NCBI GenBank assembly: GCA_027451705.1
Contig: DAIDIT010000119.1
Span: 2,012-66,011 of the forward strand
DNA from: Pseudomonadota bacterium
Lineage (GTDB): Bacteria; Myxococcota; Myxococcia; Myxococcales; JAKAPL01
Reading direction: 5' to 3'
Length of the DNA stretch: 64,000 nt
Notes under the pieces: generated by a model
Seen by the model: the letters and a program-made list of their open reading frames with translations, nothing else
What the model was told of the DNA's origin: nothing
Databases searched by the model: none
Program-made: the position numbers and the translations under genes
Shown: positions 1-64,000 of the stretch, piece after piece
How positions within the stretch are numbered: the first letter of the stretch is position 1
How the letters are laid out: each line of letters begins with the position of its first letter

Positions 1-59
1 GAGAGGGCACGTCTCGAAGCGCGAGAGCCGCGTGTAGGAGAGCTGGATGTGTTCGCCCG

Positions 60-782
60 TCACGCGGGGCTCCCCTGCGCAGCGGGTGTGCGATCGAACG
101 CGGTCACGTGAGAGCCTGGGAAGGCGTCGAGCACGCGGCAAAGTGTCGCCACGTGCTCCGGCGTGATCTCCTTGCGGGGCTGGCCGGTGTAAGCGGGAAC
201 GAGCCAGATCTCGCCGACGGCCTCCGATCGGAGGCGAACCTCGACGCCGAGCGCCTTGAACGTCTCGATGTCCGCCGTCGTCAGGCCACGGAGCGACCTC
301 GCTCCAGGCGCCTCGGGGTTCGCAGGAACAATCCCTCGCGGCTGGGCTTCTCGCTTGGTGGCCGTCGAGCTTGTCGCTGCGGGCGGCGAGGAGACCGGGT
401 TCCCGAAGAGGTCCTTCGCAGACGCCGACGCCGATGCAGTTGGCCGACGGTGGCCGTTGACCTTCAGCCACTCCACGCACATGAACTCGTCGGAAAGCGC
501 GCATCCGCCGTTGGTGAGGTAGTGCCGGCACCGCTTGCCCTCACCGCGGACGTACTTCTCGCAGGTGATGCCCGCGGGTCTCCCATCCGTAACGCTGCTG
601 GTCGCCGCCATCGCGTCTCTGCTCCACGAGGCGCCGGACGGCGCCGTTGAAGAGGAAACGCGATCGGCGTCGGCGAATTGGGACGGGGGTGAGAGCTGAG
701 GCGGTGATCCCTGGACGGCATGCCGGACCAGCGTGAAGTCCGGCACGTGTCCGGCATCGAAGTCCGGCTGGACATTTCCCAA
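60..782 (-). CDS. hypothetical Cys-rich protein; start uncertain (in-frame ATG also at 611)
   Basis: 240-aa ORF with a four-Cys cluster CEKYVRGEGKRCRHYLTNGGCALSDEFMC. The first ~25 codons (PDF..PDF) are encoded by the AAGTCCGGC repeat array, so the upstream start is doubtful. Confidence 0.4.
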   Translation of the reverse strand: MGNVQPDFDAGHVPDFTLVRHAVQGSPPQLSPPSQFADADRVSSSTAPSGASWSRDAMAATSSVTDGRPAGITCEKYVRGEGKRCRHYLTNGGCALSDEFMCVEWLKVNGHRRPTASASASAKDLFGNPVSSPPAATSSTATKREAQPRGIVPANPEAPGARSLRGLTTADIETFKALGVEVRLRSEAVGEIWLVPAYTGQPRKEITPEHVATLCRVLDAFPGSHVTAFDRTPAAQGSPA

Positions 783-1020
783 GGCAATCAGTCGGTTAGG
801 CCAAACCGCCGGACTTGCCGGACTTGAAGTGCCCTTTCACGCGCGCGGGGGAAATTTCTTCTGGAGGTGGGGGTAGAGAAAAAAAGATCCCCCGTGATCA
901 AAAAAGGGAGGGGGTCAAGTCCGGCAAGTCCGGCAACGGCGGCAACCTGCCGCAGTGCTTGAGCTTTATCGCGCCGGACATGGTCGGGGTGAAGTCCGAC
1001 GCGAAGTCCGGCGTCCGGCA
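721..1020. repeat. iteron-like array of the 9-mer AAGTCCGGC (core GTCCGGC) flanking an A-rich stretch
   Basis: Forward copies at 736-744, 760-768, 917-925, 926-934 and 1004-1012, plus variant AAGTCCGAC at 992-1000. Reverse copies (GCCGGACTT) at 808-816 and 817-825. GTCCGGCA cores at 721-728 (reverse), 749-756 and 1013-1020. Tandem reverse and tandem forward pairs bracket an A-rich segment at about 875-908. Confidence 0.8.
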
Positions 1021-1099
1021 GACCGAGTCGCAGAACCAACAACCTCCGCGTGCCCGCCGGGCTACGGTATGCTCGTCGAAGCCCTCCAAGGCGAAGCTC

Positions 1100-1834
1100 A
1101 TGCCGAGCCAGAACGTTTCCGACTATCTTCGCGACCTCGCCAGTCGTGTCGCGCAGGATCTGTGGAAGGTCGCGAGGCGGGAGGTCACCAGCGCGAGGCT
1201 GGTGCTTCCCACCTACCGCGACGGCGGGACCCGGCTCAGCGAGCAGGAGGCGCGCTCGATCGCCCAGCGCATCGTGGCGGACGGCCCCTACTTCTTCTCG
1301 GTCGAGACGCCGACATTGGGGCGCCACAGCTTTACCGGCAAAGGCAAACGCCCACGGTCCGCGCAGCACGACATGAGCCTCTACGTCTCGCCGGCTGATC
1401 CCCCGGTCGCCCACATCGAGTTCAAGCAGGGGCACAAGTCGGACAAGGGCGGGAGCGGCGTTCAGGTCATCGCGAAGGATCTGGAGAAGCTCGTCAGCTC
1501 CGCTCGAGAGTCGTCCTCGCACTCCCTCTGGTTCCACTCGTTTCGGGAGCCAACGAAGAACGAGTTCAGCAAGCTGCAGGGTTTCTTCTCTAGGGCGCTG
1601 GCTGGGGCGGTGCTGAAGGCGACGCCGCCTACTGAGGCTCGCGTAGTCCTTGCGTTCTGTGCGGTCGTCGACGCCCCGGTGATCTGGCTTGCTGGCCCCG
1701 TGCCGTGGTCCGAGGTGCGTGGCCTGATCGATGGGTTCCCCGTGGTCGGCCAGGCTCACCCAGCCTGGAGCCGAATCGAGCCCGACCACCTCCTGGAACC
1801 GCCCGTTGCAGGTCTCAAGATCGAGGAGGAGTGA
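1100..1834 (+). CDS. hypothetical protein with a PD-(D/E)xK-like nuclease motif
   Basis: ATG at 1100 within the 815-1834 ORF. The motif HDMSLYVSPADPPVAHIEFKQG gives D-x16-E-x-K spacing typical of the restriction-endonuclease fold. It lies on the opposite strand to its neighbours. Confidence 0.45.
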   Translation: MPSQNVSDYLRDLASRVAQDLWKVARREVTSARLVLPTYRDGGTRLSEQEARSIAQRIVADGPYFFSVETPTLGRHSFTGKGKRPRSAQHDMSLYVSPADPPVAHIEFKQGHKSDKGGSGVQVIAKDLEKLVSSARESSSHSLWFHSFREPTKNEFSKLQGFFSRALAGAVLKATPPTEARVVLAFCAVVDAPVIWLAGPVPWSEVRGLIDGFPVVGQAHPAWSRIEPDHLLEPPVAGLKIEEE

Positions 1835-1838
1835 AGCG

Positions 1839-2366
1839 ATGCCACGGCCGAGTGACGACCTCCCAGCGGCCAGCGTTTCGAGGGGTTCGATGAGAGCCTA
1901 CGCGATGAGCTTCGACGGCGCGTTGCTCAGGCGCGGGTTCTGGCTCTACGTCTGGCGCATCACGACCGGCGATCGGACAGCGCTTTACGTGGGCCGTACG
2001 GGCGACACCTCGTCGCCCAACGCGTCGTCTCCGTTCAAACGAATCGGACAGCACCTCGACGGCGGGCCGAACGCGAAGGGCAATGCGCTGGCGCGACAAC
2101 TGACTCGGGCGGGGCTCGCGCCAGAGAACTGCACGTTCGAGATGGTCGCGGTGGGACCGCTGTTCCCGGAGCAGGACGACATGGAGCGGCACCGAGCTGT
2201 TCGCGACCAGGCGGCCGCGCTGGAGCGGGCCCTTGCCGATCATCTTCGCACCGCCGGGCACGAGGTCCTCGGTGATCATCCGCGCGCAGCGGAATACGAC
2301 GATGCGCTCTTCCGAGAAGTCATCCGGATCGTCGATGAACGGCTGGCCAACCCGGGCCGCCCATAG
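1839..2366 (+). CDS. GIY-YIG-like nuclease superfamily protein (tentative)
   Basis: ATG at 1839 is preceded by GGAGGA. WLYVWRI-x8-LYVGRTG resembles GIY-x10-YIG, followed by FKRIGQH (R..H) and FEMVAV (E). It starts 4 nt after the previous stop. Confidence 0.4.
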   Translation: MPRPSDDLPAASVSRGSMRAYAMSFDGALLRRGFWLYVWRITTGDRTALYVGRTGDTSSPNASSPFKRIGQHLDGGPNAKGNALARQLTRAGLAPENCTFEMVAVGPLFPEQDDMERHRAVRDQAAALERALADHLRTAGHEVLGDHPRAAEYDDALFREVIRIVDERLANPGRP

Positions 2367-2381
2367 ATCGCAAGAGTGCAG

Positions 2382-5348
2382 CTAGTGCCAAGGGTCGCCG
2401 ACGTGGCGATCGTCCTCGTCGGTCGTCTCCGGCGCCTGAGGCGACGCTGGTGCTTCCCCGACCCGTTGGAGCGCGTAGAGGGTCCGCTTCTTCCGGTCCT
2501 GGTTCACGATGACCACCTGGAGGTCACCGAAGACGCGGTCCCGCGCACTCTGCAGGGCGCGGCCGAGGCGGCTCTGCTGCGAGCGCGCGCTGCCGTCGCC
2601 GCGGGCGGCCAGCATGAGGTCCTGCTTCTCGCAGAGGTCGGTGAGGTCCGAGACATGCGTCGGCGTGGCGCCCTGGGCTTCCCACCACGCCAGGGTGAAT
2701 TCCCGCCACGCCTCGCCCTCGACGTCCGCGTTCGTGTACAGGTCATCGAGGTTGTCCAGGAAGCCGCCGACGCCCGAGACCTGAAGAATGCCGCCCATCA
2801 CCGCGGCCCAGTGCTCGAAGGAGCCGAGGCGCTCGCGCGAGAAAGGCCGCCCGGCCGCGAGCCATGCCTGGACGAGAACCAGAGCGGCTCGCACGAGCTC
2901 GTCTCGGCTCGCCCGGGTCCAGGAGATGATCGGATCATGCTTGAACCCCGACCGCCGCCACGCTCGGTCCTGCTTTGGGTCAATGCGGATCCGAATCGCG
3001 CGTCGGGCGATGTCCTTGGAAAGCTTCGGGTTGTTGCCGGTCAGCATCCACATCGCCACGTTCGGCACGGTCAGCATCTCGGTTCGGCCAAGGATCCGGT
3101 CGGTCCAAGAGGGTGCGGTGAGCACCGACGCGAGCGGTGGAGCGGCCAGCGTCAGCTTCTCGTTCGCGTTGTCGAGCAGGATGATCGGCCGGGCCTTCGA
3201 CAGCTCGGCCGTGAGCATCTTGCGGATCTCCTCGTCGACGTCCGGCAGCGTGCGGGCGTCACACGGCTCGCCGGTCACCACCATCGAGACGAGGTTGCAG
3301 AGCAGCCCCTTGCCGCAGCCGACGGCCGGCGCCTCGACGACGTGCAGGGGCGTGCAGCCGTCGATCATCCGCCGCACGAAGGGCAGTAGCACCGCCGCCA
3401 GCGCGTGGGCGCGGTCGCTCGGCGCCGCGAATGGGAAGTCGACGAAGAGATCATCGAAGAAGAGCGACCGCGCGACCGCCACCTGGTCCGGCGTTGGGGC
3501 CTCCGGTATCTCACCCACGTTGAGAGACGGGTCCACCTCGAGCCAGAGGCGCTCGCGCGGATGGAGCCCAGGTGAAGCCACGAGCTGGCCGTCGCGCCCA
3601 AAGACCGGCGTCGTGATGACCGACTCAACCGCGGGGAGCCCAGGCGGCGGGTACGCGATCAGGTCGCGCGCCACGTCCTTCGGCGGGAAGACGGCACGCT
3701 TGCCTTCTTCCGTTTCCTGCACCCAGTCGGCCTCACGCAGGAGCACGCCGAAGATGCTCACCTCATCGAGGTCGGCGAGCATCGGCGCACCCTTCGTGGG
3801 GCGGTCGAGACGAGCGAGTGAGCTGCCATGCCGGAAGAGCGGGGCCGCGTCGTTCTCGAAGGGAGAGACGGCAGCGACCTGGATGCGCCGTTCGTTCGCG
3901 TGGGTCAAGGCCACCCGTGCGTCGACGACGATGGCGCGAAGTTGACGGCCGCCCACGCTGATCTCCGGAAGGCTGCTCGCAGCGGACCGCGCGGCGACCG
4001 CCTCGACCTTCCTCGCGACCGTGAGATCCCGGACCCGCGCGGTCAACGCGCGGCGGCGGACTCCAAACTTCGCGGTCGTCGCGTCGAGGATCGCGTCGGC
4101 CCGGATGGTCGAGCAACTCGTGAGCGACGCCAGGACGGGCTCCAGCAGTCGGTCCAGGTCCCCCTTGGGCGCGTCACCTGGAATCACATCGAGCAGGTGC
4201 TCTGGATAGGCCTTCGCCGAGGCGAGCACTGCGCGCAACGCCTCCGGTCCCTGGGTCGCGACGAGCTCGTTGACGTCGATCTTCTCCTTGCCGTCCGGCC
4301 TTGGGATGACCGCCAGTCGAGCGTCTCGACCCTCGGCCCAGAGCGCCGCGGCGGTCTCGCGCGCGCCGGCCTCGCCGGCGCCGCTGGTCTCGGAGTCGTT
4401 GCAGACGACCACCCGGCTCGCATGCCGCGTGAGCGTCAGGAGCTTGGGAACGTCCTGCTTCCGAAAGCGTGTGGTGACGGGCGAGATGCAGGGGATGCCG
4501 GCCTGCATCGCGCTGATGCAATCGGTGACACCCTCGGTGATGAGAAGCTCGTCGGCGCCGCGGGCGGCATCCTCGTTGTAGAAGCAGTCGTTCGCGACGG
4601 CGGGAGAGACGTAGTCGTGCCGATCCGAACGGGTGAGGAGCTTCTTGTACTTCGACTTCTCCCACTCCTCATCGCCGGTGTACTCGGTCGCCCGCGCGAT
4701 GAAGTAGGTGACCTGTCCCCCCTTCCAGTAGGGGAAGACGAGGCGCTCGCGGAAGAAGTCCTCGACGCGGCCGCCGGCAAGCACAACGAAGAGGCCGGTC
4801 TTGAGCGCCACCTCGCGGGAGGCTCGAAGAACGTCGCACACGTACTCGAAGAGGTGGCCGTCAGCCCATCCCAGCTTCAGCGCGTCGATCGTCTCGTCGG
4901 TGAAGCCGTAGTGCCCACGGAAGATCTCCTCCCGAATCTTGGTCGGCAGGATCTGGTGGTAGTGGGCGGCAGCCGCCGTCAGGAGACGCTGGGCCTCGCG
5001 CCGCTCGACGAGCAGCTCGAGCTCGCGCTGGAACGATTCGTCGTCCTGGTTTGGGCGGCGTAAGCCGGCGCGCTCCGCGAGCTGGAACAGCGCTTCCTTG
5101 AAACCGATCTTGTGGCGCTCCTGGACGTAGGCAAACACGTCGCCGCCAAGACCGCCACCGTTCGAGAAGTCGTGCCAGCTCTGCGTTGCCGGCCAGACGA
5201 CGAACGACGGGTTGGTCTCCGCGTGGAACGGCGAGAGCGCCTTCAGCGTGCTGCCGGACGGCGTGAGAGCCAGGTCGGCGCCGATCACCTCGACGATGTC
5301 CGAACGGGCACGGACCTCTTCGATGAAGGTCCTGAAATCGAGGTTCAT
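2382..5348 (-). CDS. primase-helicase: DnaG-like N-terminal domain, TOPRIM, and P4/D5-type P-loop NTPase
   Basis: LSPFHAETNPSFVVW...WHDFSNGGGLGGDVF aligns to the CHC2 zinc-finger region of DnaG, but the Cys ligands are replaced. TOPRIM: LLITEGVTDCISAMQ and VVVCNDSETSG. Walker A: EAPAVGCGKGLL. The ATGA overlaps the upstream gene stop. Confidence 0.8.
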   Translation of the reverse strand: MNLDFRTFIEEVRARSDIVEVIGADLALTPSGSTLKALSPFHAETNPSFVVWPATQSWHDFSNGGGLGGDVFAYVQERHKIGFKEALFQLAERAGLRRPNQDDESFQRELELLVERREAQRLLTAAAAHYHQILPTKIREEIFRGHYGFTDETIDALKLGWADGHLFEYVCDVLRASREVALKTGLFVVLAGGRVEDFFRERLVFPYWKGGQVTYFIARATEYTGDEEWEKSKYKKLLTRSDRHDYVSPAVANDCFYNEDAARGADELLITEGVTDCISAMQAGIPCISPVTTRFRKQDVPKLLTLTRHASRVVVCNDSETSGAGEAGARETAAALWAEGRDARLAVIPRPDGKEKIDVNELVATQGPEALRAVLASAKAYPEHLLDVIPGDAPKGDLDRLLEPVLASLTSCSTIRADAILDATTAKFGVRRRALTARVRDLTVARKVEAVAARSAASSLPEISVGGRQLRAIVVDARVALTHANERRIQVAAVSPFENDAAPLFRHGSSLARLDRPTKGAPMLADLDEVSIFGVLLREADWVQETEEGKRAVFPPKDVARDLIAYPPPGLPAVESVITTPVFGRDGQLVASPGLHPRERLWLEVDPSLNVGEIPEAPTPDQVAVARSLFFDDLFVDFPFAAPSDRAHALAAVLLPFVRRMIDGCTPLHVVEAPAVGCGKGLLCNLVSMVVTGEPCDARTLPDVDEEIRKMLTAELSKARPIILLDNANEKLTLAAPPLASVLTAPSWTDRILGRTEMLTVPNVAMWMLTGNNPKLSKDIARRAIRIRIDPKQDRAWRRSGFKHDPIISWTRASRDELVRAALVLVQAWLAAGRPFSRERLGSFEHWAAVMGGILQVSGVGGFLDNLDDLYTNADVEGEAWREFTLAWWEAQGATPTHVSDLTDLCEKQDLMLAARGDGSARSQQSRLGRALQSARDRVFGDLQVVIVNQDRKKRTLYALQRVGEAPASPQAPETTDEDDRHVGDPWH

Positions 5349-6733
5349 CGGGCACGCGTCTCTCTCGCGCTACCGAGCACCTCGGCGTAGAGCCGCCGCC
5401 GCTCCACGTGGTGCCGGCGGAGCACGGGGACCTTCGCGTCCACGAAGTCGAAGAGGACGGCGTCGGTCTTGCCCGGGTGCGCGCGCATCAGCCGCCCGAG
5501 GCGCTGGAGCGTTCGCCCGCGCGCCCGGCCCGGATACGCGAGGAAGACCCGCGAGAGCGCTGGTAGGTCGAGCCCCTCGTCGGCGAGGGTCGTCGCGACC
5601 AGCACCGGCACCTTGCCCGCCCGCGCCGCGTCGAGCAGCTCCTTTCGGCGCTCCTTCTTCACCTTGCCGGTGAGCAGCTCGGCGCCGACGCCGCGCGTCC
5701 GGAGCCTGGTCACGAGCGATTGACAGTGGTCGATGCGCCCCGAGAGGACGAGGCACAGGTGGCCCGCCTGGGCCTCGGCCGCCACCGTGCCTGCGACGAG
5801 CTCGTTCCGGGCCTCGTCGCGCACCAGACCGTCGAGGAGGCGCGCGTAGTCGTCGGCGGATTCGTAGGAAAAGGCGAAGCCGGTCTCGATCACGCGGACA
5901 TCGGGCAACTTCAGAATGCCGGCGGCGACGAGCTCATCGTGGCTGACCGTCGCGATCGGTTGACCGAGGAAGAGGTCGAGGAGCGGCGACAGACCATCCT
6001 CGCGCTCGGGCGTCGCGGTGAGGCCGAAGCGGTAGCGGGCCGGGCAGCGATCCACGACGCCGCGGAAGGTGGTGCTGGGGCAGTGGTGCGCCTCGTCGAG
6101 AAGGAGCAACCCGAAGGTCGCAAGGAAGGCGTCGAGTTGCCCCGGTCCGAAGCGCGTCAGCGTTTGGACGAGCGCAATCGTGATCGGCGCGAGCGCCGTT
6201 CGACCATCACCCACGACAGCCGCCTCGATGCCCAGAAGATCATGGACCTGCTCGCGCCACTGCTCGGCGAGATCGTGGGTGTGCACCAGAATGAGCGCGG
6301 GCGTAGCAAGGTGGGCGACCGCTCCGATCCCGATGCGCGTCTTCCCGCCACCACACGGCACGACGACCAGGCCCTGCGTGACTGCCGCCATCGCGGCAAC
6401 GGCGCGCTCCTGGTACGGCCGCAGCGGCGGGTTCCGCAGCGGCGAGAGCAGCTCGGCTGGCCGCGTGCGGCGGTCCTCGCAGCAGATGGTCAGTCCCGCG
6501 GCGGCGGCGAGCTGCCGCAGCGTTTGAATCGCGCCTCGGGGTAGCCGAAGACCGTCAACGGCTTCCTCGACGAAGCACAGCCGCTCCGGAACGGCCCGGG
6601 TCGATAGGCCGAGCCGCAGGCGGTCCAGGTACTCTGGATTCTGGAAAGAGAGCGCGCGCTGCAGCCGCTCCGCGAGCTTTGGCGAGAGGTCGGACCCCGC
6701 AAGATGGATGCCGGAATCAACCAGCGCCCGCAT
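5345..6733 (-). CDS. SF2 DEAD/DEAH-box helicase (XPB/Rad25 or type III Res-like)
   Basis: Motifs VVVPCGGGKT, LLLDEAHHCPS, GLTATPERED, VATTLADEGLDLP and GRARGRTLQRLGR. Confidence 0.8.
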   Translation of the reverse strand: MRALVDSGIHLAGSDLSPKLAERLQRALSFQNPEYLDRLRLGLSTRAVPERLCFVEEAVDGLRLPRGAIQTLRQLAAAAGLTICCEDRRTRPAELLSPLRNPPLRPYQERAVAAMAAVTQGLVVVPCGGGKTRIGIGAVAHLATPALILVHTHDLAEQWREQVHDLLGIEAAVVGDGRTALAPITIALVQTLTRFGPGQLDAFLATFGLLLLDEAHHCPSTTFRGVVDRCPARYRFGLTATPEREDGLSPLLDLFLGQPIATVSHDELVAAGILKLPDVRVIETGFAFSYESADDYARLLDGLVRDEARNELVAGTVAAEAQAGHLCLVLSGRIDHCQSLVTRLRTRGVGAELLTGKVKKERRKELLDAARAGKVPVLVATTLADEGLDLPALSRVFLAYPGRARGRTLQRLGRLMRAHPGKTDAVLFDFVDAKVPVLRRHHVERRRLYAEVLGSARETRAR

Positions 6734-8651
6734 CGGCCGCCTCCGCGAGGAACCGCGCGATGCTGTCGAGCTTGCGCGACGTCAGCATGGGCGGAAGGCT
6801 CCTGAGGAACCGCCGCCCGTACGCTTTCTCGGCAATGCGCCGGTCAAGGATTACAGCCACGCCGACATCCTTCTGCGACCGGATGAGCCGCCCGACGCCC
6901 TGGCGCAGCAAGATGATGGCGCGCGGAACCAGGTAGCCATCGAAGGCCCGGCGGTCGCGGGCGCAGATGGCATCCACGACCGGGTCGTCCATGTTCGGGA
7001 AGGGCAGCTTGTCGATGACAAGGCCGGTCAGCGCCTCGCCGGGCACGTCGATGCCGGTCCAGAAGCTCTCGGTGCCGAGCAGCACCGAGGAGACGTCCTC
7101 CTTGAAGATCCGCGTGAGCTCGGTGCGCGGCAGCTCGCCCTGCCGCAGAACGCGGTGGCCGTTCCTCGAGATGCGCTCGTAGACCGCGTTTAGGTTGCGG
7201 TACGAGGTGAAGAGGCCCAGCGTTCGACCGTTGCACGCGTCGATCACCTGCTTCACGGCCGCTGCGACCGCGTCGATGAAGCCCGACTCACGCGGGTCGG
7301 GCAGCCCCTCGGGCACGATGAGCAGCGCCTGCTTCTCGAAGTCGAATGGCGACTCGGCGACCAGCTCGAGTGCATCCGCGGGGGCGCCCACCTCGCCGCG
7401 GATGAAGTCGAACGTTCCGGCGGTGGTCATCGTCGCCGAGACCAAGCTCACGGACTCTGTCCGCTCGAACAGCTCTGCCCGCAGGAGGTCGGCGACCTGG
7501 ATCGGCTTCCCGCCGAGCTTTGCCCGGCCCTTCCCGTCGAGATCGATGAAGTAGACCTTGTTCGAGTCCGAGAGACCGGTGACCTCGCGGAGACGGGCAG
7601 CGGCAACCTCCGCCTGACGCCGCACGAGGCGCGCCTTCGCCCGCTTGTCACGTTCTTCGGATTCGTCCTCTTCGACCGCCGCGGCGTGCGTCGCGAGATG
7701 GCCGAGCGCGCCGAGAAGCCTTGCCGGCACGGGCAGCATGGGGGACTTGAGCCTGCACTTGTAGGCGGGTGAGCGGGCGCACCGCGCCGCGACGCCGAAG
7801 AAGTCGGCGGCCTCGCGACGTAGCTCCTCGCCGAGCTTCTTCTTGCCGCGCTCGTCGGCGGCGCGCGCGAGGCGCGTGATGGTGTACTCGGAGACGGAGA
7901 AGCCGAAGAAGTCGCGAGCGATGTCGGCGGCCTCGTGGGCCTCGTCGAGAACCAGGAAGTCGAACGTCGGCAGAACGAGGTCCAGGCCGGTCTCCCGGCG
8001 CACCGCGAGGTGGGCGAAGAGCAGGTGGTAGTTCGTGACGACGATGTCGGCCTCGGCTGCGGCGGCCTTCGCGCGCTCCGAGAAGCACGTCTCGCGGAAG
8101 TGGCAGCCGTCACCCTTGCAGTCGTCCGAGCCCACCGAGAAGCGCGACCAGGCGAGCGGCAACGGGACGAACCGAACCTCCGAGACGTCGCCGGTGGTCG
8201 TCTGGCCGGCCCAGGCGACAAGTTGCTGGACCTGCCGCTCCATCTCGTCCTGAACGAGGCCGGCAAGCTCGCCGCGCGCCTCGCTCTCCGCCATTCGGTC
8301 GAGGCAGAGATAGTTGTTGCGGCCTTTGAGCAGCGTGAACGTGAACTTCCAGGGCAGGACCTCTGCGAGCAACGGCAGGTCCTTGGTGACGAGCTGCTCC
8401 TGGAGCGCGATGTTGGCGGTCGCGATGACGACGCGCTTCTTCCCGTGGTGCGCGTGCCAGACGGCAGGCACGCCATACGCGACGCCCTTGCCGGTGCCGC
8501 AGGGGCCCTCGCCGAGGGCATGGCGCCCCTCACGCATGGCCTGATCGACCATGCGGGCGAGCGCGACCTGTCCGTCGCGCGGTTCGTATCCGGGGAAGCG
8601 CTGGGCGAGCAGACCCGCCGCGCCAAAGACTTCGTTCAAGTAGTCGTTCAT
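6717..8651 (-). CDS. DinG/XPD (Rad3)-family helicase with Fe-S cluster cysteines
   Basis: GEGPCGTGKGVAYGVP (Walker A), LVLDEAHEA (DEAH), and Cys set YLCLD / DDCKGDGCHFRETCF. Confidence 0.8.
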   Translation of the reverse strand: MNDYLNEVFGAAGLLAQRFPGYEPRDGQVALARMVDQAMREGRHALGEGPCGTGKGVAYGVPAVWHAHHGKKRVVIATANIALQEQLVTKDLPLLAEVLPWKFTFTLLKGRNNYLCLDRMAESEARGELAGLVQDEMERQVQQLVAWAGQTTTGDVSEVRFVPLPLAWSRFSVGSDDCKGDGCHFRETCFSERAKAAAAEADIVVTNYHLLFAHLAVRRETGLDLVLPTFDFLVLDEAHEAADIARDFFGFSVSEYTITRLARAADERGKKKLGEELRREAADFFGVAARCARSPAYKCRLKSPMLPVPARLLGALGHLATHAAAVEEDESEERDKRAKARLVRRQAEVAAARLREVTGLSDSNKVYFIDLDGKGRAKLGGKPIQVADLLRAELFERTESVSLVSATMTTAGTFDFIRGEVGAPADALELVAESPFDFEKQALLIVPEGLPDPRESGFIDAVAAAVKQVIDACNGRTLGLFTSYRNLNAVYERISRNGHRVLRQGELPRTELTRIFKEDVSSVLLGTESFWTGIDVPGEALTGLVIDKLPFPNMDDPVVDAICARDRRAFDGYLVPRAIILLRQGVGRLIRSQKDVGVAVILDRRIAEKAYGRRFLRSLPPMLTSRKLDSIARFLAEAADAGAG

Positions 8652-8762
8652 GGGATCACGCCTGGGACGGTTCCCCTCCGACCGGCGGAAGCACGGGCCT
8701 GCGGTTGGCTCCGCCCAGCACGTGCCTTCCGCCGTCGGAGAAGTCGGTTCCCCGGGGTCGGT

Positions 8763-9512
8763 TCAGGCGAAGGGATCCCGGTCGGGCGTGGCCGCCGCCG
8801 GCGCCGTGTACTCCGAGGCGAGCACCTCGATGAAGGCGCGCGCCTTCTCGACCTGCGCGCTCGGCAGCTCCTTGATGCGCTCGACGCAGAACTTCTTGCA
8901 GAAGCGATCGACCGCCTCGCGCGGCATCGTCTTGAGCTGGGTCATCAGCGCCTGCGCGGTGCCGGCGTCGATGTGGGCGGTCTCCTTCCGATCGTAGCTG
9001 CCGAGCGCGCCGCCGGGGGCGGCACCGCCGCCGCCCGGTTCCCCGCCGCCGGGCCCGTAGAGCTTCTCGAGGTCCTGCAGCGGAAGCGCCTGGAACTCCT
9101 TCTGCTGCTCGGGGGTCAGCTGATGCTCGGGCAGGATCGAGTACGTGGTCTTCGGGTCCTTCGCGGCGCCGTGGCGCTGCACCTCGAAGGCCCACTTCTC
9201 GAGCCCGTACTTCTGCCGCACCCGTACGAGGTCCTTGAAGAACGTCACGCCCTGTTCGAGGACCTTGACCTCCTTCGTTTCGAAGAGCGCGACACTGAGC
9301 GCAACGCGCAGCGACGGCTTCTGCCCCTGCGCCTTCAGCTTCTCGTCGAACGGCATGTACTTGCCGTCGATGAAGCAGACCTCGCGGGGAAAGGGCTCGC
9401 CGAGGAAGACGATCACGGCCTTGTCGCCGTCGCCCGCGAGCTTGAGCCAGGTGCTCGAATCCTGGTCGTGCTTCTTCGCCAACTCCTCCGTCTGCTCCCA
9501 CTTGCTTGCCAT
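8763..9512 (-). CDS. hypothetical phage-type protein, possibly ssDNA-binding
   Basis: The start ATG at 9512 (MASKWEQ) was chosen over the longer ORF. It has a Gly/Pro-rich linker GPGGGEPGGGGAAPGG and a C-terminal ...DRDPFA tail reminiscent of SSB acidic tips. The function is an inference only. Confidence 0.5.
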   Translation of the reverse strand: MASKWEQTEELAKKHDQDSSTWLKLAGDGDKAVIVFLGEPFPREVCFIDGKYMPFDEKLKAQGQKPSLRVALSVALFETKEVKVLEQGVTFFKDLVRVRQKYGLEKWAFEVQRHGAAKDPKTTYSILPEHQLTPEQQKEFQALPLQDLEKLYGPGGGEPGGGGAAPGGALGSYDRKETAHIDAGTAQALMTQLKTMPREAVDRFCKKFCVERIKELPSAQVEKARAFIEVLASEYTAPAAATPDRDPFA

Positions 9513-9514
9513 GG

Positions 9515-9724
9515 TTACGCCTCCTTCTTTGGATTGGGGGTGAGCTCTCGCCGGTACACGGCGAAGAGATGCGTGCCGTCGGAGGCGGTGCCCGCCTCCT
9601 CGATGTGGAAGTCGTGGTCGCCGTCGAGGACCTGCTCGACCTCCCACTTGCGGAAGAGCCCGGGCAGCCGCTGGAAGTCTTCCGGCCGCTCTGCAGGCAT
9701 GGGCAACTTCTGCTCGTCGCTCAT
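9515..9724 (-). CDS. small hypothetical protein (69 aa)
   Basis: The ORF is tightly packed between neighbours: its stop is 3 nt before the next start, and its start overlaps the upstream stop. Its composition is not shadow-like. Confidence 0.5.
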   Translation of the reverse strand: MSDEQKLPMPAERPEDFQRLPGLFRKWEVEQVLDGDHDFHIEEAGTASDGTHLFAVYRRELTPNPKKEA

Positions 9725-9969
9725 CGCGTGCCCTCCTCGTCGGTCAGGCGCAGCAACGCGGCGATGGCCGGGTGCGGGGCCAGGCTGGTGGGCGACGCGG
9801 GTTCCGCGGCGAGACCTCGGGCGCGACGCCAGGCGCGATCGAGCCCTCGGGCGATGCGGCGGACGGTCTCGTCGTCCGTCTCCTGCATGGCGAAGACGCC
9901 GCCGAGCACGAGGACGACGTCCCGGAAGAGGGCCGCCATGGCGTCACGGTGCGGCTTGGTTTCGGTCAC
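9721..9969 (-). CDS. small hypothetical protein (82 aa)
   Basis: The ORF overlaps the downstream start by 4 nt and is on the same strand as the operon. Confidence 0.45.
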   Translation of the reverse strand: MTETKPHRDAMAALFRDVVLVLGGVFAMQETDDETVRRIARGLDRAWRRARGLAAEPASPTSLAPHPAIAALLRLTDEEGTR

Positions 9970-10048
9970 GGGCTCGCATCCTTCCCGGGCGCAGGGCCCG
10001 GCTCTTGGGGAGGAAACGCGACCCGCTCCGGCGAACTGGGACAGGGGC

Positions 10049-10852
10049 TCATCGAGGCTCCGCGAAATGGGCGCGGATGCGGGCCATCGCGCGCTGGAAC
10101 CGCTTGCGGGCGGCGTCGTGGCTGAGGCCCAGCCTCTCGCCGACCTCGCGTTGGCTCTCGCCGTAGACCGCGGCGCCGATCACCAGGTCGGCGTCGTCGC
10201 CGACGATGTCGGCGAGGATGTCGCGGAGAGCCCGGACGTCCTCGTCCGGATCGAGCCGAGGCGGCTGGCCCAGCACGGACTCGCCGCCTGTACGCAGCAC
10301 TGGGCTCGCACGGGCCTCGCGGCGATCGCCGGTGTCGTCGTCATCCTGGTCGTCGTCGTCCTCGGGAGTCAGATCGGCGCGGCGCGCTTCGTCGGCCCAC
10401 TTGCGCTTCAGGCCCTCGAACACGTCGCGCTCGACGTTGAGGACCAGCGTGGCGGCGACGCGGTTGATGCGATCGAGGTCCGCGCCCTGGACGAAGGCGA
10501 TGAAGCGCGTGCCAATCTCCGAGACGAGCTCGTCGGGCTTCTTGATGAAGTCGCGCAGTCGCCGCCGGTAGACCGCGTCTAGCCCCGGCCAGAGGCCGAG
10601 CCAGATCAGCGCGACCGCGAGTTCGGCATCCACCCCGCGCGCCCGCGTCGCATCGATCAGGACGCCGTAGATGTCATCCTTCTCATCGAGGTCGCCGCCA
10701 GGCTCGTTGAGGTATGCGAGCAGCGCACCGGCATCGGCGAAGCGCTGCGGCACTCGCCGCCGCGCTCTCATCGCCTCGTACTGCTTCCTGGCACCGAGGG
10801 TCCCGATCGAACGAACGAGGCTCTCCTTCAGAGCCTCCCAGGTGACGCGCAC
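10049..10852 (-). CDS. ECF-like sigma-70 family protein
   Basis: C-terminal region-4-like HTH AAVYGESQREVGERLGLSHDAARKRFQRAMARIR. Region-2-like segment LWPGLDAVYRRRL...IGTRFIAFV. Acidic linker DDDDQDDDD. Confidence 0.55.
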   Translation of the reverse strand: MRVTWEALKESLVRSIGTLGARKQYEAMRARRRVPQRFADAGALLAYLNEPGGDLDEKDDIYGVLIDATRARGVDAELAVALIWLGLWPGLDAVYRRRLRDFIKKPDELVSEIGTRFIAFVQGADLDRINRVAATLVLNVERDVFEGLKRKWADEARRADLTPEDDDDQDDDDTGDRREARASPVLRTGGESVLGQPPRLDPDEDVRALRDILADIVGDDADLVIGAAVYGESQREVGERLGLSHDAARKRFQRAMARIRAHFAEPR

Positions 10853-10946
10853 GGAGCGCCCGCCTTCCGGCCGGGCGTCGCGCGCCTCCTACTGGCTGAG
10901 TCAGGGCGTCATGCGCCTCTGGGTTGGTGGTTGATCCGCGAGAGCG

Positions 10947-11159
10947 TCAGCGCCTCGCGATTGCCTTCGCTTCGAGTGCGATGGGCGTCGCCGCCTTCGC
11001 CTCGTTCACTTCGTTGAGAGTGCGGCAGCCGCGGCACACGCTCGTCGCCGGGAAGCCCACGAGGTACTCGTGCCCCCGCGCGAACCTCAGGTGCAGCCGC
11101 CCGTCGCGCAGAAGCCCCAGGAGCTTCCCGCAGCGAGCACAGCGCCATTCCTTGTCCAT
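10947..11159 (-). CDS. Com-like (Mu Com family) zinc-ribbon protein
   Basis: The 70-aa protein has WRCARCGKLL...CRGCRTLNE (CxxC...CxxC), similar to the Mu Com translational regulator fold. Confidence 0.5.
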   Translation of the reverse strand: MDKEWRCARCGKLLGLLRDGRLHLRFARGHEYLVGFPATSVCRGCRTLNEVNEAKAATPIALEAKAIARR

Positions 11160-11163
11160 CGTG

Positions 11164-11196
11164 ACCTCCTGCGAGTCGTCAGCGACTCGCGGAGGC
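11164..11196 (-). promoter_or_regulatory. RNA hairpin sequestering the Shine-Dalgarno of the Com-like gene
   Basis: The minus-strand RNA reads GCCUCC-GCGAGUCG-CUGA-CGACUCGC-A-GGAGGU-CACG-AUG. It has an 8-bp perfect stem (11171-11178/11183-11190). It extends through one bulged A by pairing CCUCC with the GGAGG of the SD, which sits 5 nt upstream of the ATG. Confidence 0.55.
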
Positions 11197-11276
11197 CACT
11201 CTGGAGGGCGGCTCTGTATGTGGAGCGGACGCGGGCTGTACGCGGTCTGTATAGAGCGCGATCCAGACGAGAAGGG

Positions 11277-12401
11277 CTACGTGTTCGGCGCGAACACGAG
11301 CGCGAAGCTCACGGACTCGTCGGGATCGAAGCGATAGACGGCGTGGTTGTCGACCTTCTCGGTCTTGAACAGCGCCCAGGATTTGCCGCTCTTGATGTCG
11401 AAGGTCTGCCGGGCGCGCTGGAAGGTCTGCTTCGCCGAGCCGCCATCGTCATCGACCGTCTCCGGGTCGAAGCCCGCCCTGGCCTCGACCGCGGCGCGGA
11501 TCATCTTGAAGTGCGACGCCTGCACGTTGGCCGAACGCGTTCGCGCCGCACCCTTGCCCTTGGTCACGGTCTTCGTGAGGTCGTCGGCGAAGACCTCGTA
11601 GTGGTTGGCCGCGGCGACGAGCTCCTGGTAGCTCGGCTCGTCGAGATCCCTCCAGGCCCCCAGGTTGCCCGCGGCGCGCACGAAGGCGCGCGCGATAAGG
11701 GGCGCTGCCTGAGTTGTCGGCGCGGGGCGGCCGATGGACGAGAAGATCGTCAGCGGGTCGCCCAGCGCGCGCAGGCCGTCGGCATCGAGGCCGACCGCGT
11801 CCACCAGCGGCACCAGGACCACCGCGGCGGCGGCCGCCTGTCGACGGATCTCCTCGGACACGAACTGCTCAGTCGGCAAGAGAACGGCGAACGTCTGGCC
11901 AGACGCGTGGCTGCGCAGAGCGTCGATCGCCTCGGCGCACTCACGCTCGCCGCATCGGCAAAGGAAGTAGATCGCGTGCTTGACGCCCGGCTCGGGGATG
12001 AACGTGCCCACGCGGTATGCGGCTCGAACGCCCGGGAGTGGAGCAACCACGGTCCGGATTTTCAGTGCCTTGCCGATCGCCTCGCAGAGGTCCTCGGGGC
12101 CGACGGCGAGCACGTCGACGTCGGTCGCGGTGAGCTCGATGTCGGCGCACTCGGCGGGCTCGTTGCCGCACACGGCGACGATGCTGCCGTCCACGCGCTC
12201 GATCACGACGCGCGGGCAGCCGTCGCTGGCGGCGGGCGAGCAGGGGTAGCGGTCTGCGACGCGGAGGTGCTTCAAGATGCTCGCGGACTCGAGCGCGGCC
12301 ACGAGCTCGGCGCCGAGGATCTCACGTAGGTGGCGGCGTGGACCCCCGAGCGGGAAGTTAGTCTCCAGAAGCTGCCAGAACGCCGTCAAATCGTGGGTCA
12401 T
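11277..12401 (-). CDS. hypothetical protein (374 aa), third gene of the lexA-led operon
   Basis: The ATG at 12401 overlaps the upstream stop (ATGA). No recognisable motifs. Several Cys pairs are present (CSPAASDGC, CGNEPAEC, CRCGEREC). Confidence 0.7.
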   Translation of the reverse strand: MTHDLTAFWQLLETNFPLGGPRRHLREILGAELVAALESASILKHLRVADRYPCSPAASDGCPRVVIERVDGSIVAVCGNEPAECADIELTATDVDVLAVGPEDLCEAIGKALKIRTVVAPLPGVRAAYRVGTFIPEPGVKHAIYFLCRCGERECAEAIDALRSHASGQTFAVLLPTEQFVSEEIRRQAAAAAVVLVPLVDAVGLDADGLRALGDPLTIFSSIGRPAPTTQAAPLIARAFVRAAGNLGAWRDLDEPSYQELVAAANHYEVFADDLTKTVTKGKGAARTRSANVQASHFKMIRAAVEARAGFDPETVDDDGGSAKQTFQRARQTFDIKSGKSWALFKTEKVDNHAVYRFDPDESVSFALVFAPNT

Positions 12402-13549
12402 GGCTTCGGCAGCTTCAGGAACTCGTTCACGCGCATGAACTCCTCGGCGGGCTCGCCGTCGCGCGCGCGGTCGTAGATGGCAACGTTCGTCGGGCGCAGC
12501 TCGAGCTTCCGCGGCCGGCCGCCGCTCCGGTACTTGATGAGGAAGGACGCGCGGACGATCTTGCCCTGCGCGAAGTTCGGGCTGCCGTACTTCTCGGCGG
12601 CCGCGATGAGGCTGTACGCGCGCGAGGTCTGGACGAACCCCTGCTCATCGTCGACCTGGATCCAGATCTCAGTCAGCCTGGCGCTGTCGACGCCGGCGAC
12701 CAGCGCGATCGTCGGCTTGGCCTTGCAGAGCGGCGCCAGCGTGTAGATGTCGCCGGCCGGGAAGTAGTCAGCATCGTCGAAGAGGATCTTGCCGACTGCC
12801 TTTCGGTAGAGGTCCTTCTCACCCTGGGTCTGGGCGTTCAGCTTCAGCACGCCAGTGCGCGTGTCGTAGATGACCGAGTCGTGTTTCTGCGGCCGGTAAG
12901 CAACGCGGGAGCGCCGGAGCTTCTTGTCGATCGAGCCGTCGGTCCGGTAGGGGCGGCCGTGGGTGATCTCGAACTTGATGTCGTCCCTCTCCTCGTAGAC
13001 GTAGATCTCGCAGGCGCGGCTGCGGTTCTTCGACTCGAACCACGGCGCGAGGTCGGCCTCGACGGCGGCGCACTTCGCCTTCGCGGCCTTCAGCGTGAGC
13101 CGCTTGCTGCCCTTGCCCTGATACTCTTCGTAGTTCTTGATCTTGCGGAAGATCGTGCGGTCATGCGCGGAGCGCACGACACGCGCATCCTTGATGTGGA
13201 CCGCGATTGCGAGCTCGCCGGGTGAAAGGTCCTCGCCGAGGATACCGTCGAGCTGCACGCCCTGGCGCTCGGCCTCGGCGAGGATCCGGTCGTGTCCAGC
13301 CTCGTCGGCAAGGTCGTCGAGCACGTACAATGACTGGAGCAGCTCAGACGGCATCTCCTCGTCCGGCTTCGTGAAGACCTCCAGCAGCTGTCGGTCGTGC
13401 CCATCGCCATTCCTGAGCGTGGTGACGTCGAGCCCCTGGCGCTGGAAGTACGCCTTGTGCGGTTCGAGCAACGGCACGAGGAACCGCGGTTTGTCTACCC
13501 GCTGGATGAAGCTCAAGTCGCTGAAGTTCTTGAACCGAAGCTGGGACAT
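12398..13549 (-). CDS. hypothetical protein (383 aa), second gene of the lexA-led operon
   Basis: The ATG at 13549 (MSQLRFKNF) has a GGAG upstream and lies 2 nt after the lexA stop. The upstream 245-codon extension in the ORF track is Arg/Gly-rich and overlaps lexA, so it was rejected. Confidence 0.7.
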   Translation of the reverse strand: MSQLRFKNFSDLSFIQRVDKPRFLVPLLEPHKAYFQRQGLDVTTLRNGDGHDRQLLEVFTKPDEEMPSELLQSLYVLDDLADEAGHDRILAEAERQGVQLDGILGEDLSPGELAIAVHIKDARVVRSAHDRTIFRKIKNYEEYQGKGSKRLTLKAAKAKCAAVEADLAPWFESKNRSRACEIYVYEERDDIKFEITHGRPYRTDGSIDKKLRRSRVAYRPQKHDSVIYDTRTGVLKLNAQTQGEKDLYRKAVGKILFDDADYFPAGDIYTLAPLCKAKPTIALVAGVDSARLTEIWIQVDDEQGFVQTSRAYSLIAAAEKYGSPNFAQGKIVRASFLIKYRSGGRPRKLELRPTNVAIYDRARDGEPAEEFMRVNEFLKLPKP

Positions 13550-13551
13550 AC

Positions 13552-14235
13552 TCAACTCCTCCGACTGCCCTCCGCGTGATCGCTCTCCGCGTATCTGCGG
13601 ACGCCGATGACCTTGCCCTGAATGCGGAACTCGTCTTCGGGCCTCAGGACGATCGGACGGTGGTGCGGGTTCTCTGGGCGTAGCTCGATGCGCTCCTCCG
13701 CGATAGAGAGGCGCTTCACCGTGGCCTCGTCTCCGAGCAACGCCACGACGATGTCGCCGTTCTCCGCGACCTGCTGCTGGCGGACGACTACGTAATCGCC
13801 ATCGCCGATCCCCGCGCGCACCATGCTGTCGCCCGCCACCGCGAGCGCGAAGCAGCGCGCCCGGCCCACGAGCCGCGCGTCCACCAGCAGCTCGCCGACG
13901 ATGTTCTCGACCGCCAGAAGCGGGCGCCCCGCGGCGACCACCCCGACGATCGGGACCGGCACGAGGTGAGCGACTTCCGGATCGAGCTGCCGGACCACCT
14001 CCAGCGACCGCGCCTTGCCAGCCTCCCGCCGTAGATAGCCCTTCCGCACGAGCTGGCTCACCAGTTCGTGCGCGCTCGAGGTCGCCATCCCGAGAATCTC
14101 GCCCAGTTCCTGCACGGTCGGCGGGAAGCCCCGATGCGCGAGGTGGCTTCGGATCGCGGCGAAGGCCTTCCGCTGGGGCGAGCTGATCTTGCCGACGGGT
14201 GGTCGGCCCCGCTTCCGGCGTTCGGAGGGGTTCAT
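13552..14235 (-). CDS. lexA: LexA-family repressor (winged HTH plus S24 self-cleaving peptidase)
   Basis: The N-terminal SPQRKAFAAIRSHLAHRGFPPTVQELGEILG aligns with the LexA wHTH. Cleavage site VVAAGRPLLAVEN (Ala-Gly), catalytic Ser in AGDSM, and Lys in ATVKRL. The ATG at 14235 has AAGGA upstream; an alternative ATG is at 14259. Confidence 0.85.
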   Translation of the reverse strand: MNPSERRKRGRPPVGKISSPQRKAFAAIRSHLAHRGFPPTVQELGEILGMATSSAHELVSQLVRKGYLRREAGKARSLEVVRQLDPEVAHLVPVPIVGVVAAGRPLLAVENIVGELLVDARLVGRARCFALAVAGDSMVRAGIGDGDYVVVRQQQVAENGDIVVALLGDEATVKRLSIAEERIELRPENPHHRPIVLRPEDEFRIQGKVIGVRRYAESDHAEGSRRS

Positions 14236-14320
14236 CTCTTCCTTCACGGGCGCAACCATTGCGGACAACCCTAGGATCGGGCACGGCCGCCCAGGATGCC
14301 GAGGTGCGCAGAGTACGGGT

Positions 14321-14334
14321 CGGACATCTGTCCG
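14321..14334. promoter_or_regulatory. perfect palindrome CGGACA-TC-TGTCCG in the lexA/recombinase divergent region (candidate operator)
   Basis: A 6-2-6 inverted repeat about 86 nt upstream of the lexA ATG. It matches no LexA box that I know. Confidence 0.35.
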
Positions 14335-14720
14335 GTCAATTGGAAACGTCGGGCGTGTCGCGCGGGTGGCGCAGGGCATGTCCCACTTCGACCTGGCAGA
14401 TCGCGTTTCCTCTCTGGAACCCGCGGAGATCGGAGAGCAAACGTGGCCGTCAAGGCAAACAACCGAGAGGCGCGGGAGCGGAACGCGGGCGGGCACGCCG
14501 AGGCTGCCGCCACCCGCGCCGAGGTGGTCGACATCCTCGCCGGCGCGCTCTTCAGGCTGCTTCTCGAAGGCCGCCTTCCGCCGCCGAAGCGCGTCCGGCA
14601 AGAGAAACATCGAGAGTGTCCATGACGCCCGGGCCGCTCGAACTTGCCTTGCCTTGTTCACCAGAGACCGCCCTCATGCCTGGCGACGGCGGGCACCAGC
14701 CGCCGCAAGGAGAGAGCGAC

Positions 14721-15275
14721 ATGAGCAACCCGAGGGTAGTGGGATCGCGCGCGGACCGAGAGGCAGCGGCGCGCCTCGCGCGCGACCTGGCCGCGCTCGA
14801 CACGATGACGGCCGGCGAGCTCGCCGAGAAGTACCGCGAGGTCTTCGGCGAGCCCACGCGCACCCGGAACAAGGGCTACCTGCGCAAGCGCATCGCCTGG
14901 CGCATCCAGGAACTCCAAGAGGGCGGCCTCTCGCCGCGCGCGCTCGAGCGCATCGAGCAGCTCGCGCCGGACGCGCCGGTCCGCTGGCGGCAGCCGGTGG
15001 CGCGCAACGGCGGCGCGGGGGCACAGATCGTTCCGCTTCCGCTGCCCGCGCGCGACCCGCGCCTGCCGCCGGCGGGAACGGTGCTCACGCGCCTGCACGA
15101 CGGCGTCGAGCACCGGGTCACCGTCCTTGCTGACGAATTCGAGTACAACGGCGAGCGCCACCGCTCGCTCTCGAAGATCGCCCGCCTCATCACCGGGACG
15201 CCCTGGAACGGGTTCCTCTTCTTCTTCGGCCGCGCCGCCGGAGCGCGGAGCATCACCAAGGAGCGCGCCGGATGA
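14721..15275 (+). CDS. DUF2924-family protein (serine-recombinase partner)
   Basis: ATG at 14721 with AAGGAG 8 nt upstream. The C-terminal ...YNGERHRSLSKIARLITGTPWNGFLFF is typical of DUF2924. The stop overlaps the recombinase ATG. Confidence 0.75.
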   Translation: MSNPRVVGSRADREAAARLARDLAALDTMTAGELAEKYREVFGEPTRTRNKGYLRKRIAWRIQELQEGGLSPRALERIEQLAPDAPVRWRQPVARNGGAGAQIVPLPLPARDPRLPPAGTVLTRLHDGVEHRVTVLADEFEYNGERHRSLSKIARLITGTPWNGFLFFFGRAAGARSITKERAG

Positions 15276-16885
15276 AGCCAGCCAAGAACGGCGTTCCGAA
15301 GGGCGCGTCCGAGACGAAGCGCTGCGCGGTCTACACGCGCAAGTCGACCTCGCAGGGGCTGGAGCAGGACTTCAACTCGCTCGACGCCCAGCGCGAGGCC
15401 TGCGTCGGCTACATCCAGCGGCAGCCCGGCTGGACGCTCGTGGACGCGCGCTACGACGACGGCGGCTTCACCGGTGCGAACATCGAGCGGCCGGCGTTCC
15501 AGCGACTCCTCGCCGACATCGAAGCCGGGAAGATCGATGTCGTGGTCGTCTACAAGGTCGACCGCCTCAGTCGATCGCTCCTCGACTTCGCCAAGGTGAT
15601 GGAGCGTTTCGGCGCGGCCGGCGCCTCGTTCGTGTCCGTCACGCAGAACTTCTCCACCGCGGACGCGATGGGTCGGCTCACGCTCAACATGCTGATGAGC
15701 TTCGCCGAGTTCGAGCGCGAGATGATCGGCGAGCGGACGCGCGACAAGATCGCCGCCGCGCGTCGGAAGGGGAAGTGGACCGGCGGACCGGTGCCGCTCG
15801 GCTACCGGGTCGAGGACAAGCACCTCGTCGTGGACGAGATGGAGGCCGTGATCGTCCGCGAGGTCTTCGCGCTCTACCTGGAGCAGCGCTCGACGCTGGC
15901 GGTCGCGCGGGCCCTCAACCAACGCCAACGCCCGATGAAGCAACACCGCGCGGCAAACGGAAATCCGAGGGAGGCGAGGGCGTGGACGAAGGGCGACGTG
16001 ACCCGCGTCCTCAAGAACCCGGTCTACGCGGGCTACATGTCGTGTGGCGCCGAGTTGCACGACGCCGAGCACGCAGCGATCATTCCGCGCGAGACGTTCA
16101 CGAAGGTGCAGGCGCTCTTTGAGGGCGCCAGCGGCGCGCGGAAGGATCCCGTCCGGAACCCGGACTACGTGCTGCGCGGCCTCTTGCGGTGCGCGCGCTG
16201 CGGAGGAAGCCTGACACCGGCGTCGACGCGGAAGGGAGGCCGCGAGTACCGCTACTACCGCTGCGTCACGCGGGACAAGAAGGGGAGGGATGCCTGCCCC
16301 TCGAAGCCGGTCACCGCGGAGGCGATCGAGGAGTACGTGCTCGCGCGGTTGCGCGAAGCGACCGCCGACGGCGCGTTCGCGGCGGACCTCGTCGCCGGCA
16401 TGAAGGAGCGCGTTTCCGGGCGGCGCGAGGTCGCCCTCACGGAACGGCAGAAGCTGCCGGGCGAGATCGCCACCCTCGCCGCCGAGGGAAAGCGGCTCGT
16501 CGAGACGATTGCCGAGCTCGACGGGCCCGCGCGGCGGCTCGTCGACGACCGGCTGAGGGAGATTGGCGAGCAGCTCGCGCACCGCGAGGCGCGGCTGGTG
16601 GCCGTCGAGTGCGATCTTGCGAACCTCGAGGACGCCGAGGTTGATGCCACCTGGGTCGCCGAGTGCCTCACCAAGTTCGACCTGATCTGGGGAGACCTGA
16701 CGCCCGAGAACCGCGCGCGGCTCCTGCGCGCCATGATCCAGCGCGTCGACGTCGACGAGCCCTCGAACAGGGTCAGCGTCGTCCTCGGCGATGTGGACGT
16801 CGACCAGCCCGGCGCACCGCCGGCCCCCGACGCGGCGCGGCCGCCGAAAACCCTGGAACCCCTGTCGATGGAGGCGATCGCGTGA
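15272..16885 (+). CDS. large serine recombinase
   Basis: N-terminal resolvase domain RCAVYTRKSTSQGLEQDFNSLDAQREAC. Recombinase domain VLKNPVYAGY. Zinc ribbon LRCARCGGSL...YYRCVTR...C. Followed by a coiled-coil tail. Confidence 0.9.
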   Translation: MKPAKNGVPKGASETKRCAVYTRKSTSQGLEQDFNSLDAQREACVGYIQRQPGWTLVDARYDDGGFTGANIERPAFQRLLADIEAGKIDVVVVYKVDRLSRSLLDFAKVMERFGAAGASFVSVTQNFSTADAMGRLTLNMLMSFAEFEREMIGERTRDKIAAARRKGKWTGGPVPLGYRVEDKHLVVDEMEAVIVREVFALYLEQRSTLAVARALNQRQRPMKQHRAANGNPREARAWTKGDVTRVLKNPVYAGYMSCGAELHDAEHAAIIPRETFTKVQALFEGASGARKDPVRNPDYVLRGLLRCARCGGSLTPASTRKGGREYRYYRCVTRDKKGRDACPSKPVTAEAIEEYVLARLREATADGAFAADLVAGMKERVSGRREVALTERQKLPGEIATLAAEGKRLVETIAELDGPARRLVDDRLREIGEQLAHREARLVAVECDLANLEDAEVDATWVAECLTKFDLIWGDLTPENRARLLRAMIQRVDVDEPSNRVSVVLGDVDVDQPGAPPAPDAARPPKTLEPLSMEAIA

Positions 16886-17286
16886 GCAAGGTCATCACCG
16901 GCGCGCTGTACCGCGTGCAGCGCGGACACGGGAAGCGCTTCTCGACTGAGCCGCCGCCGGCACCCGTGCGCCGGCCCGCGCGCGTGGCCGTCATGCTGGC
17001 GCTCGCCTACAAGATCCAGGAGGCGATCACTCAAGGCAAGGTCCGCGATCAGGCCGACGTCGCGCGCAGGCTCGGCTTCACGCGCGCGCGGATCACGCAC
17101 CTGCTCGACCTGCTGCTCCTCGCGCCGGACCTGCAGGAGCGGGTGCTCTTTCTCGAAGCGGTCGATGGCGTGCAGCCGCTGAGCGAGCGGGCGCTGCGGG
17201 CGGTGGCGCATACGAGGACGTGGCCCGATCAACGGGAGCAGTGGGAGGAAATCGATCGGTCGAAACTTCCGGCTGAGGCCACGTGA
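16883..17286 (+). CDS. ParB/KorB-like HTH protein
   Basis: The GTG start overlaps the recombinase stop. DVARRLGFTRARITHLLDLLLLAPDLQERVLFLE resembles the ParB HTH segment. It is a paralogue of 62774-63157. Confidence 0.65.
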
Positions 17287-17399
17287 GCCCCTTCGACTTT
17301 ACCCGACTGTATTCGGCTCTTGTTCGCAGAGCACTGCCCGTGTAGGGTGCCCCGGGTGCCGCTGGTGCTCACGAAGCCATCGCCGTGGAAGTGGAGCCG

Positions 17400-17642
17400 A
17401 TGACGGAGCCTTGGGTATCCGTTGACGACGTTGCGAAGCACCTCGGGGTCGCCAAGGATTCGGTCTACCGCTGGATCGAACGCCGCGGCTTGCCCGCCCA
17501 CAAGATTGGTCGCCTCTGGAAGTTCAAGCTGACTGAAGTCGATGAGTGGGTGCGCCTCGGGAGTACTGGCGAGAGTCAACACGGATCGCCCAAGAGTTCG
17601 AGCGACGATCGACGCGGTCGCCCACGAGGAGGCCGGGTGTGA
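17400..17642 (+). CDS. excisionase/MerR-family HTH protein
   Basis: MTEPWVSVDDVAKHLGVAKDSVYRWIERRGLPAHKIGRLWKFKLTEVDEWV matches the excisionase-family DNA-binding domain pattern. It is a paralogue of 62486-62677. Confidence 0.7.
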   Translation: MTEPWVSVDDVAKHLGVAKDSVYRWIERRGLPAHKIGRLWKFKLTEVDEWVRLGSTGESQHGSPKSSSDDRRGRPRGGRV

Positions 17643-17671
17643 GAACGCTCGGGACTGTTCCGCGAACCGGG

Positions 17672-20600
17672 ATGCTCGCCACGATTCGCAATCGCCGTGG
17701 GATCGTGGCATCGGTGGAACCTTACGACACGACCTCCGAGGGACGCCTCCACCTGGTCCGCATCGAGTACACGGATGCCGACGGGAGCCCCGAGGACGTC
17801 GTCCTGTGGGAGCGCGAGCACAACGCCACGCTTCTCGAACCCACGGCGTTGCCGCGCGTCGGCGACGAACCACCCATGCCTCCCGGAGACTTCGACGCGC
17901 TCGTTCGCGCGAGCCGGTGGGCCGCCGTAACGCCGTTCGCCAGCGCTGACGGCGCTGATCCGGGCGCGCTACCGATCGCATCGCCGGTCTTCGGTGCCGT
18001 CCAGGTGGAGGACTTCCAGATCGTACCGGTGCTGACGGCGCTGCGCATGCCGCGCGTCTCGTTGCTGCTCGCCGATGATGTCGGCCTCGGCAAGACGATC
18101 GAGGCAGGCCTGATCCTCACGGAGCTTCTCATCCGGCGGCGAGTTCGCCGCGCCCTCATCCTCTCCCCGGCCTCTCTGCGCCGGCAATGGCAGCAGGAGA
18201 TGCACGAGAAGTTCGCGCTGGGTTTCGATGTCGTCGATCGGGCGGAGACCCACGCGCTGCAGAGACGCCTCGGGCTCGACGCCAACCCGTGGAGAACCTT
18301 CCCGAGGATCATCGCGTCGTACCACTACCTGCGCCAGCCGGACGTCCTGGAGCGGTTCAGCGCCGCATGCCGGCAGCCGGAAGGTTCGTCGGTCCTTCCC
18401 TGGGACCTGCTGATCGTCGACGAGGCGCACAACCTGATGCCCTCGAACTTTGGCGAAGACAGCGACCTCTGCAAGATGCTGCGCCTCATCAGCCCGTGGT
18501 TCGAGCACAAGCTCTTCCTGACGGCGACGCCGCACAACGGCCACACGCGCTGCTTCTCCGGCCTTCTCGAACAGCTCGACCCCGTGCGCTTTACGCAGAC
18601 GGCCGAGTTCACGCCACAGGAGCGCAAGCGGGTCGAGGAAGTGGTTGTACGCCGCCTGAAGCGCGAGGTGAACGCTCTCGACAAGAGTCAGGGTCGGCCA
18701 GAGCGGTTCGCCGAACGGTTCCTGGAGCCTCTGCCCCTGTTTTTCGGCGTGCACGAAAAGGCGCTCTCGGCGGCGGCCCTCGAGTTTCGGAAGGGCGTAC
18801 GATCTTCCGTCACAGCGTCGGGCCGCGCAGACCAGCTCGCCGGCACATTCGCAGTCGAGGTTCTCAACAAGCGCCTCCTCTCGTGCCCGGCCACGTTTGC
18901 CGACTCCTGGTTCCGCTTCAAGGAGGGCATGGAGGAGAGCGATGCAGCCGGCGCCGAGGAGATGTCGGCTGCGCACCGCGCCAGCGAGGAGGACCTTGCT
19001 GACGATCGCGAGAAGGTGGGCCGCGGCCGCCATGCCAGTCGCACCGCCGGCGCATGGCTGAAACCGCTGGCCGGGAAGTTGAAGACGGAGATCGCCGCCG
19101 TGGATGCCGCGCTCGAGGCGCTCGGCATCCGCACCGAGGACGAAAGCGTCACGAAGCCGAACGAGGATCAGCGGTGGGAGCGCCTCCTCGGTCTGGTGAA
19201 GCATCGCCTCCGTCAGGGGGCCGGCTGGGCGGCGGACGAGCGCCTGATTGTGTTCACCGAGTACAAGACGACGCTGGACTATCTTGCGGATCGCCTGAAG
19301 GCGGAGTTCAAGGACGACGGTCACGCGATCCGCGTGCTCTTCGGCGGGGAGGACTGCGACCGAGAAGCGATCAAAGCCGCGTTCAACGACCCGAACGACC
19401 CGGTGCGCATCCTCGTCGCAACGGACGCCGCCTCCGAAGGCATGAACCTTCAGGAGACGGCGCGCCTGCTGCTCCACTTCGACGTTCCGTGGAACCCATC
19501 GCGACTCGAGCAACGGAATGGTCGCCTCGACCGACATGGCCAGGCGCGCGATGTGACGGTCTTCCACTTCGTCAGCGACGACGATGCGGACCTAAAGTTT
19601 CTCGCGCACGTTGTAGGCAAGGTCGATGCGATCCGCGAAGACCTCGGGGCCATGGGGGAGGTGTTCGACGCGGCCTTCCAGCTACGGTTCGCCGACATCC
19701 AGGACACCGATCACGTCACGCGGACGCTTGACGTTGCAGTGGAGAAGACGAAGGGCCGTGCAGAGATTCCGCGCGCGCCGGACCTCGGAACTGCCGAAGC
19801 CCAGCGCCTGACGGACCTCTGCAGGCAGATCGATCTGTCGCCGGAGACTCTCCGGAAGACCCTGGACGTCGCGCTCGGACTCAACTTCGGTCGGCCTCGC
19901 CTCGATGGTCCGGACGGACACGGCCGCTTCCGCCTCCGGCACCCGTTGCCGCCGCGGTGGAAAGGGATCATCGACGACGCCCTGCGTGTGGAGCGCACAG
20001 GGCGCGATCAGGGCGCTCTCCCCGCCGTAGTCTTCGACCCGAGCCACTTCGTACAGGTGCTTTCCGGTCGTCCCGTCTTCCGGCCCGCGAAGGACACGGT
20101 TCTCTTGCACCTCGGCCATCCCCTGTTCCGCCAAGCGCTGGGTCTCTTTGCCCGGGCTCGCTTCCCCGGGGGGCACCAGGGCGGATCGGCGAGCCGCTGG
20201 ACCGTGCGCTATGGCGACGTCCCGCCCGGCGTCGACGCGATCCTGCTCGTGACGGTGGAGGAGCTGGCGGTAAACGAGCTGCGCGAGCCCTTCCATCACT
20301 GGGTTCGCTCGATCCGTTTGCCCGTGCGCAAGGGCACCCTCGGCGATCCCCTCGAAGCGGTACCACCGGGCGACGACCATCCGCCGGAGTCTCCCGTGGA
20401 GGAAGCCGCCATCGAGCGCGCGGCGGGCCTCTGGCTCGAGATTGGCCCCGAGGTGCCTCCGCTCCTAGAACGCATGGCCACCCAAGCCACCCAGCGCGTC
20501 GAGCAACAACTCGGTGCCGCGGCCAAGGCTGCCCTCGTGAACGAGAAGGAGCGCTTCCGCCATCGGCTCAAGGAGGTTGAGCGTGCGATGCAGGAGACCA

Positions 20601-20878
20601 CGCTCCAGAGGCTCGAACGCGAGCGCGAGAAGCTTCTTGGCGAGATGCGCCAGGGTGCGCTCTTCCCCGAGGTCATCCGTGAGAGGGAGCAGGAGCTGCG
20701 CGACCTCGATGAGGAGCTTCACCGCCGCCGGCACCACTACCAGGAACTCCTCGAGCAGCTCCGGATCGAGCAGAGCCGGGTAGTGGAGAGACTCCTGCCC
20801 AAGCGATACGCGCTTCGTGGTCGGGTTCAGATCTTCCCCGTAGCTGTCGAGATCCGCCTCCGCGAGGCACGCCGATGA
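17672..20878 (+). CDS. SNF2-family helicase (DISARM DrmD-like)
   Basis: ATG chosen at 17672. Motifs DVGLGKTIEAG, LLIVDEAHNL, LTATPHNGH and VATDAASEGMNLQ...WNPSRLEQRNGRLDRHGQ. The stop overlaps the next ATG. Confidence 0.8.
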   Translation: MLATIRNRRGIVASVEPYDTTSEGRLHLVRIEYTDADGSPEDVVLWEREHNATLLEPTALPRVGDEPPMPPGDFDALVRASRWAAVTPFASADGADPGALPIASPVFGAVQVEDFQIVPVLTALRMPRVSLLLADDVGLGKTIEAGLILTELLIRRRVRRALILSPASLRRQWQQEMHEKFALGFDVVDRAETHALQRRLGLDANPWRTFPRIIASYHYLRQPDVLERFSAACRQPEGSSVLPWDLLIVDEAHNLMPSNFGEDSDLCKMLRLISPWFEHKLFLTATPHNGHTRCFSGLLEQLDPVRFTQTAEFTPQERKRVEEVVVRRLKREVNALDKSQGRPERFAERFLEPLPLFFGVHEKALSAAALEFRKGVRSSVTASGRADQLAGTFAVEVLNKRLLSCPATFADSWFRFKEGMEESDAAGAEEMSAAHRASEEDLADDREKVGRGRHASRTAGAWLKPLAGKLKTEIAAVDAALEALGIRTEDESVTKPNEDQRWERLLGLVKHRLRQGAGWAADERLIVFTEYKTTLDYLADRLKAEFKDDGHAIRVLFGGEDCDREAIKAAFNDPNDPVRILVATDAASEGMNLQETARLLLHFDVPWNPSRLEQRNGRLDRHGQARDVTVFHFVSDDDADLKFLAHVVGKVDAIREDLGAMGEVFDAAFQLRFADIQDTDHVTRTLDVAVEKTKGRAEIPRAPDLGTAEAQRLTDLCRQIDLSPETLRKTLDVALGLNFGRPRLDGPDGHGRFRLRHPLPPRWKGIIDDALRVERTGRDQGALPAVVFDPSHFVQVLSGRPVFRPAKDTVLLHLGHPLFRQALGLFARARFPGGHQGGSASRWTVRYGDVPPGVDAILLVTVEELAVNELREPFHHWVRSIRLPVRKGTLGDPLEAVPPGDDHPPESPVEEAAIERAAGLWLEIGPEVPPLLERMATQATQRVEQQLGAAAKAALVNEKERFRHRLKEVERAMQETTLQRLEREREKLLGEMRQGALFPEVIREREQELRDLDEELHRRRHHYQELLEQLRIEQSRVVERLLPKRYALRGRVQIFPVAVEIRLREARR

Positions 20879-23800
20879 CGCTGCCGGGCGCACCCTCCGA
20901 CGCCCCGAACTGGTGGGCATCGCTGAAGCACGGGGGCATGCTCATCGCCCCCGCGCGCCTCGTCGAGCACTTCGCGTCGGAGTGCGCGCCTCTGCCGCGC
21001 TATCTCTCCGATCGCCTGCGCCGAGATCTGCTCCGCCTCCGCAGCGGCGACGGAGATCAGCTCAGCGCTTTTCTCGATATCGTGCTGGAAGACATCGTCG
21101 GGCTCGCTCGCGCCCGCTGGGTGAAGGGAAGCGACGTCGAGACGCGCTGGTCTCACAAGGCACTCACCGGTGAGATCATCAAGCCACGCCGTCTCTGGCA
21201 AGCTGGCGACGGCGTTGTCCTGCCGGTCTTCGTGGTTGACGCATCGACGGCCGGAGACCGTTACGCACATGAGGGTCGCCTCGGCATCGGTCGCGGCCGT
21301 CGGCCGGTGTCGCGCGTCGTCGAATGGCTCCGGCGGTCCGGTGAGAAGGTCGCGCTGCTGACGAACGGGCACCAGTGGCGCCTGATTCACGCCGGTGCCG
21401 ACTATGACGCGTGGTGCGAGTGGGACACGGATCTCTGGTTCGAGGAAGGCGTCCCGGGCCCACAGGTCACGGCGCTTCGGATTCTCCTCGGTGAGTCCGC
21501 GCTGCAGGCGCCGAGGCCCGGCGAGCCGTCGCCGCTCGTCGCCGCCGTTCTCGCGTCTCGCCGCGGCCAGGCCGAGCTATCCGCTGCGCTCGGCGAGCGC
21601 GTGCGGCTTGCGGTGGAGATCCTCATCCGCGAATCGGCCGCAGCTCTCTCTGCCGTCGACGGCGATGGGCCGCGCCAGGTTTCGCGGCGCGATCTGTACA
21701 TCGCCGCGACCCGCCTGGTCATGCGCTGCGTGGTCGTCCTCTTCGCGGAGGCGCGCGATCTCCTTCCGCGCGACAACGCGATCTACCACGGGAGCTACGG
21801 CGCCCAGGGACTCCGCGAACAGCTCACGCGCCTCGGCGGAGGGCGTGCTGAGCGGCTTCGCCACTCTCACAGCGGCTGGCCGCGCCTTCTCGCGCTCTTC
21901 CGGTTGATCCACCAGGGATCGCCGCACGAGGCGCTACCGATACTGCGCTACGGTGGAGGGCTCTTCGCACCGGGTGACCGCGCATCGAAGGAGGGAGTGC
22001 TTCGCGCGCTCGCTGCATTCGAAGATCCGAGCAACGCCCCGACCGACGCGGCGATTCACGAGATCCTCGAGCTGCTCTGCGTCAGCAAGGTCAAGGTCCG
22101 GCAAGGCCGCTCAGGCACCTGGGTTCCCGCCCCCGTGGACTTCTCGGACCTCTCGTCGGAGTACATCGGCATCCTGTACGAGGGGCTCCTCGACTTCGAG
22201 CTACACCGCGCGCCCGACCACGATGCCGTCGTGTTCCTCCGTCTGGGCGACGAGCCGGCCTTGCCGCTCTCGCGGCTCGAGGAGGAAATGGCGCCGAAGC
22301 GGCTCGCCGAGCTCATCGGCAAACTGACGAAGAGCACCAAGAAACTGGCCGCAGCGGAAGGCGAGGAGGAGGACGAGGAAGAAGAAGAAACCGCCGGAGA
22401 AGAGGAGGAAGAAAGTGGTGAGCCAGAGGGAGAGGTTCAGCCTGAAGAACCGGCGGCCGAGGAATCGTCCGATCTCGCCGACGCGGAGAACGCCGGCTTC
22501 GACATCGCCCGCGAGGTTCGCGAGCGCGCCGAGATCTGGGCGGAGAAGGCGGTCAAGGAGGCGAAGCTCGTTCCCTATCCGCGCCGGGACACCGACGTTG
22601 CCGTCCGCGACCGCTGGGCCGAGCAAGTCAGGAAGAGGGCCCGTGCGCTCTATCGGCTCGTGCTGCCCGGGCAGTGGTACCTCGCCCGGTGGGGTGGCAC
22701 GCGAAAGGGCGCGGGGACCTTCTACACGCGCCCGCAACTTGCGGTTCCGACCGCGCGTCGCGCACTCCAGCCTCTCTGCTACGAACCCGCCGAACAGGTG
22801 ACAGACGAGTCGACCGGGCTGACGACAGTCACCAAGTGGGTCCCGCGCCGGCCGGAAGAGATCCTGGCGCTCAAGGTCTGCGATCCCGCGATGGGCTCCG
22901 GCTCCTTCCTCGTAGCCGCCCTTCGCTACCTGACCGACGCGCTCGTCGAAAGCCTCCACTTCCACAAACGGCTTCACGCGCGGCCCGACGGGGCGATTTG
23001 CAAGCTCGCCGATGGCCTGCCTCTCGACCATCCCTCGCAGGAGACGGTTCCGGTCCCGCTCGATCACCCCGAGTTCGACGACCGCCTGGCTGCGAGGCTC
23101 AAGCGTCACGTCGTCGAGCGCTGCATCTACGGCGTCGACATCGACCCGCTCGCCGTCGAGCTCGCGCGCATGGCCCTCTGGGTCGAGACGATGGATCGCC
23201 GGCTCCCCTTCGGCTTCCTCGACCACAAGCTGAGGTGCGGCAACGCCCTCGTCGGTTGCTGGTTCGACTGGTTCCAGGACTACCCGGTTATGGCGTTCGA
23301 GCGGGACGACGCCGGCGACAAGAACCACGACCGCTTCGTGCACCACTTCCGCGAGTACACCGCGCAGCGCGGAAAGAAGAAGGGCGATGTTCAGCGCTCG
23401 GGGGACGTCTGGACGCAACGCTGGAAGCAGGTGAAGGAAGACGTCGTCAAGCCCGAGCTCAAGTCGTGGCTCGTCGACAAACGCCAGGGCTACGTCTTCC
23501 CCTTCGCCTCGCAGGGCTTGACACCAGAGGGCATCCACGATGAGGCGCTGGCCGCCTTCCGCGAGCTTCACGAGCTGCCCGTTCACGAGGTCGATCGACG
23601 CGAGCAGATCTATCGCGAGAAGATCGACGGCAACCCAGCGCTGGCGCGCCTACGAGAATCTTTCGACACTTGGTGCGCCATCTGGTTTTGGCCCGGTGAC
23701 AAGCTCGATGTGATGCCCACGCCGAGGAACTTCCGCGATCCGCCCGCGGCTGCCCGCGAGGTCGTGGCGAAGGTCCGAGCGGATCAGACGTTCTTCCACT

Positions 23801-25983
23801 GGGAGCTCGAGTTCCCGGACGTGTTCACTGGCCCGGGTTCGGGCTTCGACGCCGTGATCGGCAACCCCCCTTGGGAGATCCAGAAGCCCAACTCGAAGGA
23901 GTTCTTCTCGAACATCGATCCCCTGTACCGTACTTACGGGAAGCAGGACGCGCTGCGCTCGCAGAAGGAGTACTTCGAGCGCAATGCGGCGGTCGAGCAG
24001 GACTGGCTCTCCTACTCCGCGCGATTCAAGTCGCTCTCGACCTGGAACAAGTTCGTCGCCTCTCCATACGGCGACACCGGGGATGGTGAACGGAGCTTCG
24101 GCTTCACACGGTCTTCGAGCGAGAACGAAGCGCTCCATGCGGTGTGGCGCCGGAACCGAGCCACCCGGACCGGCTACGCCGATCGCGAGCATCCCTTTCG
24201 CTACCAGGGTTCGGCCGACCTCAACACGTACAAGATGTTCTGCGAGGCAGGCCGCGCGATTCTGCGCCAGGACGCCTACCTCGGACTCCTGACACCCTCG
24301 GGGCTTTACACCGACAAGGGATCGACTGATCTGCGCAAGCTCTTCTTGGAAAAGAGCCGGTGGGAGTGGCTGTTCGGATTCGAGAACCGCCAAGGGATTT
24401 TCGACATCCACCGGTCGTTCAAGTTCAACCCGATCATCGTGCGCAAAGGAGGCAAGACCTCCGCGATCCGCACGGCCTTCATGCACCGATCCGTCGAAGA
24501 CTGGCAGGACGCTGAACGCCATGCGTTGCCTTACCCCCGTGAGCGAGTCGAGCAGTTCAGCCCGAGGTCGAGCGCCATCCTTGAGATCCGGTCGGCGCGC
24601 GACCTCGCGGTCCTCGAGAAGATGTACGCGAACGCGGTGCTGCTCGGGGACGATGGCCCCGACGGCTGGGGGATCCGGTACGCGCGAGAGTTCGACATGA
24701 CGAACGAATCGAAGCTGTTCCCGCCGCGCCCGAAATGGGAAGAGCGCGGCTACAAGCCGAACGAGTACGGGCTGTGGATCGGGCCCGACGGCGAGGTCGC
24801 GTTACCCCTTTATGAGGGGCGCATGGTAGGCCAGTTCGACTTCAGCAAGAAGGGCTGGGTGCGAGGCAAAGGCCGAAGCGCGGAATGTCGCGACATCCCG
24901 TTCGACGTGAAAGCCGTCGAGCCTCAGTATTTGATCAGGCTTGCCGACTATGCAGGAGCGCAGGATCGCAACGGGGAGCCGAAGGCGGTGCGTGGCGCAA
25001 AGCTGGCATTCATGGACATCACCGCTGCGACTAACGCGCGAACAATGGTAGCCGCGGTGCTTTTCGACGCTCCCTGCGGCAATTCGGCGCCCGTACTCCA
25101 GGCAAGGCACGGGAGTCTCAAGGCTCTCGCCGCGCTCCTGAATAGCTTCGCCTATGACTTCGTAGCGCGAGCACGCTGTGGCGGTCTGCATCTCAACTAC
25201 TTCGTCATCGAGGAAACCCCACTCCCTAAACCACCCGACCGCGAACAAATCCTGCAGCATCTGAATCGCCTGGGATTATCCATCGGCGGAGTGAGCATCC
25301 TCTTCGCCCGAGAGTGGATGGAACATCGCGATCGGCGGTGGCCCTGGAAGCGCCGCTGGGCGGTGACCGAGTATGAGCGTCTTCGAATACGGAGCATTGT
25401 CGATGCGCTCGCTGCGAGGACCTATGGACTCGAGCAGAACGAACTCGAATGGGTCCTGCGCGACTGCGATCACCCCACGGCTGTTCTTCGCTCCGACGAG
25501 TCCACGACCACGCTGGACCCGAAGGGGTTCTGGCGCATCGACAAGGACAAGGATCCAGAGGTTCGCCACACGGTCCTCACTCTCGTCGCGTTCCACGAGC
25601 TGAAGCGCATTGGGCTCGAAGCGTTCCTCGCCTTGAATGACGGCGAGGGCTGGATGCTCCCCGAGACGCTGCGCCTCGCGGACTACGGCCTCGGCCACGA
25701 CGACCGAGCGAAGGAGGCGCAGCCGGTCGCGTCGCGCCTCGGCCCGCGGTTCTTGCCTTGGCAGCTCGAGCAGAGCGTCGCGGAGTCGTGGGAAGAGTGT
25801 GCGCGGCACGCGGAGCGGCTGGAGGCGCTCCTGGGACGCCCTTTCGCAGCGGGCGCAGGGAGCGAGCAGGCACCTCCGCCCGGCGCAAGCAAGCCGACCG
25901 ATCTGTTCGGCCAGCCGCTCCCGACCGACCTGTTCGGAAACGTGATCGCGGAAAGAACAAGCCGCGGAAGAAGAGGTAGGTGA
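20875..25983 (+). CDS. very large N6-adenine DNA methyltransferase (Eco57I/type IIG-like, DISARM DrmMI-like)
   Basis: Motif I KVCDPAMGSGSFLVAAL and motif IV VIGNPPWEIQKP. The N-terminal ALLTNGHQWRLIH resembles HsdR_N/type IIG N-domains. An internal poly-acidic linker is present. Confidence 0.8.
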   Translation: MTLPGAPSDAPNWWASLKHGGMLIAPARLVEHFASECAPLPRYLSDRLRRDLLRLRSGDGDQLSAFLDIVLEDIVGLARARWVKGSDVETRWSHKALTGEIIKPRRLWQAGDGVVLPVFVVDASTAGDRYAHEGRLGIGRGRRPVSRVVEWLRRSGEKVALLTNGHQWRLIHAGADYDAWCEWDTDLWFEEGVPGPQVTALRILLGESALQAPRPGEPSPLVAAVLASRRGQAELSAALGERVRLAVEILIRESAAALSAVDGDGPRQVSRRDLYIAATRLVMRCVVVLFAEARDLLPRDNAIYHGSYGAQGLREQLTRLGGGRAERLRHSHSGWPRLLALFRLIHQGSPHEALPILRYGGGLFAPGDRASKEGVLRALAAFEDPSNAPTDAAIHEILELLCVSKVKVRQGRSGTWVPAPVDFSDLSSEYIGILYEGLLDFELHRAPDHDAVVFLRLGDEPALPLSRLEEEMAPKRLAELIGKLTKSTKKLAAAEGEEEDEEEEETAGEEEEESGEPEGEVQPEEPAAEESSDLADAENAGFDIAREVRERAEIWAEKAVKEAKLVPYPRRDTDVAVRDRWAEQVRKRARALYRLVLPGQWYLARWGGTRKGAGTFYTRPQLAVPTARRALQPLCYEPAEQVTDESTGLTTVTKWVPRRPEEILALKVCDPAMGSGSFLVAALRYLTDALVESLHFHKRLHARPDGAICKLADGLPLDHPSQETVPVPLDHPEFDDRLAARLKRHVVERCIYGVDIDPLAVELARMALWVETMDRRLPFGFLDHKLRCGNALVGCWFDWFQDYPVMAFERDDAGDKNHDRFVHHFREYTAQRGKKKGDVQRSGDVWTQRWKQVKEDVVKPELKSWLVDKRQGYVFPFASQGLTPEGIHDEALAAFRELHELPVHEVDRREQIYREKIDGNPALARLRESFDTWCAIWFWPGDKLDVMPTPRNFRDPPAAAREVVAKVRADQTFFHWELEFPDVFTGPGSGFDAVIGNPPWEIQKPNSKEFFSNIDPLYRTYGKQDALRSQKEYFERNAAVEQDWLSYSARFKSLSTWNKFVASPYGDTGDGERSFGFTRSSSENEALHAVWRRNRATRTGYADREHPFRYQGSADLNTYKMFCEAGRAILRQDAYLGLLTPSGLYTDKGSTDLRKLFLEKSRWEWLFGFENRQGIFDIHRSFKFNPIIVRKGGKTSAIRTAFMHRSVEDWQDAERHALPYPRERVEQFSPRSSAILEIRSARDLAVLEKMYANAVLLGDDGPDGWGIRYAREFDMTNESKLFPPRPKWEERGYKPNEYGLWIGPDGEVALPLYEGRMVGQFDFSKKGWVRGKGRSAECRDIPFDVKAVEPQYLIRLADYAGAQDRNGEPKAVRGAKLAFMDITAATNARTMVAAVLFDAPCGNSAPVLQARHGSLKALAALLNSFAYDFVARARCGGLHLNYFVIEETPLPKPPDREQILQHLNRLGLSIGGVSILFAREWMEHRDRRWPWKRRWAVTEYERLRIRSIVDALAARTYGLEQNELEWVLRDCDHPTAVLRSDESTTTLDPKGFWRIDKDKDPEVRHTVLTLVAFHELKRIGLEAFLALNDGEGWMLPETLRLADYGLGHDDRAKEAQPVASRLGPRFLPWQLEQSVAESWEECARHAERLEALLGRPFAAGAGSEQAPPPGASKPTDLFGQPLPTDLFGNVIAERTSRGRRGR

Positions 25984-25986
25984 CCC

Positions 25987-28900
25987 GTGCTCAACCCGAT
26001 CACGTACACGGAACATGTCGTCGGCGACTTTCTCCGATATCAGCTCACGACGTATCCCTTCGCCGATCGCGGCCTACACGACCAGATGCGGCGCCTCCTC
26101 AACCTGGAGGAGACGCGGGCGACGCCGCTTCTGAAGGGCCCCTACGTCAGCCTGAGCCGATCCTTCCGCAAGGGAGCCAGGCTGGCCGAACTCGTCACGG
26201 CTGGCGTCCTGCATCCACACCTGCCGCACCTCGCGCCGCATCCGCATGTGTACGGCCACCAGGAAACCGCGATTCGATCCATCGCAGCCGGAAAGACCAC
26301 GCTCGTCTCCACCGGCACCGGATCTGGCAAGACGGAGTGCTTCCTCTATCCGATCATCAGCCGCTGCCTGAAGCTGCGCGACGAACAGGCGCCGGCGGGA
26401 ATCGTGGCCGTCATCGTGTACCCGATGAACGCACTCGCCGAGGATCAGCTCGGTCGCCTTCGAGAGCTCCTCGCCGGTACGGGCATCACGTTCGGCATGT
26501 ACATCGGCAAGACGCCGGAGCGCTCCGAGGACGTTCCCGGTATTCGGCTGCCGACCGGATCGTCTCGCGCCGACTACGCCCGGTCGCTCGACACCGCACG
26601 CATGGAGAAACAGCCGCACGCGATCCACCCTCCGGAGGAGCGCGTCGCCCGGGACGAGATGCGCACGGCTGGCAAGCAACCGCGCATTCTGCTGACCAAC
26701 GTGAAGCAGCTCGAGCTGCTCCTCACGCGCCAGAAGGACATCGAGCTCTTCGACGGGTCGCGCCTCGAGTTCCTCGTGTTTGACGAAGCCCACACGTTCA
26801 GCGGCGCTGCGGGTGCGGAGACGGCCTGCCTCATCCGGCGGCTTCGCGCCTACTGCGGGCGCGGCCCGGCGGAGACGGCTTGCGTCGCAACGTCGGCGAC
26901 CATCGCCGACCCGGAGCGCGGTCCGGAGGCAGGCCGCGAATTCGCCGCGCGGTTTTTCGGCGTCCCCGCTGCGTCGGTAACCCTCGTCGGCGAGGAGTAC
27001 GAGCCCGACGTCTGGGCGAGCGGCCGCAACTTGCCCGGCCCGCTTCCTGGCAATCCATCGGTCCAGCTACGCACGGTGCTCGACGCTGTCGCGGGTGTCG
27101 AGAACGACGGTCCATCCGACGCGGCCGTCCGTGTTCTTCAGAGCGTCTTCCAGTCGATGACGGGCTCGAGCCTCGATGGGGCCCGCTGGCAGGAGAGCCT
27201 CTACGATCGGCTCGCGGCAAACGAGGTCGTGTACCAGACTGCGGAGTCTCTGCGGAGTGCTCGCTCGCTCGGCGATCTGGTCGAAGACCTGGCTCGCGCG
27301 GTCGGCCGCCCAGTGCCCGAGGAAGAGGTTCTCGCGTGGCTCGCTCTGGGCGCCGTGTCGCGGAAGGAAGGCCGACCGCTGCTCCGTCCAGTGGTTCACG
27401 CGTTCGTGAGAGGCGTCGGAGGCGCGGTTGTGACCTTCCCCGTGGAACAAGCCGGACCGAAGCTCTGGCTCTCCGCCGAGGAGGCGGTCGCGGGCGACAG
27501 TGACCTCTATCGTTTGCCCGTCCTGAGCTGCACGACGTGTGGGCAGCACTACTTCGTGCACCACGTCGCCGACTTCAGCTTCCTCGAAAAAGCACCGCAG
27601 GGCGGGGAGGCCGTCGAGAACCGGGTCGTGTGGCGCGCTCTCGATCCCGCGCAGGGTGGCAAGCGACTCGTCCTCGTCGATCGCCTCGTGACCGACGACC
27701 AGGGCGACGCTGGAGAAGGCGACGACGGTGATGGCGACCCGACGCCACGCCGGTGGGGTGCCCCGATCTTTCTCTGTCGCTTCTGTGGTGCACTGCATCC
27801 TGCCCAGCAGGCGCGCTGCGACGGATGCGGCCGTGACGCCGCTCTCATCGGGCTCTTCGTTGCCCGGCAGAAGGACGCCGCGCCAGGCTACCTCACATCC
27901 TGCGTGGCCTGCGGCGCGCTGGGACGTCAGCGCGTCGGTCTCTACCGGGAGCCTGCGCGTCCAATCCGCGCCGTCGCTGTCTCGGACGTCCATGTGCTCG
28001 CGCAGAACATGTTGCAGTACGCCGAGCGCCGCCGGCTCCTCGTCTTCGCGGACAACCGACAGGACGCGGCCTTCCAGGCGGGCTGGATGCAGGACCACGC
28101 GCGTCGCTACCGCCTGCGTGCGCTCGTCCACGAGCGGCTCATGCAGGGACCCGTCTCGGTCGGCGATCTGACCGCGCATCTCGACGAGTACCTGGACCGC
28201 GACGACGACCTGTCACGGGCGCTCGTTCCAGAGGTCTGGCGAGTCCACCGCAAGGAGGCTGAGGGCGTTCGCCACAGCGAGGAGCGCAAGCGCTTCCTTC
28301 GCATCCAGGTGCTCCGCGAAGTGACGACGAGCATGCGCCAGCGGATCGGCCTGGAGCCGTGGGGGCGCTTGCTCGTCGACTACGCCGGCCTGCTGCCCGA
28401 GCTGCCATTCTTCCAGCGGTGGGCGGCCGAGCTCGACACGACGCCGGCGGATCTGATGTCGGGCGTGGCGACGCTACTCGACATCACCCGGCGCAGCGCC
28501 CTCGTACTCGACCGAGAGGGCCTCATCTTCTCGCACTTCTGGCAAGACGGCGACTTCGAGATCCAGCGCGGCTACCTCCCCCTGATGCCCGGTGTCCCCA
28601 AGGGCCTGAAGGTGCGACGCGAACCGGATGATGACGCTGGGCGCGTGCAGCAGTGGTTGAGTGAGCGCGGCGACACGCTCGCAAAGCAGCTCGCACGGCG
28701 ATTCCGTGTGCCGATGGAGCACCTCGACGCGTTCTTCGACGAACTGTGGCACCTGCTGGCGGACGACCTAAAGCTCCTCGCTCCCGTCACGTTGACCGGA
28801 TCACGAAACCGCGCGCTTCCCCGCTGCGCTGGCGTCCGGCAAGTCGATGCCGACAAGCTGCGGCTCGTCGCCCATCGTGGAGTCTTCCGCTGCGACACCT

Positions 28901-31443
28901 GTCGTCGCGCGCACGTCCGACCGACGCCGCACATGGTATGCGCCGCGTGGCGCTGCAACGGCACGCTCGTCGCAGAGCAGGAGTCTGGCGAGGACTACGA
29001 CCTCATGGTGCTCGACCAGAACTTCGCGATGCTGCGGCCGCGCGAACACTCGGCCCAGATTCCGCCGGAGGACCGCGAGATTCTCGAACGAGCCTTCAAG
29101 GGCGAGCACGAGCTGGTCAACACGCTCGTCTGCACGCCGACGCTGGAACTCGGCGTGGACATTGGGGCGCTCGACGCCGTCCTCATGCGCAACGTGCCGC
29201 CCCTGCCGGCGAACTACTGGCAGCGCGCGGGGCGCGCCGGGCGGCGGCATCGCATGGCGGTGAACGTCACGTATGCTCGGCCGGCGAGTCACGATCGCGC
29301 CTACTTCTCCGACCCGCTGAAGCTTCTTCAGGGGCTCATCTCCCCCCCGCGGTTCAACCTGAAGAACGAGCTGATGGTGCGCAAGCACGTCCACGCGGCC
29401 GTGCTCACCGTGCTGTTCCGCCTTGCGCGGACCGGCAGCCCGCTCACGGAGGAGAACCGACAGGAGGTCGAGGCTGCGCTCCATCACTGCTTCCCGACGC
29501 AGGTGAAGCACTACCTCTTCGATGACGCCGGACATGTTCGGTCGTCCTCGTTCGACGTGGCGCCGCTCGCCGTCGTCGTCTCGAAACATGAGGCGCGGAT
29601 CGTCGAGCACGTTCAGCAGGTGTTTCAGCAAGGGTGGCCGGCGGAGGATGCCGCGGTCGTCTCGCCCGAGCGACTCGGCGCGCAGACCTCAGCCATCGCG
29701 GAGCGCCTCGCGGACGTCATCGGGCGGCTCGCGCGGCGGCTGCACTGGGCACTCGACCAGATGCGCCGCCTCGACGAGGCGCGTGCGAAAAAGGGAACGC
29801 TCGACCCCGACGAAGATGCCCTGCGGCTGCGCTGCGATCGCCTCATCAAGAAGCTCAAGGGCATCGAGACCCGCCGGCGGCGTGAAGCCGAGGGGTACGA
29901 CGACACGAATACCTACGCCGTGCTCGCCGCCGAAGGGTTCTTGCCCGGCTACGGGCTCGATATCGGGACCGTCATCGGCTTTCACCAGGCGCCGCGGTAC
30001 GGGACCGATCTCCGCGACTGGGAGCTGCGGCGAGCTCTCGCGCTGGCGCTCCGCGAGTACGTACCTGGGAACCTCATCTACGCGAACGGCCACCGCTTTT
30101 ACCCGCGCTTCTTCCACCTCGATGTGATCGAGCCCACGATCTTTCAGGTCGACGTAGGAAGCGAAGCGGTGGTGGAAGTCGGAACCGCGCCCGCAGGCGG
30201 TGCCGTTGGGCTGGGCACGACGGCGCTGACCGCAGTCCCGATCTGCGATGTCGATCTCCCCCACCAGTCGCATATCACCGACGACGAGGACTACCGGTTT
30301 CAGCTTCCGGTGTCGGTCTTTGGTTACGAGCAGTCCCGGCATGGCGCAGGCAAGGCGTATCGCTGGGGCGCGAAGGATGTATCGCTGCGCGTCTCGGTCC
30401 ACATCCGCCTAGTGAACGTGGGCGCCGCGCAGCTCGTTCGAGGGACGTCCCGGCTGGGCTACCCACTGTGCCTGGTCTGCGGGCAGAGCCGTTCGGCACT
30501 CGCCTCGCAGGCGGACCGTGACCAGTTCGCGACGGATCACCGCGAGCGCTGCGGCCGATCCGTGGAGTCTGCTGGGTTCTTCGCCGACATCGTGGCCGAT
30601 GCGCTGTGCCTTAGAGCGTGCGCGAACCGAGAGGAGGCATACAGCGTCGCCGAGGCCCTGCGGAAAGGAGCGAGGGAGATCCTCGAGATGGAGATGGAGG
30701 ATCTGCAGGTCCTCACCCTCGGGCGGGCAGGAACGGAAGAGGTCGACGTTCTGCTCTACGACCCGATGCCGGGGGGCTCAGGCCTGTTAGACCAAATGGC
30801 GGCTCGGTGGTCGGAGGTCGTGGCCGCGGCACGAGCGATCGTGGAGAACTGTCCTTCAGCATGCGCGACCGCGTGCGTCGACTGCCTCTACACGTTCCGC
30901 AATTCGTTCTATCACCCGCATCTCAACCGCAACACGGCTGCCGATCGGCTTCGGACGTGGGGGGACGCACTGACGTTCGCGCACGACATCCCGCCGCGAC
31001 TTCCATCCGCAGACGCGGGTGGCCTGCCCGTGAACGAGGCCGAGGCGACCCTCCGTGCTCTGCTCGAGCGCGCCGGGTTTCCCCCGCCCATCGGGCAACG
31101 GTCCATCGATCTTGGACGTCCTCTCGGTTCGACGACGCCCGACTTCTTCTACGAAGATCCCGCCGGCCGTGCCGACGGCATCTGCATCTACCTCGACGGC
31201 ATGAGCGGCCACATCCACGGCAACGCCGCCACCCAGCGCCGCGATCGGGAGATCCGAGAGGAACTCCGCCAGCGCGGGTACGAGGTGTTCGAGATTCCGT
31301 TCGGCCACCTGAGCGACCGCGATGCGATGGTTCGGCATTTCTACCGGCTCGGCAGGATCCTTCTCGGAAAGGACCAAGCGGGCATGCTCCGTGATGAGCC
31401 ATCGTGGTTTTCTGCTGATCGTGCCGGAGATCGAAATGCCTGA
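25987..31443 (+). CDS. DEAD/DEAH helicase fused to a DUF1998 (MrfA-type Zn) domain and a Vsr/DUF559-like endonuclease domain (DrmA-DrmB fusion-like)
   Basis: Helicase motifs TGTGSGKTECFLYP, VFDEAHTFSG and TPTLELGVDIGALDAV...QRAGRAGRR. DUF1998-like Cys set CLVCGQ...C and CPSACATACVDCLY. C-terminal TPDFFYED...ICIYLDGMSGHIHG...REELRQRGYEVFEI resembles Vsr/DUF559 PD-(D/E)xK domains. GTG start. Confidence 0.75.
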   Translation: MLNPITYTEHVVGDFLRYQLTTYPFADRGLHDQMRRLLNLEETRATPLLKGPYVSLSRSFRKGARLAELVTAGVLHPHLPHLAPHPHVYGHQETAIRSIAAGKTTLVSTGTGSGKTECFLYPIISRCLKLRDEQAPAGIVAVIVYPMNALAEDQLGRLRELLAGTGITFGMYIGKTPERSEDVPGIRLPTGSSRADYARSLDTARMEKQPHAIHPPEERVARDEMRTAGKQPRILLTNVKQLELLLTRQKDIELFDGSRLEFLVFDEAHTFSGAAGAETACLIRRLRAYCGRGPAETACVATSATIADPERGPEAGREFAARFFGVPAASVTLVGEEYEPDVWASGRNLPGPLPGNPSVQLRTVLDAVAGVENDGPSDAAVRVLQSVFQSMTGSSLDGARWQESLYDRLAANEVVYQTAESLRSARSLGDLVEDLARAVGRPVPEEEVLAWLALGAVSRKEGRPLLRPVVHAFVRGVGGAVVTFPVEQAGPKLWLSAEEAVAGDSDLYRLPVLSCTTCGQHYFVHHVADFSFLEKAPQGGEAVENRVVWRALDPAQGGKRLVLVDRLVTDDQGDAGEGDDGDGDPTPRRWGAPIFLCRFCGALHPAQQARCDGCGRDAALIGLFVARQKDAAPGYLTSCVACGALGRQRVGLYREPARPIRAVAVSDVHVLAQNMLQYAERRRLLVFADNRQDAAFQAGWMQDHARRYRLRALVHERLMQGPVSVGDLTAHLDEYLDRDDDLSRALVPEVWRVHRKEAEGVRHSEERKRFLRIQVLREVTTSMRQRIGLEPWGRLLVDYAGLLPELPFFQRWAAELDTTPADLMSGVATLLDITRRSALVLDREGLIFSHFWQDGDFEIQRGYLPLMPGVPKGLKVRREPDDDAGRVQQWLSERGDTLAKQLARRFRVPMEHLDAFFDELWHLLADDLKLLAPVTLTGSRNRALPRCAGVRQVDADKLRLVAHRGVFRCDTCRRAHVRPTPHMVCAAWRCNGTLVAEQESGEDYDLMVLDQNFAMLRPREHSAQIPPEDREILERAFKGEHELVNTLVCTPTLELGVDIGALDAVLMRNVPPLPANYWQRAGRAGRRHRMAVNVTYARPASHDRAYFSDPLKLLQGLISPPRFNLKNELMVRKHVHAAVLTVLFRLARTGSPLTEENRQEVEAALHHCFPTQVKHYLFDDAGHVRSSSFDVAPLAVVVSKHEARIVEHVQQVFQQGWPAEDAAVVSPERLGAQTSAIAERLADVIGRLARRLHWALDQMRRLDEARAKKGTLDPDEDALRLRCDRLIKKLKGIETRRRREAEGYDDTNTYAVLAAEGFLPGYGLDIGTVIGFHQAPRYGTDLRDWELRRALALALREYVPGNLIYANGHRFYPRFFHLDVIEPTIFQVDVGSEAVVEVGTAPAGGAVGLGTTALTAVPICDVDLPHQSHITDDEDYRFQLPVSVFGYEQSRHGAGKAYRWGAKDVSLRVSVHIRLVNVGAAQLVRGTSRLGYPLCLVCGQSRSALASQADRDQFATDHRERCGRSVESAGFFADIVADALCLRACANREEAYSVAEALRKGAREILEMEMEDLQVLTLGRAGTEEVDVLLYDPMPGGSGLLDQMAARWSEVVAAARAIVENCPSACATACVDCLYTFRNSFYHPHLNRNTAADRLRTWGDALTFAHDIPPRLPSADAGGLPVNEAEATLRALLERAGFPPPIGQRSIDLGRPLGSTTPDFFYEDPAGRADGICIYLDGMSGHIHGNAATQRRDREIREELRQRGYEVFEIPFGHLSDRDAMVRHFYRLGRILLGKDQAGMLRDEPSWFSADRAGDRNA

Positions 31444-31515
31444 TGCTTGGCAGCGCTTCATTAGAACGCGAGCCGTCGCTGTTGCCCGAGCAACATACTT
31501 CTTGCGCGCCAGCCG

Positions 31516-31545
31516 TTCGACGCCACGGCTGAACGGGCGTATAGT
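31516..31545 (+). promoter_or_regulatory. possible sigma70-type promoter (TTCGAC-18 nt-TATAGT) giving a near-leaderless tcmP transcript
   Basis: The hexamers were read directly. The -10 ends 9 nt before the ATG at 31555. There is no experimental support. Confidence 0.25.
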
Positions 31546-31554
31546 GCCGTTGCC

Positions 31555-32484
31555 ATGACGCAGAGACGACCACCGAGAGGCGGCGGGAAAGCCCACCGGT
31601 TCGGTGGCGGCTGGACGACCGCGAAGCTCGACGTGCTCGCAAAGTACCTGGCGAGCTACACGACTGCGCTGAAGGACAAGCCCTCGAAGGAGCATCCCTT
31701 CCGGAAGGGTTACATCGATGCGTTCGCGGGCACCGGGTACCGCGACGCGCGGCGCGACGACGAGTCGTCGCAGGCCTCGTTGCTGCTGCCAGACCTCGCG
31801 GAGAAGGAGCCGCAGGACCTCCTCGACGGCTCGGCGCGGCTCGCCCTAAAGACAGAGCCTCGCTTTGACCGCTACGTGTTCATCGAGCGCAGCGCCGAAC
31901 GGTGCGCGGAACTCGAGGCCCTCAAGACCGAGTTCCCAGACCTTGCGAAGGACATCCAGATCCGCCAGGGCGACGCGAACACCGAGATCCAGGACCTCTG
32001 CAAGAAGGACTGGCACTCGCATCGCGCGGTCCTCTTCCTCGATCCGTACGGCATGCAGGTCGAGTGGAAGACCATCGAGGCGATCGCCGAGACGAAGTCG
32101 ATCGATCTCTGGCTCCTCTTTCCGCTGGGCATCGGCGTGAACCGGCTGCTCACGAGGTCGGGCGACATCCCAGCGTCGTGGCGGCGCCGGCTCAACCTGC
32201 TTCTTGGAAACGAGAGCTGGTACGACGAGTTCTACCGCGTCGAGCGGACGCGCACGCTGTTCGGGGAGGCCGATCATGTAGTCAAGGCGACGACCGAGAC
32301 GATCGGGCGCTACTTCAACGAGCGCCTGAAGTCTGTGTTCCCGGCCGTCGCGGACGAGCCGCGGGTTCTCCGTAACTCGGCCAACTGCCCGCTGTACCTG
32401 CTCTGCTTCGCCGTCGGCAACGAGAAGGGCGCGCCGATCGCGCTGCGCATCGCGAACCACCTGTTGACGAAAGGGGTGCAGTGA
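31555..32484 (+). CDS. tcmP: three-Cys-motif partner protein TcmP
   Basis: N-terminal [24 protein letters not shown] and [12 protein letters not shown] are typical of TIGR04474. It also has LFLDPYGMQ. The stop overlaps the start of the DUF5131 gene. Confidence 0.7.
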
Positions 32485-33302
32485 TGGCGCTGGGCTCCGG
32501 CATCGAGTGGACCGAGTCCACCTGGAACCCCGTTACGGGCTGCACGAAGATCAGCCCCGGCTGCAAGTACTGCTACGCTGAGCGCATGGCTGAGCGCCTC
32601 CAGGCCATGGGGCAGGAGAACTACCGGAACGGCTTCAAGCTCACGCTCCAACCGCACATGCTCGAGTTGCCGCTGCGCTGGAAGAAGCCGCAGACGATCT
32701 TTGTGAACTCGATGAGCGACCTGTTCCACAAGGACGTGCCGCTCGACTACATACGGCGCGTCTTCGATGTCATGCGCCGCGCGAGCTGGCACCGCTTCCA
32801 GATCCTCACGAAGCGCTCCGAGCGCCTCGCTGAGCTCGACGCGAAGCTGGAGTGGGCGCCCAACATCTGGATGGGCGTGAGCGTGGAGAACGAGGAGTAC
32901 CGCTTCCGCATCGATGACCTCCGCACGACGCGGGCGATGATCAAGTTCCTCTCGCTCGAACCGCTTCTTGGCCCTCTACACGGCCTCAAGCTCAAGGGCA
33001 TCGACTGGGTGATCGTGGGGGGCGAGTCGGGGCCAGGCGCGCGGCCTATGGACCCAGCTTGGGCGCGGGACCTCCGCGACCAATGCCGCCGCGCGAAGGT
33101 TCCTTTCTTCTTCAAGCAGTGGGGCGGCACGAACAAGAAGCAGGCCGGTCGCGCTCTCGACGGGCGGACGTGGGATGAGATGCCGCCCGATCCACCGGCT
33201 CCGATGGCGCGGCGACGACGCCAGCTCTCGCTCGCCGTGGTCCCCGACGCGCCGAGGCCCGGTCCTGTTAATCGGCCCCTGAGGGATCCCCTCATTGCGT
33301 AA
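32484..33302 (+). CDS. DUF5131 / phage Gp37-Gp68 family three-Cys protein (3' end altered by IS insertion)
   Basis: [39 protein letters not shown] is the hallmark N-terminus, with a CX6CX2C motif. The last 7 codons and the stop lie inside the left end of the IS. Confidence 0.8.
33270..33278. repeat. left copy of the 9-bp target-site duplication AATCGGCCC
   Basis: It is identical to 34579-34587 and directly abuts the IS inverted repeat. Confidence 0.8.
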
Positions 33303-34578
33303 GCGATCGAAACGACTCACGAATTTGGCATTTTTCAACTTCGATGTCGGAGGCTTCTGCGAGAAGAAGAGGGAGCGACGGCGAGCAGTCAGCGCCAACC
33401 AACCCCTCGCCGCGCTCCCGACATGCACGCACGAATCATCGAACGGGCAGTCCTCGACATCTTTGCCGGAAACGGCCTCCACGCCAAGAGAGTTCGGTCT
33501 CTCGCCCAAGCGGTCGTAGGGGCCGTATTCGCGATGCGGGCCGGCGTCGCCAACATCGGTCGAGCGCTGGCGAACGCGCGCGGGCTGACGCCCAAGCACG
33601 CCATCAAGCAGTTCGATCGCCTCTTGAGCAACGACGGCATGGACTTGGACGTGATCTGGATCGCCTTCCTGGGCTTCGTCCTCGGCCACCGCAAGCAAGT
33701 GGTCACCTCGCTCGATTGGACGGACTACGCCGACGGCACCCAGCACCGCATCGCGCTCAATCTCGTGACCAAGCACGGCCGGGCGACACCTTTGCTCTGG
33801 AAGACGGTCACCTCGAAGGAGTTGACCCTCCGGCGCAACGAGCACGAGGACGAGCTGCTGCGGAAATTCAAGTGGCTCATGCCGGGCGGCATCGAGCAGG
33901 TCATCGTGCTCGCGGACCGCGGCTTCGGAGACGTTGCTCTCTACGAGTTGCTCCACGAGGAGCTCGGCTTCGACTTCGTCATCCGGTTCCGGAGCTGCAT
34001 CTTCGTCACGAGCAATACCGGCGAGCAAAGACGTGGCGTCGGCTGGGTGCCGGCCAACGGTCATGCCCTCTACCTGCCCTGCGCGCGCTTGACCAACAAG
34101 CGGTTTGAGGTCGATGGCGTGGTAGCCGTCAAGCGAGCCGGGATGAAGGACGCCTGGCTCTTGGCCACGAGCCTTCCCTGGCGAGCGACGGAGATCGTGA
34201 AGCTCTATGGGCGACGCTTCACCATCGAGGAGAACTTCCGCGACGAGAAGGATTGGCGCTTCGGCCTCGGTTCCCGCTACGTCAACATCCAAAGGACCGA
34301 TCGCCGCGATCGCTTCTGCCTCGTCCTTGCCCTCGCAACGGTCCTGCTCACCTTGCTGGGCGAGGCCGGCGAGCGTCTCGGCCTCGACCGCGGCCTGCGC
34401 GCAAACACGGTCAAGCGCAGGACCCACTCTCTCTTCCGTCAGGGCCGCGAGTACGTCCAGGGCACCCTCGGAAAGATCAAGGACGCCAAACAGCGCCTCG
34501 CCCTGGCCTTCCATCAGCTCCTCACTGCCCAGCGCTTCTCAAGCGAATCGGCGGGGGTCATATGAGGGGATGCATCAG
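33279..34578 (+). mobile_element. IS4-family insertion sequence (1300 bp)
   Basis: Terminal inverted repeats are CTGAGGGATCCCCTCAT (33279-33295) and the reverse complement of ATGAGGGGATGCATCAG (34562-34578), matching 15 of 17. It is flanked by the 9-bp direct repeat AATCGGCCC and carries a single DDE transposase gene. Confidence 0.85.
33423..34565 (+). CDS. IS4-family DDE transposase
   Basis: The 380-aa protein has VIVLADRGFGDV (DDE Asp), YGRRFTIEENFRDEKD (YREK-type Glu region) and an IS4-like layout. Confidence 0.85.
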   Translation: MHARIIERAVLDIFAGNGLHAKRVRSLAQAVVGAVFAMRAGVANIGRALANARGLTPKHAIKQFDRLLSNDGMDLDVIWIAFLGFVLGHRKQVVTSLDWTDYADGTQHRIALNLVTKHGRATPLLWKTVTSKELTLRRNEHEDELLRKFKWLMPGGIEQVIVLADRGFGDVALYELLHEELGFDFVIRFRSCIFVTSNTGEQRRGVGWVPANGHALYLPCARLTNKRFEVDGVVAVKRAGMKDAWLLATSLPWRATEIVKLYGRRFTIEENFRDEKDWRFGLGSRYVNIQRTDRRDRFCLVLALATVLLTLLGEAGERLGLDRGLRANTVKRRTHSLFRQGREYVQGTLGKIKDAKQRLALAFHQLLTAQRFSSESAGVI

Positions 34579-34587
34579 AATCGGCCC
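34579..34587. repeat. right copy of the 9-bp target-site duplication AATCGGCCC
   Basis: It is identical to 33270-33278. Confidence 0.8.
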
Positions 34588-34601
34588 CCCTCGGCCGGGT
34601 C

Positions 34602-34614
34602 GACCTGTTGAACG
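34602..34614. repeat. 13-nt GACCTGTTGAACG, upstream copy
   Basis: It exactly matches 37713-37725. It sits immediately 5' of the RT-nitrilase start codon. Confidence 0.6.
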
Positions 34615-34617
34615 GTG

Positions 34618-37611
34618 ATGAGACCATCGCCAACGCCAACGATTGCTGACCTCTACCTGGCGTTCCGCCAGGCCAAGACCGCGCTGTACTTCGAAAAGCG
34701 TGGTGTCGGGCTTCGGGAACTAGCAGCGTACGAGCGGGATCTGCCAAGAAACCTGAAGGCACTGAAACTAAAGATCGCGAAGGGCCAGTGGTTCGACAAG
34801 CTCAAGATCGGCGAGACATGGCTCGTTCCCAAGAAGCTGCATGTCAACGATGATGGGGATGAGGGCGTCGTTCGGATCGGCGCCCCCAGGAAGAGACCTG
34901 TCGGACGGCCCGTCGACATCCAACTTCGGCTCAGCCCGCACCCCGAGTTCGCGATCGTCGAGGTACTGTACCTCTGGCGATTCGGTGGGCTCCTCGACGC
35001 TTTGCTCTCGAAGAAGGAGGTACTCGGCTACCGCCTCGACCTTCGCCAGCAGCAGGTCGTCCCGCATCGGCGCTGGCTCTTCGAGTACTGGCCGAAGCAG
35101 TACCAGGCGTTCCGAACCGCGCCGCTCGATGCGGCGAAGAACGCTCTCAAGCAAGGGGAAGGGACGCTGATCATCAGCGGCGACCTTGCGAGCTTCTACG
35201 ACACCGTCGAGCCGTCGTTCATGACCAGTGAGCAGTTTGTGGACGCCCTGTTCGCCAAGGCTGCACAGCAGGGAAACGTCGCTGAGTATCGGCGCGCAAC
35301 GGCGTCCTTGCTGCGTGCATACGAGAGGTTCCGTGAGGAATCGTCGCGTAGAGCGGCGGCACGCATCAAGCTTGGAGTGCCCATTGGGGCACTGACGAGT
35401 CGTGTCGTCGCGAACCTCTCGTTAGCCCCACTGGACCGCCACGTCTTGTCGCAACCTGGCGTTCTCTGCTACCGCCGGTACGTCGACGACTTGGCGATTG
35501 TCGCGAAGGCCGGGGACACCGAGCGCGGTCTCGTTGACACTATGCGGCAGTTCCTACCGTTGCTCGACGGAGATGATGACATTCTTCGGTTGAACGTCGA
35601 CGCGCTGGGCCGCAGTGGGTCGGAATTCCAACTGCAGAAAGCGAAGGTCCGCGTCCACCACCTTGCCGGCGTTCCGGGCACCGACTTTGTGGAGGCCGTC
35701 GCCTCGGACTTCGCGAAGGCGGTGAGCGAACGGCGTGCGTTCGTCGACTCGTCCACGCTCGTCGGGGATGGGGTGACCCACCTCATACGAGCTGGCGAGG
35801 CTGAAGGATCTCCTCTTCGCGTCTTGCGCGACGCCGACCGTGCCCGTCTCGAACGGTTCGCCCTCGCGACCAGCCTGTACTCGCTCGAGCGCGTGTCGAG
35901 CCTCATCGGGCACGAGGAGGCTCGGAAGCTGGTGAGGGACAGCCTCGAACGCGTTGGTCGCGTGCTCGATGCCGAGGACAACTGGGTTGCCGACCTCGAC
36001 GTGTCCCTGCGCTTGCTGAAGCTGGCCATCAGCACCGGGGATTGGGAATCGGCCACGGAGCTGCGTGAGCGAATGGACCGCGTGTGGGGCACAGTCGATG
36101 CGCTGCGGTCGACGACGACGAAGCTGTACTTCCGAGGCCGCGAGATCGATGGGGGCAGGACGAGCCCTTGGACGTGGCTTCGCAATTACCTGCACGAACG
36201 CCGTCTTGAGGCTGTGAGTTCGGCTCTTCCGATCGGGATGGACGCTGAGCAGATCGAGAGCCGGTTCCCTGGTGGGCTCGTCGTGAGAACCAGACCGGTC
36301 GGCGCCACCGCGCTGCGGCGCCGAGCTGAGCAACTCGCCTCGGCCGATCTGCGGTCACGCGATCGTGAAGACGATGCTCTCCTCGACGGTCACGTCGTCG
36401 ATGTCGAACGTGGATGGCTGCGCGCTGACGTGAAGGATGACCAGGATCTGTCGACGCGGCTGGCAACGATCGATGACTTCGTGCAGCGATGCCGAGAGCT
36501 TGGCGACCGGCCGTGGCTGATGCCGGCGGCGCGACTATTCCTCTGCACACGCCCGCCGTCCTACTTCGACATCGCGCGGCGATGGCTCTACCGGGTGGAG
36601 AAGGATGGCTTCGCCCGCGACGTCTTCGAGCGCTTACTTGCAGTCGTCAACGCCGTGCGCGGCACTGAGTACCGCGACCCGGTCGGCCAGGTGCTTGATG
36701 AAAGCACGGTGTCGATCGAGTCGTTCTGGGCCAGGCCGCCTCCACCTGGTTCGTCGTCGCCGCTCGATCCGCGAATCATCCTGGGCAACCTCACGGTCAC
36801 CGACCGGGCATGGGTGGCTGCAGCGACGCGTCTCCCGCACGCGCCGTACAACGCGCCGTTGTTGACGCTGGATCGCCTTCACGGCGTCGCGCGCGTGATC
36901 GAGAAAGCGACGCGCGTTGCGCGAGGTCGAGTCGCAGCCGTGCTCGTGTTGCCCGAGTTGTCGCTCCCTCGGCGTTGGTTCCGAACGGTGTCGAACCACG
37001 TCGTGCGGCTCGGGAAGTTCGGAATGGTAACTGGCCTTGAGTACCTGCACGATCCGAACAACGCTGAAGTGACCAACCAGGTGTTCGCGGTCATCCCTGG
37101 TCCGTTCTCGTCGGCTGCGGCGTGGCCGTGGACGAAGCGTCTGCCCGCGCGAGAAGAGGGAGTCCACCTCGGGACGATGAGGCCCGCGGTATCGTTCCGG
37201 CCCGCGCCGGCGCCCAACGTCCGGCGTACGGTGGTGAAGTCGCCTTGGGGGGCGTTGTCCGTGCTCATCTGCAGCGAGCTGATCGAGACACGTCGCGTTA
37301 CCGATCTGCTCGGGCGAGTGGATGTCGTGCTTTGCCCGGCGTGGAATATCGACACGTCCTCCTACGACCACCTCATCCAGTCTGCGGGCGTCCAACTCCA
37401 CTCGATCATCGCCATCGCGAACAACGGCCACTACTCGGACTGCCGGGCGTGGGCTCCGCGATCCGAACGGTGGGAGCGTGACCTGTGTCGACTCATCGAG
37501 CGCGACGTCGATGACGTCGTTCACGTCGACATCCCGCTGGCGAGCCTCGTAGCCTTCCACGCAGGCCAGCCCGTAAAGGGTTGGAAGCCGCTGCCGCCAG
37601 ACTGGCCGTGA
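34618..37611 (+). CDS. reverse transcriptase fused to a C-N hydrolase (nitrilase) domain, DRT type 1 / UG1-like
   Basis: RT motifs WLVPKKL, IISGDLASFYDTV, LGVPIGALTSRVVANLSLAPLD, YRRYVDDLAIVA and FQLQKAKV. Nitrilase triad candidates LVLPELSL (E), PWTKRLPA (K) and SVLICSELIE (C). ATG at 34618; GTG at 34615 is also possible. Confidence 0.8.
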   Translation: MRPSPTPTIADLYLAFRQAKTALYFEKRGVGLRELAAYERDLPRNLKALKLKIAKGQWFDKLKIGETWLVPKKLHVNDDGDEGVVRIGAPRKRPVGRPVDIQLRLSPHPEFAIVEVLYLWRFGGLLDALLSKKEVLGYRLDLRQQQVVPHRRWLFEYWPKQYQAFRTAPLDAAKNALKQGEGTLIISGDLASFYDTVEPSFMTSEQFVDALFAKAAQQGNVAEYRRATASLLRAYERFREESSRRAAARIKLGVPIGALTSRVVANLSLAPLDRHVLSQPGVLCYRRYVDDLAIVAKAGDTERGLVDTMRQFLPLLDGDDDILRLNVDALGRSGSEFQLQKAKVRVHHLAGVPGTDFVEAVASDFAKAVSERRAFVDSSTLVGDGVTHLIRAGEAEGSPLRVLRDADRARLERFALATSLYSLERVSSLIGHEEARKLVRDSLERVGRVLDAEDNWVADLDVSLRLLKLAISTGDWESATELRERMDRVWGTVDALRSTTTKLYFRGREIDGGRTSPWTWLRNYLHERRLEAVSSALPIGMDAEQIESRFPGGLVVRTRPVGATALRRRAEQLASADLRSRDREDDALLDGHVVDVERGWLRADVKDDQDLSTRLATIDDFVQRCRELGDRPWLMPAARLFLCTRPPSYFDIARRWLYRVEKDGFARDVFERLLAVVNAVRGTEYRDPVGQVLDESTVSIESFWARPPPPGSSSPLDPRIILGNLTVTDRAWVAAATRLPHAPYNAPLLTLDRLHGVARVIEKATRVARGRVAAVLVLPELSLPRRWFRTVSNHVVRLGKFGMVTGLEYLHDPNNAEVTNQVFAVIPGPFSSAAAWPWTKRLPAREEGVHLGTMRPAVSFRPAPAPNVRRTVVKSPWGALSVLICSELIETRRVTDLLGRVDVVLCPAWNIDTSSYDHLIQSAGVQLHSIIAIANNGHYSDCRAWAPRSERWERDLCRLIERDVDDVVHVDIPLASLVAFHAGQPVKGWKPLPPDWP

Positions 37612-37712
37612 GCCGTACGTTCAACGCCGGGGCGCTGAGAGCGCGCCGCCAGTGACTTCGCCGCTCCCGTCTTCGACCTGGTGGCCAGTTAACCGGGCTT
37701 CTCGCGAGAGGC

Positions 37713-37725
37713 CGACCTGTTGAAC
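37713..37725. repeat. 13-nt GACCTGTTGAACG, downstream copy
   Basis: It exactly matches 34602-34614. It lies about 100 nt 3' of the RT-nitrilase stop. Confidence 0.6.
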
Positions 37726-37883
37726 GCTCTCTGCTGCTCTCGGCGGGTGGGGCGTCCAGAGAGCACGATCGGGCGCCGACGGCAGTCGCGGCCGGCGGGC
37801 GGGCGTTCTCAGGATCGCCGGCCGCGATCGCGTCCCCGGCGCCGCCCTGGCGCAGAAGCCCGCGAACACTGGCGCTTTCACGG

Positions 37884-37913
37884 CGGAGCCCCGCGAGCTG
37901 CCTCGCGGGGCTC
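37884..37913. terminator. perfect 13-bp stem / 4-nt loop hairpin at the convergence point of the two gene arrays
   Basis: GGAGCCCCGCGAG-CTGC-CTCGCGGGGCTCC. A second hairpin, CCCCGCC-n10-GGCGGGG, lies at 37926-37949. There is no clear U-tract, so its terminator function is inferred from position only. Confidence 0.4.
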
Positions 37914-38151
37914 CTGTTGACCGCGACCCCGCCTCCGGTTGGTGGCGGGGGAAGAATGGCTCCCCAAGAGGAACCAGAACGCGAACACGGGCGCGGGCGG
38001 CGGAGAGACGTGGAACAGCCGGTAACCTCTTGTCTTTCTCGATCATCGCCAAGCCCGGCGGCGTGTTCGAGTGTCTGTATGGAAGTTCCGCTCTGGACCG
38101 GAGAGCGCCTGGGCCAAGGGGGACAGCCAGACCGCCGACCTCCCGGTCAGC

Positions 38152-40083
38152 CTATGGCACCTCCGCGTCTTCCAGGAGCTGGACGGGGATCTCGTCCAGG
38201 AAGGGGGAATGGTCACGTTCCCAGGGACTCCCGCGCACCGTCTTCCGCTTTCGAGCGCATGTCAGGTAGAGGCGAGACTTCGTTCTCGTGATGCCTACGT
38301 AGAAGAGACGTCGTTCCTCCTCCATCCGGCGGAGGTCCTTCTCGCTGCGAAAGTCGGGGAAGATGCCGGACTCGAGTCCGGTCAAGAACACAGCCGAGAA
38401 CTCGAGGCCCTTCGCCTGATGATACGTCAGCAGTGACACCGAGCCGTCGCGCGGGGACGAGCCGGCGAGAGTCCCGGCGCTGACGAGCTGCGGTAAGCCG
38501 AGCAGGAAGTCAGGGAGCGCGATTCGCCCGGTCGCCCCCATCCCTTGTCGCAGCCGCTCCAATTCGTCGAGAACGCGCTCCGCCTCTTCGGGCGCACCCT
38601 CTTCGTCACCTGCGCCCGAAAAGAGTCCAGGGAGGTCGGCCTTCAGCGCCGCCAGAAGCTTCTGCGTGTCCCGCCCGAGGAGCCTCCACCGGGCGACGTG
38701 TTCCACGACGGTCTGCAGACTCTGGGCGTCCTCGGGCATAGCCTCGCCCGCCAGGGCCGCCTCCACACCGATCGCCTTCGCTCGCGCCGCCCGCACTGCG
38801 CTCTCGAACGCGCTCGAAGCCTCCGGACACAGGACCGAGACCACATGCCGAGCGCTCTGTTCGTCCCGGCTGTTCTGGAGCCATCGCAGCAGACGCAGGA
38901 TTGCTTCAGCCTCTTCGGAGCCGCCGAGGCCCGCGATGCTCGGTCGCGCGGCTGGAATGCCGGCCGCGACCAACGCCTCCTCGACCGGGTCTAGCAGCCG
39001 CCGTGCTCGAGCTATGATCCCAATGTCGGCAGACCGCAACCCGAGCCGCCGCAGCTCCTTTACCGTCGCGACCACGAACGATGCCTCTCCATGTTCGTCG
39101 TCCGCCTGGAAGACCCGAATGGGCTCTACATCGGCACGCTCTGAGCGAATCTCCGGCTTGCCCGGGAACCGAAATCTGTTGCGCGCGATGACGGCATTTG
39201 CAGCCTCGACGATGTTGGAGGGGCATCGATGGCTCAAGGTCGCGTAGATCACCTTGGCCTGGAAGTCGGTGCAGATGCGGTTCAATGTCTCGAGGCGCGC
39301 TTCGTTCCACTCGAAGATGAGTTGGTCTTCGTCCGCGACGGCGAAGAGTCGTGGGGCGCTCGCATCGACCAGCAGTTGCAGAAGTTCATATTGGGAAGGC
39401 GTCGTGTCCTGGAACTCATCGACGAGAACATGGCCAAATGCAACCCGGTAGAGCCGCAGGACCTGCGGCCGCTCTTGGAAGAGCCGCACGCACTCGAGCA
39501 CCAGATCGCCAAAGTCTAGAGCGCCCGCGGCTCTCAGCGCGCCGCGGTAGGTCTCGTGCATCGCGCGGAGGCTGACGGAGATGTCTGGGACCTCGTGCTG
39601 CTTGATGTCGCCCAGAAGCCCTCGACTCTTCAGGCGCGAGAACGCGTGGACAAGGCTCCCCAGGTTGACGCCCGATGGGACGTGGCCCTGCTCCTGCAAC
39701 TGCTCCAGTAGGGCGAGCTGGTCGCGTTCGTCATAGACCATGAAGTCGGTGGGAATGCCGATCGCGTGACCGTGCGCACGAAGGACGTGACTGCCGAAGG
39801 CGTGGAAGGTGCCGATGAAAGCGCGTGTTTCGGCGTCCGGGATCTCGGAGTTCAAGCGAACTGTCATCTCCGTCGCAGCCTTGTTTGTGAAGGTCAATGC
39901 GAGCACCTTGCTCTTTCCAAGGGCCCCCGTCTCCAGCAACTGTCGCGCGCGCTGTACGAGCAGCGTGGTCTTGCCGGTGCCCGGTCCAGCCAGCACGAGG
40001 TATGCGCCCTCCGGCGGCGGGAGTTCCTCGTCGAGGGAATCCGTCGTCTTGCCAGTCGCTGCGTTGATCCTCGTCGGTTCCAC
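38152..40083 (-). CDS. gajB: Gabija GajB (UvrD/PcrA-like SF1 helicase)
   Basis: Motifs LVLAGPGTGKTTLL, ALTFTNKAATEM, LVDEFQDTTPSQ, TYHQAKGLEFSAVF and FYVGITRTKSRLYL. The GTG start has GGAGA 5 nt upstream. It lies directly downstream of the OLD-family gene. Confidence 0.8.
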   Translation of the reverse strand: MEPTRINAATGKTTDSLDEELPPPEGAYLVLAGPGTGKTTLLVQRARQLLETGALGKSKVLALTFTNKAATEMTVRLNSEIPDAETRAFIGTFHAFGSHVLRAHGHAIGIPTDFMVYDERDQLALLEQLQEQGHVPSGVNLGSLVHAFSRLKSRGLLGDIKQHEVPDISVSLRAMHETYRGALRAAGALDFGDLVLECVRLFQERPQVLRLYRVAFGHVLVDEFQDTTPSQYELLQLLVDASAPRLFAVADEDQLIFEWNEARLETLNRICTDFQAKVIYATLSHRCPSNIVEAANAVIARNRFRFPGKPEIRSERADVEPIRVFQADDEHGEASFVVATVKELRRLGLRSADIGIIARARRLLDPVEEALVAAGIPAARPSIAGLGGSEEAEAILRLLRWLQNSRDEQSARHVVSVLCPEASSAFESAVRAARAKAIGVEAALAGEAMPEDAQSLQTVVEHVARWRLLGRDTQKLLAALKADLPGLFSGAGDEEGAPEEAERVLDELERLRQGMGATGRIALPDFLLGLPQLVSAGTLAGSSPRDGSVSLLTYHQAKGLEFSAVFLTGLESGIFPDFRSEKDLRRMEEERRLFYVGITRTKSRLYLTCARKRKTVRGSPWERDHSPFLDEIPVQLLEDAEVP

Positions 40084-40092
40084 TCGTGTCTC

Positions 40093-41922
40093 CTACGCCT
40101 TCACCGCGGCGCCCGTGGCGAAGTCCCGAACCCTGTTGAGAGCCGCGACAACCGGCGCGGGAATCCGCGCCGGAATGGTTCCGCCAGCCGTGATCGCGTC
40201 GGCGACGTGGGCTGCGAAGACCACCTTCCACCGTTTGCCCCATCGCTGGTGCATCATGAAGTCATGGACCTGCTTCTCTCGAGGCAGGCCGGCCCGACTC
40301 GCGTCTCCAGCCACAAAGGCCGCCAGCGTTCCCGCCTCTGGGTTGGCTGCGATCGCTGCCTCATACTCGGCGCGAGCGCCGCCATAGATGAGCGCACCCT
40401 CGAGGTCGTGTCCTGCATCGAGTGCGAAGCAGTCGTGGGGGAGCAGGATGTCTTCCCGAAGCCGCCCGGCGGCCTTCGCGGTGTCTACGGCAGCTTGGGA
40501 GACACGCCCAGCGCTCATGAGGTGCTTGGCGAGCTCTTCCAGGTGTTCTCCATCCGAGAGAACGACCCATGGAATACCCAGAGCGTTCGTTCCGAGCATC
40601 CGGAGCAGCGGCACGTACGCCTTGCCGTCCACGGGCACGAGCGAGATGCCGTGGAGATGAAGATCAATGCCCAGCGCACGAGCGAAGAGCGGTACGGCAC
40701 GTACTTCGGATTCGCCCTCGAAGAGGAGCACGGCTCGAGCGAAGAAGACCTCAGCGGCACCAGAGCGGAGCTCCCGCTCCAAGATCGAGCGCTGCCGCGG
40801 AGCGAAGAACGGGGAGCCAGGGTTGGCGGGGTCGTCGACGGGAATCTGGGATGCGACGCACCCGTTACCTCCACGTCTGAGCAAGGTCACTTGATCAGCG
40901 CCGACCTGCCTGGCGATGGCGGTTGAGTGCGTCGTGACGAACGTCTGGCGGCCGATCGCCGCAAGCACACCGGCGATCGCGCGCCGCGCGTGCGGATGGA
41001 GGTGGACCTCTGGCTCTTCAATGCCGAGAAGTGGCTCGGCCTCCACGTTGTCGTTCTCTTCGCGGGCGAGCAGGTCGACAAAAGCCTGGAAGATGACGAG
41101 GTATCCCACGCTGCGAGTTCCCTCGCCGTGCCGGTCGAGTGGGAAGCCACGCGGGGAGTCGAGGGTCTGCAGCAGAACTTCGAGATTCCGAAGAATGGTG
41201 GCCGAGTCCACTGCAACGGGATTCACGACGACATCGTTGGGGGCAGACGCGGTTGGGATGATTCGCCCGATCTCACGGAAGCGCGTCCGAATTTCACCGA
41301 GGCGCGGAGTTGCGGCAAGTATGGACGTGTTGATGGTCTGGATCGCGGTCGCGACTGCTGCCGCGGTGGCGGGATCGAGCTGGATCGAATCGACGAGGCG
41401 CCCCCAGAAGCCGCGACGGTTCCGAAGTTCCCGCACCGTGTCTCTGAATGCATCTGCGAGGTAGAACGGGATAAATCGACGAAGGAGGCCACGCTTGCTA
41501 ATCGACAGGCGTCGCGTCGTTCCGTCGGCCTTCACCGAGAAGTAGTCGACGCGGACTCTGCTCTCTGCCGCATCAAAGGATGCCTCGGTTCGGAAATTCA
41601 GAAACGGCGCGCCGACCGCGTCAAAGTCTATGTTGTCGACAAACTCGGTGGTGAAAGCCACGCTGAAATCTGGTGCCGGCGTCGCGCGCAGTTCCAGGTC
41701 GATCCGGATCGTCGGGAGAGCGGCGGGAGCGTTCGCAGCTTGAACGAAAAAGTCTTCCAGCTCGAAGCTGGTTCCGCGGCCGAGGGCGCGATCAAGGGCG
41801 TGGAGAAGGCTCGTTTTACCGGTGTTGTTCTCACCGATCAGGAGGTTGATGTCGGCCTTCGCCACGAGATCGAAGGCCCGCAAGCATCGGAAGTTCTCGA
41901 TGTGGATCCTCGCGATGCGCAT
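40093..41922 (-). CDS. gajA: Gabija GajA (OLD-family ABC ATPase plus TOPRIM nuclease)
   Basis: MRIARIHIENFRCLRAFDL...LIGENNTGKTSLLHAL, LLGIEEPEVHLHPHA, and TOPRIM segments AVLLFEGESEVRAV and VVLSDGEHLEE. Confidence 0.8.
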   Translation of the reverse strand: MRIARIHIENFRCLRAFDLVAKADINLLIGENNTGKTSLLHALDRALGRGTSFELEDFFVQAANAPAALPTIRIDLELRATPAPDFSVAFTTEFVDNIDFDAVGAPFLNFRTEASFDAAESRVRVDYFSVKADGTTRRLSISKRGLLRRFIPFYLADAFRDTVRELRNRRGFWGRLVDSIQLDPATAAAVATAIQTINTSILAATPRLGEIRTRFREIGRIIPTASAPNDVVVNPVAVDSATILRNLEVLLQTLDSPRGFPLDRHGEGTRSVGYLVIFQAFVDLLAREENDNVEAEPLLGIEEPEVHLHPHARRAIAGVLAAIGRQTFVTTHSTAIARQVGADQVTLLRRGGNGCVASQIPVDDPANPGSPFFAPRQRSILERELRSGAAEVFFARAVLLFEGESEVRAVPLFARALGIDLHLHGISLVPVDGKAYVPLLRMLGTNALGIPWVVLSDGEHLEELAKHLMSAGRVSQAAVDTAKAAGRLREDILLPHDCFALDAGHDLEGALIYGGARAEYEAAIAANPEAGTLAAFVAGDASRAGLPREKQVHDFMMHQRWGKRWKVVFAAHVADAITAGGTIPARIPAPVVAALNRVRDFATGAAVKA

Positions 41923-41943
41923 CCTTGATCGTCCTCCGTCCGC

Positions 41944-42093
41944 CTACTCGGCCAGCGACTTGAACGCCGCCTGGGATGGCTCGCTGCTGAACTTGACATG
42001 CAGATTGTCGAGGATCGCCACCGGGTGCGCGGCCTGGAAAGCGAGTCCCGCTGCCGTCATCGACAGCTCGGCCTGGCCGAGACGAGTCTTCAT
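41944..42093 (-). CDS. 49-codon ORF translationally coupled to the upstream helicase-nuclease gene
   Basis: Hand-translated as MKTRLGQAELSMTAAGLAFQAAHPVAILDNLHVKFSSEPSQAAFKSLAE. Its ATG overlaps the upstream TGA (ATGA at 42090-42093). Its stop is 21 nt before the gajA ATG. It is below the ORF-track length cut-off. Confidence 0.35.
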   Translation of the reverse strand: MKTRLGQAELSMTAAGLAFQAAHPVAILDNLHVKFSSEPSQAAFKSLAE

Positions 42094-45000
42094 GGTGCTA
42101 GCACCTTGGCGATCAGCTCCGCGATGGCCTTGGCGTCGATGCCGCCCGCCTCGTCGTCGCGGGTGATGATCAGCGTCCCGCCACTACCCCCCCCCTCGCC
42201 GTGCGGAAGGATTTCGGCGGCCCGATAGGCCGCCAGCTTCCTCTCCCAGCGCGCCGCGTAGTCCGGGTTGTGCAGCAGCCCGAGGTGCTCCCAGTAGTAC
42301 CGGGCGCCGGTGTCGTCATCCACGACGGTGAAGTCGGGGTACCGCGTCTTGCCGTTTGGCAGGGTCAGCGGCGCCTCGTACTCGTAGCGATCGACGCCCT
42401 GCGCCAGGAGCTCGTTCGCGATGATAACCTCGGACTTCGAGCGGACGAGGTCGCCGCGCTTCGTCCGGTGGATAAGGCGATCCTCCAGGAACCGCTCCGC
42501 GCCGTCGACGTCGAAGGACACCGGTTTGGGCGGCGCGAAGAGGTTGGTCATCCGCCGTGCGATGTCGGAGTGTCTCTCGGTCGCGTAGCTGCGCAGGTCG
42601 CGGACCTTGCCCTGGTGAAGGATGATGATCCGCTCCTGCTGGCGTGTCAGGGCGGTGTAGAGGAGCTCGCGGGAGAGCATCCAGCACGGGTTCGGCAGCA
42701 CCACGAACGTGATCCCGAATTCGCTGCCCTGGGTCTTGTGCACGGTCAGCGCGTAAGCGAGGTCGAGGGGCGGCGATCCCTCGTCCCCGAACTCCCAGAC
42801 GCCGAAGTCGTAGTCGTGGCCCGGCTGGGATGTGAACTCGACCTCGAGGATCGGGAAGAGCTTCTTCTGCCCCTTGCGCTTGTAGTTGCCAACCACGAGC
42901 CCGACGTCGCCGTTGGCGACATACGAGGGGCGCTCGGGGTAGACCTTCCGCCGGCTGCTGTTCTGCAGGTTGATGACCTTGTCGCCGTAGATGATTCCCT
43001 GGCGACCCAGTGGGGAATGGATCTTCCTCTGGAACCCGTGAGCGGTTGCCCGCGATAGCCAAGTCTTTCGGAAGGTCTGCTGGACGACTCGGTTCAAGGC
43101 GTCGACGCCGTGATCGGCACCTCGAACCGGCGAGATGATCTGCCAGCTCTCGGCCTTCAGCGCGTTGTTCGCGTCGCGGCTGCGCCAGAAGAACGTGCCG
43201 CCGTTGTACAGGGTCGCGCCGAGCGTGCACTCGAAGCCGACCTCGTCGTCCCGTCCGCTGAGCTTCAGCTCCGTCACGACGAGGTCGATCAGCTTGGCCT
43301 GGACGTCCTCGCCGTCGGCCCACGACTCGAAGCGGATCTCGGGCATCTTCTCCTGCTCGATCCGGTCCCAGATCTCGTCGGCCGCCGGGTCGGCGTCCCC
43401 GCCGAACCAGCTCGCGAGGATCAGGTCCGCCCGCGTCGCCCCTTGCTGGCGGCGCGGGATCGTCAGCTCGGCATAGCCTCGCCCGACGCGCGGGAACCGG
43501 TGCTCGACGCCCTCCGGCTCGAGCTCGCGGACGATGTCGACGAAGGGCCGTCCGCTACCGATCGGCGGTAGCTGGCGGGGGTCACCAACCAACACGAGGC
43601 GGTCCACGCCGCTCAGGGCGTCGACGAGCGCGGCAAGCTGCTCCTCCGTGAGCATCGAGCACTCGTCGATGATCGCGGTTCGGTAATCGCCACAGCGCTC
43701 GGTGCTTCCAGTGACCCGGTATCGTCCGGTGTCTGGGGCGTAGCGCTCTCCGTACCGCATCAGGAACTGCGCGATCGTGAGGCCACCTTCCATCTCGGTC
43801 TTCGTTTCGAGCTGGACTCGAGCCTTACCGGTCGGCGCGAGCAGCAGGACGCCACCGGCCGCCACATCGTCGAGCGCGCAGAGCATCTTCAAGAGCGTCG
43901 TCTTGCCAGTGCCGGCGGCGCCGATGAGCACGGACAAGCGCGAGGCGAAGACCTCTTCGAGCGCCGCTGCCTTCTCCGTTCGCGCCTTCTCCTCGACCGC
44001 TCCGTCCGCCGGCCCGGACGGCAGCTTGCCGAGGTGCTTCTCCACGACCGCGCGGAAGTCGTGCTTCCCCTTGTGCCGCTGGCTCTTCGGGCTGATGCGC
44101 TTCTGCACCGTCTTGCGAATGAGGTCAGTGGTGTCCGCAAACCGCGTGAGCTGGAATGCGGGGCTTCCGTCTGCCATCTCGATCGGCTGAACAACGCCGG
44201 CCAGCATGTCGCCGAGCCCCGCGAGAACCTCCTGGGCGACTGGACAATCGGTCTCGAGCGGCATCTTGCCGATTCCCGCCGTCACCCACCCACGCGGCAT
44301 CAACGTGTGCCCCTCTTCCGCGCCGTGTTCGAGCGCCGCGACCAAGAGCGCGCGCACCCGCCGCGGGTCGACCTTGTCCTCGAGCCGTGATCGGTCGGGG
44401 AGCGGATGCGCTTCGAGGACAGCACGATCGGGGAGCACGCCGCGGTCGATGGTCATCACCGAGATGGGATCCACCGAGTCGCGATCGATCTCGTAAAAGA
44501 GGTACGGGTTGGCGAGCAGCGCAGCGTCGTCCACACATCCGGGTCGCTGGTCCGGATCGAAGAACCGAGTGGCCTGCGAAGCCTCGATCGAGAACCGGCT
44601 CACGAGTTTCAACAGCTCCTTCTTCTCGGGCGTCATTGCGAGCCACGCGCGGCCGAATCCTTCCCCAACGACCAGCTTCGCCGCTCCCTTGGCACCGTCT
44701 GGCGCCCGCATCAGGCGCTCGAATGCGGGCCAGGGATCGACGTTCCCGTCGCTGTGGCCCTTCGCGCTCTCCTCAGCCAGCTCGTAGGCGACGAGGTTTC
44801 CGCCGTCCCCGAGGAAGGCTGTGAGCGCGGAGCCAAACCCGGGGAACGGACCGCGCATGCGCCACAGCCGGTTCAACTGCAGGTCGAGCCAGGCCGAGAC
44901 CCGCTTCCACGGTCCCGGCAGCACGGCGTCGATCTTCTCTAGTGCGCGGATGCAGCTCAGGACCGACGCGATGGCTTGATCGTGCGAGACGTGCTCTGAG

Positions 45001-45884
45001 GCGTAGGAGAAGCTCCAGAAGGCATCGTCGGGGGCGAACGCGAGGAACTGCTCGGGATCCAGCCCCTTCTCCAGCGCAAGGTCGAACAGCTCCCGGTACG
45101 GGAACAGGAAGCCGTCCTCGAACCCGGTCCGGATGGAGTGCTCGACGTTCCGCTCCCAGAGCACGCTTCGATGCGGCGGCTTCGTGGTCGAGTACTTGTA
45201 CTCGACGTGCTCGTCGATGGACCGCACGCGACCCACGCCCACGATGACCCGGCCAGCGGAGGAGGAGAGTGGCGTGTCCTTCGCGTAGAAGAAGCAAAGC
45301 GACTCCTCGGGCCGAACGGCACCGAAGAACGTGTCGAGCATGACGAGCTGGTTCGCGCGGTCCTGGATCCAGTCGACCTCGAACCCGAAGTCAGGCTCCC
45401 GATCGGGCTGGAAGCCGAGGTCATAGCGTCCGATGATCTCGGCGCCTTCCTCCTTCAGCATCCAGCGAAACGGAACGCATGCGGCGCTGTATGGACGCAT
45501 CGTGTAGGGCGTCGGCAGGAAGTGGCCGTGGGACTGGGAGTTGCGTTCGACGTACGGGTGGCGCTTGGTGACGGTGATCGGGAAGGGCGCCATGAAGTTC
45601 GCGCGCTCCGCGATGCACGGAGGAAGCTGGTCGTGGGCGAGGTCCGCGAGCGACTTGCCGGCAACCGACATCTCGTTGGCATCGTCCTTAACTTCCGCGA
45701 TTCGTCGAAGCGCCCGGCATGCGGTGTTGCTCGCGGGCTTATCGCAGACGGTCCCAACCCACCCCGCGTCGTGCCACGGCACTCGGATCGACAGGTGTTG
45801 GACGGGAAGACGGCGTGCGCCGGCGATCATGGCTGCCTCGGTGTCGTTCTTGAGCCCGTCCGGGCTCCGGGCTGGGGCGCGCAC
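42090..45884 (-). CDS. giant SF1 (RecD/Dda-like) helicase with an unknown N-terminal domain and a C-terminal PD-(D/E)xK-like nuclease domain
   Basis: The N-terminal LSIRVPWHDAGWVGTVCDKPASNTAC begins about 600 aa without assignable motifs. Helicase motifs VLIGAAGTGKTTLL, AIIDECSMLT, LVLVGDPRQLPPIG and ALTVHKTQGSEF. C-terminal SKSEVIIANELL...RYPDFTVVDDDTGARYYWEHLG. The start is GTG at 45884 or ATG at 45830. Confidence 0.75.
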   Translation of the reverse strand: MRAPARSPDGLKNDTEAAMIAGARRLPVQHLSIRVPWHDAGWVGTVCDKPASNTACRALRRIAEVKDDANEMSVAGKSLADLAHDQLPPCIAERANFMAPFPITVTKRHPYVERNSQSHGHFLPTPYTMRPYSAACVPFRWMLKEEGAEIIGRYDLGFQPDREPDFGFEVDWIQDRANQLVMLDTFFGAVRPEESLCFFYAKDTPLSSSAGRVIVGVGRVRSIDEHVEYKYSTTKPPHRSVLWERNVEHSIRTGFEDGFLFPYRELFDLALEKGLDPEQFLAFAPDDAFWSFSYASEHVSHDQAIASVLSCIRALEKIDAVLPGPWKRVSAWLDLQLNRLWRMRGPFPGFGSALTAFLGDGGNLVAYELAEESAKGHSDGNVDPWPAFERLMRAPDGAKGAAKLVVGEGFGRAWLAMTPEKKELLKLVSRFSIEASQATRFFDPDQRPGCVDDAALLANPYLFYEIDRDSVDPISVMTIDRGVLPDRAVLEAHPLPDRSRLEDKVDPRRVRALLVAALEHGAEEGHTLMPRGWVTAGIGKMPLETDCPVAQEVLAGLGDMLAGVVQPIEMADGSPAFQLTRFADTTDLIRKTVQKRISPKSQRHKGKHDFRAVVEKHLGKLPSGPADGAVEEKARTEKAAALEEVFASRLSVLIGAAGTGKTTLLKMLCALDDVAAGGVLLLAPTGKARVQLETKTEMEGGLTIAQFLMRYGERYAPDTGRYRVTGSTERCGDYRTAIIDECSMLTEEQLAALVDALSGVDRLVLVGDPRQLPPIGSGRPFVDIVRELEPEGVEHRFPRVGRGYAELTIPRRQQGATRADLILASWFGGDADPAADEIWDRIEQEKMPEIRFESWADGEDVQAKLIDLVVTELKLSGRDDEVGFECTLGATLYNGGTFFWRSRDANNALKAESWQIISPVRGADHGVDALNRVVQQTFRKTWLSRATAHGFQRKIHSPLGRQGIIYGDKVINLQNSSRRKVYPERPSYVANGDVGLVVGNYKRKGQKKLFPILEVEFTSQPGHDYDFGVWEFGDEGSPPLDLAYALTVHKTQGSEFGITFVVLPNPCWMLSRELLYTALTRQQERIIILHQGKVRDLRSYATERHSDIARRMTNLFAPPKPVSFDVDGAERFLEDRLIHRTKRGDLVRSKSEVIIANELLAQGVDRYEYEAPLTLPNGKTRYPDFTVVDDDTGARYYWEHLGLLHNPDYAARWERKLAAYRAAEILPHGEGGGSGGTLIITRDDEAGGIDAKAIAELIAKVLAP

Positions 45885-45885
45885 A

Positions 45886-47889
45886 TCACAGGTCCATCCT
45901 GAGCAGGCGGTCCTCGGCAGGTGCGCCTGCCAGCTTCAGTCGCATCCAGGGAGGGGTGAGGAAGCCGGCCGGTGGCTGCGTCGTCGTGGTGACGATGTAC
46001 TGGAAGCTCGGCTCGCCCTGGAAGCACTGCTCGAGCTGGCGCGCGTAGAGGAAGATCCTCTCGTAGATGTCCGGCGCCATGTCGGCCTCACGCGGCCCGT
46101 CGTGAACCAGAAATCGAGGGAAGCACCCGCGCCCCTGAACGCTCTCCGTCAGCGCAGCGAGATCGAACGACACCAGCTTCAGCGTGGCCAGTGCGGCGCT
46201 CTCTCTTTGGCCGTGATGCTCGACGATCAGATCGAGACCGCGCCCGGAACTCTCGACGCGGCCCTCCACCTCGTCCCCGAGAACAGCTCGGAGCGCGTAG
46301 TCGAATGTTGCCGAGAACTTTCCCAGAGCCTGGAGGGCGGCCTTTCGGAGCTCCTCCTGGCGCACGTAGGATGCGTCGATGTCTGTTGCGAGCTGGCTGA
46401 CGAGCCCTGCTTGCTTGGTCGATTGGACCCATGCGTTCTCGGCATCATCCACCAGGCGCTGGGCCTGTTGAAGTTGGGCCTGCTCGTCGAGCAGCCGTCC
46501 GCGGTGCTCGTCGTAGGCTGTCGCCGCCGCGAAGTAGCCCCGGCGCGCCGCTAGGGTCGCAGCCTCTGCGTCCTTCAGCGCCTGTTCCTTCTTGGCGACG
46601 GTTGCCTCGATGGCCCGGACGACCTCCCGCTGGGCCTCAAGCTCTTCGGCTGCGGTTCGCTCGCTACGCCGCTCGGCGAGATCCAAGGGTTGGGTCGATG
46701 CCAACGGGCACCCGCGCTCGCGCGCCAGCGCCATGGGGACGTTGCAGTAGTCGCGCGGCGGCGGCAGGCCGGCGAAGAGGTTGCTCTGGCTCTCTCCCTT
46801 GGCCTTCGAGGCGAGCTGCACGACGGTCGCGCTCTCCATCGCCAGGCGTGCCCGGGAGTCTTCGAGATCCCGCCGTGCAAGAGCCTCGACCCCGACGGCG
46901 CGCTCCAGTGCGCCTTGCAAGCTGGCCCGCTGGTCAGCACTGGCGAGCTCCGCCATTCGCTTCCCAAGCTCCTCTCGGCGACGGTTCATCTCGGTCCGAG
47001 CTTGCGAGCCGAACAGGCCCGATGACGGCGGCGCGACCTCCGACTGCAGGAGCCGCTGCACGCGTGCGTGATCGGTGGCCGCCTGATGAGCGAGAAGCGG
47101 CTCCCTCTGCGTTGCGCTCTTCTTGTCGGCGACTAGTGTGGCGTTGCGTTCCTGCTCCTCGCGTTCCTGCTCGGTGATCAGTCCGAGGACAGAGCGAACG
47201 AGGAACTGCCGCTCATCAACGATGAGTCCGGGGGCGTCCGAGCCGCTCGAGCTGTGCCGCCACTCCAGGAAGTCAGAAAAACGGCACTCCTGGTCGCGGG
47301 TCAGCCAGGGAAGAACGTGCGCCCAGCCTACGACGTCGTCGCGGGTCGGAAAGCGGCTTGCTGGAAGCCGAGCCGTGATGGCCCTGTCGATGGTATCGAG
47401 AAAGACTTGGAACTCGGAGCGGTCCGTCCTCGCGAGGAGATCATCAACGCCGCCGCCCTCGATGCAGCACGGGTGGCGCCCCATCCCGAACGGGCGCGCC
47501 ACGGTCCAGAGCTGCCGGTCGATGACGACTTCCGCGAGGACCCAGCCGGACGGCAGCTTCTCGCGGATGCGGCGACGCGTAGTCTCGCTCGCGAACGTGC
47601 CTTCCCCCAGCACATAACGCAGGAGCCGGCACAGCGTCGTCTTGCCAGCGGTGTGGCCCGCCATACCGCTGCGGAAGAGCGCGTTGCCGTTGCTCGAGGC
47701 TTCCGGTGGCGCCCAGACGATGTTCAGCCCGCGCCGCAGCTCGACATCCCGGACCACCTGCTCCTCGCCGGGCTGAAGATCGCGGAGCACCCGAAGGCGG
47801 CGCACCCAGAGCACGGGCTCAGCGCGATCGGCTGCTGGCCTCACGTGCTGCGGCGGATCGATGCCCTGCAACCGGAGCTGCATCGTCAT
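45886..47889 (-). CDS. coiled-coil ABC/SMC-like ATPase (DUF2326-like ends)
   Basis: The ATG at 47889 overlaps the methyltransferase stop (ATGA). Walker A is SGMAGHTAGKTTLCRLL. A long Ala/Glu/Gln/Arg-rich helical middle follows. C-terminal Walker-B-like CFPRFLVHDGPREADM. Confidence 0.7.
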   Translation of the reverse strand: MTMQLRLQGIDPPQHVRPAADRAEPVLWVRRLRVLRDLQPGEEQVVRDVELRRGLNIVWAPPEASSNGNALFRSGMAGHTAGKTTLCRLLRYVLGEGTFASETTRRRIREKLPSGWVLAEVVIDRQLWTVARPFGMGRHPCCIEGGGVDDLLARTDRSEFQVFLDTIDRAITARLPASRFPTRDDVVGWAHVLPWLTRDQECRFSDFLEWRHSSSGSDAPGLIVDERQFLVRSVLGLITEQEREEQERNATLVADKKSATQREPLLAHQAATDHARVQRLLQSEVAPPSSGLFGSQARTEMNRRREELGKRMAELASADQRASLQGALERAVGVEALARRDLEDSRARLAMESATVVQLASKAKGESQSNLFAGLPPPRDYCNVPMALARERGCPLASTQPLDLAERRSERTAAEELEAQREVVRAIEATVAKKEQALKDAEAATLAARRGYFAAATAYDEHRGRLLDEQAQLQQAQRLVDDAENAWVQSTKQAGLVSQLATDIDASYVRQEELRKAALQALGKFSATFDYALRAVLGDEVEGRVESSGRGLDLIVEHHGQRESAALATLKLVSFDLAALTESVQGRGCFPRFLVHDGPREADMAPDIYERIFLYARQLEQCFQGEPSFQYIVTTTTQPPAGFLTPPWMRLKLAGAPAEDRLLRMDL

Positions 47890-50800
47890 ACGACTCCTGC
47901 AGCGCGAGGCACAACGCGATCGGCGTCGGGGATGACCGAGTCCACCTCCTGCACGCGCGCGGCTGGGATGGCCGCGAGCACGCGCAGCGCGAGGCGTGCC
48001 TCGAAGCGAAACCATTCGTCGATCTGATCCTCGGGCGGCGTGTGGGCGCTTGCTGTGACAAGCGACGCGCCTGACGCGTCCGTCGTCAGCTTGAGACCAT
48101 CACGGCTGCCGAGAGTCCTGATTGACTCCGCCAGCGATCCGGCTCCGACGCTGCGGGCGGCGACGCGAGCTGACCAGGCGTTCGCCGGCGCCTGGAGTTC
48201 CGGCGGTGCGAGCCGCTTGAGGAGGGCGGGCTGACTTCGGAGGACAAATGCACGGGCGAGGTCCGTGCGCGGAATCGCTCCTCCGGCCGCGTGGAGCAGA
48301 GACCACACGCAGACCGCCGCCTCTTGTACGGGATCGAGCGATGGGATCGCCTGTGGCATCAGAGGCAGATCGATAGCCGAGACAGAGCCCTCGCGACGCT
48401 GCAGCGCTGTTTGAACCAATACGATCGGATCCCGAGGAGGAAGGTTCTCCAATACAGTCCGGCGCTCAGCCGCCGTGAGTTCGTACGCTTCCTCGATAAG
48501 TTGGTTCAGCGAGACCTCAAGCTCGACCCGCTTGGCGGCGTTCTCGGTCGTAGCCAGCGGGAGCAACTGGGCGACATGCTCCTCAATTGATTGGCGAAGC
48601 TGGGGAGCGATCTCTGCCGGAATCGGGAGCTCACCTAGCACCCCCCTGAAGCGGCGCGCATCGTCCTTGGCCGGTTGCGCGGTGTTGTAGAAGTACCACC
48701 ACATGAGCCGGCTGTTGAGCAAGGCGAGTGTGACGGGGTCACCGACAGGAATGAGGTACACCGTATCGCCGACGTGCAGCTCCCCCTGGTCGAGCGCGAA
48801 CTCCGAGCGCCATGCCATGTCGCCCACGACGATCTTCGGTCGAGTGAATGCATCGTAATAGTCACAGGAACGGAGTTCCCACCAAAACGTCCCCTGATCA
48901 GATCTCGCCCGCAGCGCACTCTCCTGCTGCTTCATGTGCTCATGGATCGCGGGGTAGTTGGCCGCGAACAGTCGCTCCGCCGCTATCTCACCGTCCGCGT
49001 TCGACCACGGCCATTTCCGATTCGCCGACGAGGCGAGAACCAGAATCCACTGCGCGCTGGCGTAGCAGGCCCAGCGCCCAATCTCCCGACCTCGCGCAAA
49101 GGGCTTGATGATCTCCTGCGAGGCGGGGTCCGACCCTACCAATCTGCTCTTCGTGGCTTCGTCGATGCAGTAGGCCTCATTCAGCCCGGTCTTGATCCCG
49201 AAGAGAGGAGGCCCTGCGACTGCCTGAAGCGGTCGACAGTCGCGCCGAAGGCGTTCCAGAAGTTCAACCATGGCAGCGTCCTGCAGCTGCCAGATAGCCT
49301 CCTGGAGTTGAGCATGAGTTATTCGGCGCACCGCCTCTCGCAGCAGGTTGGAGAGTGGTTGCACCTTGCGCACGGCATCCGGGGCATCGAGGCAGAGCAG
49401 CGGAGTCTGATCGTCGACGGTGCGGGCCGCGAGCTGGAAGGAGACGGCAGCAGGGAACGTGTCTGCGCCTGGAAACAACGTCTTCGAGTGACCGAAGTCG
49501 ACAAGCAGGAGCACCTGAGCACGCTCGCGAAGGAGCTTGCGGAGGCTCAGTCCGTAGTCCGCCCGGAACCACTTGTTGGGCGTCAGAAGTCCGGCCGTCC
49601 CCCCGATCCGAGCCACTCGGGTGGCTACCTCCAGGAAGAACACGGAAAGATCGGCGCTGCTCTTAAAAGAGCTATAGGTGGCGAGGACCGGCTTGATATC
49701 GACGAACTCCTCCTGGCGGATCCACGGCGGGTTACCGAGAATTGTGTCGAAGCCGCTTGTCCATCCCGACCACGGTGCTCCGCGATGGGAGCCCTCACCG
49801 CTCGGTGAGAAGACCTGCGGAAAAGACAAGTGCCAGTGGAAGAAGCGATGCTTCTTTGCGAGATCGCGTACAGTGCGCCGCGTTGTCGGGGGCACGTCCG
49901 TCGGATCGTGGAGCAATTTCCTCCAAGCTCCCTCGGTGATCGCGGAGTCTTCAAGTTCGCCCGGCTGCTTGGGCCACAGAAATGCGGCGCACCAGGCATC
50001 GGCCTTGGACCAGGCATCCTTGTACTCGGAGGATCGCGTCAACCGCTCCCAGTCCTCAGCCTTCCGCCGCACCGCGGCGATGTCGCTGTCCGGCTCGGCG
50101 TCGATGGTGGTGGCCTGCGCTGCCAGGGCGGCTTCATCCCCGCCAGGTCGGCCAGCGAACATGGCCAACATGCTCGTCTGGCCTTCACGTTCGTCCTTGT
50201 TCCGCTTCTTGAGGCGCTTCGCGACGTCCTTGTGGTCGCCTGCGATCGGCTTGAACGCGTCGTCGGGAATCCCGCGCGTCATCAGTGCCGGAGTGGCTCC
50301 AAGGAGGGCGTTGCCGCACTGGATGTGGCTGTCGAGAAACGACAGCGGTCGGCCCGGCTCGATAGCTTCTATCCAGAGGCTCACCTTGCAGAGCTCAACG
50401 GCCATCGGGTTCACGTCCACGCCGTAGACACATCGTCCGACGACGTCGCGTAGCGCGCGCTGAACTTCGCGCGGGCTCGGCTCATCCTCGCCGGCACGGA
50501 CTGCGGCGAGCCGCTTGGCAATGCGGCGCGCGGCAGCGACGAGGAAGTGCCCCGACCCACAGGCCGGATCGCAGACCTTCAGATCGAGGATGGCCGCCTC
50601 GGGGTCAAGCTTCCTGCACGCCTCGTCCAGGACGGGAACGAGCGCCGAATCGAGGAGGCAGTCCACGAGCTCGGTGGGGGTGTAGTAGCTCCCCGTCAGC
50701 TTGCGCTCGTGACCCGGCGCGGTCTCGAGCACGAACGTGGCAGCTTCCTTGTTGATGCTCGGGTGCAACTCGAGCAGGCCCTCGTAGATGCTCCCGAGTT

Positions 50801-52046
50801 CTTCGGCGCCGACGTTGCGCCAGTTCACCGGGTAACGGGTCCGGCCCTCCTCGATGTTGGAGATGTGCCGGACCGCATCGAGCAGGTGCTCGTTGGGGCA
50901 CTCAGCCCCCATCAGTGCGGGGCACGCCGTTGGCCCCCACAGGCGGCTGCCGAGAGCTGGCAGCGCGAGCTCGGGGCACCCGTTGTCGAGCTTCGACATC
51001 ACGAGCCGCAGCCCCTGCCAGAGGTCGCTGTGCGGACCGCCGCGGCGCTTATCGGACAGCTCGCGCAGTCGACGAGTCGCGTAGAAACGCAAATAGCGGG
51101 CCTTCGCGGCTTCGTCGGCCTTGGGATCGAGAAGCGCCTCCCGTTCCTCTGCGACGAAGAGGAAGATCAGCCGGTACACGAGCCGGAGGATCTGGCGATA
51201 GTAGTCCTGCTTGTCGAGCTCACCCTTCTCGAGCGCGTCGTGCAGCTTCGAGTTCGCACGATGCGCGAGGAAGCCGGTGCCGAACGCCTCGATGGCGGCC
51301 CTCGCGCCGGCGAACATCTTCTCGAGGGCGCTGATGCCCTGCTTGCGCGAGGTCTCGAACCACTGCTCGAGCCAGCAGTCATCGGGCTTCTCGGCCTCGA
51401 CGCGGCTCTGGTGGCACACCATCCAGAGCAGGAGGAACTCGCTGTACTGCTCGCCCTCCATGATCGACTGGAGGTCGAACTCGACGTAGGCCTGCCGGGT
51501 CAGACTGTGGTGGTCGCGCAGGAGGCGAAGCTGGAGACCGTTCGAGACGAAGCCCCAGAGGTGGTGCTCCGAGCGGTTGAGGAACTCCTGCACGAGGCCA
51601 TGCGGCGAAGCCTTCGCGGCTCCGGACACTCCGGCCTGCCGGCGGTCGAGATCCACCCCGACGCCGAGCAGGTGGATCGGCGAGAAGTGCCACATGTGTG
51701 AGACCGCGTAACTCTTGCCTTCGACCTCGATGGCCTGGCCCTTCGGCAGGCGGCCGTACCCCAGCTCCTGGAACAGCGGCAACAGCCACCGGTCGCGGGT
51801 GAGGCCCGTCGCCTTGACGGCATCAGGCTCCTTGGCGAGTGCCTCCTGAAAGGCCCGCCACGCGCCCGTCACCCGGCTCCAGGCGCGGTTGACGGCCTCG
51901 CCGATCCGCTCGTGCGGGCCGAGGTGGTAACTCTCCGGCGTCAGCCCTGGCAGGTCCTTGTCGCCCGCCTGGATGCGCGAGAGGACGTCCTGGGGCAGCA
52001 GCCCCCCCTCGGTGCGCACGCTGCTGAACTGGAAGCCGCGGCTCAT
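47886..52046 (-). CDS. very large N6-adenine DNA methyltransferase (type IIG/DrmMI-like), second copy
   Basis: The ATG at 52046 (MSRGFQFSSVRTEGGLLPQDVL) overlaps the SNF2 stop. Motif I is KVCDPACGSGHFLVAAARR and motif IV is ILGNPPWIRQEEF. The N-domain has GFVSNGLQLRLLRD. Confidence 0.8.
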   Translation of the reverse strand: MSRGFQFSSVRTEGGLLPQDVLSRIQAGDKDLPGLTPESYHLGPHERIGEAVNRAWSRVTGAWRAFQEALAKEPDAVKATGLTRDRWLLPLFQELGYGRLPKGQAIEVEGKSYAVSHMWHFSPIHLLGVGVDLDRRQAGVSGAAKASPHGLVQEFLNRSEHHLWGFVSNGLQLRLLRDHHSLTRQAYVEFDLQSIMEGEQYSEFLLLWMVCHQSRVEAEKPDDCWLEQWFETSRKQGISALEKMFAGARAAIEAFGTGFLAHRANSKLHDALEKGELDKQDYYRQILRLVYRLIFLFVAEEREALLDPKADEAAKARYLRFYATRRLRELSDKRRGGPHSDLWQGLRLVMSKLDNGCPELALPALGSRLWGPTACPALMGAECPNEHLLDAVRHISNIEEGRTRYPVNWRNVGAEELGSIYEGLLELHPSINKEAATFVLETAPGHERKLTGSYYTPTELVDCLLDSALVPVLDEACRKLDPEAAILDLKVCDPACGSGHFLVAAARRIAKRLAAVRAGEDEPSPREVQRALRDVVGRCVYGVDVNPMAVELCKVSLWIEAIEPGRPLSFLDSHIQCGNALLGATPALMTRGIPDDAFKPIAGDHKDVAKRLKKRNKDEREGQTSMLAMFAGRPGGDEAALAAQATTIDAEPDSDIAAVRRKAEDWERLTRSSEYKDAWSKADAWCAAFLWPKQPGELEDSAITEGAWRKLLHDPTDVPPTTRRTVRDLAKKHRFFHWHLSFPQVFSPSGEGSHRGAPWSGWTSGFDTILGNPPWIRQEEFVDIKPVLATYSSFKSSADLSVFFLEVATRVARIGGTAGLLTPNKWFRADYGLSLRKLLRERAQVLLLVDFGHSKTLFPGADTFPAAVSFQLAARTVDDQTPLLCLDAPDAVRKVQPLSNLLREAVRRITHAQLQEAIWQLQDAAMVELLERLRRDCRPLQAVAGPPLFGIKTGLNEAYCIDEATKSRLVGSDPASQEIIKPFARGREIGRWACYASAQWILVLASSANRKWPWSNADGEIAAERLFAANYPAIHEHMKQQESALRARSDQGTFWWELRSCDYYDAFTRPKIVVGDMAWRSEFALDQGELHVGDTVYLIPVGDPVTLALLNSRLMWWYFYNTAQPAKDDARRFRGVLGELPIPAEIAPQLRQSIEEHVAQLLPLATTENAAKRVELEVSLNQLIEEAYELTAAERRTVLENLPPRDPIVLVQTALQRREGSVSAIDLPLMPQAIPSLDPVQEAAVCVWSLLHAAGGAIPRTDLARAFVLRSQPALLKRLAPPELQAPANAWSARVAARSVGAGSLAESIRTLGSRDGLKLTTDASGASLVTASAHTPPEDQIDEWFRFEARLALRVLAAIPAARVQEVDSVIPDADRVVPRAAGVV

Positions 52047-54883
52047 GCCCCGCCTCCCGCTGAGACGGGGAGGTAGACGTAAACGCCGAGAACATCGGCG
52101 GGCTTGTAGACGTCCACCTTCAGCGCGCGCACGCCGCTGTGCGTTGCCTTGCGGACACGGCGGTGCGCATCGAGGAGAGCCTGGCCACGCTCGTCGGCGA
52201 TCTGATCGAGGCGCGGCAGCAGGTCCCCGAACCGCTCCAGCACCCGGCGGACGTGCGTCTGCGCCTGGTCCGCGCCGATGTTCGTGTCTGCGTCCACGTC
52301 GAGGAGCGGTTCGACGCTCTCGGGCGCCAGCCACTCGGCGCGCTCCGGGCTGCCAGTGAATCCGGCGAGCACAAGATCCTCAGCGAGCAGTGGCCGCTCC
52401 ACACCATCCCGACCGAGGTTGACGATGTGGAAGCGCATGCGGAGGAGCAGTAGCGTCGTGCGCCGTTCGACGGCGCGGGTCCGCACGACGCCGCACCGCC
52501 GTCCTGGCCCGACGAGCTCCCCGTCAAGTGCGGTCTCCAGGACATGCGCGGAGAGCCCCTCCACGACCGGGTGCGTGCGCGTGAGCAGGAGGCTGCCCTT
52601 GCGCGGTTGGCCCGAGAAGATCGCGCTGATCCGGTCGTCGTATCCAAGAGCGTCTTTGAGCGCGCGCGGGGTCTCTCGCAGATCGACGGCCATCGGTTCG
52701 TCCCCCGAGACGACCGCCCCGAGTGTGCGGAGAGCGGTTCGCGTGAACCGGCGGACGTCGGCTTCAGCGCCGATCGCGCGGCGGACCTCGTCCAGCTCGG
52801 CGCGTACCTCTGTGTTCACCGCCTTCAGGAGCTGGTTCTGGGCGAACAGCGTTCGGCTCCGCTTCTCCCGGTCGACCGCCGCGTCCCACTCGACATCAAC
52901 GGCACGGTGGAGCGGCTCGAGGAACTCGAAGGAGGTCTGCGTCGTGCTCTTCTGCTCGCGGAGCAGGAGCCCCTCGAGGATCGCGTCCTCGATGATCTTG
53001 GTCTCCATCGGGACGGGGACGATCACCCCGAGCTGCTTGTGAATGGCCTTGTGCTTGCGCAGGAGGACCTGCAGCACGATGCCGTCGACCGGATTGTCCT
53101 GCCCGTAGTAGGTGAGTGTCCTGACACCCTTCGGGCTTGGCTGGCCATAACGGTCGACGCGGCCTTCTCGCTGCTCGTGGCGGGTCGGGTTCCACGAGAG
53201 GTCGTAATGCATCACGGCGTCGAAGTTGTGCTGCAGGTTGATGCCCTCGCTGAGGCAATCCGTGCAGACGAGCACGCGCTTGTCGTGCGCACCCAAGGCC
53301 TCGACCCGACGCTCGCGTTCCTCGGGCGGAAGCAGGCCCGTGATGGCCTCGATCACCACGCCTTTGCGCTCGAGCCTCTCGCGCAGGAACGCCGCGACGT
53401 ACTCGACGGTCGGGATGAACCGGCAGAAGAGGATGGGCGAGAACCCGTCCCGCAGGAACTCCTCCACGAGCTCGAAGGCGCGTTGGAGCTTTGCATCAGC
53501 CTTGCCGGCGAGCGCGTCTGCTTCGCGCGCGAGCCGCAGCAGGCGTTCGCGGTCACCTGCATTCTCTTCACCGGTCTCGGTGCCGGGGATGAGGTCGATC
53601 CCCTCCGCGTTCTCCTCGTCGAGATCGAGCACGGCGCGCCCGCCTTCTTCGTCTACCTGCTCGACGGTCTCACCGTCGGCGGTCGCGGACCGGCTGCGCA
53701 AGGTTGCTGCCGCTGCGGCCGGGCTCGATGCAAGGGACCGAAGGAGAGCGAGCGCCGACCACCAGCGGACTCGCTGTCTGCGCTTCTCGAGCGTCTCGTC
53801 GAGGACGCTCTCACGGCAGAAGGCGAGTACGCGGTCGAGGAAGCGGCGGTAGTCCGGCGTCAGCGTGTAATGCTTCTCGGCGATCTCGCGCTTTGGGAAC
53901 GGGGTCACCGTGTCGAGGTACGCCTCGAGGTCGACTCGACGTCGCTGCACGAAGTGACGCGCGAGATCCTCGCGACGCTTGCGGTTGCCGTCTCCGGAGA
54001 GGTCGGTCGGCAGGTCGGCGAAGCGTCGGTCGAGGAGAGACAGCAACGATCGGAAGGTCTCCTCGTTTCCGCTGTGCGGGGTGGCCGTGACCAGGATGAG
54101 GTGACGCGACGCTCCCTTCTCTCGGTTCGGGGCGACCAGTTCGCGGAGAAGCTCATGCCGCTGCTGGCTCGCGCTGCGCCCCGGCGCGGCCGCGCACGTG
54201 TGCGCCTCGTCCACGATCACCAAGTCTGGGCAGGTACGGAGGAACTCGTCTCGACGTTTGTCGCTTTTGATGTAGTCCGTCGAGACGACGGTGAACGCGT
54301 AGCGCTCGAACAGCGACTCGTCTTGTCGACACGTTCGCTCGAGGCGTGCCGCCGTCGCCGAGAGCACGAGCTCTGCGCGGATGTGAAACTGCTCGGCTAG
54401 GGCCTTCTGCCATTGCTCAGCCAGGTGCGGTGGGCAGAGCACCGCAAGCCCGGCGACCTCGCCACGGTCGATGAGCTCACGCGCGACGAGGCACGCCTCG
54501 ACGGTCTTCCCGATGCCAACGTCGTCCGCGATGAGCATGCGGACCGGGTCCAGCTTGAGGGCCATCAGGAGGGGAACGAGCTGGTACGGGCGCGGCTCGA
54601 CGGCGACGCGCGCCAGCGACCTGAAGGGGCCGGCGCCCGATCGGAAACCCAGGCGAACGGCGTCGCGCAGGAGCCCGCACGACAGGTGGTTGCCCATGTC
54701 GGCGGAGGGGTCAGGAAGCTCGAAGTTGGCCGGCTCTACCTTCTCGAGCGGTACGTAGATGCCCGTGACCTCGTCATCGGTTCCTCCGAGGGGTCGGAGC
54801 AACAAGAGCTCGGCGCTGCTCTCGGGAAGGACAACCCAGTCCCGCCCTCGCGCCGTCACCAGCGCACCGACGTCGAAGCTCAT
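52043..54883 (-). CDS. SNF2-family helicase (DrmD-like), second copy
   Basis: Motifs DDVGIGKTVEACLVAREL, VIVDEAHTCA, LVTATPHSGN and DCLSEGINLQ...WNPTRHEQREGRVDRYGQ. Confidence 0.8.
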   Translation of the reverse strand: MSFDVGALVTARGRDWVVLPESSAELLLLRPLGGTDDEVTGIYVPLEKVEPANFELPDPSADMGNHLSCGLLRDAVRLGFRSGAGPFRSLARVAVEPRPYQLVPLLMALKLDPVRMLIADDVGIGKTVEACLVARELIDRGEVAGLAVLCPPHLAEQWQKALAEQFHIRAELVLSATAARLERTCRQDESLFERYAFTVVSTDYIKSDKRRDEFLRTCPDLVIVDEAHTCAAAPGRSASQQRHELLRELVAPNREKGASRHLILVTATPHSGNEETFRSLLSLLDRRFADLPTDLSGDGNRKRREDLARHFVQRRRVDLEAYLDTVTPFPKREIAEKHYTLTPDYRRFLDRVLAFCRESVLDETLEKRRQRVRWWSALALLRSLASSPAAAAATLRSRSATADGETVEQVDEEGGRAVLDLDEENAEGIDLIPGTETGEENAGDRERLLRLAREADALAGKADAKLQRAFELVEEFLRDGFSPILFCRFIPTVEYVAAFLRERLERKGVVIEAITGLLPPEERERRVEALGAHDKRVLVCTDCLSEGINLQHNFDAVMHYDLSWNPTRHEQREGRVDRYGQPSPKGVRTLTYYGQDNPVDGIVLQVLLRKHKAIHKQLGVIVPVPMETKIIEDAILEGLLLREQKSTTQTSFEFLEPLHRAVDVEWDAAVDREKRSRTLFAQNQLLKAVNTEVRAELDEVRRAIGAEADVRRFTRTALRTLGAVVSGDEPMAVDLRETPRALKDALGYDDRISAIFSGQPRKGSLLLTRTHPVVEGLSAHVLETALDGELVGPGRRCGVVRTRAVERRTTLLLLRMRFHIVNLGRDGVERPLLAEDLVLAGFTGSPERAEWLAPESVEPLLDVDADTNIGADQAQTHVRRVLERFGDLLPRLDQIADERGQALLDAHRRVRKATHSGVRALKVDVYKPADVLGVYVYLPVSAGGGA

Positions 54884-56961
54884 TTCTTCCCTCCGTCGCT
54901 CTTGCCGACGAGCTGGGCGATGAACCGGCTTGGTCGACCGCTCCAGCTCACGACGAGCTCGTCGCGAGCGCGCGTCATCGCGACGTAGAGAAGCCGGCGT
55001 TCACGGGCCTCGCCCGCTTCGCGGTCTTGCGGGTCGTCATCGTTCCGAGCTGCCGCTTGGCTCGGCACGACACCGGCTGCGCAGTCAAGGACCAGAACGG
55101 CCTTGAACTCGAGGCCCTTCGCGCGATGCATGGTGCCGACGTGCACGCCAGTGGAGATCCCGCCGTCCTGGCCGGAGAGTAGGCACCAAGGGATCCCGGC
55201 CTCGCTCAGCGCGTCGCCTACCGCCTTCAGCCGGGCACCGGTGCGGGCGAAGACGCCGATTGCTTCCGGCTGAAGCCCGTCGCTCATCCAGCTCTTGATG
55301 CGCTTGACCGCTGCGGCGACTTCCTCGTCTCGCCGTTCGTAGCCGCGGAGCTCCGGTGTCGGGCCGCGCAGGAGGCTCCGAGCGCCGACGCGGGACTCCT
55401 CACCGCCGTCCATGTCGTCCGAGACGACGCCCAGAAGCCGATCGGCCACGCGCCGGATCTGCTCGGTGGTCCGGTAGTTGATGCGAAGCACCGCCGACCG
55501 GCCACGAACATCGACGCCGAGCGAGTTCAGCGAGAAGCCACCAGGATAGATACGTTGCCCGGCGTCGCCGCACACCATGAGGTTACCGAGGTGCGCAGCG
55601 CACAGAGCGCGGAGGAAGCGCAGGTCGGGCGGCCGCAGATCCTGGACCTCGTCGACGACCACGGCTGTGTAGGGAGACTCCACGCCGCCGCTGGTGAGGA
55701 TCTCCTCCGCGCGCGTGCACAGTCCCGCCCAGTCACGCATCTGTCGGTGAGCGAGGGCGTCGATGGCTCCTCCGAACACTTGCCAGAGGATCTTGCGCTC
55801 CTTGACCGAGAGTCCGCGGCCGCGTCCGGTTCGGAGGGCCTGCCGGTAGCCGTCCCAGGAGTCGATGCCCTGCAGCCGAACGACGTTGTCCCACTCGGCA
55901 CGGACGAAGGCCGCGTCGTAACCGGGTGCATGGCGGACGCGCAGCGTGTCCAGGAGCTTGTCGACGTCCTCGTCTGACGCGGGCCGTACGCGAGGCTCGA
56001 CTTGACGGACGACGTCGAGCGCCTGTTTGTGCACCGTCGAGACGGTGATGTTTCGTCGCTCGGCCTCGGTGCAGAGCTTGAGCAGGTTCCGCTGGATGTT
56101 GTCGCAAAGTGTGGAAACGAAGCTGGTGAGGAGCACTCGCTCGCCCTGGCGCGCGAGGTGTCTCGCGCGATGCATCGCCACGACGGTCTTGCCGGTGCCG
56201 GCCGAACCGGACACCTTCGCGGGACCGTTGAAGGTCCGCGAGACGAGACTCCGCTGCGACGGGTGGAGGAAGGCGACCCACCGCTCCATCGGCGCCGCCA
56301 GCGCCGCTGCGAGGTCGTTCGCATCATCGACCACGAGGAAGCGGCGCCGCGTGTCCGCGGCCTCAATGGCGGGCCTCTCCAGTGCCACTGGCTCGGGGGG
56401 TGTAACGAACTCGCCGGACGCCAGCGAGAGGAGACGCTCGCCGACCTCTTCCGGCAACTTGCCGCACACGACCAGGAGTTGGTCATCATCGCGAACGTGG
56501 CGAACCGTCGGGAGCCAGGTTTCGGGAACGCCCAAGGACAGGAGGTAGTCGTCGCCGTGGCCGATGAACAGCGGTGGGCTTTCAGGCTGCCGCAGAACCT
56601 CAACGATCTTTTCGACCTCGCGGACGGTTTCCACCGACTCGACGATCTGGAGAGCGCCGGTGACCGCATGCCGTCCGATCTCGCGCCGCTCCGCCCAGTC
56701 GTATGCGGCGTCGTGGTGGTCCGCGTAGAGGATGGCCCACGTGTCGCCGTCCTTGTGGAGGATGGCGCGGAGATCTCCCGAGACGCGGCCCGACCACACG
56801 CCCTTCGAGCGGGCTCGGTTCACGCGTTCGAGGCTCAGGCTCGGGTGCGCTGGATTGGCCTGGAAGGTGTTGATGAACTCGATGATGCGAGCCTGCTCGT
56901 TGGGCAGGAGCGCGCCGAGCGAGGAGAAGAGCTGGGGCGCGATGAGGACATTCGCCGCCAT
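54880..56961 (-). CDS. UvrD-like SF1 helicase with an N-terminal RelE/ParE-toxin-like domain
   Basis: N-terminal NPAHPSLSLERVNRARSKGVWSGRVSGDLRAILHKDGDTWAILYADHHDAAY matches the RelE/ParE consensus pattern. Helicase motifs VSGSAGTGKTVVAMHRA, VVDEVQDL, GTMHRAKGLEF and LYVAMTRARDEL. Confidence 0.7.
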   Translation of the reverse strand: MAANVLIAPQLFSSLGALLPNEQARIIEFINTFQANPAHPSLSLERVNRARSKGVWSGRVSGDLRAILHKDGDTWAILYADHHDAAYDWAERREIGRHAVTGALQIVESVETVREVEKIVEVLRQPESPPLFIGHGDDYLLSLGVPETWLPTVRHVRDDDQLLVVCGKLPEEVGERLLSLASGEFVTPPEPVALERPAIEAADTRRRFLVVDDANDLAAALAAPMERWVAFLHPSQRSLVSRTFNGPAKVSGSAGTGKTVVAMHRARHLARQGERVLLTSFVSTLCDNIQRNLLKLCTEAERRNITVSTVHKQALDVVRQVEPRVRPASDEDVDKLLDTLRVRHAPGYDAAFVRAEWDNVVRLQGIDSWDGYRQALRTGRGRGLSVKERKILWQVFGGAIDALAHRQMRDWAGLCTRAEEILTSGGVESPYTAVVVDEVQDLRPPDLRFLRALCAAHLGNLMVCGDAGQRIYPGGFSLNSLGVDVRGRSAVLRINYRTTEQIRRVADRLLGVVSDDMDGGEESRVGARSLLRGPTPELRGYERRDEEVAAAVKRIKSWMSDGLQPEAIGVFARTGARLKAVGDALSEAGIPWCLLSGQDGGISTGVHVGTMHRAKGLEFKAVLVLDCAAGVVPSQAAARNDDDPQDREAGEARERRLLYVAMTRARDELVVSWSGRPSRFIAQLVGKSDGGKK

Positions 56962-56963
56962 GG

Positions 56964-62483
<5,520 letters not shown>

Positions 62484-62485
62484 GG

Positions 62486-62677
62486 CTACTTCGCTCCTCT
62501 CGGGCGAGCCCTTGCCGGAGCCCTCACGAGCTGGCGCTCGATCCAGCTGTCGATGTCGCCCTTTCTAAATCGCCATGTCCCGGCCACCTTGAAACCGGGC
62601 AGATCTCCCCGCTTCGCGAGCCGGTAGACGGTCTTCTCGTCCACGTTCAGGTAGCCCGCAACTTCCCGCACGGTCAT
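62486..62677 (-). CDS. excisionase/MerR-family HTH protein (second copy)
   Basis: MTVREVAGYLNVDEKTVYRLAKRGDLPGFKVAGTWRFRKGDIDSWI. ATG chosen at 62677; ATG at 62713 and TTG at 62728 are alternatives. Confidence 0.7.
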   Translation of the reverse strand: MTVREVAGYLNVDEKTVYRLAKRGDLPGFKVAGTWRFRKGDIDSWIERQLVRAPARARPRGAK

Positions 62678-62773
62678 CGCGGGCAAGTCGTCCACGCGCC
62701 TCTCCTTCAGCATGAGAAACCAGGGCAATATAGTCCAACCCTGGCCGGCGGGTCTACGGGTAAGGCTACCGCA

Positions 62774-63157
62774 CTACCGCTGCTGGTCGATGCGCGCGCG
62801 GAGGCTTGCCCACGCCCGGCGCTGGTCGACCCAAAGGAGCGATCGGAGCACGCCTTCGCGGAGCACACGCTCGCTGATCGGCTGCGCTCCGGGGGTGACC
62901 TCAAGAAAGAGTATCTCCTCCTGGATGTCGGCGGCGAGCAGGAGCAGGTCCATGATCTGCGTGACCCGCGCGCGGGTGAATCCGAGGGAGCGCGCCATGT
63001 CGGCGTAGTCGGAGAACTCGCCGTCGTTGACGCGGCGCTGGAGCGCATGCGCGAGGGCGAGCTGGCGCGCGATCCGCGCTGGGTAGCGACGCGGAGTGCG
63101 CGCGGCGGCTCGCTTACGCGCCTTCGTGCCGAAGGTGATGACGCCGCTCTCGATCAC
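62774..63157 (-). CDS. ParB/KorB-like HTH protein (second copy)
   Basis: DMARSLGFTRARVTQIMDLLLLAADIQEEILFLE aligns by eye with 16883-17286. The start overlaps the recombinase stop. Confidence 0.65.
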   Translation of the reverse strand: MIESGVITFGTKARKRAAARTPRRYPARIARQLALAHALQRRVNDGEFSDYADMARSLGFTRARVTQIMDLLLLAADIQEEILFLEVTPGAQPISERVLREGVLRSLLWVDQRRAWASLRARIDQQR

Positions 63158-64000
63158 GACGCGACCTCCTCTGCGATTTGGGCCGCAGCCGGCACCGGGC
63201 TGGGCGCAACGCGTAGCTCGTGGTACGCGACCCGGAAGCCGCCAGCGTCGAGGTCGACGACGACGCGATCAATGAGAAGGTGCAAGAGCTCGCGCTGCTC
63301 CTGCGGCACGAGCGCACCCCACAGCGTCCCGAAACCGTCGAGGAGGCGTGCCACGCGCTCGACCTGGCGCTGCGCGCCCGTGAGCGCCCGCAGCCGGTCC
63401 TCGACTTCGCCGAGCTGGATGCGCAGGTGGTCGACCTCGCTCTCGATCTCGCCGAGCCTGGTCGCGAGCGTCTTCCCTCCGCTGGCGCCGGCGTCGCTGA
63501 AGGCGGCGAGGAGGCGCTTGGATTCCGCGTTGCGCTCCTCGATGCGCGCGAGCAACTGGACGCGCGTGGCCTCCGCCGCGCTGAGCGCCCCCGTGTCGCT
63601 GAAGAAGCGGTCGAGGATCTTCTGTCGGACCTCGCCGCGCGTCGCGACCTCCTTCACCTGCGCCACGACCGCCTCCTCGATGTCCATCGCGGGCAGGTGC
63701 CCGGTCGGGCAGCGGCCACCGTGCTGCTGCTGGTGAACGCAGCGGTAGTAGCGGTACTTCTTCCCGTTGCGGCTCGTGCCCTGCGAGGAGGTCATCGCCG
63801 CGTCGCAGGGCCCGCAGTGGAGCAGGCCGGTGAGGATGTACTCCGACTTGCGGTTCGTGCGGATGCGGCCGGTGCTGCGCAGGCTCATGCTCTCGGCGAC
63901 CTTCTCGAACGCCTCGAGCGAGACGAGCGGCTCGTGCTCCCCGGCGTGGAGTTGCCCGTCGCCCGTGCGCGTCTTGCCGACATAGATCGGGTTGCGAAGC
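63154..64000 (-). CDS. large serine recombinase, C-terminal part (N-terminus beyond the window end)
   Basis: The frame stays open to position 64000 (hand-translated ...LRNPIYVGKTRTGDGQLHAGEHEPLVSLEAFEKVAESMSLRS...). Zinc ribbon LHCGPCDAAM...YYRCVHQQQHGGRC, followed by a coiled-coil tail. Confidence 0.8.
   Translation of the reverse strand, partial: LRNPIYVGKTRTGDGQLHAGEHEPLVSLEAFEKVAESMSLRSTGRIRTNRKSEYILTGLLHCGPCDAAMTSSQGTSRNGKKYRYYRCVHQQQHGGRCPTGHLPAMDIEEAVVAQVKEVATRGEVRQKILDRFFSDTGALSAAEATRVQLLARIEERNAESKRLLAAFSDAGASGGKTLATRLGEIESEVDHLRIQLGEVEDRLRALTGAQRQVERVARLLDGFGTLWGALVPQEQRELLHLLIDRVVVDLDAGGFRVAYHELRVAPSPVPAAAQIAEEVAS

Follow-up and report, generated by a model that had tools for sequence, protein, structure and literature searches.

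An SMC/Rad50-type ATPase at the end of a DISARM-like operon is genomically linked to a C-terminal domain of the upstream-encoded methyltransferase

Introduction

Class 1 DISARM consists of DrmD, DrmMI, DrmA, DrmB and DrmC, and Lamassu of LmuA, LmuB and LmuC, among which LmuB has an ABC head and a short antiparallel coiled coil; other ABC ATPases, namely PrrC, RloC and the PARIS protein AriA, are genetically attached to a restriction–modification (R-M) complex, in the case of PrrC physically too. A further catalogue, that of the PDCs, collects defense candidates that were recognized because they lie embedded within BREX, DISARM and type I R-M systems (bioRxiv 10.1101/2024.01.29.577857).

The window analyzed here is a stretch of 64,000 nucleotides of contig DAIDIT010000119.1 (GCA_027451705.1), of Myxococcales lineage. 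A sequence-only reading had proposed that it encodes an SMC/ABC-type sensor and a large helicase-nuclease effector, forming a dedicated pair that maps to no named system. We find that the ATPase closes a DISARM-like cassette and is linked to a domain of the methyltransferase (MTase) encoded upstream of it, and that the large protein is an already catalogued defense candidate.

Results

The ATPase gene is the last of five translationally coupled cassette genes, all encoded, like every other feature described below, on the minus strand. Gene 1 (56964–62483) specifies a DruE/DrmA+DrmB-like helicase, recognized by Pfam and PADLOC matches, with DEAD, Helicase_C and MrfA Zn-binding/DUF1998 domains as well as a weak DUF559 match; kept upstream of the ATPase in ~15 loci, it stops 2 nt ahead of a UvrD-like SF1A helicase gene (54880–56961), which is optional, being present in some cassettes only, and whose product has an N-terminus of ~225 aa without assignment. 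An ATGA overlap leads from this gene to a DrmD/DpdE-like SNF2 helicase (52043–54883; PADLOC DpdE 843 bits, DrmD 262 bits), for which the NCBIfam DISARM_DrmD model gives 288.6 bits, under its cut-off of 610. This is followed, through a second ATGA, by an Eco57I/DrmMI-like N6-adenine DNA MTase (47886–52046; Pfam Eco57I, N6_Mtase and TaqI_C, PADLOC DrmMI) of 1386 aa when read from the ATG at 52046, with homolog alignments that start at ORF residue 97. Altogether, ATGA overlaps at 54883, 52046 and 47889 and the single 2-nt gap join the five genes. Helicase–SNF2–MTase–ATPase cassettes that lack the large helicase-nuclease gene are also found on isolate plasmids.

The ATPase gene (45886–47889) begins with an ATG at 47889 that overlaps the TGA of the MTase gene by 4 nt, and more than 20 homologous loci show the same 4-nt overlap; gene callers place the start at 47883, yielding 665 instead of 667 aa, and the two genes are tightly joined under either start. 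This overlap had been noted from the sequence, as had a Walker A motif GHTAGKT (47638–47658; invariant in alignment A1), a C-terminal FLVHDGP (46093–46113) and a long helical middle, all of which are present; in an AF2 model (pLDDT 81.6), the latter is an antiparallel coiled coil of ~125 residues. Within FLVHDGP, the Walker B region, D595 is followed by Gly and not Glu, and the H-loop position is occupied by Thr, so that ATP turnover may be atypical. [quoted passage not shown] The structure search that the earlier reading had recommended did return relatives: Foldseek ranks Bacillus subtilis YydD on top (E 2.9e-17), then LmuB (7e-12 to 6e-8) and, further down, Smc, Rad50, MukB and JetC. Relatives of the ATPase match the PADLOC LmuB HMMs with E values down to 2.4e-16, the window protein itself scoring an insignificant 16.6 bits; Pfam DUF2326 matches the C-terminal region with 19.7–23.2 bits, below cut-off, and relatives carry the RefSeq name "DUF2326 domain-containing protein". 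The protein is thus an SMC/Rad50-type ABC ATPase, nearest to Lamassu LmuB and YydD, and searches with Pfam families and inspection of the AF2 model found no effector domain in its polypeptide.

The constant partner of this ATPase is a C-terminal domain (CTD) of the protein encoded upstream, not the downstream gene. In the window the CTD spans ~160 aa of the MTase (47949–48440) and corresponds to no Pfam family. An iterated HMM of it matches 46–48 of 74 ATPase loci, solely in the ORF whose end meets the start of the ATPase gene, and matches neither any of 162 control loci nor the other DISARM-like MTase of the window. Its hosts are, by Pfam, an Eco57I/DrmMI-like MTase, PglX (DUF7008) belonging to BREX-1 or BREX-2, HsdS (Methylase_S), a ResIII helicase or a free-standing protein, and in the loci examined the CTD was never seen without the ATPase. 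CTD and ATPase distances are correlated with r = 0.91, a value reached in 0 of 2000 permutations, and with r = 0.90 for pairs with different host proteins only. In locus L181, which carries orthologous SNF2 and MTase genes (58% identity), both CTD and ATPase are absent. This genomic pattern suggests that the CTD may be a docking domain that binds the ATPase physically. In ~15 of the 48 CTD-linked loci the ATPase is operon-terminal, being followed by a gene on the opposite strand or by a transposon, which means that no effector need be encoded downstream. No CTD is detectable in 28 ATPase loci, and in some of these the ATPase is instead coupled to a gene for a RES-domain protein, a cyclase or an RT lying downstream, an arrangement that looks more like sensor-effector logic and counts against the explanation we prefer.

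The large downstream protein (42090–45830, 1246 aa; alignment A2) turned out to have a named entry after all, matching PADLOC PDLC05065 (PDC-S68, hereafter S68) over its full length with 1516 bits. Its apparent start 1 nt from the ATPase gene was an ORF artefact, the GTG at 45884 being merely the first in-frame start of ORF 42090–45884: since every homolog in A2 starts with MIxGARxLP and a GAGG Shine-Dalgarno precedes the ATG at 45830, the latter is the true start, as in the 1246-aa gene call (P0121), and the genes are separated by a 55-nt spacer (45831–45885; 52–76 nt in relatives) that was found to hold neither a promoter-like nor a terminator-like site. The protein consists of a Cys-rich N-domain without assignment, a winged helix, RecD2-N-like subdomains, an SF1B RecD-like core and a C-terminal PD-(D/E)xK-like block. 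The helicase motifs recognized earlier were borne out by AAA_30 and UvrD_C_2 matches and by similarity to RecD2 (3e1s, E 3e-21). As for the proposed nuclease module, a YPDF...YWEHLG...RWERK block (42237–42341) with invariant D, E, H and K columns (A2/A5) is conserved, but a nuclease family match failed to emerge, the best family hit of the C-terminus being Uma2 (E 0.07) and a profile search of the PDB returning nothing; the motif makes this part a putative PD-(D/E)xK nuclease. A PUA/EVE-like fold, suggested for the N-domain, found no backing in searches for PUA, EVE or ASCH matches, and Foldseek with an AF2 model of the domain (pLDDT 85.9) retrieved nothing from the PDB below E 0.04.

S68 is an autonomous single-gene defense candidate that usually occurs on its own. 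GTDB species representatives contain 269 S68 loci; of these, 94 from distinct species were examined, and none contains the ATPase. Conversely, S68 is absent from all 76 ATPase loci of GTDB species representatives and, with one narrow lineage set aside, from all of ~80 ATPase loci. The idea of a dedicated pair is not sustained by these counts, nor does the expected co-occurrence elsewhere extend beyond the lineage of the window and one further contig. S68 relatives at 70–75% identity stand alone among housekeeping genes, and 16 of 80 S68 loci lie directly downstream of a co-oriented MTase gene, which leaves some room for S68 being a methylation-aware effector. In no fewer than five independent contigs, S68 comes immediately after the ATPase: these are the window, L078, L079/L080 and L161, to which the contigs of P0004/P0122 and P0007/P0124 can probably be added. 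They span 60–84% ATPase identity and differ in the DNA beyond S68; because of this and of the position of L078 outside the main S68-positive clade, some selected linkage of the two genes in the lineage is possible. Sister cassettes L003 and L004 lack S68. L181 has the order SNF2–MTase–S68 with neither ATPase nor CTD, indicating that S68 is tied to the cassette or position rather than to the ATPase. In this lineage S68 is appended downstream of the cassette, like many defense genes that lie inside or beside R-M-like systems. A 167-nt spacer then separates it from a Gabija system (38152–41922; GajA 40093–41922, GajB 38152–40083; PADLOC 279 and 373 bits), which is not part of the feature and is not found downstream of S68 in L078 and L079.

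Discussion

We consider it probable that the locus combines two separate things, a CTD-partnered ATPase that ends a DISARM-like operon and an independent PDC-S68 appended downstream. The CTD would tether an ATPase dimer to the MTase or specificity subunit, its host being the component that recognizes the target in DISARM-like, BREX-1, BREX-2, type I R-M or ResIII-helicase systems. The ATPase, for which we infer the role of an ATP-gated DNA clamp or sensor, would hold or bridge the recognition complex on DNA and relay a signal to the motor and nuclease proteins that the system itself supplies. The earlier view that the MTase coupling extends the DISARM-like locus thereby gains support for the ATPase, with the partner sharpened to the MTase CTD; as to novelty, S68 was already catalogued, and no earlier description of the portable CTD+ATPase module seems to exist.

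The ATPase could instead be a guard that watches the MTase complex through the CTD and, upon the action of a phage inhibitor, releases or activates a downstream effector, which would be S68 here and an HNH, RES, RT or GmrSD-like protein in other loci. PrrC with EcoprrI and PARIS AriA with Ocr are analogs of such a guard. The co-oriented downstream gene is indeed often of nuclease or toxin type, with HNH_2 in L002, L011 and a Mesorhizobium plasmid, RES, overlapping by 4 nt, in L022, L023 and L075, RT in L059 and L076, GmrSD_N in L164, and also S68; moreover, ABC ATPases inside R-M-like systems are known to act as backup layers (PMC12839542). We nevertheless regard this as unlikely: the ATPase is operon-terminal in many loci, among them L003 (73% identity) and that of Paraburkholderia pI, no adaptor domain is common to the downstream genes, most of which are defense genes known to stand alone, and S68 looks active and is widespread where there is no ATPase.

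Still less probable is a functional sensor-effector pair of ATPase and S68, restricted to the lineage and grafted onto the cassette. The two genes stay neighbors in the window, L078, L079/L080 and L161, with variable flanks past S68, and one gene order is common to all S68-positive cassettes; yet co-occurrence outside the lineage is nil in 170 loci, S68 has its own Shine-Dalgarno and starts 52–76 nt away, L181 keeps S68 without ATPase or CTD, and the sister cassettes do without S68. That the ATPase is an independent defense gene, embedded beside MTases by a pure neighborhood effect and bound to them neither physically nor functionally, would agree with how commonly unrelated defense genes are embedded in BREX, DISARM and type I R-M loci, ~97% of them co-oriented. 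We give this reading almost no credence, given that five different upstream hosts carry, as an in-frame fusion, a dedicated domain never found without the ATPase, that this domain co-diverges with the ATPase across hosts, that the stop/start overlap is conserved and that the ATPase itself lacks an effector domain.

Among described systems, PDC-S68 (PADLOC; Payne et al., guilt-by-embedding) shows no family-level difference from the 1246-aa protein, which matches its HMM end to end; like other PDCs, it occurs both alone and beside or within BREX, DISARM and R-M-type loci, its N-terminal ~300 aa having no known fold and its nuclease being recognizable at motif level only. The best structural match of the ATPase, YydD (DUF2326 family; YydD-YydB integrative model 9a6c), differs from it by sharing 11% residue identity and in its genomic partners, and explains little because, to our knowledge, YydD has no known function. 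Class 1 DISARM shares with the cassette an SNF2 protein, a large N6-adenine MTase and a DEAD helicase with DUF1998/MZB in one operon, but the cassette lacks the PLD nuclease DrmC, has DrmA and DrmB fused as a DruE-like protein, scores under the NCBIfam equivalog cut-offs and carries an extra UvrD-like gene, an SMC-like gene and the MTase CTD. LmuB belongs to the same fold class as the ATPase, and in both systems an adjacent partner polypeptide has a variable N-terminal functional part; unlike Lamassu, the window system has no LmuA or LmuC homolog, and the partner of its ATPase is a novel CTD fused to MTase, specificity or helicase subunits, not to a nuclease effector. Finally, RloC too has a coiled coil, with a hook that contains Cys; in contrast to PrrC, RloC and AriA, however, the ATPase has no anticodon-nuclease or TOPRIM effector, either within itself or as a constant neighbor, and its attachment appears to be hard-wired through the fused CTD.

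Operon structure and neighboring defence genes

The window is a defence island of 67% GC in which eight large ORFs run along the minus strand from 62483 down to 38152. The two ORFs that the sequence-only reading had combined into an ATPase plus helicase-nuclease pair both exist, at 45886-47889 and 42090-45884, and the former contains the Walker A GHTAGKT, the long helical middle and the FLVHDGP attributed to it. Genes preceding the ATPase are closely packed: a 2-nt gap lies between the stop of the DruE-like helicase gene and the start of the UvrD-like gene, and ATGA overlaps join UvrD-like to SNF2, SNF2 to methyltransferase (whose true start is ATG 52046) and, as originally described, methyltransferase to ATPase, the last being a 4-nt junction repeated in more than 20 homologous loci. 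The ATPase is the last gene of this tightly coupled five-gene unit; its assignment to a DISARM-like locus through the methyltransferase is supported by the unit itself and by the C-terminal domain (CTD) that the methyltransferase carries.

The large protein (S68, minus strand) had been placed 1 nt after the ATPase stop, at a GTG. This is an ORF artefact: homologues all begin with MIxGARxLP, the gene call is 1246 aa and GAGG precedes ATG 45830, the real start, so that a 55-nt spacer (52-76 nt in relatives) separates the two genes. A further 167 nt lie between S68 and GajA, and both S68 and Gabija are cistrons of their own, apart from the five-gene unit. A promoter and terminator scan of the spacers gave nothing above chance, and the Shine-Dalgarno sequence is the sole conserved element in aligned regions upstream of S68.

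The neighbor of S68 (38152-41922) is a Gabija system, with GajA (OLD-type ATPase-TOPRIM) scoring 279 bits and GajB (UvrD helicase) 373 bits; it is a separate system outside the ATPase-S68 region. Other defence genes on the plus strand are a PADLOC candidate pair, PDC-M41A/B (31555-32484 and 32481-33302), followed by a 380-aa ORF without family assignment and a UG5-nitrilase defence reverse transcriptase (34615-37611). On the minus strand lie genes for an RT/DnaG-like protein (2382-5348), a PbeA/type IV REase-like helicase (5345-6733) and a type IV-A CRISPR-associated DinG-like helicase (6717-8651).

The large protein is a catalogued candidate

The pair had initially not been mapped onto any named two-gene system; its large protein matches the PDC-S68 model of PADLOC-DB v2 (PDLC05065) end to end, with 1516.4 bits and residues 26-1261 aligned to model positions 3-1218 of 1221. 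S68 is therefore already catalogued as a candidate, PDCs being candidate families nominated because their genes occur inside BREX, DISARM and type I R-M loci (bioRxiv 10.1101/2024.01.29.577857); a literature search for PDC-S68 returned nothing. Its proposed RecD-like helicase portion is confirmed by matches of ORF 42090-45884 to RecD-like SF1B helicase, AAA_30, AAA_19 and UvrD_C_2 domains and to RecD2 (3e1s, E 3e-21). The C-terminal block (YPDF...YWEHLG...RWERK) is likewise conserved, and its assignment as a nuclease is kept at the level of a motif: a PDB profile search for a nuclease family gave no match, the best Pfam match is Uma2 at E 0.07, and this region may be a nuclease as judged from its residues.

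The predicted structure of residues 1-620 is confident (pLDDT 85.9). A PUA/EVE-like modified-base reader had been suggested for this N-domain, a reading left unsupported because Foldseek against the PDB found nothing better than E 0.04, with subdomain matches only to winged-helix and RecD2-N folds; a Pfam search at E <= 10 gave no match either. The N-terminal 120 residues, with window 45759-45785, contain four nearly invariant cysteines (C29, C38, C72 and C118) and an RVPWHD motif, a combination that suggests a metal-binding module.

S68 occurs independently of the ATPase

A first scan for S68 loci was swamped by the generic RecD helicase motif and yielded 14 true loci; repeated with an N-domain alignment, it identified 269 loci in GTDB species representatives. 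The ATPase is absent from all 94 loci inspected (80 of the 269, plus the 14 of the earlier scan), and no conserved neighbor gene is found in them. S68 lies just downstream of a co-oriented methyltransferase in 16 of the 80 loci, and is accompanied by a co-oriented methyltransferase or SNF2 gene in 26 and by neither in 54; stand-alone copies, 75% and 70% identical to the window protein, occur in complete chromosomes with housekeeping genes around them. S68 is a one-gene unit that has no obligatory partner.

Several arrangements recur around it. S68 is repeatedly found at the 3' end of cassettes in which SNF2 and type ISP-like methyltransferase (Type_ISP_C) genes share its orientation (loci L081, L092, L190, L197, L208, L210, L213, L217, L222 and L226), with a 1251-aa reverse-transcriptase-like gene interposed in L081; in L208 and L218 the methyltransferase ends within about 10 nt of the S68 start or overlaps it. 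Full-length homologues (37-41% identity) of the 693-aa UvrD-like cassette protein adjoin S68 in ATPase-free loci (L216, identical to L089, 7647-9662; L236, 4718-6808), and among ATPase cassettes every S68-positive one also has the UvrD-like gene. A different ABC ATPase (509 aa; SMC_N, AAA_23, AAA_15) lies between an Eco57I-type methyltransferase and a distant S68 homologue (28% identity) at L094 5899-7425.

The order ATPase-then-S68 is confined to the lineage of the window (contigs L079/L080, the IS-damaged L161 and probably those of proteins P0004/P0122 and P0007/P0124) and to one more distant cassette, L078, with different DNA beyond S68 in each contig. In the ATPase tree, the cassettes with S68 group in one clade, L078 excepted, and the sister cassettes L003 and L004 have no S68. 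In L079, the genes immediately after S68 encode a relaxase and MobC (15946-17524), and in L161 (7050-8288) an ISL3 transposase splits the methyltransferase and the ATPase is in fragments; the cassette thus resides on mobile DNA and is decaying. In our reading, S68 is an autonomous candidate that was added to the end of the cassette and has since been inherited with it, although a functional tie to the ATPase specific to this lineage is possible. A dedicated two-gene system is not what these loci describe, as the large protein is already PDC-S68, the ATPase belongs to the upstream operon and none of the 94 S68 loci has it; the proposed pair resolves into a catalogued candidate gene and an SMC-like accessory apparently hard-wired to methyltransferases.

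An SMC-like ATPase with unusual Walker B residues

The ATPase family is well conserved (296 clusters, typical length 662-669 aa), with an invariant Walker A, Q-loop-like RDQ, RxS, HDGP and mid-protein cysteine pair. Its predicted structure (pLDDT 81.6) consists of an ABC head and an antiparallel coiled coil, with the two cysteines in a low-confidence apex; neither the model nor family searches reveal an effector or extra domain. A PDB sequence search gave no match, and the fold search alone was informative: Foldseek ranks Bacillus subtilis YydD (2.9e-17) ahead of Lamassu LmuB (7e-12 to 6e-8), next to which come Smc, Rad50, MukB, JetC and retron PtuA. Against the PADLOC LmuB profile the window protein scores 16.6 bits (E 4.6e-4) and relatives up to 58 bits (down to 2.4e-16). 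Pfam DUF2326 (PF10088) is matched with 19.7 bits by the whole protein and 23.2 bits by a C-terminal fragment, below the gathering threshold of 28.7; the PF10088 label is precomputed on many homologues, and RefSeq names relatives DUF2326. At Walker B (46093-46113), HDGP has Asp-Gly in place of the usual Asp-Glu, and a threonine run (IVTTTT, 45979-45996) occupies the position of the switch histidine of SMC and Rad50; both features are invariant in the family.

The ATPase is associated with a C-terminal domain of its upstream partner

In 76 loci of GTDB representatives, the gene downstream of the ATPase is highly variable (for example a CBS protein, HNH_2, RES, RT, AAA_5 or PglY) and often on the opposite strand; the gene upstream, in nearly all cases, encodes the component with which a methylation-based system recognises its target. 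This component can be an Eco57I/DrmMI-like methyltransferase, itself after SNF2 and a DruE-like helicase; PglX of BREX-2, preceded by PglW and with a PglY-like gene further on; HsdS, after HsdR and HsdM; or a ResIII helicase. One further contig has a BREX-1 arrangement, BrxA-BrxB-BrxC-PglX-ATPase-GmrSD-PglZ. The sole part common to these different proteins is their last ~160 residues, corresponding to the CTD of the window methyltransferase (47949-48440, minus strand).

An HMM iterated from this methyltransferase tail matches exclusively the ORF whose end meets the start of the ATPase; this is so for 46-48 of the 74 loci with upstream sequence, and 162 control loci have no match. In one locus the CTD stands by itself as a 296-aa protein, with the ATPase and then an N6_N4 methyltransferase encoded after it, and in L181 an orthologous SNF2-methyltransferase pair (58% identity) lacks both the tail and the ATPase. 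Moreover, CTD and ATPase co-diverge: their pairwise distances correlate with r = 0.91 (0 of 2000 permutations as high) and, for pairs with different host proteins, with r = 0.90, as exemplified by L045 (ResIII host) and L074 (HsdS host), whose ATPases are 73% and CTDs 72% identical. Because the association is exclusive and the distances co-diverge across hosts, CTD and ATPase behave like a single mobile unit that becomes fused to a variety of host genes. A word-indexed homologue search with the CTD recovered only 5 fragments, and an exhaustive search of representatives was diluted by a common methyltransferase segment matching the first ~70 profile positions; about 50 of the best 150 matches cover the CTD proper, always at the protein C-terminus.

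The window has another, paralogous DISARM-like cassette on its plus strand (17546-31443), encoding a DrmD-like SNF2 (17546-20878), a type IIG/DrmMI methyltransferase (20875-25983) and a DruE-like helicase (25987-31443). It has neither a CTD on its methyltransferase nor an SMC-like ATPase, and so serves as an internal control. The helicase-SNF2-methyltransferase-ATPase cassette is also found without S68 on plasmids of cultured Mesorhizobium and Paraburkholderia, where the ATPase is annotated 'SMC' or 'DUF2326'.

Some relatives of the ATPase have no CTD. A RES-domain protein is encoded downstream of those of L019, L022, L023, L032 and L075, with 4-nt overlaps in L022, L023 and L075 and, in L022, a position directly after BrxL; those of L039 and L041 (Polyangium) precede a protein with an adenylate/guanylate cyclase domain.

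No description of the CTD-ATPase module was found in the literature checked, and a full-text search for DUF2326 gave nothing relevant; in a 2026 BREX survey that catalogues OLD-type ABC modules, one section and the passages containing the search terms make no mention of it.

Proposed role of the module

We tentatively suggest, at slightly less than an even chance, that the CTD and the SMC-like ATPase constitute a Lamassu-related portable two-part module that is joined, through a CTD fused in frame, to the subunit recognising the target in no fewer than five classes of methylation-based defence (DISARM-like, BREX-1, BREX-2, type I R-M and ResIII-helicase) and adds an ATP-gated DNA-clamping or -sensing layer. 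The CTD would dock an ATPase dimer on the methyltransferase or specificity subunit, and the apex cysteines of the coiled coil could form a hook-like dimer contact. ATP-driven engagement of the heads might then clamp or sense DNA at or between recognition sites and pass the signal on to the helicase and nuclease proteins of the host system.

Chief among the alternatives is a guard of PrrC/PARIS type, in which the ATPase fires variable downstream effectors; the nuclease- and toxin-type neighbors and the RES-coupled relatives lacking a CTD speak for it, and the about 15 CTD-linked loci that end with the ATPase speak against it. The portable clamping or sensing module, if real, would add to restriction-type immunity a general accessory that has not been described before. 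It ties SMC/Rad50-type ATPases to DNA methyltransferases or specificity subunits in a concrete way that can be tested: the putative docking domain and the ATPase move together among DISARM-like, BREX and type I R-M systems, suggesting a shared unmet need, for example to capture DNA, to communicate between sites or to control themselves. The module also offers a way to approach how DNA is engaged by BREX and DISARM, two systems of still unclear mechanism, and experiments are feasible because the cassette is plasmid-borne in cultured Mesorhizobium sp. AR07 and Paraburkholderia dioscoreae Msb3.

Comparison with known systems

The cassette resembles DISARM class 1. Its SNF2 protein scores 262 bits against PADLOC DrmD and its methyltransferase 257 bits against DrmMI; against NCBIfam DISARM_DrmD the SNF2 protein scores 288.6 bits, under the equivalog cut-off of 610. 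The candidate for DrmA and DrmB (DUF1998) is a single 1839-aa DEAD + Helicase_C + MZB protein, which scores highest against DruE (326 bits) and only weakly against DrmA. No cassette gene encodes a PLD domain as in the DrmC nuclease.

Other systems were considered for the ATPase. PrrC/RloC was rejected, as the predicted head and coiled coil are not followed by a C-terminal anticodon-nuclease domain, and PARIS because its defining effector domain is missing. Hma (helicase-methylase-ATPase) was rejected since the window ATPase is of ABC/SMC type with no HmaC match, even though the SNF2 gene matches HmaA with 184 bits; HmaC is a DUF499 AAA+/STAND ATPase, a different class, according to PMC12839542. 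Despite the strong LmuB fold match, Lamassu membership was also rejected: the neighbors of the ATPase are the methyltransferase and S68, and neither LmuA nor the LmuC of type II is found among the neighbors scanned with PADLOC, which places the ATPase outside Lamassu. By analogy, it may nevertheless work in a manner comparable to LmuB or Rad50.
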